Assembly (NCBI GenBank): GCA_038087875.1
Contig: CM075991.1
Span: forward strand, 5,208,001-5,272,000
DNA: 64,000 nt
Reading direction: 5' to 3'
Source: Malacoraja senta
Taxonomy: Eukaryota
Below, piece by piece: positions 1 to 64,000 of the stretch. The notes below the pieces were generated by a model. It was not told where the DNA came from, made no database searches, and saw only the letters and a program-made list of their open reading frames with translations. The translations under genes were made by a program, and so were the position numbers. Position 1 is the stretch's first letter, and each line of letters opens with the position of its first letter.

Positions 1-1
1 G

Positions 2-226
2 GCCCAGTGGCTCGCCCACCCCCGCTACAGCCCCGAAGACCGGGTGCCCCCCTTCGTCCTCCACCACCAGCTGTACCACCTCAACGCCATCGAGTGGGCG
101 GCCAGCACCCTGGAGATGATGGCCATCGCCGCCAAGAATGTCGCCCTGCTCGCCCACCACCGCTGGTTCCAGCAGCTGGACAAGGTCGACCAAGACACGC
201 CATTAAACCTTAAGCTCGAACTCTAA
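2..226 (+). CDS. PCYOX1: Prenylcysteine oxidase 1 (PCYOX1/PCYOX1L family), 3' part of last coding exon; gene runs in from the left edge
   Basis: Frame from nt 2 reads AQWLAHPRYSPEDRVPPFVLHHQLYHLNAIEWAASTLEMMAIAAKNVALLAHHRWFQQLDKVDQDTPLNLKLEL*, matching the family C-terminus (WLAYP..LYYLNGIE.AASAMEM.AIAA.N.ALLA.HRW..KTEL). GC3-rich codons. Adjacency to SNRPG favours PCYOX1 over the paralogue PCYOX1L. Confidence 0.8.
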   Translation, partial: AQWLAHPRYSPEDRVPPFVLHHQLYHLNAIEWAASTLEMMAIAAKNVALLAHHRWFQQLDKVDQDTPLNLKLEL

Positions 227-469
227 CCCAAGTTGGCCAGAAAAGACTTTGAATGTTGACTTCAAGACCCTTCTGCACACTGGATGTTTGCTTCTACCTG
301 AAGGGTTGGGTTATGTTAGCACAGAGTCACATTGAGAATCACGGCACAGAAAAAGACGATGCTGCCATTCCAGTCTGTGCTGGTTGACACTCCAAGCAAT
401 TCTCTTCCCCTCACTATTGCTGCTTAATCACTCCACGTTGGAGGACATTTTGAATTCTCAATGCTCTCT

Positions 470-850
470 TGGGGTCCCGCTTGGGCAGCTTACAACCCAG
501 CAGTATGAATATTGAATTCTCTAACTTCAAGTAACCCTTGCTTTCCCTCTCTCTCTGTCCCTCCCCCACCCCAGTGCTCTGATTAGTTTCACTGTCCTGC
601 TGATTCATTTTGCTGTTTGTCTGCCTCGTTGTCACCTTCCCCTCAGCCAATTATGAAACATTCTACATTTCCTTGATCATCGTCTGCTTTGCTCTGACAT
701 TTTCACACCTTACCATTCCATATCTCTAGTCTCCCTCTCCCCTGACTCTCAGTCTGAAGAAGGGTCTCAACCCGAAACGTCACCCATTACTTCTCTCCAG
801 AGATGCTGCCTGTCCCGCTGAGTTACTCCAGCTTTTTGTGTCTATATTCG
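470..850 (+). mobile_element. Penelope-like element 3' end (GIY-YIG tail + 3'UTR with hammerhead motif at 754-781)
   Basis: RLGSLQPSSMNIEFSNFK* followed by CTGAAGA-A-GGGTCTCAACCC-GAAACGTC. Confidence 0.75.
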
Positions 851-1062
851 GTAGCCTTCTAAACAAATTTTGTCTAGAATTCCCACATAGATTGATCTGG
901 AACATCCTATCTGGCTTGTACTTTTAGACACAAGGAACTGCATATCCTGGTTTACACAAAAGGATGCAAAGTGCTGGAGTAATTCAGTGGGTCAGGCAGC
1001 ATCTCTGGAGAACATGGATAGATGACGTTTTGTGTCGGGATCCTTCTGCAGACTGAACCTAA

Positions 1063-1960
1063 AGGGCAGCAGAGTGGCGCAGCGGTAGAGTTGCAGCCTT
1101 ACAGCGCCTGAGACCCAGGTTTACATACAGCCATACTAAAAAAAGCAACAAGACACACAACTACATAAAAGTTAACATAAACATCCACCACAGCGGATTC
1201 CCCATATTCCTCACTGTGATGGAAGGCAAAAAAGTCTAATCTTCTGCCCTCTTTTTTCTCCCGCGATCGGGGCAGTTGAACCATCCGCAGTTGGGGCGAT
1301 GGAAGCTCCCGCGGCTGGCGATCGAAGCCCCCGTGTTGGCGACGGTCGAAGCTCCCGCGATCGGGGCGGTTAAAGCTCCTGCGGCCTGGAGCTCCCAAAG
1401 TCGATCCCGAACCAAGGGACCGCGAGCTCCACGATGTTAAAGTCCGCAGGCTCCCACGGTTGGAGCTCCCGAAGTCGGTCCCCAGCAAGAGGACGCCAGC
1501 TCCACCACATTAGGCTGCAGTGCTGGCGGAGATACGATATGGGGGGAAATCGCAACTCCGTCGAGGTAAGAGATTTTAAAATGTTTCCACCAACCCCCCC
1601 CCCCCACCTAAAACTAAGCTAAATGACACTAACACATACATTTAACACATACTAAAAAACAACAAAGAAGAAAAAGGACAAGACAGCCTGTTGGCGAGGC
1701 AGCCATTGCGTTTGATTCTGACTACGGGTGCTGTCTCAAAGCAGTTTGTATGTTCTCCCTGTGACCACGTGGGTTTTCTCCGGGTGCTCTGGTTTCCTCC
1801 CACACTGTGAAGACGTACAGTTTGTACGTTAATTGGCTTCTGTAAAGTTGGAAATTGTCCCTAGTGTTTAGGATAGTGCTAGTGCATGGGTGATTACTGG
1901 TCAGCGCGATCTCAGTGGGCCAAAGGGACGGTTTCTGCACTATATCTCTAAAGGCTAAAG
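1063..1960 (+). mobile_element. HE1-like tRNA-derived V-SINE split by an insertion at ~1122-1710
   Basis: A-box GTGGCGCAGCGG, B-box interrupted, V-domain GGGTTTTCTCCGGGTGCTCTGGTTTCCTCCCACA, CR1-type tail. Confidence 0.75.
1122..1710 (-). mobile_element. Non-autonomous GC-rich LINE derivative (Rex1/L2-like tail)
   Basis: Shares blocks (AACATAAACATCCACCACAG..CACTGTGATGGAAGGC; GGAGCTCC repeats) with 15215-15905 and 25760-26685; 5' end matches 54350-54445. Confidence 0.55.
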
Positions 1961-4401
1961 TCTAAAGATACTGCCTGACCCGCTGTGTTACTCCAGCACT
2001 TTGTGTCCATTTTTGTAGCTTTGTCCTTACCTATCAAGAGAAATGCCTTCTCCACGTCAACCCTGATGCTGCCTGACCTGCTGAGTTACTCCAGCTCTCT
2101 GTGTCTTTTTGCAATAATATCTCATTAACAGTGGCCCCCTCTTGTATGCTCTGTTCCACCTTCACAGCCAACTCTTTCTCCACATCCTCGCAGTGCTAAC
2201 AATGCCAACACAGACCTTTGACCTAGATGTTTTCAAAGAGCTGCGCTACAGAGGGGACCTCTGAGGGTGAATTGGATTGAAGTCATGGGAGACGATCAAG
2301 GAACCACCTGAAGACACAGATAGGGGGGTAGAGAGATTTTAATAAGAGTATGTAATTGACTGGGTGCTAAGAGCCAAACCACACCATTGTGAGCCAGGAG
2401 CCACATCTAGTTCAGGTGTAATAAAGACAAAATGTTGTTGGTTTTTCTTTCTCTAAAATACATTTATGATCAATATGGCTTCTTTGCACCAATCTGCTAG
2501 CAGTGCCCAGGTAACAGCTTTTTCATTCCAAAGATAATATAGTACCAACATGATCCCATTATTGGCTCGTGATGGGATCTGAGTCTATGTCAGTACATCG
2601 TAAAGTCCTACAGCACTGAAACAAGCCCTTTGTCCCAATTCGTCCATGCCGACCAAGGTGCCCCATCTAAGCTCGTCCCATTTGCCCGCGTTTGGCCCAT
2701 ATCCCTCTAAACCTTTCCTATCCATGTACCTGACTAAATGTCTCTTAACTGCTCTGACAGTACCTGCCTTAACTACCTCCTCTGGCAGCTCGTTCCATAC
2801 ACCCACCATCCTTGGACTTTGGATTGACAACCTAATAACATTACCTACTCTTACCAGAACCATGGTTCAAAATTGGTGCAAAGAACGGATTTACAAAGGA
2901 TTGATGAGAGTGACTGCTTTTGACATCAAGGCAGCACTTGACTGAGCGTGGCATTAGAAATACTGAAGACTGTGACATTAAAGAGAAAATACACTCCATG
3001 TGGTTATACTTTCAAAGAAGAAGCTGCTTTGTCATTGGAGGTCAATCATTCCAGCCCCAAGATCTTTCTGCATGAATTCAGCAGGATAGAATCCTAGCTC
3101 AGCATTTTCAGCAGTGACCTTCCTTCCAGAATGAGATCTTCACTCCATTTCCATTCCGTTTGCAACTCCTCATGTGTTGAAGCACTCCATGCCAGCAGGC
3201 AGCAAGACCTGGGCATCATCCAGGGCACGGCTGAGTGGTGGCAAGTTACATTTGCGCCATACCTGTGCCAGGCAATGAGACATCCTTTATGGAGTGAATC
3301 TAGCCAGCTACACGTGGCAATCAATGGATATTTTTAAGGCCGAGATAAATAGATTCTTGATTAGTACATGTGTCGGTGGTTATGGAGAGGAGGCAGGAGA
3401 AATGGGTTAAGACGGAAAGATAGATCAGCCATGATTGAATGGCTAAGTAAACTTGATTGGCCAAATGGCCTAATTCTGCTCCTATCACTGATGAACTAAT
3501 GAACATGGTGTACAATTAACATGAACATCACCAAGTTCAAGATGTGCACATCCTTCTGACATTTGCAGTGAGGGGCCATTATTGACCAGATACTGGTCGA
3601 GAGACTTCAGTCCAGATGAAGTGTGTTGACCCGAGTGGCCAACTGTCCATTTCCCTCTGCAGATGCTGCCTGACCTGCTGAGTTCTTCCAGCACTTTGTC
3701 TATTGCTCCAGACCCCAGCAGCTGCAGTATCTCGTGTCAACATCTCAGAGCAATGTCGATTCCTCCCTAATGAATTCGGAGGAACGGGCATCGACCTTAA
3801 AACTTTATCTCCGTTTCTCCACAAATACCGCTTGACCTGCTGAGAATTTCCAGCATTTTTGATTTTATTGTTTTCACTACATTTCATTTTGTTTTAGAAT
3901 TGTCTTGGTGCCTTTTGTAAATGAGAAGATGTGCCCATTTTGAAAGAACCTAATGTTTGATTGCAAACCTTGCATTTGAATTCTTTTGTCAATAAAATGG
4001 AGAAATGATTGCAAAATATGACAGTTGGTTTTATGGTTAAAGAGATTCATTCATATCACAAAACATAAATGTCGCAACATTCACCAGGTCAAAAACTTCA
4101 GCAAATAGAGACATCTGCACGTGATGACCTTTTGTCTTTTGAAAGGGAATATAGCAAGTAAAATAAGTAGCAGAATGCATTTAGTTTAATTTATTATTGT
4201 CATGCGTTCCAAGGTACAGTGTAAACCTTTTGTTTGCATACTATCCACTCAAAGGACTATACATTAATACAATCAAGTCATCCACAGTGCACAGATAAAG
4301 GATAAAGGGCACATCATTTAGTGCAAGATATAACATTGAAGTCCGTTAAAGTCAGATTAAAGATAGTTCAAAGGTCTCCAATGACGTAGGTGGGAGGTTA
4401 A

Positions 4402-4549
4402 AGGGCCTGTCCCACTTGGCGATTTTTTCGGCGACTGCGGCATCATTGACTGACGTATAAATGTCACTGAAAACTACGCATGATAACGTATGACGCACGG
4501 TGTTTTTTCAAGTGTCGCAACCACAAAATCGCCAAGTGGGACAGGCCCT
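4402..4549. mobile_element. PIF/Harbinger-type MITE
   Basis: Perfect ~25-bp TIR AGGGCCTGTCCCACTTGGCGATTTT; TAA on both flanks (3-bp TWA TSD); 148 bp. Confidence 0.85.
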
Positions 4550-5630
4550 TAAAGACCACACTAGAGTTGATAAGAGGACGGTTCAGTTGCCTGATAATGG
4601 CTGGAAAGAAATGTTCCTAAATCTGGAGGCATGCTTTCCTCTGTACTTCTTGCCGGATGGGAGAAGAGGGAGTGACCGGTGTGAGACTGGTCCTTGATTA
4701 TGCCGGTGTCCTTGCCGAGGCAGCATGGAGTGTAGAGCCAATGGAAGAGAGACTGGTTGTGACGGTCTGGGATACATCCACAACTCTCTGCAATCTCTAA
4801 TTGGAGCTACTGGGCAATGGAGAAAAGTGTGTCCCTGGTTAAATCAAGAGCATTATTTGTCATTCTTAATTCTTTATTAAAACAGATCTGAAAGCAAGAA
4901 CCAAACTTTGTGTCAAACTCTTGGAAATGGCAGGTCCACTCATTCTGATTTTTGGATGAAATATTCCACTGGAAAACATAATAGTTTTAATTCCTTTCAA
5001 TGGGCATGAGTGATGCGAGGGGTTTGCAACTTACACAATTCTTGAGTTTATGAGTCAGTTAAATTTGTACCAGAGAAGTATCAAACCTGCATTTTACATC
5101 ACTTGGTACATGTCCTGTGGTCCGGATTGTGAAAATCTTTGGTTCAATGGTTCAGTTTAATTTTGTTTATTGTCACATGTACTGAGAAGGTACGGTGAGA
5201 TTGTTTTTGTTGCATATAAATCAGTAAGATTATTGCCATGCATAAGTACAATGCCTGGTTAAGCACATAATGCATAAAGACAGCCCGCTGAGTCTATATG
5301 CAGTAGTCATCAGGTTTTGGCACCATTTCACAGTCGCAACTGCAGCTGGCCATAAAGGCCTGTTGCAGCCGTCGCCTCCATCTTCCAGTAAACACTTCCA
5401 GTGTCAGCTCCATTGTACAAGTGTTCTGGTTGTAATTCTTTTTCAATGGATGCCCTAAATTTCTCTCGGAGAGCTATCAGCAACAGTTGCCTGTTCCCCT
5501 GGAAAACAGATCACGTGGTCGCTGCAGCATTTATTTCAAATTGAGGCAGCCTTACAGCTGAAGTGTTAATATTTCCTGTCAGTCAAGACCAAAGATACTA
5601 GAGGAGCTCTGGTATCCTTATTATCCTCTG

Positions 5631-7125
5631 TTTAAGAAGGAACTGCAGATGCTGGAAAGGCAAAGGTAGACAAAAGTGCTGGAGAAACTCAGTGGGTGAG
5701 GCAGCATCTATTGGCGAAGGAAATAGGCAACATTTCGGGTTGAGACCCTTCTTCAGACTGATGTGAGGGTGGGGCGGGAAGAAGAAAGGAAGAGGTGGAG
5801 ACAGTGGGCTGAGGGAGAGCTGAGAAGGGGAGGAGAAAGCAGGGACTACCTGAAATTAGAGAAGTCAATGTTCATACCGCTGGGGTGTAAACTGCCCAAG
5901 CGAAATATGAGGTGCTGCTCCTCTGATTTACGGTGGGACTCACTCTGGCCATGGAGAAGGCCCAGGACAGAAAGGTCGGATTCGGAATGGGAGAGGAAGT
6001 TAAAGTGCTGAGCCCCCTGGAGATCAGGTTGGTTATTGCGAACCGAGCGGAAATGTTGGGCGAAGCGATCGCCAAGCCTACGCTTGGTCTCACCGAAGTT
6101 GAGCGGCTGATACCTAGAGCAGCGGATGCGATAGATTAGGTTAGAGGAGATGCAGGTGAACCTCTGCCGCACCTGGAAAGTCTGCTTGGGTCCTTGAATG
6201 GAGTCAAGGGGGGAGGTAAAGCGACAAGTGTAGCATTTCCTGCGGTTGCAAGGGAAAGTGCCCGGGGAGAGGGGGTGGTTCGGGTGGGAAGGGACGAATT
6301 GACCAGGGAGTTAGGGGGGAGCGGTCTCTGCGGAAAGCAGACGGGGGAGGAGATGGGAAGATGTGGCCAGTGGTGGGATCCCGTTGGAGGTGTGAAAATG
6401 TCGGAGGATTATTTGTTGTATGTGACGGCTGGTAGTGTGGAAGGTGAGCACAAGGGGGACTCTGCCCTTGTTACGAGTGGGGGGGATGGGGAGTGAGCAG
6501 AGTTTAGGGGCTACAGAAGAGACCCTGGTGGGGTGGAAGACTGCAACCTTCACGGGCAATCAACCCGGCGTGCACAATCAAATAAGATCAAATAGAACAA
6601 AGGTACACAAAAATGCTGGAGAAACTCAGCGGGTGCAGCAGCATCTATGGAGCGAAGGAAATAGGTAACGTTTCGGGCCGAAACCCTTCTTCAGACTGAT
6701 AGGGGGTGGGGAGAAGAAAGGAAAAAAGGAAAAGGCGGAGGAGGAGCCCGAGGGCTGGGGGAGGGGAGGAGACAACCAGATGGCTGATGAAGGGGAGGGG
6801 ACAGCCAGGGCTAGCAGAATTGGGAGAATTCAACGTTCAGGCCACCAGGATGTAGACTGCCCAAGCGGAATATGAGGTGCATTTCCTCCAATTTACGGTG
6901 TTGCTCGCTGTGGCCATGGAGGAGACCCAGGACAGACTGATGTGAGGGTGGGGCATCTTCTTCCCGCCCCACCCTCACATCAGTCTGAAGAAGATACGGA
7001 ATGGGAGGGGGAGTTGAAGTGCTGAGCCACCGCGAGTTCAGATAGAACAAGTTGTCCTACAACTTTAGGCTGTGCTCGCCATACGCAAGAAGAGGAAGAA
7101 GAAGAAACCCTTGTGAGAACCTCAT
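5631..7125 (-). mobile_element. Penelope-like (Neptune-type) retroelement 3' half, interrupted by nested insertions
   Basis: RVPLVLTFH RT C-terminus, CNRRKCYTC linker, degenerate GIY-YIG (NLIYRIRC..FGETKRRL..HFN..GMNIDF), 3'UTR with hammerhead motif ~5730-5757. Confidence 0.85.
6530..7099 (+). mobile_element. (AAG)n-tailed short retroelement with deleted HDV-like ribozyme; contains a Penelope fragment at 6601-7037
   Basis: Homologous to 27693-27836. Flanked by AGAAGAGACCCTGGT (6515-6529) and AGAAGAAACCCTTGT (7100-7114). Confidence 0.8.
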
Positions 7126-7189
7126 TATCATCCATTATTATCCTTTAGTATCTTTGGTCAAGACTGAATGTTGTAATGGGGATAAACCT

Positions 7190-7440
7190 GGGAGATGATT
7201 GGCTGATGGACGGCAATGGAGCTGATTGGTCCAATGGAGTCTAAATCTGATTGGTTGAAGTGAGGGTAGATCTGATTGGTTGAAGAGAGGGAGATACTGG
7301 GATCCGATTGGACGAGGGGCCGCTGTTTGAATCGTGTTGCGCACGCACATCGCTGACGCAGCAACCGAGCGCCGGCGCTCTGACGTGTGTGTGAGCGCGA
7401 CGGGAGAGCGGGGCTGAGAGAAGCGGCGGCGAGGACAAGA
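7190..7440 (+). promoter_or_regulatory. SNRPG promoter: CpG-island edge with array of CCAAT boxes, CRE-like and NRF1-like sites
   Basis: ATTGG at 7198, 7225, 7250, 7275, 7307; CCAAT at 7231; TGCGCACGCAC ~7338; TGACGCA ~7354; TGACGTG 7381. CpG-rich from ~7300 to 7720. Confidence 0.7.
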
Positions 7441-7471
7441 TGAGCAAAGCGCACCCGCCCGAGCTGAAGAA
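7440..7471 (+). CDS. SNRPG: Small nuclear ribonucleoprotein G (Sm-G), coding exon 1
   Basis: ATG at 7440, MSKAHPPELK+AA, GTGAGT donor at 7472; 32 nt. Confidence 0.97.
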
Positions 7472-8427
7472 GTGAGTGGCCGGTAGCAGGATCTGACCGG
7501 ACCGGACCGTACCTGGGTCTCGCGTATAGTCGACGGGCGGCGTCCATCACCCTCCCGGGCCGCCGGGTGAAGGCGGGCTCCGGTTGGCGTAGGCCGCGCC
7601 CATGTGCAGCCGCCGGGCCTGAGGACCGGGCCGGGCCGGGGAGGCAGTTACAGCCCGCCCGCAGTTACAGCCGCTCCACCGGGCACACCCGCCGCGCAGC
7701 TCCCCGGGAGGAAGGAGGAGAAGGGGTGGCGGGTTTAGATTCGGGTTTATTATTTGCAGATACCGAGCGAGGCACGGTTAAAGCTCTGTTTTATGATCAT
7801 GGCTGAGTTGGATGATCAGCCATGATCATATTGAATGGCGGTGCAGGCTGGAAGGGCCGAATGGCCTACTCCTGCACCTATTTTCTATGTTTACCTGCCC
7901 TGTAAATAGACCAGGTATAAGTCTGAAGAGGGGTCTCGACCCAAAATATCACCCTTTCCTTTTCTCCAGAGATGCTACTCCAGATAACCCGCTGAGTTAC
8001 TCCAGCTTTCTGTGTCTATATTCGGCATCTGCAGTTTCTTCTTACATGGATCAGGTATAACATACATAATTACAACCGAGTTAAACTCAAGTACGATAGG
8101 TAGAGGGGAAGATACAGAGTGCAGAATATAGTTCTCGGCTTTGTCGCGCACCAGTTCAATCAGATCAGCTAATATTACAATGTGTAGGAAATAACTGCAG
8201 ATGCTGGTTTAAATTAAAGGTAGACACAAAATGCTGAAGTAAAAGTGAACAGCAGGATGTCAGTGATACTCTTGTTTAAATGTTATGCATTAATTTTGCA
8301 GTATTTAATTCCAATAAGTATTGATAATGAGGTTCTTGGGGTTTAAATACAGCTGATTTAAGAACCCATCAGTTATTGCTAAACATAGCCTGGAGAAATC
8401 ATTGACCAGATTTTTTTTTAATTTTAG

Positions 8428-8450
8428 ATTCATGGACAAGAAGTTGTCAC
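8428..8450 (+). CDS. SNRPG: SNRPG coding exon 2 (23-nt micro-exon)
   Basis: T-rich tract and TAG acceptor, (K)FMDKKLS+C, GTAAGT donor at 8451; phases fit exons 1 and 3. Confidence 0.95.
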
Positions 8451-8630
8451 GTAAGTTTTTAATTAAAATTGCATTTAAAGAGCTGGGAAGTGTTTTGGAA
8501 GGAGGGTTGTATTGTACAATATGGGAACTCTGGAATAAGTCTTTTAAAAAGTCTCTCACAAAATCTTGAACACTGAATGACTGCCAAAACTGGGAAGTCA
8601 TTAAGCAAAACATTTGTAAATTGTCCCACC

Positions 8631-8925
8631 AGTTTTAGACTTTAAAGCTGCAGCGTGGAAACAGGCCTTCGTCCCACTGAGGCCACACTGACCAATAATC
8701 GCCCCTACACTAACACTTTCCGACACACTTGGGACAATTTACAATTTTACAGAAGCCAGTTAACCTACGAGCCTTTACGTCTTTGGAGTGTGGGAGGAAA
8801 CCGGAGCACCCGGACAAAACCCATGCGGTCACAGGGAGAACATACAAACTCCGCACAGGCAGCACCCATAGTCAGGATTGAACCCATGTCTCTGGCGCTG
8901 TAAGGCAGCAACTCTACCGCTGCTA
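8631..8925 (-). mobile_element. HE1-like V-SINE (SNRPG intron 2)
   Basis: Reverse complement of tRNA head, V-domain and CR1-like tail. Confidence 0.8.
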
Positions 8926-9454
8926 TCAGTTGTTCAGCAAATTCTGACCTTGTGCAAGTGGTAATTCACCAATTCTTTTCAATTAAAAATTGTGTAAATC
9001 TGTAAGAATATACCAGTGTGACTTTCCATACATGGTTTGCATCATCCTCTTGTGCATTAGATCAAAACTCTAAGTCAATTAAGTTTAAATTAAAATTGCT
9101 AGATTGTGTGGTGTGCTGCACAACAGTAGCTTTAATTATGCTGGTTCCAATTCTTGTTCTGAAAGGCAAATTTCAGATTGCTTTTGCTGAATGTTTGCAC
9201 TCCTGTGAAGTAGGCAAGATGGTGAAGCTGCATTTGTGCAACTGCAAATAGATTAAAGGTATTAGTGGTCTCTTTGGGAAAAGCTGCAAAATATTTGTGT
9301 TCATAATGTTTTGCCACAATCTTGATAAATTAAGATGGAGGAAGTGATCCTGATTTCAGGATGGTGAATATGTTGTCAATTTATTGTTTTTGCACTGGGG
9401 TGCTGCATTAAGCACTTGACCGTTTCCTATCATTAAATCATCCCACTTCATTAA

Positions 9455-9775
9455 TTTTTAGAGATACCACATGGAATCATACCCTTCTGCCCACCGTGTC
9501 CACGCCACCAATTGATCACCCCTTCACACTAGTTCTATGTTATCCCACTTTCTCATACACTTCCTGCACACTCAGGGCAATTTACAGAGGCCAATTAACC
9601 TACAAGCCTGCACATCTTTGCGGTGTGGGAGGAAACCGGGGCACCCGGAAGGAACTCACACAGTCACAGGGAGAACAGGAAACACCACATGGACAGCACC
9701 CGAGGTCAAGATCGAAATTGCGTCTATGGCGCTGTGAGGCATGGGCATTACAAGCTGCGCCACTGCACCACCCTG
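9455..9775 (-). mobile_element. HE1-like V-SINE (SNRPG intron 2)
   Basis: TGTGGGAGGAAACCGG V-domain core and tail. Confidence 0.7.
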
Positions 9776-9830
9776 TTCTGTTCAGAGATCAAGGAGACTG
9801 CAAAGGTTTTTCATGCTTTATTTTATTCAG

Positions 9831-9955
9831 TAAAACTAAACGGTGGAAGACATGTGCAAGGAATTCTACGTGGGTTCGATCCCTTCATGAATCTTGTCGT
9901 GGATGAATCCTTGGAAATGGCACAGGGTGGCCAACAGAATACCATTGGCATGGTG
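9831..9955 (+). CDS. SNRPG: SNRPG coding exon 3
   Basis: TTTTATTCAG acceptor, (L)[41 protein letters not shown] (Sm1 motif), GTAAGT donor; 125 nt. Confidence 0.97.
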
Positions 9956-11523
9956 GTAAGTTACTTAAGTTTACTACAGTGAATAAGCGAGTTTGATATT
10001 TCAAATGCGCATGCCCAGGCCATGTATGGACCAGCGTATTCATTTCAATGAGATTTAAAAATGTATCCGTCAAATATGTCAGCAGTAGGCCACAGCACAG
10101 GCTGCACAAATCCACAATTGTATCTATTTAAATTATTGACACAATACAGCACCAGCCTTGAAAATAATAAATTCTTTAACTTTTTGAATATCTCATAATT
10201 GCAGAATAATGAACTGAACTAGAACTGGGACCGTGTAAGTAGTGTGTGAACAGCAGAACAAGAAAGTTGACAGAATTTTTTATTTTGAATGATCTTTGAC
10301 AAATCCCATGATTCCTTGCATATATCGAAATACCAAACTCGCTTATTAGTTTGACTCTTATCAAAATGCGTCGCAACCAAATTCGTGAACACACTAAGTA
10401 CTGGAGGAGCTCAGTGGGTCAGGCAGCTCCTATGGAGGAAATGGACGGACAACGTTCCAGGTTGGTGCCCTTCTGATCAGTCTGAAGAAGGGTCCTGACC
10501 GGAATTGTTGCCTGCCCATTCCCTCCACCAGCACTTTGTGTTTTGCTCAAAGATTCTAGCATCTGCAGTTTCTTGTGCCTGTAGTTATCTAAAGGTCAGT
10601 CCTGACCTACCATCTACCTCATTGGAGACTCAGACTTTGATCGGGCTTTACAGAAATTTATCTTGCACCAAACGTTGTTCCCTTTATCCTGTGTCAGTAC
10701 ACTGTGAATGGCTTGATTGTAATCATGTATAGCCTTTCCTCTGACTGGATAGTATGTAACAAAAAAGCTTACCGAGTCGTGAAAGGCCTGGAGACTGACT
10801 TTTCTCACTTCCAGCTCTTCACCTCCACCCCTGACATTCAGTCTGCAGAGGGATCAACACCTTTGCTTGGACCTACCTGATCTCCCAGTTGCTAAACACT
10901 TTAATTCGCCTTCCCATTCCCACAATGACCTTTCTGTCCTAGGTCTCCTCCATTGTCAGGAGGAGGTTAAACGCAAATTGGAGGAACGGCATCTCATATT
11001 TCACTTGTGCAGCTTACAGCCCAGTGGTATGAATATTATAGGACCCGAGGCCATAGCCTCAGAATAAAAGGATGTACCTTTAAAAAGGAGATGAGGTGGA
11101 ATTTCTTTAGTCAGGGGGTCGTGAATCTGGAATTCATTACCACAGATGGCTGTGGAAGCCATCAATTGATATTTCGATGGCAGAGAATGACATATTCTTG
11201 ATTAGTAAAGGTGTTAGGGGTTAGAAGGCAGGAGAATGGGGTTGTGAGGATGACATATCTGCCATCTGATGCCAGCCCTGATTTGTCCTGTTTTATTTTT
11301 CGTCTCCATGTTTTTGTCCCCACTCTCCACTTCAATCAGTCTGAAGAAGTGTCCAACCAAAACATTTCGCCTATCCATGTTCTCCAACAATGCTGCCTGA
11401 CCCTGTTGAGTTAAGGCAGCACTTTGTGCCTATCTTTGATATAAACCAGCATCTGCAGTTCCTTTTTACTACTATTTAGGTCCCCTTTCAGTGAGGTTTT
11501 TAACTTTGCATTCTCTTCACCAG

Positions 11524-11574
11524 GTAATTAGAGGGAACAGCATTATCATGCTCGAAGCTTTAGAAAGAGTATAG
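11524..11574 (+). CDS. SNRPG: SNRPG coding exon 4
   Basis: CAG acceptor, VIRGNSIIMLEALERV* (Sm2 motif). Exons total 231 nt = 76 aa + stop. Confidence 0.97.
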   Translation, partial: VIRGNSIIMLEALERV

Positions 11575-11746
11575 TGAAGACCTCACTCGTGAAGCCTTGG
11601 AAACGTGGTAAAGTGACCGAACGGACATTTGAAGCATTGATTATTTTTTTTTGTCTGTCATGAAGAAAGAAGCCGATTGCCGTTTACTTTATAAAGTACG
11701 CTCGTTTTTTGAATTTTGTGAATAAGTTACACTTTGTACCGGTGAA

Positions 11747-11763
11747 ATTAAAAGACCATTAAA
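11747..11763 (+). terminator. SNRPG polyadenylation signals (two ATTAAA)
   Basis: ATTAAA at 11747 and 11758, ~175 nt after the stop, followed by T/GT-rich sequence. Confidence 0.6.
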
Positions 11764-11984
11764 AAAGTTTTTTTGTATGAACAAAGGATTGGATAAATTG
11801 CTCTTATTTTCATTGCTTTTGTGTATGTTGTAGACAAATCTGAATGAGCTGCCAATTGTCAGTGATACAGTTCAATTTCCTCCAACGAATAATCCTAGTG
11901 TGACAGAGCAGTGCAGCGTAGGACCAGGCACTTCAGCTCACAATGTCTGTGCCAAACATTATGCCAAGTTAAACAATGTCTGCC

Positions 11985-12450
11985 ACAGATAGACACACAA
12001 AGCTGGAGTAACTCAGTGGAACAGGCATCTCTGGAGAGGTATGGGTGATGTTACTGGTCGAGACCCTTCTTCAGACTAGTTAAGGGAAACGAGAGATATA
12101 GACGGTGATGTGGAGAGATAAGGAACAATGAATTAAAGATATGCAAAAAAGTAACTATGATAAAGTAAACAGGCCATTGTTAGCTGGGGGGAAACGAGAA
12201 GTGGTGCGACTTGGGTGGGGGAGGGATGGAGAGAAGGAATGTCACGGTTACTCTAGAGAAATCAATATTCATACCACTGGGCTGTGAGCTGCACAAGTGA
12301 AATATGAGATGCCGTTCCTCCAATTTGCGTTTAACCTCTGACAATGGAGGAGACCTAGGACAGAAAGGTCATTGTGGGAATGGGAAGGAGAATTAAAATG
12401 TTTAGCAACCAGGAGATCAGGTAGGTCCAGGCGGACTAAGCAAAGGTGTT
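11985..12450 (-). mobile_element. Penelope-like 3' fragment
   Basis: PDLLVAKHFNSPSHSHNDLSVLGLLHCQ plus the typical 3'UTR. Confidence 0.75.
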
Positions 12451-12596
12451 GATCCTGCTTCAGACTGAAGAGCTGGAAGTAAGAATAGTCAGTCTCCAGC
12501 TCTTCAATTACACCCCCCACCCCCCTACTTTCAGCCTGAAGAAGGGTCCTGCCATAATGAATACTGATCAATCCCGTCTTGGGGGCATACAAAGTA

Positions 12597-14863
12597 CACG
12601 TGCTCCCTCGCGATTTGTCTCGCATAAGCGATATACATTCAGTAGAGACCGTACTTTGAATTTTGATCTTTTCCCGGGCTAGCGATATGCGGTACGATAC
12701 TCTCGTGATGCTGTGTAACGGCAGCGAGCCACAGCTCCCAGTCAGCTATGCGTGTAAACAACTGAGTGTACTGTGTTGCCAGCGTTTTGTGGATACAGTG
12801 TACAGTATTGTGTTTTTTGTGTTTTTGCATCCCATCATGTCTACAAAACATCCATCTGTGTCTCCTCCTTGTGAGAAGAAGAAGAAGAAGAAGAAGAGGA
12901 AGGCAATTACTCTTGAGATGAAACTCCAGATAATTGGCCAGCGTGAAGGCAGCAAGCCAATAATGGCCATCGCACGTGAGTTAGGACTTTCGCAATCGAC
13001 CATCTCGACCATCTTAAAGGATAAGAAGCGAATCAGTGATGCAGTGAAATCGTCAGCATCGGTTAAATCCACGATCATCACAAAGAAAAGAGCTGGACCG
13101 ATTGAAGATATGGAGCGATTGCTTGCCATGTGGATGGAAGACCAGATACAGAAGCACATACCGCTTAGCCTATTGCCGATCCAGGCCAAGGCAAGAAGTC
13201 TTTTCAAAAGGCTAAAAGAGCGCGCTGATGATGCTACGTATACACAAGTGTTTACAGCAAGTCCAGGATGGTTCCAACGCTTCAAGAGGCGTCATAATTT
13301 TCATAACGTGAAGGTCAGGGGTGAGGCGGCAAGTGCCGATACTGACGGTGCCGAAGCTTTTAAGGAAGAGCTCCATAGGATAATTGTGGATGAGAAATAT
13401 TTGCCAGAACAAATATTCAATGTCGATGATCCGGGCTTGTTCTGGAAGCGTATGCTGGAGCGTACATATATTGATCAAGAGTCCAAGACAATGCCAGGAT
13501 TCAAGGCATGCAAAGACCGTGTAACGCTGCTTTTGGGTGGAAATGTTGCAGGGTTCAAATTAAAGCCTTTACTAATCCACCACTCGGAGAACCCTAGAGC
13601 ATTGAGGAATGTGAGCAAACATACACTTCCCGTTTATTATCGCCATAACAAGAAAGCCGGGGTGACATTCGCATTGTTTGAAGACTGGTTTCTAAACTGT
13701 TTTATTCAGCAGGCAAGAGAATATTGTAGGCAAAACAACATCCCATTCAAAATTCTTCTCATCTTCGATATTGCTCCAGGCAATCCGCAGCATATTGGAA
13801 ACATGCATCCCGATGTAAAGGTTGTGTGTTTGCCGCCGAACACAGCCGCACTCATTCAACCAATGGACCAAGGTGCAATAGCTGCGTTCAAAGCCTATTA
13901 TTTACGCCAAACGTTTGCGCAGGCTGTTGAAGCGACTGAATCTGGCCGAACACTCCAAGAGTTTTGGAAAGATTTTAACATTCTCAATGCTATCCAGAAC
14001 ATCGCTGCAGCATGGGAAGAAGTCACACAGCAATGCATGAATGGCGTTTGGAAGAAAGTAATGAAGACATATGTGAACACATTCAAAGGCTTTAACAAAG
14101 ATTCTGCTGTTGATAACATAGTAAGTAACAAGATATTAGTGCTTGGGAAACAGCTAGAATTGGACATTGATGAAGAAGATATTCATGAGCTTGTTGGCAC
14201 TGAGGCTGAAGACCATTCCAATCAGGAGCCTATCGAACTGGAGGAAGAAAGAAGTAAAGAGGCAGAGGAAGAAGTTATACCCGTGGCACCGAAAACTTTC
14301 ACAACAAAGAAACTGGCGGAGGCGTTTGCCACTATCAGCAGTGGCGTACGGATGTTGGAAGAAATGGACATCAATTACGAGAGATTTGCAAAAACTAACA
14401 GACAGCTACATGATGCTCTTGCCTGCTATAGGGAAATATATAATGAAAAGAAGAGACAAATTGTACAGTCAAAACTTGATATCTTCCTGAAGAACACTGC
14501 CTGCTAAACAATCAACATGTGTCGATGCCCCTCTGCCTTCTCCCACTATTCTCGAGACTTATCAGAAGAGAGAGAATGTTCGGTAGGTTAGGTGTATTAA
14601 ACATGTTTCTATCTTTTTTTCGTCTCGTTAAATACTGTACTGTATTATGTTTGCCCTTAAAACTCACCTGATAAATAATAAAGCATTTTCCTGGCATGAC
14701 TGGCAAGTCTATAAACAGACTTTAATGTCCCGTTCAGAGCATCCCAAAATGCATTAAAGAAGTGTAATCGGTATTTTAAGAAACTGCACATATTAAATGC
14801 GATGTTTTCGATTTACGATAGGTTTATTGGAACATAACCCCATCGTAAGTTGAGGAGCAGCTG
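12597..14863 (+). mobile_element. Tigger/pogo DNA transposon, near full length (Tigger5/MER47-like ends)
   Basis: Left end TA|CACGTGCTCCCTCG (degenerate TIR). Right end reverse complement CAGCTGCTCCTCAACTTACGATGGGGTTA, followed by AA rather than TA. Encloses a transposase ORF. Confidence 0.85.
12837..14507 (+). CDS. Tigger transposase (TIGD1-like): CENP-B HTH-psq + HTH + DDE_1, 556 aa, DD32D
   Basis: Likely ATG at 12837 (MSTKH). KRKAITLEMK..IARELGLSQSTISTI HTH; ASPGWFQRFKRR; catalytic Asp in FNVDD, LIFDIA and QPMDQG (32 aa between D2 and D3). No stops or frameshifts. Confidence 0.9.
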   Translation: MSTKHPSVSPPCEKKKKKKKRKAITLEMKLQIIGQREGSKPIMAIARELGLSQSTISTILKDKKRISDAVKSSASVKSTIITKKRAGPIEDMERLLAMWMEDQIQKHIPLSLLPIQAKARSLFKRLKERADDATYTQVFTASPGWFQRFKRRHNFHNVKVRGEAASADTDGAEAFKEELHRIIVDEKYLPEQIFNVDDPGLFWKRMLERTYIDQESKTMPGFKACKDRVTLLLGGNVAGFKLKPLLIHHSENPRALRNVSKHTLPVYYRHNKKAGVTFALFEDWFLNCFIQQAREYCRQNNIPFKILLIFDIAPGNPQHIGNMHPDVKVVCLPPNTAALIQPMDQGAIAAFKAYYLRQTFAQAVEATESGRTLQEFWKDFNILNAIQNIAAAWEEVTQQCMNGVWKKVMKTYVNTFKGFNKDSAVDNIVSNKILVLGKQLELDIDEEDIHELVGTEAEDHSNQEPIELEEERSKEAEEEVIPVAPKTFTTKKLAEAFATISSGVRMLEEMDINYERFAKTNRQLHDALACYREIYNEKKRQIVQSKLDIFLKNTAC

Positions 14864-15214
14864 AAGAAGGGACTAAGCTTTCAAGCCTTTTTATTAAGAT
14901 GGCAAATCAGTGATCTAATGCCATACACCTGACTTTTCCCCCATACTTCTTACCATATTTGTTATGAGAACTTTATTCATCTGAAGATTTAAAATCGTGA
15001 ATTGATCCAGTATCATCTATATTTGGAGAGAATATCAAGCTTTCACCATCCTTGCTGTTAAATGTTAGCTGGTTTCACTCTTGCAAGGCTTGCAGCACTA
15101 ATTAAAATCTATTTTCCCTGGTCCTAGACTCACAAGGCTGCAGCAAGCTTTTAATCTTAAAGCTGCAGTAATCAACCTTTGCCACAACGCATGCATGATT
15201 GTTTAATTTCGAGT

Positions 15215-15905
15215 TCAAGTTCACACTTATTGTCACATGCACCAATTAAGGTACAGTGTTTGAGTTACAATGCAGCCATGCAAATAAACGAACATAATAC
15301 ACAATAGAACTTAACATAAACATCCACCACAGTGATCACTGTGATGGAAGGCAATAAAGTTCAGTCAGTCTTCCTCCTTTTGTTCACCCGTGTTTGGGGC
15401 CTTGTCCCTTGTAGTCGCCGCTACGGATGGCCCAATGTACAGGCCCTCTCGTCGGGATGATCGAAGCTCCGACGTCGGGACGGATGGAACACACTCCGTG
15501 GCTTGGAGTGCCCGAACCGGCCATTTTCTTACCGGAGACCGCGGCTTCTCGATGTTATAGGCCGCAGGCTGGGCAGTTTTGGAGCTCTCCTCCGGCGATC
15601 CCCGGCAAGGGATCCCTAGATGGTAAGTCGACGCCACGCCCACGGCTAGAAGCTCCGCAGACTGTGGCCTCACGATGTTAAAGTCAGCAGGTCGGAGCCT
15701 TTCTTCCAGCTCCCCGATGGAAGTCCCCGCAGCTGAAGCTCTGGGCCGTCTCTGGGAAAAGCCGCACTAATCCAAGTTGTTCGGCCGCGAGGGAGGTTAA
15801 AATGCGACTAGGAGAAAAGTCGCATCTCCGTCAAGGTAAGTGACTGGAAACCGGTTTCCCCCCAATATCCCCCACCCCACCACTACCCACATAAAAACAT
15901 ACCGA
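15215..15905 (-). mobile_element. Non-autonomous GC-rich LINE derivative
   Basis: GACAATAAG..GAACTTGAAC tail on the minus strand; blocks shared with 1122-1710 and 25760-26685. Confidence 0.55.
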
Positions 15906-16430
15906 GAAACAGGACCAAGTAATTCTCACAACACTGAAGGAGATTTTTGCGTCATTGGCACGTGTATCTCCAGTGAATTGTCCACATTTTTCAGACCTTT
16001 CTCAGTCAACCAATACAATTTCTTGAATTCTACTCATCGAGTCATAAAGTCATTCCTTATGGACACAGCCCCTTCGGCCCAACTTGCCCACGCCAACCAA
16101 CTATGCGCTATGTGCACTGATCCCACCTGGCCCATATCACTCTAAACCTTTCCTAACCTTTCCTACTATGGCCACTGCTGATAGACCTATCCATCCTGGT
16201 CTGAAATGCTCTTGGAGATGAGCCTGCACAGGTAGAGAGTGCTCTTAGTAGAGTATTCGAAAGATTCACTACTCTTTGGGTGCAGAGATTTCCCATCTCA
16301 GTCCTAAATGGTCAACTGCTTACCTTGGGAACATAGTCCCTGATTCTGGATATATCATCTTGTTTTTTATTTTTATTTTGTATCTTTAAATAACCTCTTG
16401 TTCTTCTAAGCTAAGGAGAATGTCAACCAT

Positions 16431-16720
16431 TTAGTTTAGTCCAGAGATACAGTGCGGAAATGGGCCCTTTGACCCACCGAGTCCGTGACGACCAGAGATC
16501 CCCGCACAGTAATAATATCCAACACACTAGGGACAATTTGCAATTACAATTTACAATGAATCTATTTACCTGTACGTCTTTGGAGTGTGGGAGGAAACCA
16601 GAGAAAACCCACGCAGGTCATGGGGAGAACGTACAAACTTTGTACAGAGAACACCAGTAGTCTGGACCAAACCTGGGTCTCTGGCACTGCAAGGCAGCAA
16701 CTCTACCGCTGTCCCACCCA
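16431..16720 (-). mobile_element. HE1-like V-SINE
   Basis: (TTTAG)n tail, V-domain, tRNA head. Confidence 0.75.
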
Positions 16721-17114
16721 GTAATTTGCTTAATTTCTTTTCAGCACAAAACTATGAATTGATCTGCAGCTAAATCTTCATTGTAATCTTCCAATTTATA
16801 GAAAAAAATGTGCCATTGATAGAAAAAATTGTACATTGCATCTATTGGTTTGTAACATCACTCGGTCCCTGATGGATTGAGAAGATGAAAGGTAATTGGA
16901 TTGTGGATGACCCACTACTGCATCTTCTCCGTGCAGCTGCTGGTTGAACTCTTATTCCTTTAGACTGGAGATACGGAGCAGAAACAGGCCCTTCGGCCCA
17001 CTGAGTCTACGCCGACCAACGATCACCCAGTACACCATCACCGTCCTTCACACTAGGGATAATTTACAATCTTTTGGACAAACAGCGTGGAAACAGGCCC
17101 TTCGGCCCACCAAG

Positions 17115-17657
17115 TCATAAGGTCATAGGTGATAGGAGCAGAATTAGGCCATTCGGCCCATCAAGTCTACAGCCATTCAATCTTGGCTGATCTATCTCTC
17201 CCTCATAATCCCATTCTCCTACCTTCTCCCCATAACCCCTGACAATCACACTAATCAATAATTTGTCAAACTTCACCTTAAAAATATCCATTGATTTGGC
17301 CTCCACAGCCTTCTATGGCAAAGAATTTCACAGATTCACCATCCTCTGACTAAAGAAACTCCTCCTAATCTCCTTCCAAAAGGAATGACCTTTAATTCTG
17401 AGGCTCTTGACTCTTCCATTAGTGTAAACAACCTCTCCACATCCACTCTATCCAAGTCTTTCACTATTCGGTAAGTTTCGATGAAGTTTTCCCCCTCATC
17501 CTTCTAAATTGTAGCGAGTGCAGGCCCAGTGCCGGCAAACGCTCATTATATGTTAACCCACTCATTCCTGGGATAATTCTTGTAAACCTCCTCTGGTCCC
17601 TCACCAGACCCGGCACATCCTTCCTCAGATATGTGGACCAAATTTGTTCACAATACT
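17115..17657 (-). mobile_element. CR1/HER1 LINE 3' fragment
   Basis: Degenerate RT C-terminus (..VNLW..AVEAKSMDIFK..GYGEK) and CR1 3'UTR. Confidence 0.75.
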
Positions 17658-17770
17658 ACGCGTCTGCGCTGAGCAGCGATCACTCAAAATACCCAATGAA
17701 TTGGCCTCTACCGTTCTCTGTTGCAATAATCAGGCAAGACCTTACTTAAATGTACAAAACTGCTCAACAG

Positions 17771-18160
17771 CAAAGATCCTATAGCGGAGCAAGATAGACC
17801 ACTTCTGCTAAATGCAATGGGCTGACGTGTAGAACAGAACGGAACGTGGGCCTTTTTATCATCCATTTCCGTAACCGGACCCGACCCGACTCGCAGTGTA
17901 ATCAACGTTGCGGGGGAACAGTTTGTGTTCATAAATTAAAATTCTGAAAATGAGGAGAAGATTTTTACCAAATAACTTTTATTTTTACGAGGATGTTTCC
18001 GTAACTGGCTTCTGTCTCCGCACTATTATCCTATGGGATCTTTGGTGCGGAGACGGAAGCCGGTTACGGAAATGGGGCCTTAAATTACCCATGAATCTGC
18101 CCATGACCGTACTACATCTTTTTCGTCGAGTGGACTATCTTGCTCGCTATAGGATCTTTG
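17771..18160. mobile_element. Non-autonomous DNA transposon (MITE), ~33-bp TIRs, possible 8-bp TSD (P/hAT-like)
   Basis: CAAAGATCCTATAGCGGAGCAAGATAGACCACT ... AGTGGACTATCTTGCTCGCTATAGGATCTTTG; flanks CTCAACAG / GTTAACAG (6/8 match). Confidence 0.75.
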
Positions 18161-21100
18161 GTTAACAGTGGGTGTGAGCACTCATCCCGATTTACTTGAT
18201 ACATGGCAGGTCACCTTCGAGGAGAGATGATGGAAGCTCAAATAAGATGGGGAATAATTTGATGCCAATATACATTTACACTCTTTCCACCCATCCCCCA
18301 TCCTAGTTATTTGACCAGTTTGACTGTCCTGATTAAATTTCATCTTTGTAAGCCTCGTTGTCAGCTTCCCTTAGCTAACAATGATCGATACTACATCTTC
18401 TTTTGATCTCTCGTTTTCACACCTTACATTTCCATATCTCTTTGTCTCCCTCTCCCATCATTCACGCTGAAGAAGGGTCTCGACCAGAAATGTCACCCAT
18501 TCCTTCTATCCAGATATGCTGCCTGAGTGATCCAGCCTTTTGTGTCTACACTTATGAACCATTCCACTAGATGTCAGTGTTCAAGAAGGAACTGCAGATG
18601 CTGGAAAGTCGAAGGTAGACAAAATTGCTGGAGAAACTCAGCGGGTACGGCAGCATCTATGGAGCGAAGGATTTCTTCGCTCCATAGATGTCAGCATGAC
18701 ACAACTACATTGAGACTGAAGGGATTGACAAAACAGCTTTAAAACTCTGCAATCTAGCACCGTCTATTAACCAGCCTGTATGGGAGAGAGAGAGAGAGAG
18801 AGAGACCTGCAGAAACAAGGGAACTTACATCAACAGCGGCAGATTCTTGATTAACCAGCAGCCCTGTCAGTTCCAACATTCTTCCAGATAATAGACCACA
18901 GAAGTTGGACTGGGCCCAATAATTTAAGTCTCGCTGCTTCCATAACTAAGAATCATGCAATAAGCTTCTGCAATACAACTTAGGTCAATAATGCAGTGGT
19001 ATGAATATTGATTTCTCTAAATTCAAGTAACTCATGCACTCCCTCTCCATGCCTCCCCCACCTAAGTCGCAACAGGTTTCCCGTTCTCACCTAGCAAACA
19101 GCTAACAATGGCCTGTTTCCTTTATCATCATTACTTTTTTGCATATCTTTCATTCATTTATTCTATGTCTCTCCACATCACTGTCTATATCTCCCGATTC
19201 CCTTTCCCGTGACTGATCTGAAGAAGGGTCTCAATCTGAAACATCACCCATTCCTTCTCTCCATAGATGCTGCCTGTCCCGCTGAGTTACTCCAGCATTT
19301 TGTGTCTAATGCAGAGATAGTTTCAGATATGGCTGAGAAAGTTTTATGCAGCAAAAAGTACATTTTTTCCACATTTAGTGTAGTTTAAAGACACAAAGTA
19401 CTGGAGCAGATTAGTTTAGAAATATAGCATGGGAACAGGCTGTTCGACCCACTGAGTCCATGCTGACCATCGATCACTTGTTTACACTAGTTCAATATTA
19501 TCCCGCTTTCTCTTCCACTCCCTACACATCAGAGGCAATTTGCTGATCAGCTACCAGTGATCCCTGTATATTAACACTACCCTACACACACTTGGGACTA
19601 TTTTACATTTAAAGAAAGCCAATTAACCTACAAGCCTGTACGTCTCTGGAGTGCATTAGGAAACCAAAGATCTCGGAGAAAAACCCACACAGTCACAGGG
19701 AGAACGTACAAACTCCATACCGACAGCACCTGTAGTCGGGATCGAACCCGGATCTCTGGCGCTGAAAGCGCTGTAAGGTAGCAACTCTACCACTGTGCGC
19801 TGCCGTACTGGACCGCACCATAATTAACCTACAAAACTGCACGTTTTTGGTGATATGGGAGGAAACCGGAGCATCTGAAGGAAATCCACGGCGTCAGAGG
19901 GAGAATGTTCAAACTCCACGCAAACAGCAGCCAAAGTCAGGATCGAATCCGGGTCTCTGGTGCGGTGAAGCAGCAGCTCTACCAGCTGCGCCACTGTGCT
20001 GCCGTTACTTACCGTGTGTTGGGTACAATGTCAGAGTGTCTCTTTGAAAGTTTGGGACAATCCTGTCCAGAGTTCATAGGTGATAAGAGAGGAAATAGGC
20101 CATTCGGCCCATCAAGTCTACTCGGCCATTCAATCATGACTGATTTATCTTTCCCTCCTAACCCCATTCTCCTGCCCTTCACCCGTGACCAGAGTGTAAT
20201 TTATGATTCCTTTGGTGCCATTCTGACTCTGGAAGATTGAAGACAAGTTCCACTCCAGAGACTGAATCTCAAACATCTTGGCTGATCATGAATGTGGTAC
20301 TCAAGGAATCCCACATAGCGTGAGGATAAGTACTGAGGGATTGTTAAACTCCGTGCAAAGCCATTTTATGTTGAGATGCCAAATAGCATCTTCTATCCTC
20401 AGACGCATAGAAGAGTTTGCCAGAGTATCATGCTCAATATTTTTTCTTTAATCATTACAACCAATAAATGTAACACAGATTGGCTTCCTACAACAATGCC
20501 TACACTTTAGAAATATATCATACACTGTAAAATGCTGCATGATGTCTTGAGGCACAATATAAGTCATCATAATTTCTTGCAAAGTTGGAACAGTGCAATC
20601 TTGTATGTAGTTTTGAGTTGGAGTGGAGCTGCTTTCGAATCCGTGTGTTATAATTGAATTATGTGAGTAGTACTCACGTGACTCCGAAGTAAAATTGAAT
20701 TATGTGAGTAGCATTTATTACAACTGCAATGCAAATGTAGAGTCATAGAGTCATACAGTGTGGAAACAGGCCCTTCGGCCCAATGCCCATACCGACCAAC
20801 ATTTCCCATCTACACCAGTCCTATCTGCCTGCGTTTCGCCCATATCCCTCTAAACATGTCCTATCCATGTACCTGTCCAAATGTTTCAAGAAGGTTGAAA
20901 TACTACCTGTAGATCAAACAGTATTATGACTCTGTATCATAAGTACTTTGCACACTACCTGCCTCAACTATCTCCTCCGGCAACTCGTTCCATACACCCA
21001 CCACCAGGTGTGTGGAAAAAGTTACCCCTCAAGTTCCTATGAAATCTTTCCTCCCACACCTTAAATCGATGTCCTCTGGTTCTTGATTCCCATGCTTTGG

Positions 21101-22025
21101 GCAAGAGACTCGGTGCGATCTATTCCTCTCATGGTTTCATACACCTCTATAAGATCAAGATGTAAACTCTATTTTAAGAACAAATCTGTGAGGAACGATG
21201 TGATGTTCTAGCAAAGAGAATTCCTGCTGATGTATTTTGTAAAACTGCAAGGATGGTTCCTCTTGAAAAACTTTTTCGAATTTGACTTGTTATTTGATTA
21301 TTTTCTATTTTTGGGGATGCAGTATGTCAATGCTTGTATTGGTCTGACAATGGATGTTATGATCCTGTATAGTTAGTAGTGAAGTTCATAAGTTCTAGGA
21401 GCAGATTTAGGCCATTCGGCCCATCAAGTCCATTCCGCCATTCAACCATGGCTGATCTCGCTCTCCCACGTAACACCAGGAAATATTGTTAAATTTTAAA
21501 CAGTCAATTCTTGCATTATATTCTTACATTTTGGTCAGATCTTTGGTCTTGTAGATTTTAATGTTTGCAATATGAAATTAAGAGTTGAGAATGCTTTGAG
21601 GAGTTCCTGCAAGTAGTATTTTGTTGATATTCAGTGGATCTATTTTTAGTGTAAAATTTGCTTAATGTTTTAACAAACCAGGCAGAAATATCTAGATATT
21701 TCCATAATCCCCACTATAGTCAATAGTTTCTTCACTTGACATTTCAGCTCCATCCAAGACCGCAAGAAATTGCAGAGAATTGTGGATGCAGCCCAGACCA
21801 TCACACAAACCAACCTCCCTTCCATTGACTCCATTTATACCTCACGCTGCCTCGGCAAGGCCAACAGCATAATCAAGGACAATTCTCACCCCAGCCTCTC
21901 CCTCTTCTCCCCTCTCCCATAGGGCGAAAGGTAGAGGAGTGTGAAAACAGCACCTCCAGAGGGACAGTTTCTTCCCAGCTGTCATCAGGCAACTGAACCA
22001 TCCTGCCAACAACTAGACAACAGTT

Positions 22026-22775
22026 TGTTTAAGAAGGAACAGCAGATGCTGGAAAATCGATGGTAGACTAAAATCCTGGAGAAACTCAGCGGGTGAGGCA
22101 GCATCTATGGAGCGAAGGAAATAGGCAACGTTTCGGGCCGAAACCCTTCTTCAGACTGATGTGAGGGTGGCGAGGGTGGGCGGGAAGAAAAAAGGAAGAG
22201 GAGGAGCCAGTGGGCTGAGGGAGAGCTGGGAAGGGAAGAGACAGTAAGGACTACCTGAAATTGGAGAAGTCAATGTTCATACCGCGGGGGTGCAAACTGC
22301 CCAAGCAAAATATGAGGTACTGCTCCTCCAATTTACGGTGGTCCTCACTCTGGCCATGGAGGAGGCCGAGGACAAAAAGGTCGGATTCGGAATGGGAGGG
22401 GGAGTTGAAGTGATGAGCCACCGGGAGATCAGGTTGGTTAATGCGGACCGAGCGGGGGTGTTCGGCGAAGCGATCGCCAAGCCTACGCTTGGTCTCACCG
22501 ATGTAGAGCAGCTGACACCTAGAGCAGCGGATGCAATAGATGAGGTTGGAGGAGGTGCAGGTGAACCTCTGCCGCACCTGGAAAGACTGCTTGGGTCCTT
22601 GAATGGAGTCAAGGGGGGAGGTAAAGCGACAAGTGTAGCATTTCCTGCGGTTGCAAGGGAAAGTGCCAGGAGAGGGGGTGGTTCGGGTGGGAAGGGACGA
22701 ATAGACCAGGGAGTTGCGGAAAGCAGACGGGAGGACATGGGAAGATGTGGCCGGTGGTGGGGTCACGTTGGATAG
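22026..22775 (-). mobile_element. Penelope-like (Neptune-type) element 3' fragment with nearly intact GIY-YIG endonuclease
   Basis: CNRRKCYTC..NLIYCIRCSRCQLLYIGETKRRLGDRFAEH..HFN..GMNIDFSNFR*; 3'UTR with intact hammerhead core. Confidence 0.9.
22127..22154 (-). ncRNA. Minimal type I hammerhead ribozyme motif (Penelope pLTR type)
   Basis: CUGAAGA-A-[GGGU UUCG GCCC]-GAAA-CG-UU, about 100 nt after the GIY-YIG stop. Helix I is weak. Confidence 0.65.
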
Positions 22776-24577
22776 TAGCTCAGGAGTCCTGAGCTACTAT
22801 CTACCTCTGCGGAGACCCTCAGACTATCTTTGATCGAACGTTACTGGACTTTATCTTGCACTAAACTTTATGCACATTATTCCCCGTATATGTGGTAGCT
22901 CAATTGTATTGTCTTGTCATGTATTGTCTTTCCGCTGACTGGTCAGCACGCTACAAAAGCTTTTCAATGTCCCTTGGTGCACGTGACAATAAACTAAACT
23001 CGAATTCAATATCTAACAATTACCTTCTTTAAACTAAATAATGACATTAGTATTCCAACTAATCTTTGATACATCGCACACACTTTAACTGAGATTTTTA
23101 ACTGCCAGGTTTAGTAAAGGCAGAACCACTTTAAGGATATTAATAGCAGCCATTGGATCACATCAACAATAGATTGGAGTATATCAAATAATTTACTCCT
23201 CTTGTTACTGCTTGAGGTTTCCTAATTTCACAGTGGCAGATGACTCATGTGTGATTAAGTCAAATTGTGCATTTATTGTGCACGGACTCTTAAATCTTTT
23301 CAAAGATGCAGATCTGAATGCCATGCATTTGAAATGAGACGTTTTCCACCTGACAGCAGCCCTCATCCATTCCATCAACTTCAACATAAGGGCTTTGTTC
23401 TCATCCCAAATGAGTTAACATGCCACTCACTTTGCCAATTAGGAGCTGGTGCAGGTTTCGCATAATGCTTTATTTTATTGGCGAGGTCACAGTTCAAGCT
23501 GGTCCATGAACTATCACTACGGGGTCGGATCACCGGTTACTTCTGTTACCCTGGTGATTTCCAACTCATAAGCTAGGGGAGACGCAAAATGCTGGAGTAA
23601 CTCAGCGGGTCAGGCAGCATCTCTGGAGAAAAGGAATAGGTGACGTTTCGGGCTGAGACCCTTCTTCAGACTGAGTGTCAGGGGAGAGGAAGGAGAGGTA
23701 TAAAATGGTTCTGAACAAATCGGAGCAGGCACCGATGGCCACATTGTTGGCTGTGGAAGAGGTGCTAACCAAGGGATACAAACAGTGAAACTAGTAGGAT
23801 GACTAGGGTGGAGGAGGGACGGAGAGAGAGGGATTGCAAGAGTTACTTGAAATTAGAGAAATCAATATTCTTACCGCTGCCCAAGTAAAATATGAGGTTG
23901 TTCCTCCAATTTGCATGTGGTCTCACTCTGACAGTGAAGGAGGACAGTTGGAATGCTTGGCAACCGGGAGATCCTGTAGAAAAGCTAGAGTACTGACTGA
24001 TTCAACTCTACGACATTGTGGACATTGGACTTTGTCTATGGAACTGATGCCCTACAATGCTGAACTGTATCCTGCACTCTGTATTCTCCTCATTGCTCTA
24101 TCTATGGTACTTGGATTTAACTTGCATATCAAAGCTTCTCACTGCACCTCAGTGCACGTGACAATAATACATCTAAACCTAAACCTAATTCTCATGGTGC
24201 TTGAGGAACCCAGCGGGTCAGGCAGCATCTCTGGAGAAAAAGGATGGGTTGAGACCCTTCAGGACCGACCTAAAATGTCACCCATCATTTTTCTCTAGAA
24301 ATGCTGCCTGACCTGCTGGGTTACTCTAGCACTTTGTGTCTATCTTTGGTATAAACCAGCATCTGCAATTCTTTCTAATTCTCATGGGATTTGAACTTGT
24401 AGCCTACCACAGTGACTTTACAATCAAGTATCTTTCTCTAATATTGAGGGCTTTCCTCTAATGTTCTGCTTTCTGGGGAAAAATATAGCAATCAATAGTT
24501 TAGTTTAGTTTATTGTCATGTCGACCAACGTACTGTGAAAAGCTTTTGTTGCGTGCTAACCAGTCAGTGCAAAGACA

Positions 24578-24765
24578 AGGTAGACAAAAATGCTGGAGAA
24601 ACTCAGCGGGTGAGGCAGCATCTATGGAGCGAAGGAAATAGGCAACGTTTTGGGCCGAAACGTTGCCTATTTCCTTCGCTCCATAGATGTTGCCTCACCC
24701 GTTGAGTTTCTCCAGCATTTTTGTCTACCTTCGATTTTCCAGCATCTGCAGTTCCTTCATAAACA
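24578..24765. mobile_element. Fold-back Penelope-terminus element, 188 bp
   Basis: Near-perfect ~153-bp palindrome plus 35-bp tail; TSD AGTG(C/G)AAAGACA at 24566 and 24766. Confidence 0.85.
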
Positions 24766-25759
24766 AGTGGAAAGACAATACATGATTGCAAATCGAGCCA
24801 TCCACAGTGTACATGATAAGGGAATAACTTGAATAACGTTTAGTCTGAGGGTCTCCGATGAGGTAGATAATAGCTCATGACTGCTCTCTAGTTGTTGGTA
24901 GGATGGTTCAGTTGCCTGATAACAGCTGGGAAGAAATTGCCCCTGAACCTGGAGGTGTGCATTTTCAAACTGACACTTTATTATCGACACTTTGAGGTGC
25001 ATGTTTTTGGCTTAAGTTAAATGTCTTACTTGGGCAGGAGGACAGGCTTGGGGACTTGTTTGTACACTTTGAAACACAGCGAAAAAATCAATCATGTACA
25101 ACCATCAAATTAATTAAAACTTTAACACTTTGCGTCATGTCCCCAAGCCGAGAGATCTATAAGCAACATCATCTTCAATGCATAAACACAAAGACAGTTT
25201 ATTAAGGTTTTGGTGTACTCTTTTATTGCCTTGATGAGAGAAGCTGATAATCAAATCAACAGACAGAAAATTTGATTCCATTTGAGTCAACTATTTGGAA
25301 ATTCAGAAGAACCCTAAGACCTTGCCTTTAAACCTGCTGCCTGCTGCTGGTTGCACTGCCTAAAATGAGACTCGTTGGCAGCTTGCTTCTTTTGGCTTAG
25401 TTGACTTGGAGAGCTGCCAAACTCAGCATGACTGGAGTTATTAGATGCAGAAGAAACTTGATGAGCGATGATTAGAAAGAGAGGAGTGATGTTCTGAGTC
25501 AGCATCTTTGCAGTGCATCTGACCGATGAGGTGCAAGTGACTTGCGTTAGTTAGTTGTGAAGTGAGGTTAGTTGGTCTCAACTCACTTCTGTGTGCCTGG
25601 TGCACTTGCGCAATATTGATCCCAGCAGTGAATGGCAGGAACAACATTGATGAGAGAGGCCATTTGATATGCAGTTTTCAAATTGCAAAAATGTCATAGA
25701 GACCAAGTCTCAGATCCTCTAACTAAGAGATAAAAATTTGGAATAGAAAAAAAGTAAAA

Positions 25760-26685
25760 TTGAATGAATTGAATGCTGTTTATTGTCATTCAAGCCTAGG
25801 CTTGAACGAAATTTCATTCCTACAGTTTTGTTTTACATTACAAAAAAAAACACAAGACCCACACTTAACACAGTTTACATAAACATCCATCACAGTGAGT
25901 CTCCAACACCTCCTCACTGTGATGGAAGGCAAGTCTTATCTCTTCCCTTTATTCTTCACCAGCGGTCCAGCAGTCCAACTGCAGCGTCTAGGCGAACTGG
26001 GGCTCCGGTGTTAAAGCCCCCGGCAGACGATGGTAAGTCCCGTGGCCATTCAGCCACGCCGGGCGATGTTAGGCCCCGGCTCCGCGCCCTTCAAACCCCG
26101 CGGTTCAAGCAGTCCAACCCGCAGTCCAACTGCAGTTTCTAGGCGAACTGGGGCTCCGATGTTAGAGCCCCCGGCGGGCGATGGTAAGTCCCGTCCGTGC
26201 CCTTTGAACCTCGCGATTCCAGCGGGAGAAGTTGCCGTTGCTGGAGCTCTGAAAGCCGTCTCCCACCAGGGACCTGGAGCTCCCGATGTTCCTGTTCACC
26301 GGGCCCGCAGCCGGAGCCTCCGAAACTCCAAAATCGGGTCGCAGCCGAGCGCCACCACAGCTCTCCCCGCTCCAAAGTCGGCCAGCTCCGTGATGTCAGG
26401 TCCGCAGGCTCCGCGACTGGAGCCCTCAGGTTGGTCCCGGTCAGAGGCCGCCGCCGGCTCCACAATGTTAGGCCCAACGACATCGGAGATCCGACAGGGG
26501 AAAAGTCGGGTCCCCGTACAGGGAAGAGATTAACGGTTTCCCCAACATCCCACCCTCCACACCCCACATATACACAGCTAAAAAATAATAACAACTAAGC
26601 TCCAGACATACATTTAACAAGACAAAAAATATTTTAAAAAGACGGACGACTGCAGTTGAGCCGCTGCCGTTAGGCGCCGCCACTC
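25760..26685 (-). mobile_element. Non-autonomous GC-rich LINE derivative with internal ~75-bp duplication
   Basis: GACAATAAAC..(ATTCA)n tail; CAGTCCAACTGCAG..GATGGTAAGTCCCGT repeated at ~25970 and ~26122. Confidence 0.6.
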
Positions 26686-27692
26686 CCAAATTATTCCCAT
26701 ATCTACATTTCATCACAAAAACTTGATCCCAACACTCAGTGTTTGATGTTAAAAACTTTCTTTCCCCACTGGTAATATATGCTGATCAATTCCTTTCATG
26801 AAAAAAACAAATGCATGAATAGATCCTTGATTAAAAATAAGTGCTTACTCGGCAAAAAAACCCCAAAGGATTTGCTCATGTGTATCAAATCAATTTAATA
26901 TCGCAAAATGTGATGAATTAGATTTGTAGTGCCATCACTGAAGTATATTCAGTAAAAAGCAGGATTGATGAAGGAATGTTGCTCACTTGGATTTTTAGAA
27001 GGCCTTTGATAAAGTGCCACACGTGAGGCTGCTGAACAAGATAGGAGTCGATGGTATTGGAAGCAAGGGACAGGTATGAAAAGAAGATTGGCTGACTGGC
27101 AGAAGGCAAAGAGTGGGAATAAAGAGTGGCCTTTTCAAGTTGGCTGCCGGTGACTAGTGCTGTTCTGCAGGGGTCGGTGTTAGGTAAACCACTTCACATT
27201 ATATGTTAATGATAGAGATGATGGAATTGATGGCTTTGGGACCAGGTTTGCGGGTGATACGAGGATAGGTGGAGGGGCAGGTAGGGTTGAGGAAACAAGG
27301 AGCCTGCACACGTACTTGGTCAGGTTGGGAGAGTAGGCAAAGAAGTGGCAGATGGATCCGAGCGTAGCAAAGTGTACAATCATGTACTTTGATAGAAGGA
27401 ATAAATGCATAGGCTATTTCTTACATGGGGAGAGGATTCAGAAATCAGAAGTGCAAAGGGACCCAGGAGTGCTGGTGCAGCATTCCCAAAAGGTTGAGTC
27501 GGTAGTTTGGAAGGCAACAGCAATGCTAGTAATGCTGAGGCTTTATAAGGTGCTTGGTCAGACCACATTTAGAATATTGTGAACATCGAGGAAGGAAATG
27601 CTGGCATTGGAGAGGGTCCAGAGGAGGTTTACAAGAATGAACCTGGGAATGATTGGATTAGTGTATGAGGAATGTTTGATGACTCTGGGCCT

Positions 27693-27836
27693 TCATCTTC
27701 TTCTTCTTCCGTATGGTGTGCACAGCCTAAAGTTGTAGGACAACTTGTTCTATTTGATCTTATTTGATTGTGCACACCAGGCTGATTGCATTCGTCGAAA
27801 CAGGGCGGACCACGTGAAGGTTGCAATCTCCCACCC
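27693..27836 (-). mobile_element. ~145-bp SINE-like retroelement with 5' HDV-like ribozyme and (AAG)n tail
   Basis: 11-bp TSD ACTCTGGGCCT at 27682-27692 and 27837-27847; 3' end CCATACGG(AAG)n; second copy at 6530-7099. Confidence 0.85.
27784..27836 (-). ncRNA. Minimal HDV/CPEB3-like self-cleaving ribozyme fold
   Basis: P1 (G)GGGUGG/CCGCCCU, P2 GAUUGCA/UGCAAUC, P3 ACC/GGU, L3 UUCACGU, J1/4 GU, vestigial P4 UUCGA, J4/2 CGAA (putative catalytic C at 27794). Confidence 0.8.
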
Positions 27837-28461
27837 ACTCTGGGCCTGTACTCACTAGAGTGTAGAAGGAAGAGGGGGAATCTCAATGAATCCTGCCCAA
27901 TAATGAAGGGTCTAGATAGAGTGGATGTGGAGAGGATGTTTCCAGTTGTGGGGCAGTCTAGGACCAGAGGGCACAACCTCATAATAAAAGGACGTACCGT
28001 TAGAAAGGAGATGAGGAGGAATTGCTTTAGCCAGTGGATGGTGAAGCTGTGAATTACAATGCCATGGACAGCTGTGGAGGTCGTCATTGGCGCCCTTGAT
28101 TAGTAGGGGCATCAAAGGTTACGGGGAAAGGGCAGGAGAATGGGGTTGAGAGGGAAAAATAGATTAGCCATGATCAAATAGTGGAGCAGACTTGATGGGA
28201 TGATGGTCTAATTCTGTTCCTATGTCTCATGATTTTATGATGTTCAATCAAAATATGGCAGCCAATGTAAGAGCCATCAGATTGCATTTGAGAGAAAGCA
28301 GCAGCTAATTTTCTATGTTCTAGCAATAGAAAAAATAATGATCAGCTTACTAAAGAAGATCTCTTCAAACAGTGCCACAAGACTTTGGTCAACTACATGG
28401 AGAGGACATTCTATGATATAAATCTCCCGGTAGATATAAGAACAATATCTTCATGCTGGCC

Positions 28462-28745
28462 AGTGGTAGAGTTGCTGCCTTTACAGCGCCAAAGACCCGG
28501 GTTTGATCCTGACCATGGGTGCTGTCTGTGTGGAGTTTGTACATTCTCCCCGTGACCAGCGTGGGTTTTCTCCGAGTGCTCCAGTTTCCTCGCACACTCC
28601 AAAGACATACAGGTTTGTTGGCTAATTGTCAAAGGAAAAATTGTAAATTGTCCTTAGTGTGTAGGATAGTGCTAGTGTACGGGGTGATCGCTGGTCAGCA
28701 CGGACTTGGTTGGCTGAAGGGCCTATTTCTGCGTTGTATTTATAA
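28462..28745 (+). mobile_element. HE1-like V-SINE
   Basis: tRNA-like head, V-domain, tail. Confidence 0.75.
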
Positions 28746-28868
28746 ACTTTTAAAAACCTCATATATTGTATAATGAATATGGTGAAAGGCAGGTCATCAT
28801 TAAAGATACAAAATGATGTGACCCATTACACTGATTAATTATCTTAAATCATCACCTTTTATATATAA

Positions 28869-29094
28869 CTAGACCAAGTGGGATCCGTTGGGTCCCTGTC
28901 ACACGGGAGGGCTGGTCCTCGAAAGCAATATTCCACCACTCACCCATAGCCCAGGCGCGGCTGACAGGTCCCTGTTGTGACGCCAGGGATCCCCGTCATT
29001 GGAACTTGTGCTTCGAGGTAACTAGTAGTTAGTGCAGTGAAATAAAAAGAATACCGATAGATGTTTTTTGTTCGGTCAAGACTATAATATAAGA
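28869..29094 (-). mobile_element. Candidate non-autonomous Helitron
   Basis: Minus strand: 5' TCTTATATTATAG, 3' hairpin GGGACCCAACGGATCCC then CTAG|T; no TSD. Confidence 0.4.
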
Positions 29095-30493
29095 GGCAAG
29101 CGTTCTGTAAAAGACAAAATAGCACAGTGATGAAAGAGTTCCTGATAGGCTATTTAAACAGTCCATTTCTCCCGGTGCCTGGCTTCTGAAAGATTATGTA
29201 GCTCCCGGGGTGCAGTGTGCGCCCTCCTTCTTTATAACTCTGCATGAAGGATGTGCATTTGATTACCCTATCCATAACAAATGTAATATTGCTAATATGT
29301 GTTGGTTATAAGTTCAGCTGCCAGGACATGATTAATGATTTGGTATTATTGCATACTGTAGGGAATAATGCAGGATACGTGATGAGATACACAATAGCCT
29401 AAATTGATTTTAAGAGAGATTGAGTGTGAACTGCTGGAACATCAAACCATCAATTATTTTATATATAAGATCCTCAGTGCAAATGCATAATGCACAGAAC
29501 ACAGCCCTATTATATCCTCGTTTGAATCACATGGCTAATTATCTGCTGCTTAATGCAGTGGTAAGTTATTCTGTGTTTCACTACCTCAGGGCATCCTTAA
29601 GTGGTTGACAGTTAGCAACTTTTGAAGTGAAGTCACTCTGGTAATATATAACATTCTACGTCCTCCCGGCAAGATATGTGTTCTCCTTTCAAATAACGCC
29701 ATGACATTCACTATTATCCACTGGAAAGGGTAGACAAGGCCTCGGTTTAATGTCATGAATGGTGGCATCTCTGACAGTGTCGCACACCCTTACTACAACA
29801 AGTTTGGGCGGCACGGTGGCACAGCGGTAGAGTTGCTACCTTACACGCCAGAGTCCTGGGTTCGATCCTGACTACGGGTGCTGTCTGTACATAGTTTGTA
29901 CATCCCCCCCGTGATCATGTGGGTTTTCTCCTCGTGCTCCGGTTTCCTCCCACACTCCAAAGACAAACAGATTTGATTGATAGATAAGTGATGGTCTTAG
30001 CATCATGTTCAGTACAGGAATTGTGGGCCGAAGGACCTATTCTTGTGATGATGGTGATACTTTATCGATGATGACAATCTATTTTGGCAAAAAGAACCAA
30101 AACTATAACAAAAGGCCTAGCCCCATGTAATTTGTTCTCAGTCTCTCTGAAAATCGCTATGGGACAATATATGCATCATAACCCATTGTTTCTCATTCCC
30201 AAAAGCACTATTCACTCCAATAAATTCTTAACATCTTTATTTCAAGATTTATTTTTTAATCACACTATATCTTCAGTGGGATGTGACCATTCTCTGCTTC
30301 TTTGGGCTAAGTAAAGAGTTGCTCTGTTTAGCGAAAGTAGAGAAGTGTTTTTACAGGGTGCTTTGTGTAGATGTGGGGCAGCAACAAGACAGAGCTCCTG
30401 CGTACAAACCTGTGGTGGGTTAATTCCATTCTGTGAAGTTAAACATAGGAACTGATAGACAGTGTTTACCAAATTGTAATTTGAGGCTTTTTT

Positions 30494-32187
30494 ATTTTAT
30501 TTTTTATTTATTATTTATTAGAAGTACATTACATTACAACCACATACATTAGTACTCGTCACTTATGTCTTCTTACAATTAATGTACTCCATTTGTTTTT
30601 TACACTAGTAAAAGGAAAGGATAAGATTGAAAGAAAGAAGAAAGTGAAGGAAAAAGTGAGTGTAGAAAATGTGACAACAAAAAAGGACGAAGACCCTATA
30701 AGAACAAAAGTAAAAACAAAAGAAAAAGAGTTAAGAAATAGACCCTAGAAAAGAAGGAGAAAGAGAAAGAGGAAAAAGAGAGAAACAAATATTTTTTATG
30801 AGCATTACGCAAATGGGACATACCAACTCTTCAACTATCATCCCCCATTACCTGACCTCAATTTTTTTAAGGTACCTTTGCACCCTATATTTGTAATAAT
30901 TCTATAAATGCAGACCATGTCAGGTGGAAGTGATCTGGTTTACCTGCGAGGAGGAATCTTATCTCTTCTAGGTGTAATGTTTCGAACATATTTGAAATCC
31001 ACACGTTTATAGTTGGTATTGGAGCCTTCTTCCAAAATTTTAGGATTAGCTTTTTTCCAGTTATTAACCCATAGTCTATTAGTTTCTTTTGAAACACATT
31101 TAGTTCTGGACCATCTTCCGTTATTCCGAAGATAATCCATTCTGCTTTGGGTATCAGTTTTATTTTAAATAATTTTGTAAAGATTTCGAAAATTTCATTC
31201 GAAAATTTCATTCCAAAATTTTTGAATTTTTGTACAGAAAACAAATGAGTGCGCTATAGTAGCTTCTTGGGATTGACATTTATCACAAATAGATGATACA
31301 TTTGGGAAAATTTTATGAATTTTAGTTTTGGAATAATATAATCTATGTAAAATTTTAAATTGTATTAAAGTGTGTCTTACATTAATCGAACATTTATGCA
31401 CGTTTAATAAGTGTTCATTCCAACTTTCCTTTGAAATTTTAATAGCTAACTCTTGTTCCCAGTCTCTTCTGATACCCTCCGTAGATGGTATTTGTACATT
31501 TAAGATAATATTATACAAATATGATATTAAGTTTGCTGATTCAGCTTTTATCTGCATTGCCTCATCCAATACATCTGCTGGGTTATTACAATGATCTTTT
31601 GTATATTTTTTCAAATAGTCGCATATTTGAAAATATTTAAAATATTGATTATTTCCGAGTTTATATTTTATTTGTAATTGTTGAAATGAAAGTAATTTTC
31701 CAGTTTCATACAAGTCACCGAACGTTTTAATTCCTAGTCTATCCCAATGTGTAAAAGCTTTATCTATAATAGAGGGATTAAACGAAGGGTTATTAACTAT
31801 GGGTAATAGAAGTGATAAATTTCTTAATTTTAAATTTTGTTTTATTTGTTTCCAAATTCGGATTGTACTATGAATAATTGGGTTCTTATTATAATTTATA
31901 TTATTCAGTTTCATTGGAGAGAGGAGGATCGCTCCAATGTTTCCAGAGGAGCAATCCTCTTTCTCCATTACAATCCAGTCAACTTGCTGGGCGGAGTTAT
32001 CCATCAGTTGAATCATATTTTTAATATTTACTGACCAATAATAATACTTAAAATTAGGTAGTGCTAAGCCCCCTAATACTTTAGGTTTATTCAGATGAGT
32101 TTTTTGTATTCTATGTGATTTATAGTCCCATATAAAATTAGTGATATCTGAGTCGAGTTTAAAAAAAAACTTCTTTGGTAAGTAAGT
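30494..32187 (-). mobile_element. L1 (LINE-1) 5'-truncated copy: ORF2 C-terminus, 3'UTR, A-rich tail
   Basis: 15-bp TSD ATTTGAGGCTTTTTT (30479, 32188) at a TTTT/AAAA site; CCHC-type region QFKILHRLYYS..CDKC..H.FVFC..IQKFW; 13-bp tandem duplication at 31188-31213 causes a frameshift. Confidence 0.9.
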
Positions 32188-32784
32188 ATTTGAGGCTTTT
32201 TTAAAAAGAAAATATGCAATTTGAACTAAACTGCTTAAGTGCTAAACATTGCCTGTGCCTGTATGAGTTAATGGTGAAAAAAATAGAATTTGACGATAAT
32301 TATTTATTTTCAGACAATGTGAATTATTCAACTGCAATGGACTGATAGAAGATTAGACCCTGAGTTCTGGAGTAACTCTGTCAGACAACATCTCTGGAGG
32401 ATATCAATAGGTGATGTTTCAGGTCAAGATCCTTCTTCAGATTCATGAAGGGTTCCGAACTGAAACGTCGCCTATCCTATCCATATCCTCCATAGATGCT
32501 AACTGGACCCGTGGAGTTACTCCAGTACTTTGTGGGTTATTTAAAAATAAACCACCATCTGCAGTTTCTTGTATCTAATTGTTACTGGGTCTGTCCCAAT
32601 TTAGTTTGATTGTTAAGTCAAGAATTTTGAGAGTTCTGCATTGTCAGTCTTTTTGATAATTATTTAAATAGTTTGCATTCTTGTCTGTTGTGAGGCAGAT
32701 GGTATCAAAGAAACCAATGGAGGTTTAGGATTTATAGAAACCCTTTAAAAGTCTGCACCCAGTCATAGCATATTCCTGTGTAGG

Positions 32785-33404
32785 AAACATAGAAACATAG
32801 AAAATAGGTGCAGGAGTAGGCCATTCGGCCCTTCGAGCCTGCACCACCATTCAATATGATCATGGCTGATCATCCAACTCAGTATCCTGTACCTGCCTAC
32901 TCTCCATATCCCCTGATCCCTTTAGCCACAAGGGCCACATCTAACTCCCTCTTAAATATAGCCAATGAACTGGCCTCAACTACCTTCTGTGGGAGAGAAT
33001 TCCACAGATTCACCACTCTCTGTGTGAAAAATGTTTTTCTCATCTCGGTCCTAAAGCACTTCTCCCTTATCCTTAAACTGTGACCCCTTGTTCTGGACTT
33101 CCCCAACATCGGGAACAATCTTCCTGCATCTACCCTGTCCAACCCCTTAAGAATTTTGTAAGTTTCTATAAGATTCCCCCTCAATCTTCTAAATTCTAGC
33201 GAGTACAAGCCGAGTCTATCCAGTCTTTCTTCATATGAAAGTCCTGCCATCCCAGGAATCAGTCTGGTGAACCTTCTCTGTACTCCCTCTATGGCAAGAA
33301 TGTCTTTCCTCAGATTAGGAGACCAAAACTGTACGCAATACTCCAGGTGTGGTCTCACCAAGGCCCTGTACAACTGCAGTAGACCCTCCCTGCTCCTATA
33401 CTCA
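32785..33404 (-). mobile_element. Young CR1/HER1 LINE 3' end
   Basis: LYRALVRPHLEYCVQFWSP..VQRRFTRLIPGM..RTRGHSL; (TTTCTATG)n tail. Confidence 0.9.
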
Positions 33405-35912
33405 AAGGAACTGCAGATGCTGGTTTATACCGTAGATAGATACAAAATGCTGGAGTTACTCAGCGGATCAGGCAGCATCTCTGGAGAAAAAGTCTGAAGG
33501 GTTCCGATCCGAAACGCCCCCTATTCTTTTCCTCCAGAGATGCTGCGTGACCCGCTGAGTTACCCCATCATATGTGTCTATCATATTCTTGCTTGTCACC
33601 ACCTGGTAATAACTGATTCCTATTGCATTTAAGACTTGGGAGGACTTCTATGATAAAATAATCAGCACGACAATGGTGGTGTTGGTACACACACTTATTG
33701 ATGAGTTCAGGGCAACATTGGCTCATCTGCTGTGGCTATTGTGCCTTCATTTTTGACAGGAGTATTCAGTAAAATCGAGTTAGCTGCCACTCCTGCAAAG
33801 TAGCTGCACTTGATGTAATGAGATCATACAAGAAAGTGGTGCGGACACATCAGTGAGAGGTCATTAATTATGGCTGATTTTAAAATAACTTCCGACTCTT
33901 TTGAGAAAAAAATATATACAGTGGCGCTATTGCAGAAAGATGAACTGGTGAAGTATCTGGAAGCATTTAATGGTTCCAAGTCCCACATAGATTATAATTA
34001 AACATCTACAAATCTGAAGAGACTATGATTGCCCCAGCACTTATCTACAGTAGCCAGCAGGGTGGTAATCATACACCTCGCTATGACTTTATGAATAATG
34101 TTCATGAATTACATTGTACTAAATATCTGGAAGGCAGAAGATTAATCACCAATAGCCCTGGAAAAGATGTTCAGCTATTATTTGTATTGTGAAATTTGAA
34201 GTTTGATTCAGAAAGGTGCTGCTCCACAATATTATTTCATGTCTTTTAAACGGGCTTTACAACAACAACAAAAACTGATGAAAGCAAATCTTTCAGTGCT
34301 TGACTGAGACCTGTTTGCAATTCATTACTCTGAGGAGATGGGTCCGAGTAATGCCTTGTGGAGCTTGTACATGTGTTGATCTTTTTCTCAGTAAAATCAG
34401 CCCATGTTAAACAAGCAGTGGAGTAAGTTTCATCTCCGCACGGTTGGCTGGGTCTCAGTGTGCCCTGGCTGCGTCTTGTGGGCCGAGGCATTGTGTTGGA
34501 GAATCCTTAAAGCCCGTCAGCAACAGTGAATGTGCCAGATTTGACAGGGACATATTGAATTTGGTGCCTCATTAGCTGAGGAGAGACCCAGATGCGCGGT
34601 GACTTTACCTTCAAAGGGCCGCGGGACGATTGGATTAAGCCTTGCGCGTTGCAAAACGTGGCACTGGCTCGAACAGATGGCTGATGTGTCTAACGAGCTT
34701 CCTCTGAGGACCGAACAAAGCAGAGCGCCGGCCTTCACTTTAACCTTCGATATGGGTCTTGCTCCTAAATTATGGCATGTACATTTTAAAATAGGGCTGC
34801 ACAGCAGGAGCTTCTTAAGCTTGCAGTGTTTTGCTCCTGGTCTTGGCCCAGGCAGTGCTTAATACCTTTATCAGCCTTTTATGTACATTGGATATCAGAT
34901 ATAAGTTGTACGTTCGTAGCAAATAGTGAAGACATGAACCAGATAGGGCTAAGCCCTCCATGTACCACTTGTGTTGAATACAGCGGAGCCATCCATATCT
35001 TGTATTTGATGAAGGGCGTCTGAAGAGGGGTCCCGACCCGAAGCATCACCTATCCATGTCCTCCAGGGATGCTGTGTTACTCCAGCATTTTGTGTCTATC
35101 TTCAGTGTAAATCAGCATCTGCTGTTCTGCCTGGATAATGGAGTATTAACTACAAGGCGAGGATAGAAAAACTTGGATTGTTTTCTCTGGAATGTCAAAG
35201 GGACACCTGATAGAAGTATATATCATTAGGAGAGGCGTAGATAGGAGAGACAGTCACAACCTTTTTCCTCGGGTGGAAATGTCAAAGACTAGAGGTCATA
35301 GCTTCAATGAAAGCTTAAAGTTCACCTTAAAACATTTAAAAAGAAGATGTGTGGGGCAAGTTTTTCTTTTACAGAGGTCGGTGCGTGCCTGGAATGCACT
35401 GCCGGGGCTAATGGTGTAAACAGATACCGTAGCCCCATTTCAGAAGCTTTTAGATTGGCACATTGATATGTCAGGAATGGAGGGATATGGATGATGAACA
35501 GGTAGACGTGATTCGTTTATTTTGACATCATAATCTGCACAGATATTGTGGGCTTATGGGCCCATTCCTGTGCTGTACTGATCTATTTTCTGTTCTTTTC
35601 AATGCTTGAAACCATGTGTTTCCATTTTCAGGGATTTTCAAGTGCAGGGCAATTTATTTTACACAGAGGGTGCCGAGAACCAGGGGTAGTGGCAGAGACA
35701 GATATGATAGTAGCATTTAAGAAGCTTTTAGGTACATGGATGGTTCAATACTTTGTACTTTATATGTTACATGTACCGAGGTCAGTGAAAGTCATTCTTG
35801 TGTATAGTCCAGTACGTAACACTATACATAAGCACTTAGATACATCTTAGAGAAACATCTCAGGTGCAGTACAAGTGCGTAGTTGTAGTACATGCAGTCA
35901 GTATACAGAGTC

Positions 35913-36123
35913 TGTAGGAAAGAACTGCAGATGCCAGTTTAAATCGAAGATGGACACAAAATGCTGGAGTAACTCAGCGGGACAGGCAGCATCTCTGGAG
36001 AAGAATGGGTGATGTTTCGGGTCGAGACCCTTCTTCAGACTCTCGACCCGAGAAGTCACCCATTCCTTTCCGCCAGCGATGCTGCCTGTCCCGCTGAGTT
36101 ACTCCAGCATTTTGTGTCCATCT
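35913..36123. mobile_element. Fold-back Penelope-terminus element
   Basis: 48-bp perfect inverted arms around a hammerhead motif; 15-bp TSD TCAGTATACAG(A/T)GTC at 35898 and 36124. Confidence 0.8.
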
Positions 36124-36147
36124 TCAGTATACAGTGTCGCCAGAATT

Positions 36148-36567
36148 TTTTTTTTTTTTAAATTAAAAGCATATGTACAAATGATAATAAACGACAAACT
36201 GGTTACAGAGTTCTTACAGAGCTCCAATTTTTAAAGTTTTTTTTTAAAGAAAAGAAATAGAAAAAGAAAGAAATAAGAGAAACTATAAACTAATAGAAAG
36301 AGAAAAAGCAAGAAGGAAAGGAGATTACAAATGTAAAGATTGTGGAGATAGATCCGGGAGATGTTGAGTATAGTTGTTCTTCCAACCCTAAACTCAAGTT
36401 GTGACTTTAATTTTGTGTTAAACCAGTTTACTTTTTTTTTAATTCAATAAATGGAGACCATATTTTAAAAAATAGTTCTGGTTTGTCAATTAAGACAAAT
36501 TTTATTTTTTCCAAATGCAAGCTCTCGGTCATTTCCGTAATCCACATTTTAATTCTGTTTTTTTCCA
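36148..36567 (-). mobile_element. L1 3' end fragment
   Basis: Poly-T on plus; TSD GTCGCCAGAATT at 36136 and 36571. Confidence 0.7.
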
Positions 36568-38040
36568 AGAGTCGCCAGAATTGGCACTATTTTCAAGTCC
36601 CAGTTGTTGTAAGTGCAGGGTTCTTGATCTGACCATGACGGTCCATTGTCCTGGCGGTTTGGCTGGGTTGGCCTGGCCAAGCATAGCCGTGGTGTCCTCC
36701 ACTGCTGTAGTTTGTATACATTGGGTATCCAAGCATAGAATTTCACTGTGCCTAGTCACATATGAGAATATAGTATTCCATTCCGTCAGGCACAGGGTTC
36801 TGTTCTTGCATCTGTCCGAAGCTCCAAAGGCTCTCAAACCTCTCAGATAAGAAATGTTTCCTCATCTCAGCATTAAGTTGGGGGGTTCCCTTATTCTGAG
36901 ATCATTCCTTCTGACTTTGTCAGCAGAAGAAACATCTTCCCAGCATTTACCCTGCCTGGTCACCGAAGAACCTTTAGCAAAACACAAAGTGCTGGAGGAA
37001 CTCAGCGGGTCGGGCAGCAACTGTGGAAGGAAATGGGCTGATGGCGTTTTGGCTCCGAATCCTTCAGGGAATGGAGGGATCTGGATCATGTCCAGGCAGA
37101 TTGGTTTATCTTGGAATCATGCTAGACACAGACATGATGGGCCGAAGGGCCTATTCCTGTGCTGTACTGTTCTGGTTCCAGTTGTGTATCAGCTCAGTAA
37201 GGACCCCCCCCCCCCCACCTGTACTGGGAATGGCAGTAAGACTGTACCGTTAGCCAGTTAGTAATTCACCAATGCATTACGTCATCTTTAATTTAAAAAA
37301 CGCAAAATCATTCTTTGTGTGGACAGTGCCAAGCTGGGAATGGAACAGCTAAACGAGACGAGCTTGCAACCATAAGGAGATCCTTGTCACAGCAAGGCAA
37401 TTAGGGCTGGAGAGGAAAGTGGACGCTATTAGACAGCGCTGCTGCTGTTCCTGGCAGCTGGTTCTTGTCTGTATCCCGTGCGGCCTAGGAGCAGGTCTGG
37501 AGGACATAAATGAACGGGTGCAGAGGAACTGATATTAAAGCAGGTTATTTTAAATACAGTATTGTGGTGCTTTGCAGAAAAGTCCCGCTGTGCACAGTAC
37601 GACTATTCAGCTGCTTGGGGGGGATGCTCACCAGCTTGCAATCCAACAGCCCTCTCTTATCAGTCAAAACTATGCCTGCACAGCTTGGGCCCGGCAATTT
37701 GGTTCAATCCCCCGGTTAGGAGAAGTGAAAATCAAACATATTCACTGATAGTGATAAGTATGTGCACATATCTCTCTGTCGTCATTGAGTATGAATCCTT
37801 TGGTGTAGTTTGGTGTTGTAATACAGCGCAGAAACAGGCCCTTCGGCCCACCGAGTCCGTGCCGGCCAGCATGACTCTACTAGAGATTAGTTTAGAGTTT
37901 AGAGAATTCTCTTCCATTAAAAACTAAACTGAAATAAAGGCAGGCAGGTGGGATGTGAGAGGACATTCAGTTCAAATAGTGTTCTACTGTTGCAAGGAAC
38001 AGTCATAATACATACTACAGAAAGGGGTTAATAAGGGCAC

Positions 38041-38093
38041 ATATGTGTGTGTGCGTGTGTGTGTGTGTGTGTGTATATATGTGTATGGATATA

Positions 38094-38124
<31 letters not shown>

Positions 38125-38170
38125 GTATGGATATATGTGTGTGTGTGTGTGTGTATATATATGTGTATGG

Positions 38171-38224
<54 letters not shown>

Positions 38225-38285
38225 TTGTGTACATATATGTATATATAGAAAAATGTATATATATTAGGTGTGTTTATATATACAC
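38041..38285. repeat. Compound (TG)n/(TA)n microsatellite with higher-order unit
   Basis: (TG)n runs separated by TATATATGTGTATGGATATA three times. Confidence 0.95.
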
Positions 38286-38484
38286 AAACACTGAACTTTT
38301 TTTCTCGTTTATTAGCCGGTCCAGCTTTGTTCTGGCCTTTTCTTACCCCCACTTCCCTCCCCTTTACTTTCAGTTTGAAGAAGGGTCCCAACCCGATACG
38401 TCACCCATTGTTTTTCTCCTGGGATGCTGCCTGACCTGGTGAATTACTAAAGCACTTTGTGTCATACCTATGTACAACAAGGAT

Positions 38485-39415
38485 GGGTTACACCTTAACT
38501 GGAGGGGGGCCAATGTTCTGGCAGGCAAGTTTGCTGGTGCTACACGTGTGAGTTTAAACTAAATAGCGGGGGTGGGGGGAGGGGGAGGGGTTGGAAAAGT
38601 TACAAAAGACTCCCAAATGAATGGGAAGGAAAGTTTGAGAAGGGATAAGAGAGTAAGGTCAGAGATAGTGACCGGTGTGAGAGGGGAGGTGAATACCGAA
38701 GTTAAAGTGTTGTATATGAATGCGTAAAGTTTAAGAAATAAAATGGATGAGCTCGAGGCTCAGTTAGAAATTGGTAAGTATGATGTTGTAGGAATTACAG
38801 AGACATGGCTGCCAGAGGACCAGGGCTGGGAACTGAATATTCAGGGGTATACATCCTATCAAAAAGACAGACAGGTGGGCAGAGGGGGTGGGGTAGCTCT
38901 GTTAGTAAGGAATGAAATTTAGTGTTAAAGAAGGAACTGCAGATGCTGGAAAATCGAAGGTACACAAAAATGCTGGAGAAACTCAGCGGGTGCAGCAGCA
39001 TCTATGGAGCGAAGGAAATAGGCAACGTTTCGGGCCCGAAACGTTGCCTATTTCCTTCGCTCCATAGATGCTGCTGCACCCGCTGAGTTTCTCCAGCATT
39101 TTTGTGTACCTATGAAATTTAGTCCCTTGCGAGGGGTGACAATAGAATCAGGAGATGTAGAGTCAGTATGGATAGAACTGAGGAATTATAAGGGTAAAAA
39201 GACCCTAATGGGAGTTATCTACAGGCCCCCAAACAGTAGCCTGGATATAGGTGCAAGTTGAACCAAGAGTTAAAATTGGCATGTAGCAAAGTTAATGGTT
39301 ATGGGAGATTTCAACATGCAGGTAGACTGGGAAAATCAGGTTGGTACTGGACCCCAAGAAAGGGAGTTTGTGGAATGCCTCCGAGATGGATTCTCAGAGC
39401 AGCTTGTACTGGAAC
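38485..39415 (+). mobile_element. CR1 LINE ORF1 end / APE endonuclease region, degenerate
   Basis: LYMNA.SLRNK, GITETW, GGGVALLV, GVIYRPP, VMGDFN motifs. Confidence 0.85.
38924..39111. mobile_element. Fold-back Penelope-terminus element, 188 bp, perfect 154-bp palindrome
   Basis: Arms 38958-39034 and 39035-39111 are exact reverse complements; 34-bp tail; perfect 12-bp TSD ATGAAATTTAGT. Confidence 0.92.
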
Positions 39416-40407
39416 CGAAGTTCTCAGAGAAACCCTGCGCAGGTCACGGGGAGAACGTACAAACTCTGTACAGACAGCAACCTTTGCTAGGATCAAACCC
39501 GGGTCTCCAGCACTGTAAGACTGCAACACTACCGCTGCGCCACTGTGCCTCCCGTCGTGGAAAAATGAACCACGGGACTAAGTTTATGAACCAGTTTATT
39601 TTAAAAGACTAATTGCCTCATTCGCTTTATAAATATCACCATACACTCAGACATTTCACAGCACTGATCATTGTTTCAGTGTGGCACTTCAGAATGCTTT
39701 ATAGTCAAGGTAGTTCAAACAGGTTTCAAAAACAAATAAAATCAGCGAGAACCATACTTCACATCCCAAAACAATAATTGGCTTCCCCTACCTTTACAGT
39801 CCTTTTGTGTTGCAACAATTAACACCTCCTCATGGCTATTATGAAGAGAGAAGGTTGAAGCATAGAAGAAAATGTGAACAGCTTAGCAAGTGCTGCTGGC
39901 TCTTTGTACCAACAGTAATGCTTAATTTTACACACCTGCTTTTTTGTTCCATAGAATAACACTGATAAATACGCAGGCCACTTTGAGGATTGTTAAAATG
40001 GACAACCGAATAATGAATAACATTGATAGTGGTGCAAATGTTTGCTTTTTTCTTTAGTTAGAGAGCGCTCTTCATGCTCCAGAATCTTGTGCAGGGCTGA
40101 CGAATTTTTCTGTTGTTGCTAAAATAATTAACAGACCTGAAGCATATTATTATCCAAATTTGCAACTTATATCTTCAATGTTTGTGGACTATTTAGCCTT
40201 GACTGTGGCTTCCAATGAGCAGACTTGATGGGCCAAATGGCCCAATTCTGCTCCCATGTCCTATTATCTTTACAATCCTCATTCCTTTATAAATGAGTGA
40301 ACGGGAAGAACAGACTCGGGTTTAAAAAAAAAATTTAAAAAAATTCCATCTGTTTTAGTTTTAGTTTTTTTTAAAGATACAGCATGCAAACAGGCCCTTC
40401 AGCCCGA

Positions 40408-41057
40408 GTGTTAGCATTCATAGCAAAAGGATTTGAGTATAGGAGCAGGGAGGTTCTACTGCAGTTGTACAGGGTCTTGGTGATACCACACCTGGCGTAT
40501 TGCGTACAGTTTTGGTCTCCTAATCTGAGGAAAGACATTCTTGCCATAGAGGGAGTACAGAGAAGGTTCACCAGACTGATTCCTGGGATGTCAGGACTGT
40601 CTTATGAAGAAAGACTGGATAGACTTGGTTTATACTCTCTAGAATTTAGGAGATTGAGAGGGGATCTTATAGAAACTTACAAAATTCTTAAGGGGTTGGA
40701 CAGGCTAGATGCAGGAAGATTGCTCCCGATGTTGGGGAAGTCCAGAACAAGGGGTCACAGTTTAAGGATAAGGGGGAAATCTTTTAGGACCGAGATGAGG
40801 AAAACATTTTTCACACAGAGAGTGGTGAATCTCTGGAATTCTCTGCCACAGAAGGTAGTTGAGGCCAGTTCATTGACTATATTAAAGAGTTAGATAGATG
40901 TGGCCCTTGTGGCTAAAGGGATCAGGGGGTATGGAGAGAAAGCAGGTACAGGATACTGAGTTGGATGATCAGCCATGATCATATCGAATCGCGGTGCAGG
41001 CTCGAAGGGCCGAATGGCCTACTCCTGCACCTATTTTCTATGTTTCTATGTTTCTAT
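40408..41057 (+). mobile_element. Young CR1/HER1 LINE 3' end
   Basis: Near-identical to 52555-53343; (TTTCTATG)n tail. Confidence 0.9.
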
Positions 41058-42209
41058 GCGTCCACGCCGACCAGCAAACCCGTACACTATTTCTATCCTA
41101 CACACTAGGGACAATGTACAGAGGCCAATTAACCTACAAACCTGCGCGCCTTGGAATGTGGGATGAATGGAGGAATAAATGAATGAATAAATGCTTTATC
41201 GTCACGTGACAAGTCGGAGTGAAATTCTTTGCTTGCATACCCAAGGTATGGAAATAGTTGCCCATAAGGGGCACTTACAAATTACAAGGTCCCCCTTGTT
41301 CTCCCCCTCCTCCTCCTCCCCCTCCTCACAGTGGTCCTCCCACACCGGTTCCTCCATTGTTCTTCCCCCTCCAAAACCCATACAATCACAGGGAGAATGT
41401 ACAAACTCCGTACAGACAGCACCCGTAGTCGGGATCGAACCCGGGTCTCTGGCGCTGTGAGGCAGCAACTCTATCACTGCGCCGCCTTTGCCTCTTGTGC
41501 AATATTGAAGCCCACTTCATCCTGACACTCGATTCAATGGGTTTGGATAAGGTCTCCCCAACATATAACTAAAGGCCCAAATATGCGGGGTTTAGTCAAG
41601 CCTAATACAACAGCAATAGCATAAGACATGCAGATCGAGCATTTATTTGGCAGTAATACTACAGCCATTTTGTAACTAATGTTCGGCATCACAGCTGCTG
41701 TGGGTAGTTCACCGACCACTTCATTCCCATTACGGAAATTACTTCCTTAATGGAGTGCGGGTCAGAGAAAAGGTGATGACAATGCAGATTCCCCTAGCTG
41801 GGCACATTCTTCTTGTTGGGAGCAGGCATTCCATGAATTATTCCTTACGTAAACCCTGGCTGACAGAAGATAGCAGTGGGGATTTTCCTTTCTTTTCATG
41901 GATGAGGCAAACCAATCCTACACTTATTCCAGTGGGTGAATACTGATCCTAACAAGAGTGGATATTCAACCTCATCAGAAATCTTCCCTGCCTGTGCTTG
42001 TGGCTATCAGGACTTGCCTCTGGTAGCTCCCAAGCATGGGGTGGGAGGATTTGAAATGCTGCAGCAATTTATTTTATGTATTAATTCTTTGGATTCAAAG
42101 AATCACAAGTCCACTATTTATTGCCCATTCTTAACTGCCCAGGGTCAGGCAGAGGTGGTGAATCTGTGGAATTCATTGCTACAGATGGCCGTGGAAGCCA
42201 AGTCATTAG

Positions 42210-42510
42210 AGCGGCATGGTGGCGCAGTGGTAGAGTTGCTGCTTTACAGCACCAGAGACCTGGGTTCGATCTTGACTCGGGGTGCTGTCTGTATGGGGTT
42301 TGTACATTCCCCCTGTGACCGCATGGATTTTCTCCAGGTGCTCCAGTTTTCTCCCACGCTCTACAGACGTACAGGCTTGTAGGTTAATTGGCTTTGGTAA
42401 AAAAAATAGTAAATTGTCCTTAGTGTGTAGGAAAGTGTTAGTGTGTGATGTGATTTCTGGTTGGCGTGGACTCAGTGGGCCGAAGGGCCTGCTTCCATGC
42501 GGTATGTCTA
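42210..42510 (+). mobile_element. HE1-like V-SINE inserted into a CR1 3' fragment
   Basis: A/B boxes and V-domain; CR1 sequence continues on both sides. Confidence 0.75.
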
Positions 42511-43169
42511 ACATTGGGTATTTTTAAAGTGGAGATTGACAGGTGCTTGATTAGTAAGGGTGTCAAAGGTAATGGGGAGAAGACAGAAAAATGGGGTTGA
42601 GAGGGAAAAATAGATCAGCCATGATCGAATGGTGGAGTGGACTTGATGGGCCAAATGGCCTAATTCTGCTCCTATGGCTTATGATCAAAGCTCTGCAGTC
42701 CTTCTGGTGAAGGTGCTTCCATGGTGCTGCTGAAAAGGAAGTTCTAGGATTTAAACTTGGCAACCATGAAGGAATGGGGTGTAATATGAAGGGGGGTATC
42801 TACTCCTTGGATTTCCACCTTCCCTCCACTCTTGGTTACTTCGATGTGTCTAAGCTCCATGTTCTGAATATGGATCGTCACTATAATGTAATGTTTGCTA
42901 CAGGAGTGGGCATTGAAGCATTCAAAGACATATGTATCTTGCAGGCTGCTTGTAACAAACCTAAACTGTTGCTCTATCGCCTCCGGCAAAGATGGTTAGA
43001 ACATCTACCACCAACGTAGACACGACTTCCCTTCTAACCTCAGTAAGACGAGGGATCAGGCAAGTAGAATACCGGGGTTGGACTTCATGGACTTGTTGAT
43101 GCCGTCACAGTTGGAATGAGTCCAGAATCCACAAACAGTCTTCGTTTCAGCAACTTTTATTTTTGTGCC

Positions 43170-43468
43170 ATGGTGACGTAGTGTTGCTGCCTCACAGCAC
43201 CAGAGACCCGGGTTCGATCCTGACTATGGGTGCTGTCTGTACGGAGTTTGTAAGTTCTCCCAAGTGACCTGCATGGGGTTTCCCCGGAATCTCCGGTTTC
43301 CTCCCACACTCCAAAGACCTACAGGGTTGTTGTTTAATTTGCTTGGTATAAGTGTAACTTGTTCCTAGTGTGTGTAGGATAGTGTTATTGCGTGAGGATC
43401 GCTGGTCGGCGTGGACTCGGTGGTCCGAAGGGCCTGTTTCCGTGCTGTATCTCTAAACTAAACTAAAC
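43170..43468 (+). mobile_element. HE1-like V-SINE
   Basis: GGTTCGATCC B-box, V-domain, (CTAAA)n tail. Confidence 0.8.
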
Positions 43469-45880
43469 ATTATAGCCCATCTTCAGTTTAAACCAGCATC
43501 TGCAGTTCCTTCCCAAAGATTAAAGGCGATGCTTAATTGGAAACAGCATGCAAAGCACTGCCTCAGCGTATGGGTAGTGAGCACTAATGATCTTGGCAGC
43601 TAGATGCAGCTCAGTGTAAGGGGGAAGGATAACTCAGACATCTGAAGAGCCAGGGTGGTTTCTTTGATGTTATCAATCTTGCACCGTTCTTGGCAGTGCA
43701 ATGTAACCTTGGAAGGAAGACTTTGTGAATGACACCATCCCACTATTATTAATGAACTATGATGCCACTGTACCCTTCCCATGAATGTTTGGTTGTAGCA
43801 AGAACCAGGAGAGTCCTATGGGCAGCATTACTTGACTTTGAAAATCTGCCATTTGTAAGCATATGTGATGCTCTCTGACCTGAGATTAAAGCAATATCCC
43901 GGTTTTTCTGGAGGCAGAAAAACAGTTTTTTTGTTGTTCTTTTCTCACTCCAAAATGCTACATTATTAATAACAATATTCCATTCAAATGTCCATGTCCC
44001 ACCTGTCCATATTCACCAGAGATGCTGCCTGGCCCGCTTACTCCAGCACTTTGTGTGGGTTTTTTTGGTCAACCAGCATCTGCAGTTCCTCAATGTCCTC
44101 AATCCTCTCTGTAATTGTTAGCATGTGTCCATGGAAAGTGTGATCTCCTGGCAAACAAGGACATAGCATATGTCTGGAGAACGTGGATGGGTGACGTTTC
44201 GGGATGGGACTCTTCTTCAGTCTGAACCGGTGGGGTTACTCCAGCACTTCGTGCACAGGACGAGGGTGATGTTGAAGACACATTTCCCCCGTCTCTGGTG
44301 ACCCATTGGACACACTGCTGTGGATCCCCAGATGAGATAGAAGGAAATCTCTGGCTCAGATGACTGCCAAGGTGGAGGATGGGCGTTTGGGCCACACCTG
44401 CAACGCGGACACCATCAACAAGACCTCCCTGAGCCTGATGACCACGATCGTGCTCGCCTCAAAAGGACACAGTGGTGGAGTAATTCCGCTGTTTCATTTC
44501 CTTTAGCCCCCAATAAAGGGGAGCTTCTGGAGGAACTCGGCAGCTCCGGCAGCATCTGTGGAGGAAAATCGATGGCCGAGACCCTTCATCTTGACTGAGG
44601 AAACACTGACTCACCATTCCCCGCACAGATGCTGTCTAACTTGCAGAGTTTCTCCAGCATCTCTCCTTGTGTTGCAGATTCCAGCATCTGCAGTCTCTAG
44701 TGCCTCTGTATTGCTTCTATTCAATAATGGTGCATTTTGATAATCCTTTGTCTCTAACAATTTTGTTGCAGCCATCCAGGATCCTGACAGCCCAAGCTCA
44801 GTGCTGTGTGGGCTCATATCGGGTGAAAATCCATTGGAAGTATCGTTTAGAAATTGGTGCTACAGTCATGCTGGCGCAAGCAATGATTCTTTGGCACGGG
44901 GCATAACGCCATGTGCTTATAAAATGTTTTTCCCTGAAGCCCACCCTTAACAGGTGGATTTGTCATGTCACTGGCTTAGTTCTGCTTGGGTTGTAGTGTA
45001 AACATTAGCATTTATAAATTCCCAACTTATAATTCACTGCTTTCACTTTAACAGCACCGCCAGCGAACATGTCACGCTATGCTGGAGCCGTGCGTTTCAA
45101 AAGCATACAATCCACTTGAAACCAAGTTGGCAAATAAAAAAGTCAAAATGGTGTGCGCTTTGATTTGTTTGTAGCTGAAAGAAATGCTATTGGCATTCCA
45201 ATGGAAGCACCTCACAAAATATCCGGTCACCGCAAACAGCCCTGTTATCAACACTGCATTTGCAAAAGTCTGCATATAATGACAACACTATAACCAGCCA
45301 GAGTTGAGACCATTAGGCAATATTCCTGTCAACCAGCCTTGCTGACAATATTGCTCCAAATGATGAAGATTGATTTTAATGCAGGTAAGTTGCAAGGAAC
45401 TGTCCCAGTAGTTTTCTGGAGAAACGTTGCTCTTGTAATTGAAGCCATTGCTGTGGTCTGACTGCTGCACTCTTTAAATACACGTTGTTTTCTGAGTATG
45501 TGTAGGAAGGAACTTCAGATGACGGTTGAAACTGTAGGCACAAAAAGCTGGAGTAATTCAGCGGTAGACAAAAATGCTGCAGAAACTCAGTGGGTGAGGC
45601 AGCATCTATGGAGCGAAGGAAATAGGCAACGTTTCGGGTTGCAACCCTTCTTTAGTAATTCAGCAGGACAGGCAGCATTTCTGGAGAGAAGAAATGGGTG
45701 ACGTTTCGGGTTGAGACCCTTCTTCAGTCTGAGTTACTCCAGCTTTTTGTGTCGATCTTGTTTTCTGAGTAAACTGGCTGTTTGCATCAGCCCTTTCTCC
45801 ATACTCCCACCTTTGAACTCGCTGGCTTGCGTGCTGTTGCCAGTCAATGCCCTGCTCACTGAAAGACATTTTACCCTTTG

Positions 45881-46561
45881 TCAAATCGCAGTGGCAACTA
45901 TCACCTCAAAAGAGTCAGCACCTTGTCCCACTCTCTCCACAGAATCTCTGGCTTCCAGCTGGACTGAGAGCTGCTGGACAGTCCTCTCCAGGCTGAGGTT
46001 CTGCCGGCGAGTGCGCAGGTAGTTCTGCTGGAGCTGCTTCTGGTATTCAATCACCCGCTCCTTCTCTGCACACCACAGCAGCCGCTCCTTCTGAGAGTCG
46101 AGGGCCAGCGCCTGGTTCCTCTGCTTCTCGTGCTCCAGTTGGGCTTTTAACTTGTCCACTTGTCCCTGCAGGTTCGCTGACCCTTGCTGGCTCTGTCGCA
46201 GGGACAGCGCCGGTTCGGGCCGGCCGTCGCTCTCGCCTCCACAGCTCGCTTCCTTCCAGCTGACCGAGCTGCGTTTCAGGTCGCGGATCCTCTGCTCCTG
46301 CAGGCCGACCTTCTCCCGCAGCAGCTCGGCCGCGTTCCTCATGCGCTGCAGCTCGTTCTCGCACACCTCCAGCTCCCTCGCCTTGGTCTGGACTGCGCCC
46401 TGCAGCTCCTCGACCCGCTGCTCTCGAGAGGACAGCTTCCCCCTCGCCTCCCTCACCTGGTTCCTCAGGGTCAGCACATCGTTGGTCTTGTTGGCCAGCT
46501 CCGTCTGCGAGTCCTTCAGCTGCTGCTTTAGAAGAGAGATCACCCCAGACTTCTGGCAGAC
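45881..46561 (-). CDS. LZTS1: LZTS1-like coding exon 3 (Fez1 coiled coil, PDZ-binding C-terminus)
   Basis: TTTCAG acceptor, VCQKSGVISLLKQQLKDSQ..ELEVCENELQR..EKERVIEYQKQLQQNYL..IVATAI*. Total CDS 1806 nt = 601 aa. Confidence 0.88.
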   Translation of the reverse strand, partial: VCQKSGVISLLKQQLKDSQTELANKTNDVLTLRNQVREARGKLSSREQRVEELQGAVQTKARELEVCENELQRMRNAAELLREKVGLQEQRIRDLKRSSVSWKEASCGGESDGRPEPALSLRQSQQGSANLQGQVDKLKAQLEHEKQRNQALALDSQKERLLWCAEKERVIEYQKQLQQNYLRTRRQNLSLERTVQQLSVQLEARDSVERVGQGADSFEVIVATAI

Positions 46562-47184
46562 CTGAAACAGTAAGGGTCCATAATCTGCAAATGCACACGA
46601 ACATCACTTGCACCACACTGCCCCACAACTGTGTTTTCAAACTAGAGGTGACACCAATCAAAGCTTGATCTGACTAGTAGAAACAAGGAACTGCAGATGC
46701 TGCTGACAAAAATAATAGTTGTGGAGAAACTCAGTGGGTCAGGCAGCATCCGTGGAGAACATGGATAGGTGGAGATCTGACGTTTTATTCTGAAGAAGGG
46801 TACCGACCCGAAACATCACCTATCCATGTTTTTCTGGGATGCTACCTAATCCAATGAGGTGCTCCAACACTTTGGGTCCTTTCTTGATCAAACAAGGCTT
46901 GGCGCCGATCAAACTTTGACCAAAGAGAGATTTTTACAAGAAGATATTTCCTAAGCTTGAGAACTCTCGATCGTTTATCATATTATTTATTATGCATATA
47001 TATTCTGTTGTGCTGCAGCAAGTAAGAATTTCATTGTTCTATCTGGGACATATGACAATAAAACATTCTTGACTATTGAACAGCGGATCTGCAGTGTAGA
47101 GTAACTAAATGAAGTGACGAGCAAGAGGCTGGAACAGGCGTGAGACACAGTCCTTGGAAGAGATTACAAAGACCAGGAGGGGTC

Positions 47185-47790
47185 AAGTCAAGTGAGTTTA
47201 TTATCATGTGTCCCTGATAGGACAATGAAATTCTTGCTTTGCTTCAGCACAACAGAACATAGTAGGCATTGACTACAAGGCATTCTATAAATATATACAC
47301 ACATGAATCAATATACTGATAAAGTACAAATAACAGTATTGGCTAATAAAGTTCAGTGTTATGTCTGAGCCAGGTTTAATAGCCTGATGGCTGTGGGGAA
47401 GTAGCTATTCCTGAACCTGGTTGTTGCAGTCTTCAGGCTCCTGTACCTTCTACCTGAAGGTAGTAGGGAGATGAGTGTGTGTGGCCAGGATGGTGTGGGT
47501 CCTTGATGATACTGCCAGCCTTTTTGAGGCAGCGACTGTGATAGATCCCCTCGATGGAAGGGAGGTCAGAGCCGATGATGGACTGGGCAGTGTTTACTAC
47601 TTTTTGTAGTCTTTTCCTCTCCAGGGCGCTCAAGTTGCCGAACCATGCCACGATGCAACCGGTCAGCATGCTCTCTACTGTGCACCTGTAGAAGTTAGAG
47701 AGAGTCCTCCTTGACAAACCGACTCGCCGTAATCTTCTCAGGAAGTAGAGGCGCTGATGTGCTTTCTTAATAATGGCATCAGTGTTCTCG
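47185..47790 (-). mobile_element. Rex1/Babar LINE 3' end (LZTS1 intron)
   Basis: LSNFYRCTVESMLTGCIVAWFGN..LQKVVNTAQSIIG..IIKDPHHPGH; tail (CTTGA)n. Confidence 0.85.
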
Positions 47791-50162
47791 GGTAAAGTGA
47801 TCTTAAAGAATTGTGTTCATTGTCATGTGGTTTAACGGACCATCTAAACTCTGTGTTTAGACGTCCACTGAGGAATGGACATGTGGGGAACCTGGGGCCG
47901 TGGTCACCGCAACCTCAAAATAATATGGTTTACAATTTATTGCAAATAGTGAAAGGCCTGGATAGAGTAGATGTGGAGAGGATGTTTCCACTAGTGGGAG
48001 AGTCCAGGACCAGAGGCCACAGCCTCAGAATAAAAGGACGTATCTTTAGAAAGATGAGGAGGAATTTCTTTAGTCAGAGGGTGGTAAATCTGTGGAATTC
48101 ATTGCACAGAAGGCTGTGGAGGCCAAATCAATGGATATTTTTTAATGGCATCGATTTTTGACAGATTTTTGATTAATAAGGGGTGTCAGGGCTAATGGGG
48201 AGAAGGCAGGAGAATGGGGTTTAGAGTAAAAGATAGATCAGCCATGATTGAATGGCAGAGTAAACGATAGGGCCAAATGGCCTAATTCTGCTCCTATAAC
48301 TTATGGACTTCTGAACAAAAACTTTATTCCAAATTTAACGGCAGATGAATGAAAGACAGTTTCTCTGCATCATAAACCCGCAAATTAGATTGCAGCCAGC
48401 AGACGACTTTGTGATACATCTTACACGATCTTTAAGTTTTAAAACCCAATAAATGTTTCCAATCGATTCAGGACCACAAATTACATCGAATAAAGTGGTT
48501 TACAACATGTTGCAGCAACCTTTTTAGTTAATGGAAGATGAATGAAACACAATTACTCTACATTGGGAACACTAAATTAGACTGTTTGAAGCAGGTAGAA
48601 CACCTTCTCATCCATCACGCATTAACCTTTTCTATGGTAAGGTTTTATAACCAAATAAACATTTTCAATCGGTTCAGGTTTGGAAGTCCGTTCATGTGGG
48701 AGTAGGGGTAGGGAGCACCATAGTCCTATTCTACTGATTTAAATTATGATACATGGTTCTATGGTCTCTGGTTGGAGAGGGGTTCTATGGATCTGCTGGA
48801 GCTCACAGTTGCAAGCCACTTCAATTCCCCTTTCCATTCCCAAATCATCAGCATCTCTATCCTGGTCCACCTCCACCGCCAGGGAGAGGCCACTCTGGCA
48901 AAGTGGAAACACAACGCCACCTATTCTGCTTGGGTTGCTTACAACCCAACTGTGCGAGTATCAAATTCTCCAACCTCAGGCAACCCACCCCTCCCCTCTC
49001 TCCTCCCCCCTGTGGCACAGCTGCCAGAGACTGACTGACTACATCCTGACTACATGTTCAATCCCTGACTACATATGATGCCTGCATGGAGTTTGTACGT
49101 TCTCCCTGTGACCCGCATGGGTTTTCTCTGGATGCTCCAGTTTCCTCCCACATCCCAAAGACATGCAGGTTTGTAGGTTAATTGGCTACTGTAAATTGTC
49201 CATAATGTGTAGGATAGAACTAGTGTTCGGGTGATCTTATCCCATAACCTCCATCCCATTCCCACTCCCCTTCCACCTACATCTCATCCTCGAGCTTCAC
49301 ATTTGCACCTTTTCTCTCCTTATGACTTTTAGTCTTTCGAGATACAGTGTGGAAACAGGCCCTTTGGTCCACTGAGTCCACTCTGTTAACTGCTCAAATC
49401 CAAAAATACATAATGTCATGGCAAACTGAAGACTTAAATGACCACACAAACAATGAGCTCGGAGTTTGCAAACATATCAGTCTTAGGAAGGGTCCTGACC
49501 CGATATGTAGCCTGTTTAAGACTCGCGGACTACCTTTAATCTAATTTTACTTTGCACTAAATGTTATTCCCTTTATCCTGCATCTACACACTGTGGACAG
49601 CTTGATTGTAATCACATATGGTCTTTCCACTGACTGGAAAGCATGCAACAAATAAATCTTTTCCCTGTACCTCGCTACACGTGACAATAAACTAAGCGAA
49701 GATGCTGGTAATAGGTGACGTTTCGGGTCAAGACCCTCCTTCAGACGGAAAGTCAGGGGAGTGGGAAACGAGCAATATGAAAAGGTACAGCAAGCAAATA
49801 AATGAAGGATATGCAAAAATAACATAAAGTGTTAATAGGCTTTGAAGATTAATAGGTTTGAAGAAGAGTCTTGACCTGAAACATCACCTATTCCACTTCT
49901 CCAGAGATGCTGCCTGACCCACTGAGTTACTCCAGCATTTTTTGTCTTTCTTCGCTTTATATCAGCATCTGCAGTTCCTTCCTCAACTAAGATGCTGCCA
50001 GAACTGCTCAGTTCCTCCAGCACTTCATGTCTTTTCTTGTAAACCAGCATCTGCTGTTCCTTGTGTCCCATCCTATTCCCCTTGGTAATCTACGCTCCCT
50101 GGGGCACGGGCCAGAACATTAATTATATTATTTTCTCTCTGCATAAACGGCGGTGTTCCTAC

Positions 50163-50942
50163 CTCCCATTTAATTTCCTCGAGCGTTGGGCCGAGTTCCG
50201 TTTGTTCTCGTTCGTACGTTTTGCATTTGGCTTTGAGGCTGTTGCACTGCTGGAGAAGTTGGGCAAAGTTGTCCCTCAGTTGCTGCTTCTCTTGTTGGAG
50301 CTGGCTGACTTGGATCTGGAGGAGCTGGCATTCTCCGTGCTCCGTGTGAGAGGAGTGGGTAGTGTTAACGCCATCCCTCCGCTCCGGGCTGCCTGGCCCC
50401 TGCCCGCAGTGTCTCTCCTTCCCATTGTCCAGGGACTCCTGACCTCCTCTCCCTGCCGGTGGATCCACCACTGGATCCCGAGCCGCAGATCTGCTGGCGG
50501 AAGGGGTTGAGTGGAGGCGTGAGCTGCAGTGGTTGGAGCTCAGGTCTTTGTTGCCAGGGCAGTGCCCACCTTCAGAGGTGGACACGATGCCCCCATTTCT
50601 CAAGATGCCTCCAACGGAACCAATGTGTTGGGCTGAACCTCCAAACCTTTTACGAAGGGTGGTGGCGGCACCAGTGGGCTCCGGCCCCCGGCTGCATCCG
50701 GTGCTGTGTGTCGGGAGGCTGGACATGGAATTCCTACCCGAGTCCGACAGTGTACCCGAGCAGCTGGTCTGCTTCTGCTCTCGTCCCTGCTGTTTCCCTG
50801 CAGGGTTTCCCGGATTCGGGACGCTTCCCTGAGACGTAAGCTTCGCGTCCATCTGGTTCCCCAAAGGACCGTTGAGATTGGCGCCATTTCTAGGCACCAC
50901 AGCCTTAACTGCTGTCGGCCTGACAACACTCCTTTTGCTGCC
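50163..50942 (-). CDS. LZTS1: LZTS1-like coding exon 2
   Basis: CTGCAG acceptor, GSKRSVVRPTAVKAVVPR..LSDSGRNSMSSLPTHST..LGPTLEEIKWE, GTAGGA donor; 780 nt, phase 0. Confidence 0.88.
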
Positions 50943-52554
50943 CTGCAGAGAAACAATAGTGGTATGAACATTGAATTCTCTCAATTCATGCATCTTGTGT
51001 GTTATGACTGTTGACAGATCAATTTCCCTCCTGGGATAAATAAAGTTATATCGTATCATATCATTTTAAGTATCTTCTACCAACAATCCTCCCTCCCCCC
51101 CACCTAATCTCCTTCCTTCACACCTAGCTGGTTAACCAGGCTGAAGAAGGGTTTCAACCCAAAACGTTGCCTATTTCCTTCGCCCCATAGATGCTGCCTC
51201 ACGCGCTGAGTTTCTCCAGCATTTTTGTCTAACCAGTTCTATAGTGCACATTAGAAATATAGATACATAGAAAATAGGTGCAGGATTAGGCCATTCGGCC
51301 CTTCGAGCCTGCACCGCCATTCAATATGATCATGGCTGATCATCCAACTCAGTATCCTGTACCTGCCTTCTCTCCATACCCCCTGATCCCCTTAGCCACA
51401 AGGGCCACATCTAACTCCCTCTTAAATATAGCCAATGAACTGGCCTCAACTACCTTCTGTGGCAGAGATTGTATCCCTCTTGAGGCCACACCATACCAAG
51501 ACAACAATTGGCTTACAGAGCACCTCCCTGCTTGAGGTCATTTGTTAACTGTTAACTGTTCCTGGGCTTTTCTCGCCTCCAGCTCTTCACCCTCTGCCCC
51601 CGCCCCCCCCCCCCCCCCCACCCCTCCCAATCCGAGGAAGGATCCCGACCTGAAATGTCACATATATCCTTTTCCTCCAGAGATGCTGACTGACCCACTG
51701 AGTTACTCCAACATACAGTGTCTATCAGAGATATAATTGGACTTGGTTAATCGGAGTTGTTTAGAGATACAGCATGCAACAGGCCCTTTAGCCCACCGAG
51801 TCCATACTAACCCATTCACATTAGTTCTGTGTTGTCCCACTTCCTCATCTGTTCCCTGCACACTAAGGGCAATTTACAGAGGTCAATTAACCTGCAAACC
51901 ACACGTCTTTGGGATGTGGGAGGAAACCGGGGCACCCAGTGGAAACCCACAGTCACAGAGAGAACGTGCAAACTCCACACAGAGGTCAAGATGGAACTTG
52001 ATCACTCTCTGGTGCTCGGAGGCAGCACCTCCACTGTTGCACCACTGTGCCGCCTCTAATATTACATGTTTTCAACTTTTCCATCTCTATAATCAGCCTG
52101 TTTAGTTTCCGTATCTTGGAGATCCAATACTTCAGAAGACAGGGAGATTCCATCTGTTCTCTTCATTGACAGAGTAACAGATCCCACACCACTATTTTAA
52201 TCACAGGATCTTTTGCATCCTCAGCATCTTTAGTTGATAATCACCCGTTAAATTGGCAGATTAACTACTTTGGTTGCTGCTTTGGAATCCTTCTCTGCAC
52301 ACAATTGGTTGCTGGCATTTCCCCCACATCACAGCATTGATTAAACTTTAACAAAGAATATAGAACAGCATTGGCTTGAAGTGCTTTGGTTGGGAAATAT
52401 TTCGTTCTGGTGAATGTTTGCCTCATTCCACAGTATTGCCAGTATATCTTAGCTTTTATTTCAGATTTGTGGAAGGCACAAAGGTACACAAAAATGCTGG
52501 AGAAACTCAGCGGGTGCAGCAGCGAAGGAAATAGGCAACGTTTCGGGCCGAAAC

Positions 52555-53343
52555 CATAGAAACATAGATACATAGAAATTAGGTGCAGGAGTAGGCCATT
52601 CGGCCCTTCGAGCCTGCACCGCCATTCAATATGATCATGGCTGATCATCCAACTCAGTATCCCGTACCTGCCTTCTCTCCATACCCTCTGATCCCTTTAG
52701 CCACAAGGGCCACATCTAACTCCCTCTTAAATATAGCCAATGAACTGGCCTCAACTACCCTCTGTGGCAGAGAGTTCCAGAGATTCACCACTCTCTGTGT
52801 GAAAAAAGTTCTTCTCATCTCGGTTTTAAAGGATTTCCCCCTTATCCTTAAGCTGTCACCCCTTGTCCTGGACTTCCCCAACATCGGGAGCAATCTTCCT
52901 GCATCTAGCCTGTCCAACCCCTTAAGAATTTTGTAAGTTTCTATAAGATCCCCTCTCAATCTCCTAAATTCTAGAGAGTATAAACCAAGTCTATCCAGTC
53001 TTTCTTCATAAGACAGTCCTGACATCCCAGGAATCAGTCTGGTGAACCTTCTCTGCACTCCCACTATGGCAATAATGTCCTTCCTCAGATTTGGAGACCA
53101 AAACTGTACGCAATACTCCAGGTGTGGTCTCACCAAGACCCTGTACAACTGCAGTAGAACCTCCCTGCTCCTATACTCAAATCCTTTTGCTATGAAAGCT
53201 AACATACCATTCGCTTTCTTCACTGCCTGCTGCACCTGCATGCCTACTTTCAATGACTGGTGTACCATGACACCCAGGTCTCGCTGCATCTCCCCTTTTC
53301 CTAGTCGGCCACCACTTAGATAATAGACTGCTTTCCTGTTTTT
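52555..53343 (-). mobile_element. Young CR1/HER1 LINE 3' end (LZTS1 intron)
   Basis: Open ORF2 C-terminus RDLGV.VHQSLK..LVRPHLEYCVQFWSP..GYGEKAGTGY*. Confidence 0.9.
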
Positions 53344-53480
53344 GAAACCCTTCTTCAGACTCATAGAACTTGTAGAAGGCACAGCTCGTCTTCCTACGAG
53401 TTTAGTCTAGAGATACAGCATGGAGACAGGTCCTTCATTCCACTGAGTCTATGCAGACCGTCGATCACCTATGCACACTG

Positions 53481-53772
53481 ATTTAGTTTAGTTTAGTTCA
53501 GAGATACAGCGCGGAAACAGGCCCTGCGGCCCACCGGGTCCGCGCCGACCAGCAATCCCCGCACATTAACACTGCCCTACACACATCAGGGACAATTTTT
53601 ACATTTACCAAGCCAATTTACCTACATTCCTGCACGTCTTTGAGTGTGGGAGGAAACCGAAGATCTCGGAGAAAACCCACGCAGGTCACAGGGAGAACGT
53701 CGAGATCGAACCCAGGTCTCCGGTGCTGCAAGTGCTGTAAGGCAGCAACTCTACCGCTGCGCCACTGTGCCA
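53481..53772 (-). mobile_element. HE1-like V-SINE
   Basis: (TTTAG)n tail and tRNA-like head. Confidence 0.8.
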
Positions 53773-54693
53773 CCCCTTTGTTATCCCCATGGGTTCTTTG
53801 TTATCCCACACCCTCCACACTAGGGGAATTTATTTTTCACAAGAGGCCAGTTAACCTACAAACCCGTACATCTTTGAGAAGTGGGAGAAAACTGGAGAAC
53901 CCGGAGGAACCCACGTGGTAACAGGGAGAACTTGCAAACTCCACACGGACACCCTACCAGCTGTGCCACTGTGCGGGTTGATGTTTGGTTCAGTACGTAA
54001 TGCTCTCATTGCCAACGTAAACGTTGACATGAAATGGAAGGAGTGGATAATCATCAGGATTAAGGTGAGGGATTTGTGTGGTGGTTCACTGATCTCACCT
54101 GGAGATGCAGTCCTTCGCCCCATAGATGCTGCCTCACCCGCTGAGTTTCTCCAGCACTTTTTGTCTACCTTCACCTGTGGCTTTGATCTTTATTACAGAC
54201 TTCTGCAAAGGGTTTGAAGGGGAATACAACAAGACTTCTGCAAAGGGTTTGAAGGGGAATCTTAATAAGCCCTGATCAGATGGACGCAGAGAATTTCACA
54301 CTACCACTCATCAATCAGCCTGATTAAAATTCCTCTGGAAAGCTACCCCGGGTGGAGCCGTACGATGGCAGCCTCGCCGACAGTCTCTCTTGTCCTTTTC
54401 TACTTTTGTTGTTTTTAGTCTGTTGTTCAATGTATGTTTTAGTGTAGCAACTGTACCACTGCGTCACTATGCCACACAGCTAAACATGCCCTGGGGCCCC
54501 ATTAGTCCCCTTGAGGGGCCTGCTTCTGATGACACCACTTTCCCCCCCATGATGAAATAGAAAGTGTTTGGCATTGATATGGCTCCTTTCATGCTGTCAG
54601 GAAGCAAAAGAAAAATACAACTTCACTGCCCATGATGTGGTTTTGGGCTAGAGTTGGTACTGTGGGGTGTCTGGTGGAAGAGGGGGGTCTCAC

Positions 54694-55038
54694 CTGCTCT
54701 AGATGGCCGGAGACAGGGATCAGTGTTGGTGGAGGGCCTTTAACATCCATGTTGATGGGTACGTCTTTCTGAGGCCCTGGGCCAGAGGCACGGCTCTTCC
54801 GCTTGCCCGCAGCCGTCAGTCCGTTGGTTTGGCTGATGCCGATGTAGAAAAAGTCCTCGGTCGTCTCGCACCGGGAGCCGTTGCTGATGGGCTCCTGGCC
54901 GCCGCCAAACTTCAGCAGCCCGTCCTGCTGCCGGATAAACTTCTGGAGGTGCGACGGTTTCTTGCTCCTGGACTCAAAGGCTTTGCAGTGCTTGTCATGG
55001 AGACTCCCCCCCGAGATGAGGCTGCTCACACTCCCCAT
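54694..55038 (-). CDS. LZTS1: Leucine zipper putative tumour suppressor 1-like, coding exon 1
   Basis: MGSVSSLISGGSLHDKHCK..DGLLKFG..EDFFYI..PPPTLIPVSGHLEQ, donor GTGAGA. In-frame TAA upstream of the ATG; acceptor at 55151 implies an upstream non-coding exon. 345 nt, phase 0. Confidence 0.88.
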
Positions 55039-55924
55039 ATTGTCTGCGGCTTGATGGCGTATCGGCGGTGGGGCAGCTCGAGGTTATTCTCCACGGCATC
55101 CCCGATCGCTGGAACAATTCCAACTCAGTCCGTCCAATGCATCCGCTGTTCCTGCCAGCAAACAAAAGGAAGTGGTAAAGAATCTGATGGATTAAACATG
55201 GTGGCGCAGCGGGTAGAAGCACTGCCTCACCCGGGTTCGATCCGAACCTTGGGTGCGATCCTAACCTCGGGTGCTGTCCTTGTGGAGTTTGCACATTCTC
55301 CCTGTGACCGCATGGGGTTCCCCCCAGACCCCAAAGACGTGCGGGTTTGTAGATTAATTGGTCCTCTGTAAATTGTCCGCAGAGTGGATTTGAAAGTGTG
55401 ATAAGGTAGAAATAGTGTGAACGGGTGACCAATGGTCAGCATGGGCTCAGTGGGCTGAAGGGCCTGTTTACATGCTGCATCTCTAAATTAGGATATCACA
55501 CACTAAAGAAGATTGACAATGTCCAGGGTTAAGCAGCCAGTCTGATTGGGACTCAGTCAGTAGCCAAGATATACACTGCTCCTTTCTCAGCAGTGTATAC
55601 ATCAATTTCTGGATGGAGCAGGTGTCTGGAGTTCTTGTATGTTTCCTGCTGGTTTGGCTTCATTGTCCATGCCAACCACTTGGCATGGTGGGCTAGTCCC
55701 ATTTACTGGCATTTTGCCTCTAGCCCTCAAAACCCAATCCATCCATCCATATCCATAAATGTCTTTTAAAAGATTAAAACTTGAATGCACAAGCTTTGTA
55801 AACATTTAATTAAATGCTCCACAGCTCCATTGACTTGGTAAAGTGTAAATAGCAAGGAATTTTCTGAACATTACATGCTTTAGATATTCGATTATTCGAG
55901 CTTCTTTTCTAATTGGTTTCGGTG

Positions 55925-56224
55925 AGTTACAGCACAGAAACAGGCCCTTCGGCCCACCGAGTCTGCACCAACCCGCGACCCCCGCACACTAACACTATCC
56001 TACACACACGAGGGACAAGTTAGATTTATATCAAGCCAATTAATCCACAATACAAATCTTTTGATTGTGGAAGGAAACCGAAGGTCTCGGAAAGAACTCA
56101 TGCGGTCACGGGGAGAAGGTACAAAGTCCGTACAGACAGCACCCGTGGTCGGGATCGAACCCAGATCTCCGGCGCTGTGAGCACTGTAAGGCGGCAACTC
56201 TACCGCTGCGTCACCGTGCCGCCC
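55925..56224 (-). mobile_element. HE1-like V-SINE
   Basis: Full head GGGCGGCACGGTGACGCAGCGGTAG on the minus strand. Confidence 0.8.
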
Positions 56225-56764
56225 GAGGCGTTAGTGTGCACAAGACTTTCTCCAGCACAAGTTCTTTCACTTCTGTATGTTTTGGGATACTGCTTGTCAA
56301 ATTGTCTGGAAGGAATGAATTATTGTCAATTTATTGCCTCGGTCACGGTTAAAGACTCTCTTAAATGCCAAAGAAACCAAGCCCTTTGACAGCAATATAA
56401 ATAGCGACGTTGGAATCCGAGGGACTTCATACACTGCGACACCATGTTATAACATCTTTGTTCAAGGAGTATATGGTCTGAGGGATTAGGTGGACTCACC
56501 ATGAAGGCAAAGGGCTGGCCTACTAACTGCATTCTCGTAGCTAATAATTAGACCCACACCATGAGCAACAACAGCAGTCCGCAGTTTGTGTTACCTTGGT
56601 GTGTCAAGATGATGGAACTGATAGGTAAACAATGCCGCCAACTTCAGAAAACCTGTAGGGTTAAGGGTGGGGGCAAAGACAAATAAGAGACAACTCATTG
56701 ATCCTCTTAAATATACACCCTGCATAGATGTTTGGGCAGTGGGCAGGTGCTATAGAAGGTAGAC

Positions 56765-57150
56765 GCTCCCGCCCCCACGAGTCTCGGGCAGATGGGGCTC
56801 GTCAGCCTGGGAAGGCAGTCCATCTAGGAGAGGGAAAACTCTGATTTAAAACCTCCACTGCCTTGTGGCCATGTCCAGTCATGGAAAAGGCTCCTGGAGT
56901 AAACCCCAATAAAATCCGGAGACGGAGCCCCCTAAGGCAGTTCGTCGTTGTCTACAACCTCGCTCTGGCAGCTCCTGCGATGGCGCTGGTGCCAAACTGT
57001 AACGGCCCTGCTGTTCCTTTGGATCGATCAGCAACGTGGAGAGGGGGGACGTGCTGCATGGTCAACAGCCTGTCCTCCATATGACATCGCCCAGGCTTGC
57101 ATCCGACCAGGATGCATCACCCATGGTCAGTCATGACCAAGAGGGGCCTA
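56765..57150 (+). mobile_element. Probable RTE-derived non-autonomous element
   Basis: GTCAGCCTGGGAAGGCAG..TCTAGGAGAGGGAAAACTCTGATTTAAAACC resembles RTE 5'UTR cores (from recall); GC-rich island in AT background. Confidence 0.4.
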
Positions 57151-58995
57151 CTATAGATGTTGATTATCTAACTAAACAAATATACCCATGTGCTGAAGAT
57201 AGGTACAAAAAGCTGGAGTAACTCAGCGGGTCAGGCAGCATCTCTGGAGAAAAGGAATTGGAGTCCCGAAACACCACCTACTCCTTTTCTCCAGGGATGC
57301 TGCCTGGCCCGCTGAGTTACTCCAGCTTTTTGTGCCTATCTTTCGGCTTATCTTTTGCTCTGGTATTTTATTTAATTCACATGTGTAATTGATAATGTTT
57401 TATTATTAATGTTTAATGTTTTATGTGTCATTCTTAATTGTCACTGTATGTCATGTTGTCACTTGCGAGCGGAGCACCAAGGCAAATTCCTTGTATGTGA
57501 ACATACTTGGCCAATAAACTTATTCATTCATTCATTAAATCAGCATCTGCAGTTCCTTCCATCACACATTTCCATGCGCTGCTGGAAGTGGAAATGTGCT
57601 CAAACGTTGACCCTAAAGTTTCATTTCTCAATCCGACTCAAAATTAGTTGCAGTAATAAGGAACTGCAGGTGCTGGTTTACACAAGAGGACATAGAGTGC
57701 CAGAGTTACTCAGCGGGTCAGGTAGCATCTCTGGAGAACATGGATAGGTGGGAGTTGCTCGAGAAGATCGAGAAATATCATCAATCTTTTTGTGCAAGAC
57801 AGCCCTAAATTTGTAAATCGTGAAATAATGGAGCACAGGAGGAGGCAATTCTGCCACAAGCCTCCATCAGATCCTTTGATCAGACACACATGGGAAAGGG
57901 GTATCATTGGTGTTCCTTGTTCCTGCTCTTAATGGAGGCAATATCCTTGCCATTTCAATGGCTATGCCAACTACTTTCTAACGCAGTCACACAACACCAT
58001 GGTGAGCGCAGTAAATCTCCAGGCCAGGAACCAGGCCCTTCATAAGTTCACATGTTCTGGGAGCAAAATTAGGCCATTCGGCCCATCAAGTCTACTCCGC
58101 CATTCAATCATTGCTGTTCTATCTTTCCCTCTCAACCCCATTCTCCTGCCTTCTCCCCATAACCCCCGACACCCTTACCAATTAAGATTCTGTCTTAAAA
58201 ATGCGCCTTAAAAATATCCAAAGATAGACACAAAATGTTGGAGTAACAGCGGGACAGGCAGCATCTCTGGATAGGAATGGGTGGCATTTTGGATTGATGC
58301 CCTTCTTTAGAGTGAGAGTCAGGGGAGAGGGAGACAGAGATATGGAAGGGTTGACTTGGCCTCCACAAGCGTCTGTGGCAATGAATTCCACAGATTCACC
58401 GCACTCGGACTAAAGAAACTACTCCTCCTCATCTCCTTTCTAAATGTACGTCCTTTTATTTTGAGGCTGTGCCCTCTCCCATTAGCGGAAACATCCTCTC
58501 CACATCCACTCTATCCAGACCTTTCACTCTTCTGTAAGTTTCAATGAGGTCCCCCCTCGTCCTTCTAAACTCCAGCGAGTACAGGACCTCTTCTCCTCCT
58601 TTAAGACTCAAAACCCCAAGTTAAATCACGCTCCACATTCACTCTATCTGGCCCTTCGATCAGGAGCCAATCCAGTTTAGTTTATTGTCACGTGTACCGA
58701 GGTACAGTGAAAAGCTTTTGTTGCATGCTATCCACTCCTCACTACTATTGCCAACCTCCCTTCCATTGACTCTATCGACACTTCATGCTGCCTCAGCAAA
58801 GGCATAATCAAGGACCAGTCTCGCCCCTCTCTCTTCAACCAAGAGGTACAGCAGTATGAAAACACATGGCTCCAGATCCAGGGAAGATTTCTTCCCAGCT
58901 GATCCCAGTCATCAGGCAAGTGAACCATCCTATCACCAACTAGAGAGCGGTCCTGAGCTACCATCTGCCTCATTGGAGTCCCTCGAACTATCTTT

Positions 58996-59349
58996 TTTTT
59001 TATTTTTTATTTTTTTTATTTTTTTATTTATTAGAAGTACATTACATTACAACCACATACATTAGTACTCGTCATTTATATCTTCTTACAATTAATGTAC
59101 TCCATTTATTTTTTACACTAGAAAAGGAAAAGATTGAAAGAAAGAAGAAAGTGAAGGAAAAAGTGAAAGTGTAGGAAATGTGACAACAAAAAAGGACGAA
59201 GACCCTATAAGAGCAAAATTAAAAACAAAAGAAAAAGAGTTAAGAAATAGACCCTAGGAAAGAAAGAGAAAGAGAAAGAGGAAAAAGAGAGAAACAAATA
59301 TTTTTATGAGCATTACGTAAATGGGACATACCAACTCTTCAACTATCAT
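58996..59349 (-). mobile_element. L1 3'UTR fragment inserted in a Rex1-like remnant
   Basis: 14-bp TSD CTCGAACTATCTTT (58982, 59350); near-identical to the 3'UTR at 30494-30842. Confidence 0.9.
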
Positions 59350-61788
59350 CTCGAACTATCTTTAATAGGACTTTACCTTGCACTAAATGTTATTCCCTTT
59401 ATCCTATATCCGTACACTGTGGACGGTTCGATTGGAATCACGTATAGTCTTTCCGCTGACTGGATAGCACACAACAAAAAAAGCTTTTCACTTTTCACGT
59501 GACAATAAACTAAACTGATCTATACAAGGTCTCTATGCAGGGCAGTCACTGAAACAGCGGGAGCCACTAATTTCTATGGGCCACGGACACATTGAGAGGG
59601 TTTGGAAAGCAGAACTGAAGCTAAAGAGTTAATCCTGATTACGTACAGGCAGTTACTTGTCAGCAGTATGCACAGGTGTGCTGTCAGAGAGATTGCCTTT
59701 CCAACATTGCACTGATCTCCAATAAACATTGCTGTTCACACGAAGAAGAAGAAGACTGATGTGAGAGTGGGGTGGTGGGGGGGGGGGGGGCGGGAAGAAG
59801 AAAGGAAGAGGCGGAGACAGTGGGCTGAGGGAGAGCTGGGAAGGAGAGGAGAAAGCAGGGACTACCAGAAATTGTCATTTTTGACTACCTTTGATTTTCC
59901 AGCATCTGCAGTTCCTTCTTAAACATACATAAAATACAGGGGATCTTTTTTAACACAAAGGGTGGTGAGTACCTGGAACACGCTGCCAGAAGTGGTGGTT
60001 GAGGCAGATACAATAGTGGCATTTAAGAGACATTTGGATAGGCAAGGTGCCAGGGACCCGGGTTCGAATATGACTACGGGTGCTGTATGAATGGAGTGTG
60101 TACGTTCTCCCTGTGACCGCATGGGTTTTCTCCGGGTGCTCTGGTTTCCTCCCACACACTACAGGCTTGTCGGTTAATTGGCTTCGGTAAAAATTGTAAA
60201 TTGACCCTAAAGTGTGTAGGATAGTGTACGGGGTGATCACTGGTCGGCGCGGATTCGGTGGGCCGAAGGTTCTGTTCTTGTTTGGTGCTGTGCTATCTTC
60301 TATAGATAGAAAGAATGAAGTCAAACTCAAGTACAATAGGTGGAGCAAAGGGGAAGCTCAGAGTCTTCTTTAAAAAGTGTAAGCCCTGCCGACTCCTGGG
60401 AATGATCACACTCAATGGGATGTGGGGAATGCCGTTTGGGATGGCTCCTTCGTGGGGAACTGATGGACGGCCACTGTGAACAGCAGAAATATCAGGCACC
60501 CTCCCAAATGACCCAACTACCCTCTCCATCACCTCCCGCTCTCTCTCTGCAGGTTCCCCACTTCCCGCATCAGCTACCTCACAGGCAAGTCATCCTCAAT
60601 CGCAGGCAGACAAAAGTGCTGGAGAAACACAGCGGGTGCAGCAGCATCTATGGAGCGAAGGAAATAGGCAACGTTTCGAGCCGAAACCCTTCTTCAGGCG
60701 TTCCCTTCAGAGATAGGATTACTCTGCGCACTTCATTGCAATTTAAAATCCTCCCGCCTACAGCTCCTGTTCTCCCACAGTCAGCGGCTTGTGAGCCTGT
60801 TAAACAGCATTAAGTACCAGTTAATAGATCCTCACAAATCCGCCAACCTGTTCTTTAGAAAGGATTGCCTTTGACGAGGAGAGGTATCTTGAACAAATGG
60901 ACCTGGAATTGCAATAAAGCTGTCCAACCGTTAGACTTTAAAGATACAGGGCGGAAACAGGCCCTTCGGCCCACTTATTATTGATTATTAATAACCCATT
61001 ATCTGTTATCTGCACTTTATCAGTTTATTTATTCATGTGTGTTATATTTATATTATGGTATATGGACACACTGATCTGTTTTGTAGTCAATGCCTACTAT
61101 GTTCTGTGTGCTGAAGCAAAGCAAGAATTTCATTGTCCTATCAGGGACACATGACAATAAACTCACTTGACTTGACTTATTCCACGTCAACCAGCAATCA
61201 CCCTGTACACTAGCGCTATCCTACTTATTAGGGACAATTCACAATTTTAACAAAGCCAATTAACCTACAAACCTGTGTGTCTTTGGAGTGTGGGAGGAAA
61301 CCAGAGCACCCAGAGAAAACCCAAGCGGTCACAGGGAGTACGTACATACTTCATACCCGTGGTCAGGATCGAACCCGGGTCTCTGGCACTGTAAGGCAGC
61401 AGCTCTACTGCTGCGCCACTGTGCCACCCACCTGCGCCACAGTGCCACATCACCCTCAGGCTTAACGCAGGAGGGAGAGGATAGATGAATGCAGAAGAAT
61501 ACCATCCTTCGAGATTCACAGTAAATACTTTAACGGCTAGATAGTCACCTAAGTTTTCCCATATCTCCTTACAAATGTAGAAGGCCATTCAGCCCTTTGT
61601 GTCTATGCTGGCTCTCAGAGCAATCCCATTCCCCACATACTTCACTGTAACCTGAGAGTGGGTCAAGAATGTTTTATTGTCATATGTACCAAATCTTCTT
61701 ACTTACAGCAGCACTACAGGTTAACAAATACTGTGATCAATAGATAATATATTAAACAAACAGCGGGAAATGTTCAACAAATAAAAAA

Positions 61789-61823
61789 GAGAGAGAGAGA
61801 GTGTGAGTGTGAGTGTGAGTGTG

Positions 61824-61919
<96 letters not shown>

Positions 61920-61980
61920 TATGTGTGTGTATATGTGTGTGTGTGTGTGTATGTGTGTGTGTATGTATGTGTGTGTGTTT
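61789..61980. repeat. Compound (GA)n(GTGAGT)n(GT)n microsatellite
   Basis: Direct inspection. Confidence 0.95.
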
Positions 61981-63269
61981 TTTTTGGTTTGTTTTTTTTT
62001 TGTTTTTTTTCCTTCTCCGGGTGCTCCGTTTCCACCCACATTCAACAGAGGTTCAGGTTTATAGTCTAATTGATCAAAGGTCGGCGTGGACACAGTGTGT
62101 TTCCGTGCTATATCTCAAATTCTAAAGTGCTATTAATTACACGAGTCTAGTAAAGAGCCTATGTGACCACTGTGGCAGTCTGAAGAGGGGTCCCGACCCA
62201 AAATGTCACCTATCCACGTTCTCCAGAGAGGCTGCCTGACCCGCTGCTCCTGCATTTTGTGTCTTTCTTGTTTCAGTGTAACCATTATGGGCTAAATGAC
62301 TTCCTTCTTTGTCTATGGAATCAAACACAGAGGCTCAGCTGCTGCCTCAGAGCGCCAGAGACCGAGGTTTGATCCTGACCTCAGGTGCTGTCTATGTGGA
62401 GTTTGCACATTCTCCGAGTGACCGCGTGGGTTTCCTCCGGGTGTGCCGGTTTCCTCCCACATCCCAACAACATGCGGGTTTGTAGGTTAATTAGTCTCTG
62501 ATATTTAGGGAGTGGATGAGAAAGTGGGATAACGTAGAACTAGTGTCAATGGGTGATCAATGGTTAGCATAGACATATTGGGATGAAGGGTCTGTTTCCA
62601 TGCTATATTGCTAAACGAAATTTATTGATCACATCTTATGGTAAACATAGACCTTTCAGTTTTATTCACGAGACTCATGAAAAGCCGAGTGAAATGTACT
62701 TTCAGCTAATAATTTTGGAGATTTTCTCTATCTGTGTAACTGTCTGAGCGGCAACGTGAAATTTGACAGGAGCACATCTTTTAACAGCAGCGTAAAATAA
62801 AGGCAAGCTTAATTAAATTAATACAAGTCGAGCACCCTGTAAGTTAATTTTCATTTGAAGGAGAAGGCGTAAGCCGGTGCTTAATCATGACAAGCAATTT
62901 AACCAGCTTTCTTTGAATAGACAGCGCTGTTTAATTCAATCTGTGTGACATTTGGTGAATAGCAAAAACACTTAAACCAAATGTTCCTTCAGCTCCATTT
63001 AAAATGCATCCAGTCTTGGGTCACTGAGGCGTGCAGCCATGCTAATGTTATTGGAATGCAAATCAGGGTGAATCGGGACCCAGTCCCACCTCTCTCACAC
63101 ACAAACAACACTTTTGCCTTGTAATTGTAGCAGGGCATCTTAAGGTATACGCCTGGACCCGTGGGGATAATGGCTCCCTCCATGTGGCTTCATTAGAAAT
63201 GAATAATTTTGAATACAAACCAGGCAGCTTGCAAAGGGAGGCAAAATATGGCTTTTTAATTTCGGTTAG

Positions 63270-63915
63270 TGTACAGATACAGCACGGAAGCAGGCCCTCT
63301 GGCTCACCGAGTCCACGCCGATCGCCGTACGCTAACACTATCCTACACATGAGGGACAATTTACAATTTTTACCAAAGCCAAATTAACCGACAGTCGTGT
63401 ACGTCTTTGGAGTGTGGGAGGAAACCGGAGCACCCAGGGGAAACCCATACAGGTCACGAGGAGGACGTACAAACTGCGTAGAGATAGCACCCATAGGCAT
63501 GATCTAGCCCGGGTTTCTGGCGCTGTAAGGCTGCAACTCTACCGCTGTGCCACCTTGCCGCCACCATAGCTTAAAAAATCGTGTAATATCTCATTACTGC
63601 AAAATTATTCATGAGAAATAGGAGCAGCACAGTAGCACAGCGGTAGAGTTGCTGCCTTTCAGCGCCACGGGCCCAGGTTCGATCCTGACTACAGGTGTGG
63701 CTGCGTAGGTTTCCTCCGGCTGCTCCGTTTACCTCCCACAACTCTTGTACGTATGGATTTGAAGGTTAATAGGCCTCAGCAAAATTGTTCCTAGCGTGTA
63801 GGTAGTGGATGGGAATGTGGGGTGGCATAGAACTAATGTGAACGGGTGGTCATTGGTCGGTGTGGACTTGGTTGGCTGAAGGGCCTGTTTTCATGCTGTA
63901 TCTCTAAATTGCACT
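63270..63915. mobile_element. Two head-to-head HE1-like V-SINEs (63270-63560 minus; 63622-63915 plus)
   Basis: Both carry the tRNA-like head and V-domain. Confidence 0.7.
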
Positions 63916-64000
63916 AAACCAAGTGCTGGTTAATGGGAAGATTATAGTTGGCCACCTGATGGCCAGCACAGGCAGGGTGGGCTGAAGGGTCTGTTACCTC

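Follow-up and report, generated by a model that had tools for sequence, protein, structure and literature searches.

A minimal hammerhead motif in the pseudo-LTR of a prolific Penelope-like element of the skate Malacoraja senta, with a few tandem junctions at its predicted cut site

The window, which is the whole stretch of 64,000 nucleotides of Malacoraja senta DNA analysed here, carries on its minus strand the truncated end of a retrotransposon reading frame followed by a small ribozyme motif. By its sequence, this motif belongs to the minimal type-I hammerheads already known from pseudo-LTRs of Penelope-like elements (PLEs). Positions are numbered from hammerhead C3 = 0 (window 22154, minus strand), which places the predicted cut between +27 and +28. 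The features of this copy, followed by other copies in the window, are:

22251..22770, minus strand: 5'-truncated ORF end, with the zinc-finger linker and GIY-YIG endonuclease of a PLE
22155..22250, minus strand: pyrimidine-rich spacer from the ORF stop to the core, ending in TCAGT (22159-22155)
22127..22154, minus strand: minimal hammerhead core recognised from sequence, C3 at 22154, with an extra A after A9, stem II (22146-22143 with 22138-22135), the ACGU palindrome (22131-22128) and H17 at 22127
22125..22156, minus strand: helix I of 2 bp only (22155-22156 with 22126-22125; U-G and G-C), the third position being mismatched
between 22127 and 22126, minus strand: predicted cut, +28 from C3 = 0
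22062..22126, minus strand: conserved 3' block of the pseudo-LTR, reaching the first common 3' end (+88 to +99)
22026..22061, minus strand: optional PLE tail of ~36 bp, reaching the second 3' end (+128 to +130)
754..781, plus strand: intact copy, CUCR-loop subfamily
6667..6694, minus strand: intact copy, young UUCG-loop subfamily
23642..23669, minus strand: intact copy
45700..45727, minus strand: intact core, helix I down to 1 bp, native upstream sequence absent
60670..60697, minus strand: solo copy that passes the structural descriptor via G-U pairs

The layout at 22154 agrees with the min-HHR consensus in the accessible part of PMC4209133 (Fig S3), and the core of PLE minimal hammerheads (CUGANGA ... 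GAAA ... UH, with stem II closed by G10.1-C11.1) is present. The motif is not the canonical Rfam type-I hammerhead, which has a helix I of ~6 bp and a loop-loop contact; at Rfam gathering thresholds the window gave 0 hits. The GIY-YIG domain in 22251..22770 was recognised by Pfam with an E value of 0.0011, below the curated cut-off. By inspection, the conserved block after the cut site (22062-22105, minus strand) can base-pair with either of two similar stretches, one near +75 to +82 and the other in the tail (22026-22061), forming a candidate RT recognition structure. Where the truncated element joins its 5' flank (~22771-22804) there is a near-perfect palindrome of ~33 bp, apparently derived from flanking repeat DNA.

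Three other features were noted in the window. A 615-aa open frame at 12660-14507 (plus strand) with CENP-B_N, HTH_Tnp_Tc5 and DDE_1 appears to be an uninterrupted pogo/Tigger-type transposase. An LSM-domain exon is found at ~9776-9982 (plus strand), presumably of a protein resembling Sm protein G. Exons of a likely LZTS-family gene (Fez1 domain) occupy 45881-55083 (minus strand); ten family matches fall within this span, 7 antisense and 3 sense, too few for a test of strand bias.

A preliminary description of this DNA had named five intact copies of the motif. All five (C3 at 754+, 6694-, 22154-, 23669- and 45727-) possess a perfect core, four stem-II pairs and ACGU; the copy at 45727 lacks the first pair of helix I as well as an upstream GIY-YIG. 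At each of 17 positions listed as degenerate there is a family copy (17/17), and the one at 60697- also passes the structural descriptor, via G-U pairs. Six window copies pass the descriptor. The figure of more than 20 copies in 64 kb was true but too low: a family profile built from 30 genomic copies, seeded with intact ones, found 55 family matches in the window, of which 35 span the core wholly or for the greater part; the reversed window, used as control, gave 0. The distance of 100-250 nt from the stop to the core fits copies that keep a GIY-YIG remnant (~90-220 nt), but most copies are without one; remnants are present at 7 places in the window.

Of the structural details in the preliminary description, the extra base and the palindromic helix III were borne out. 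The extra base after A9 is an unpaired A in 188/199 aligned copies; helix III is the palindromic ACGU without loop III in every subfamily majority (4-8 clusters); and helix I is 2 bp, U-A or U-G plus G-C. Stem II had been described as varying while keeping its pairing, but the changes are confined to the loop and one U-A/U-G wobble, with no two-sided compensatory change between subfamilies. Besides these copies, palindromic insertions are seen at 24576-24766, 38954-39114, 57195-57343 and other places in the window, with centres often at stem II or at a TCAG-T-CTGA micro-palindrome; they are consistent with fold-back priming of cDNA.

A longer relative of the truncated frame is found at locus L107. 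This 916-aa frame contains RVT_1, DKG, YIDD, a C-X4-C-X2-C linker and GIY-YIG (Pfam scores are below curated cut-offs, with the motifs present). The linker, at residue 783, fits the Neptune CX2-5CxxC between RT and EN. According to the accessible text of Craig et al. 2021 (PMC8557442), the CX2-5CxxC linker marks Neptune or Nematis, and vertebrates have only Neptune and Poseidon in the portion available of Li et al. 2026 (bioRxiv 10.64898/2026.07.22.740005). Because of these two points, the parent, which by its sequence is an RT + GIY-YIG Penelope-like retrotransposon, likely belongs to the Neptune clade. Its protein has 886 homologues at an E value of 1e-20 or better, and the named ones of highest identity (62-71%) are from Chiloscyllium, Rhincodon, Hypanus and Mobula. 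Hallmarks of EN+ PLEs are present: partial tandems, an inverted 5' partner, a 30-40-bp tail and target-site duplications (TSDs). The family is young, the ORF start being near 100% identical in 40/40 among the matches listed.

At ORF-bearing loci the hammerhead lies 100-120 nt after the stop. The tandem at L108 reads ORF end, hammerhead, next ORF's ATG (about +160), and the motif therefore sits in the pseudo-LTR, on the 3' side of one ORF and the 5' side of the following one. Its position just 5' of the next ORF's start had been missed by the preliminary description, as had the accumulation of copy starts at the motif's 5' edge and the tandem junctions at the cut site (both below).

Employing a tight pattern, we found 56,528 exact matches in the 1.94-Gb assembly (28,487 + 28,041 on the two strands), or 29 per Mb; the reversed pattern gave 0 matches in the whole assembly. 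In 80 evenly spaced 10-kb samples (800 kb) there were 287 family matches and 21 intact motifs, which extrapolate to ~0.7 million family fragments and ~51,000 intact motifs. The truncated GIY-YIG frame beside the 22154 copy has ~99,000 first-look candidates in the genome. The window is richer than average (55 per 64 kb versus 3.6 per 10 kb). According to the preliminary description, this genome would at such a density rank among the most hammerhead-rich of vertebrates. The density per Mb exceeds the published vertebrate figures compared, being ~6.5-fold that of axolotl (29 versus 4.5 per Mb, with different descriptors), but the total is below that of axolotl, for which the accessible sources give 126,247 motifs in a genome of 28.21 Gb. 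Xenopus has ~9,000 and coelacanth ~4,000 in the available part of PMC4209133; the published counts rest on other descriptors and, so far as they are accessible, include no skate or ray. Since counting methods differ, it is plausible that this is the densest vertebrate genome for hammerheads per Mb. In the literature within reach of our search, which largely leaves out subscription journals, we found no report on skate or ray hammerheads or cut-site junctions.

Two repeats of another kind contain family sequence. Unplaced contigs (L061-L064, L068-L070 and L073-L075) represent a multi-kb repeat with a PLE copy of ~2 kb, found on many small contigs; the hammerhead in it is mutated in the core, and the family sequence apparently ends near the cut site. 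Long frames of this macrosatellite, which hold one mutated copy, were left out of the counts. In addition, a tandem array at 3.87-4.06 Mb (contig C1 of G000) has units of ~2-2.5 kb, each with degenerate hammerhead copies on both strands.

The preliminary description had proposed that a functional core should be conserved in excess of its flank across subfamilies. With 440 unique full-span copies divided into 4, 6 or 8 clusters (mean divergence 3-18%), 0 of the 15 constrained positions varied, versus 22, 24 and 27 of the 80 other positions (Fisher p 0.013, 0.008 and 0.004); on this count the preliminary description stands. Division into 10 clusters left a single constrained position, in a CpG, variable (p 0.034). 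Within the motif, variation is limited to loop II, the 11.4 wobble, the 1.1 wobble and C/U at N17. The comparison gives moderate support to selection on the core across subfamilies. It is only moderate because there is no two-sided covariation, the downstream blocks are as invariant as the core, several of the variable columns come from the ragged 3' end, and intact copies served as the seed of the profile. Once a copy is inserted, its core decays: G12, which lies in a CpG, was kept in 74% and changed in 26% of 201 copies.

Lacking a loop, helix III cannot form in a monomer. A dimer can form it by pairing its two ACGU palindromes, and the double-hammerhead fold has a predicted energy of -4.7 to -7.1 kcal/mol, while the best dimer reaches -14 to -25. 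The 22154 copy belongs to the UUCG-loop subfamily, where the probability of stem II is 0.05 or less because of competing hairpins. Energy models leave out the tertiary contacts of the core. A helix I of 2 bp is at the edge of the published range of 2-6 bp, and only three non-Drosophila rows in the accessible Fig S3 of PMC4209133 are that short. Few copies have a partner in cis for dimer formation, since only 11 of 119 close pairs are same-strand with both cores; 66 are head-to-head inversions. From such folds, weak or assisted ribozyme activity would be expected. This expectation agrees with PMC4209133, where the available text reports no monomer activity and low dimer activity in vitro, and with PMC11167929, where, in the accessible part, cleavage occurred only with protein and uncleaved RNA was the main substrate.

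The ends of inserted copies were then compared with the predicted cut. Among 279 copies from the samples and the window, found by the downstream part alone, the 3' ends lie at +88 to +99 or at +128 to +130. Both may well be start sites of reverse transcription, by analogy with the sites described in the accessible part of PMC11167929. The 5' ends of these copies start at -5 to +1 in 93, further upstream in 70 and at +2 to +48 in 112, including 8 at +27 to +29. In the better-referenced A group (n = 82), the corresponding numbers are 22, 26 and 32, with 1 at +27 to +29. Starts are thus common at the first bases of the ribozyme (93/279) and few at the cut site (8/279), and templates were therefore mostly uncleaved; a pile-up at the cleavage site is absent or slight among ordinary copies. 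Exact TSDs of 8-17 bp were found in 33 of 340 candidates (8/1015 in a swap control). The end marked by the TSD is at -7 to +2 in 28/33 (one pair being a duplicate) and at +28 in 0/33. All 100 copies among the matches listed that were anchored 3' of the cut site run through it, as judged by eye; ~40 of them belong to one tandem array. Likewise, 16 of 20 ORF-start copies run through the upstream hammerhead, and among 30 young copies the long native tract is kept in 14 and missing in 16. As far as can be read from these ends, insertions are mostly 5'-truncated ends of ~95 or ~130 bp made from uncleaved RNA, and the high density of motifs would thus reflect the mass production of such ends, followed by decay.

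Transcription likely starts at -4/-3. A cap-G before solo copies was not supported (by eye G 33, A 46 and T 21 of 100; by script G 11/30). We rejected the possibility that solo copies are retrocopies spliced to host exons at the tract-CAG: the flank resumes after the insert in 23 of the 62 solo copies whose flank matched other loci, and the TSDs abut the element. A stop of reverse transcription set by length was also rejected, because tailed and tail-less copies start at one place. Contigs of four other runs (four organisms, four studies) have loose ends at 22156-22158 in 21, 41, 6 and 315 records and are uninformative on RNA ends.

Tandem units offered a second record of template ends. An ORF-start search gave 347 matches, some of them grouped in dispersed arrays that have a period of 138-384 nt and hold as many as 13 matches each. 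The arrays start mid-unit and end at +92-95, +106 or +129-132; those of 10-13 units end at the two PLE 3' sites. Twelve inserts, either arrays or copies of two or three passes, were examined for TSDs: 9 have a candidate (11-16 bp), and the three without one include both +28 arrays tested. A complete hammerhead is present per tandem unit in some arrays (L347, L349, L351, L352 and L354), not in the window copies or the +28 arrays. Units are identical in L353 (10/10) and L354 (12/12), which would fit an origin from a circle, later expansion or assembly smoothing.

Junctions between units were collected from the first 100 of the 347 matches plus 20 partly overlapping ones (106 overlapping strand-loci), giving 36 rows, 35 of them distinct. 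At -23 or beyond it on the upstream side there are 19, a group that contains some internal rearrangements and one junction at the edge of the reference; 8 are at -4/-3, 3 at -1 to +5 and 5 in +6 to +85. Within the last range, 4/5 fall at +27 to +29 (L300, L350, L353 and L395) and one at +41 (binomial p ~1e-5, for a cut site defined beforehand and a junction class noticed during the work, at 4 loci of one young subfamily). Among flank-type 5' ends in the same range, 1/20 is at the cut site, and that one is the third pass of L395 itself (Fisher p 0.002). Three of the four cut-site junctions were placed at +27 or +29 and are taken as +28 on account of microhomology or of a variant in the subfamily. 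The four have at most 1 nt of flush microhomology; 3/4 are clean joins, and in L353 there is a 4-nt match that is one base out of register. Genome-wide junction patterns gave 150 matches for +26, 274 for +28 and 155 for +32; the raw 1.8-fold excess at +28 is weak support, because the first base of the +28 pattern is degenerate and because small deletions and inversions match the pattern as well.

At the -4/-3 junctions, an untemplated G directly precedes the start in 5/8 (p 0.027), several junctions follow A-runs at +272 to +283, and one insert, L348, contains two different junctions, both of the -4 class. These may be jumps from the capped 5' end to the oligo(A) 3' end of short linear RNAs, while the clean joins at +28 are as would be expected of a ligated or uncapped end. 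Indirectly, then, the +28 junctions suggest that the motif sometimes cuts in vivo. Junction starts cluster a second time at -170 to -186, within the GIY-YIG end (L319, L384, L386, L387 and L391), which possibly marks another transcription start region.

The reading that we prefer, with a probability of about 0.7 and on sequence grounds, is that of a weak ribozyme, dependent on a dimer or on protein, which sits on the end of a prolific PLE and cuts a minority of the element's RNAs. Reverse transcription would start internally, ~93 or ~129 nt downstream of C3. The RNAs copied would mostly be uncleaved, many of them short capped transcripts from -4/-3, and would yield solo insertions of ~95-130 bp. 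At the RNA 5' end the enzyme would sometimes jump to a 3' end, or go round a ligated circle, and so produce tandem units; in a minority of these the RNA 5' end would be the hammerhead product. Inserted copies would then decay and be mostly inert.

Alternatively, the motif may no longer cut and may be kept as a promoter or protein-binding part of the pseudo-LTR, the +28 junctions resulting from RT pausing or DNA-level duplication. This we consider rather unlikely. Such a view accommodates the short helix I with its competing hairpin, the equal conservation of the flanking blocks and the mostly uncleaved templates, and it gains from the lack of reads at the cut site in anole (in the part of PMC11167929 available) and from the 8/9 Xenopus dimers that stayed uncleaved in the accessible text of Li et al. 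2026 (bioRxiv 10.64898/2026.07.22.740005). However, variation occurs only where a hammerhead tolerates it (loop II, the wobbles at 11.4 and 1.1, and N17), the competing hairpin predicted in the A-at-+28 variant ends at +31 rather than +28, and the +28 junctions are nearly free of microhomology, 3/4 being clean.

It is very unlikely that the ribozyme is an efficient one acting in normal processing, whereby unit-length RNA is cut and circularised and rolling-circle reverse transcription restores the site, so that copies look uncleaved. This model, put forward in PMC4209133 as far as its available text goes, would explain why full-length copies mostly continue into a tandem partner (16/20) and why arrays of 10-13 units end at two 3' sites. 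But it predicts many short copies starting at +28, which amount to ~1-3%; most array junctions are off +28 (31/35); and two different -4 junctions in one insert point to jumps on linear RNA. Least credible of all is that the ~95-bp solo copies propagate on their own, without full elements, as a SINE-like or retrozyme family, or that they are a regulatory ribozyme domesticated by the host: their estimated number (~0.7 million fragments from 287 in 800 kb) and their TSDs would suit it, but ORF-bearing copies have the same subfamily variants and 3' ends, the 5' ends differ between individual solo copies, CpG decay affects the core throughout, and the head-to-head inversions (66/119 close pairs) would mask the motif.

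Returning to a ribozyme that cuts a minority of its RNAs, the motif itself is ordinary for its class and nothing points to a host function; the junction record is the new part. Taken further, and at what we regard as even odds, the genome would be a fossil record of PLE RNA ends, in which tandem jumps or circles mark the capped start, the oligo(A) ends and the hammerhead cut, and thus cleavage in vivo, with retrozyme-like arrays arising from single insertion events in the densest vertebrate genome per Mb. If true, this would be evidence of cleavage in vivo by the minimal hammerhead of a metazoan PLE. With the reconstituted PLE, no RNA ends at the cut site are described in the accessible part of PMC11167929, and the junction record makes in vivo cleavage testable by computation. 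Since the family is young and huge, junctions across the assembly could measure how often templates were cleaved; the record could also tell rolling-circle copying from template jumping as the origin of retrozyme-like arrays.

Compared with known systems, the hammerhead is closest to the min-HHRs that Cervera and de la Pena (2014, PMC4209133) described in metazoan PLEs. Both have CUGANGAH, a G...C stem II, GAAAN-palindrome-NUH, mostly solo copies, inverted pairs and the extra base, and the nearest rows in the part available are those of Acropora digitifera Neptune and Culex. That part contains no cartilaginous fish rows and describes neither a 5'-edge pile-up nor cut-site junctions; helix I here is at the short end (2 bp), and 56,528 motifs are far above the numbers for Xenopus and coelacanth. 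As in the Neptune EN+ PLEs of PMC8557442, so far as its accessible text shows them, there are an RT, a CX2-5CxxC linker and, at the C-terminus, GIY-YIG, with partial tandems, an inverted 5'-truncated partner and a 30-40-bp tail; the element here differs in long Pro/Ala-rich repeats near the N-terminus, and Nematis shares the linker. With the anole Poseidon PAc (Frangieh et al. 2024, PMC11167929, available part) it shares two internal reverse-transcription starts that bracket the tail and a main template of uncleaved RNA. In PAc, however, the ORF starts inside the hammerhead and no RNA ends are reported at the cut site, whereas here the ATG is ~160 nt downstream of C3 and DNA junctions fall on the cut site.

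In the accessible portions of PMC7229834 (Cervera and de la Pena 2020) and bioRxiv 10.64898/2026.07.22.740005, non-LTR retrozymes are head-to-tail units derived from a pseudo-LTR, mostly with one hammerhead each, as are the arrays here with their units of 138-384 nt, and Li et al. 2026 in the latter describe PLE-derived retrozyme arrays, also in one chondrichthyan. Compared with those retrozymes, each array here has unit boundaries of its own and includes the first codons of the ORF; the arrays terminate at the 3' sites of the PLE, frequently with TSDs, and units starting at +28 lack the core. The window copies are not arrays of the non-LTR retrozyme kind; some of the arrays elsewhere in this genome resemble them at the level of DNA.
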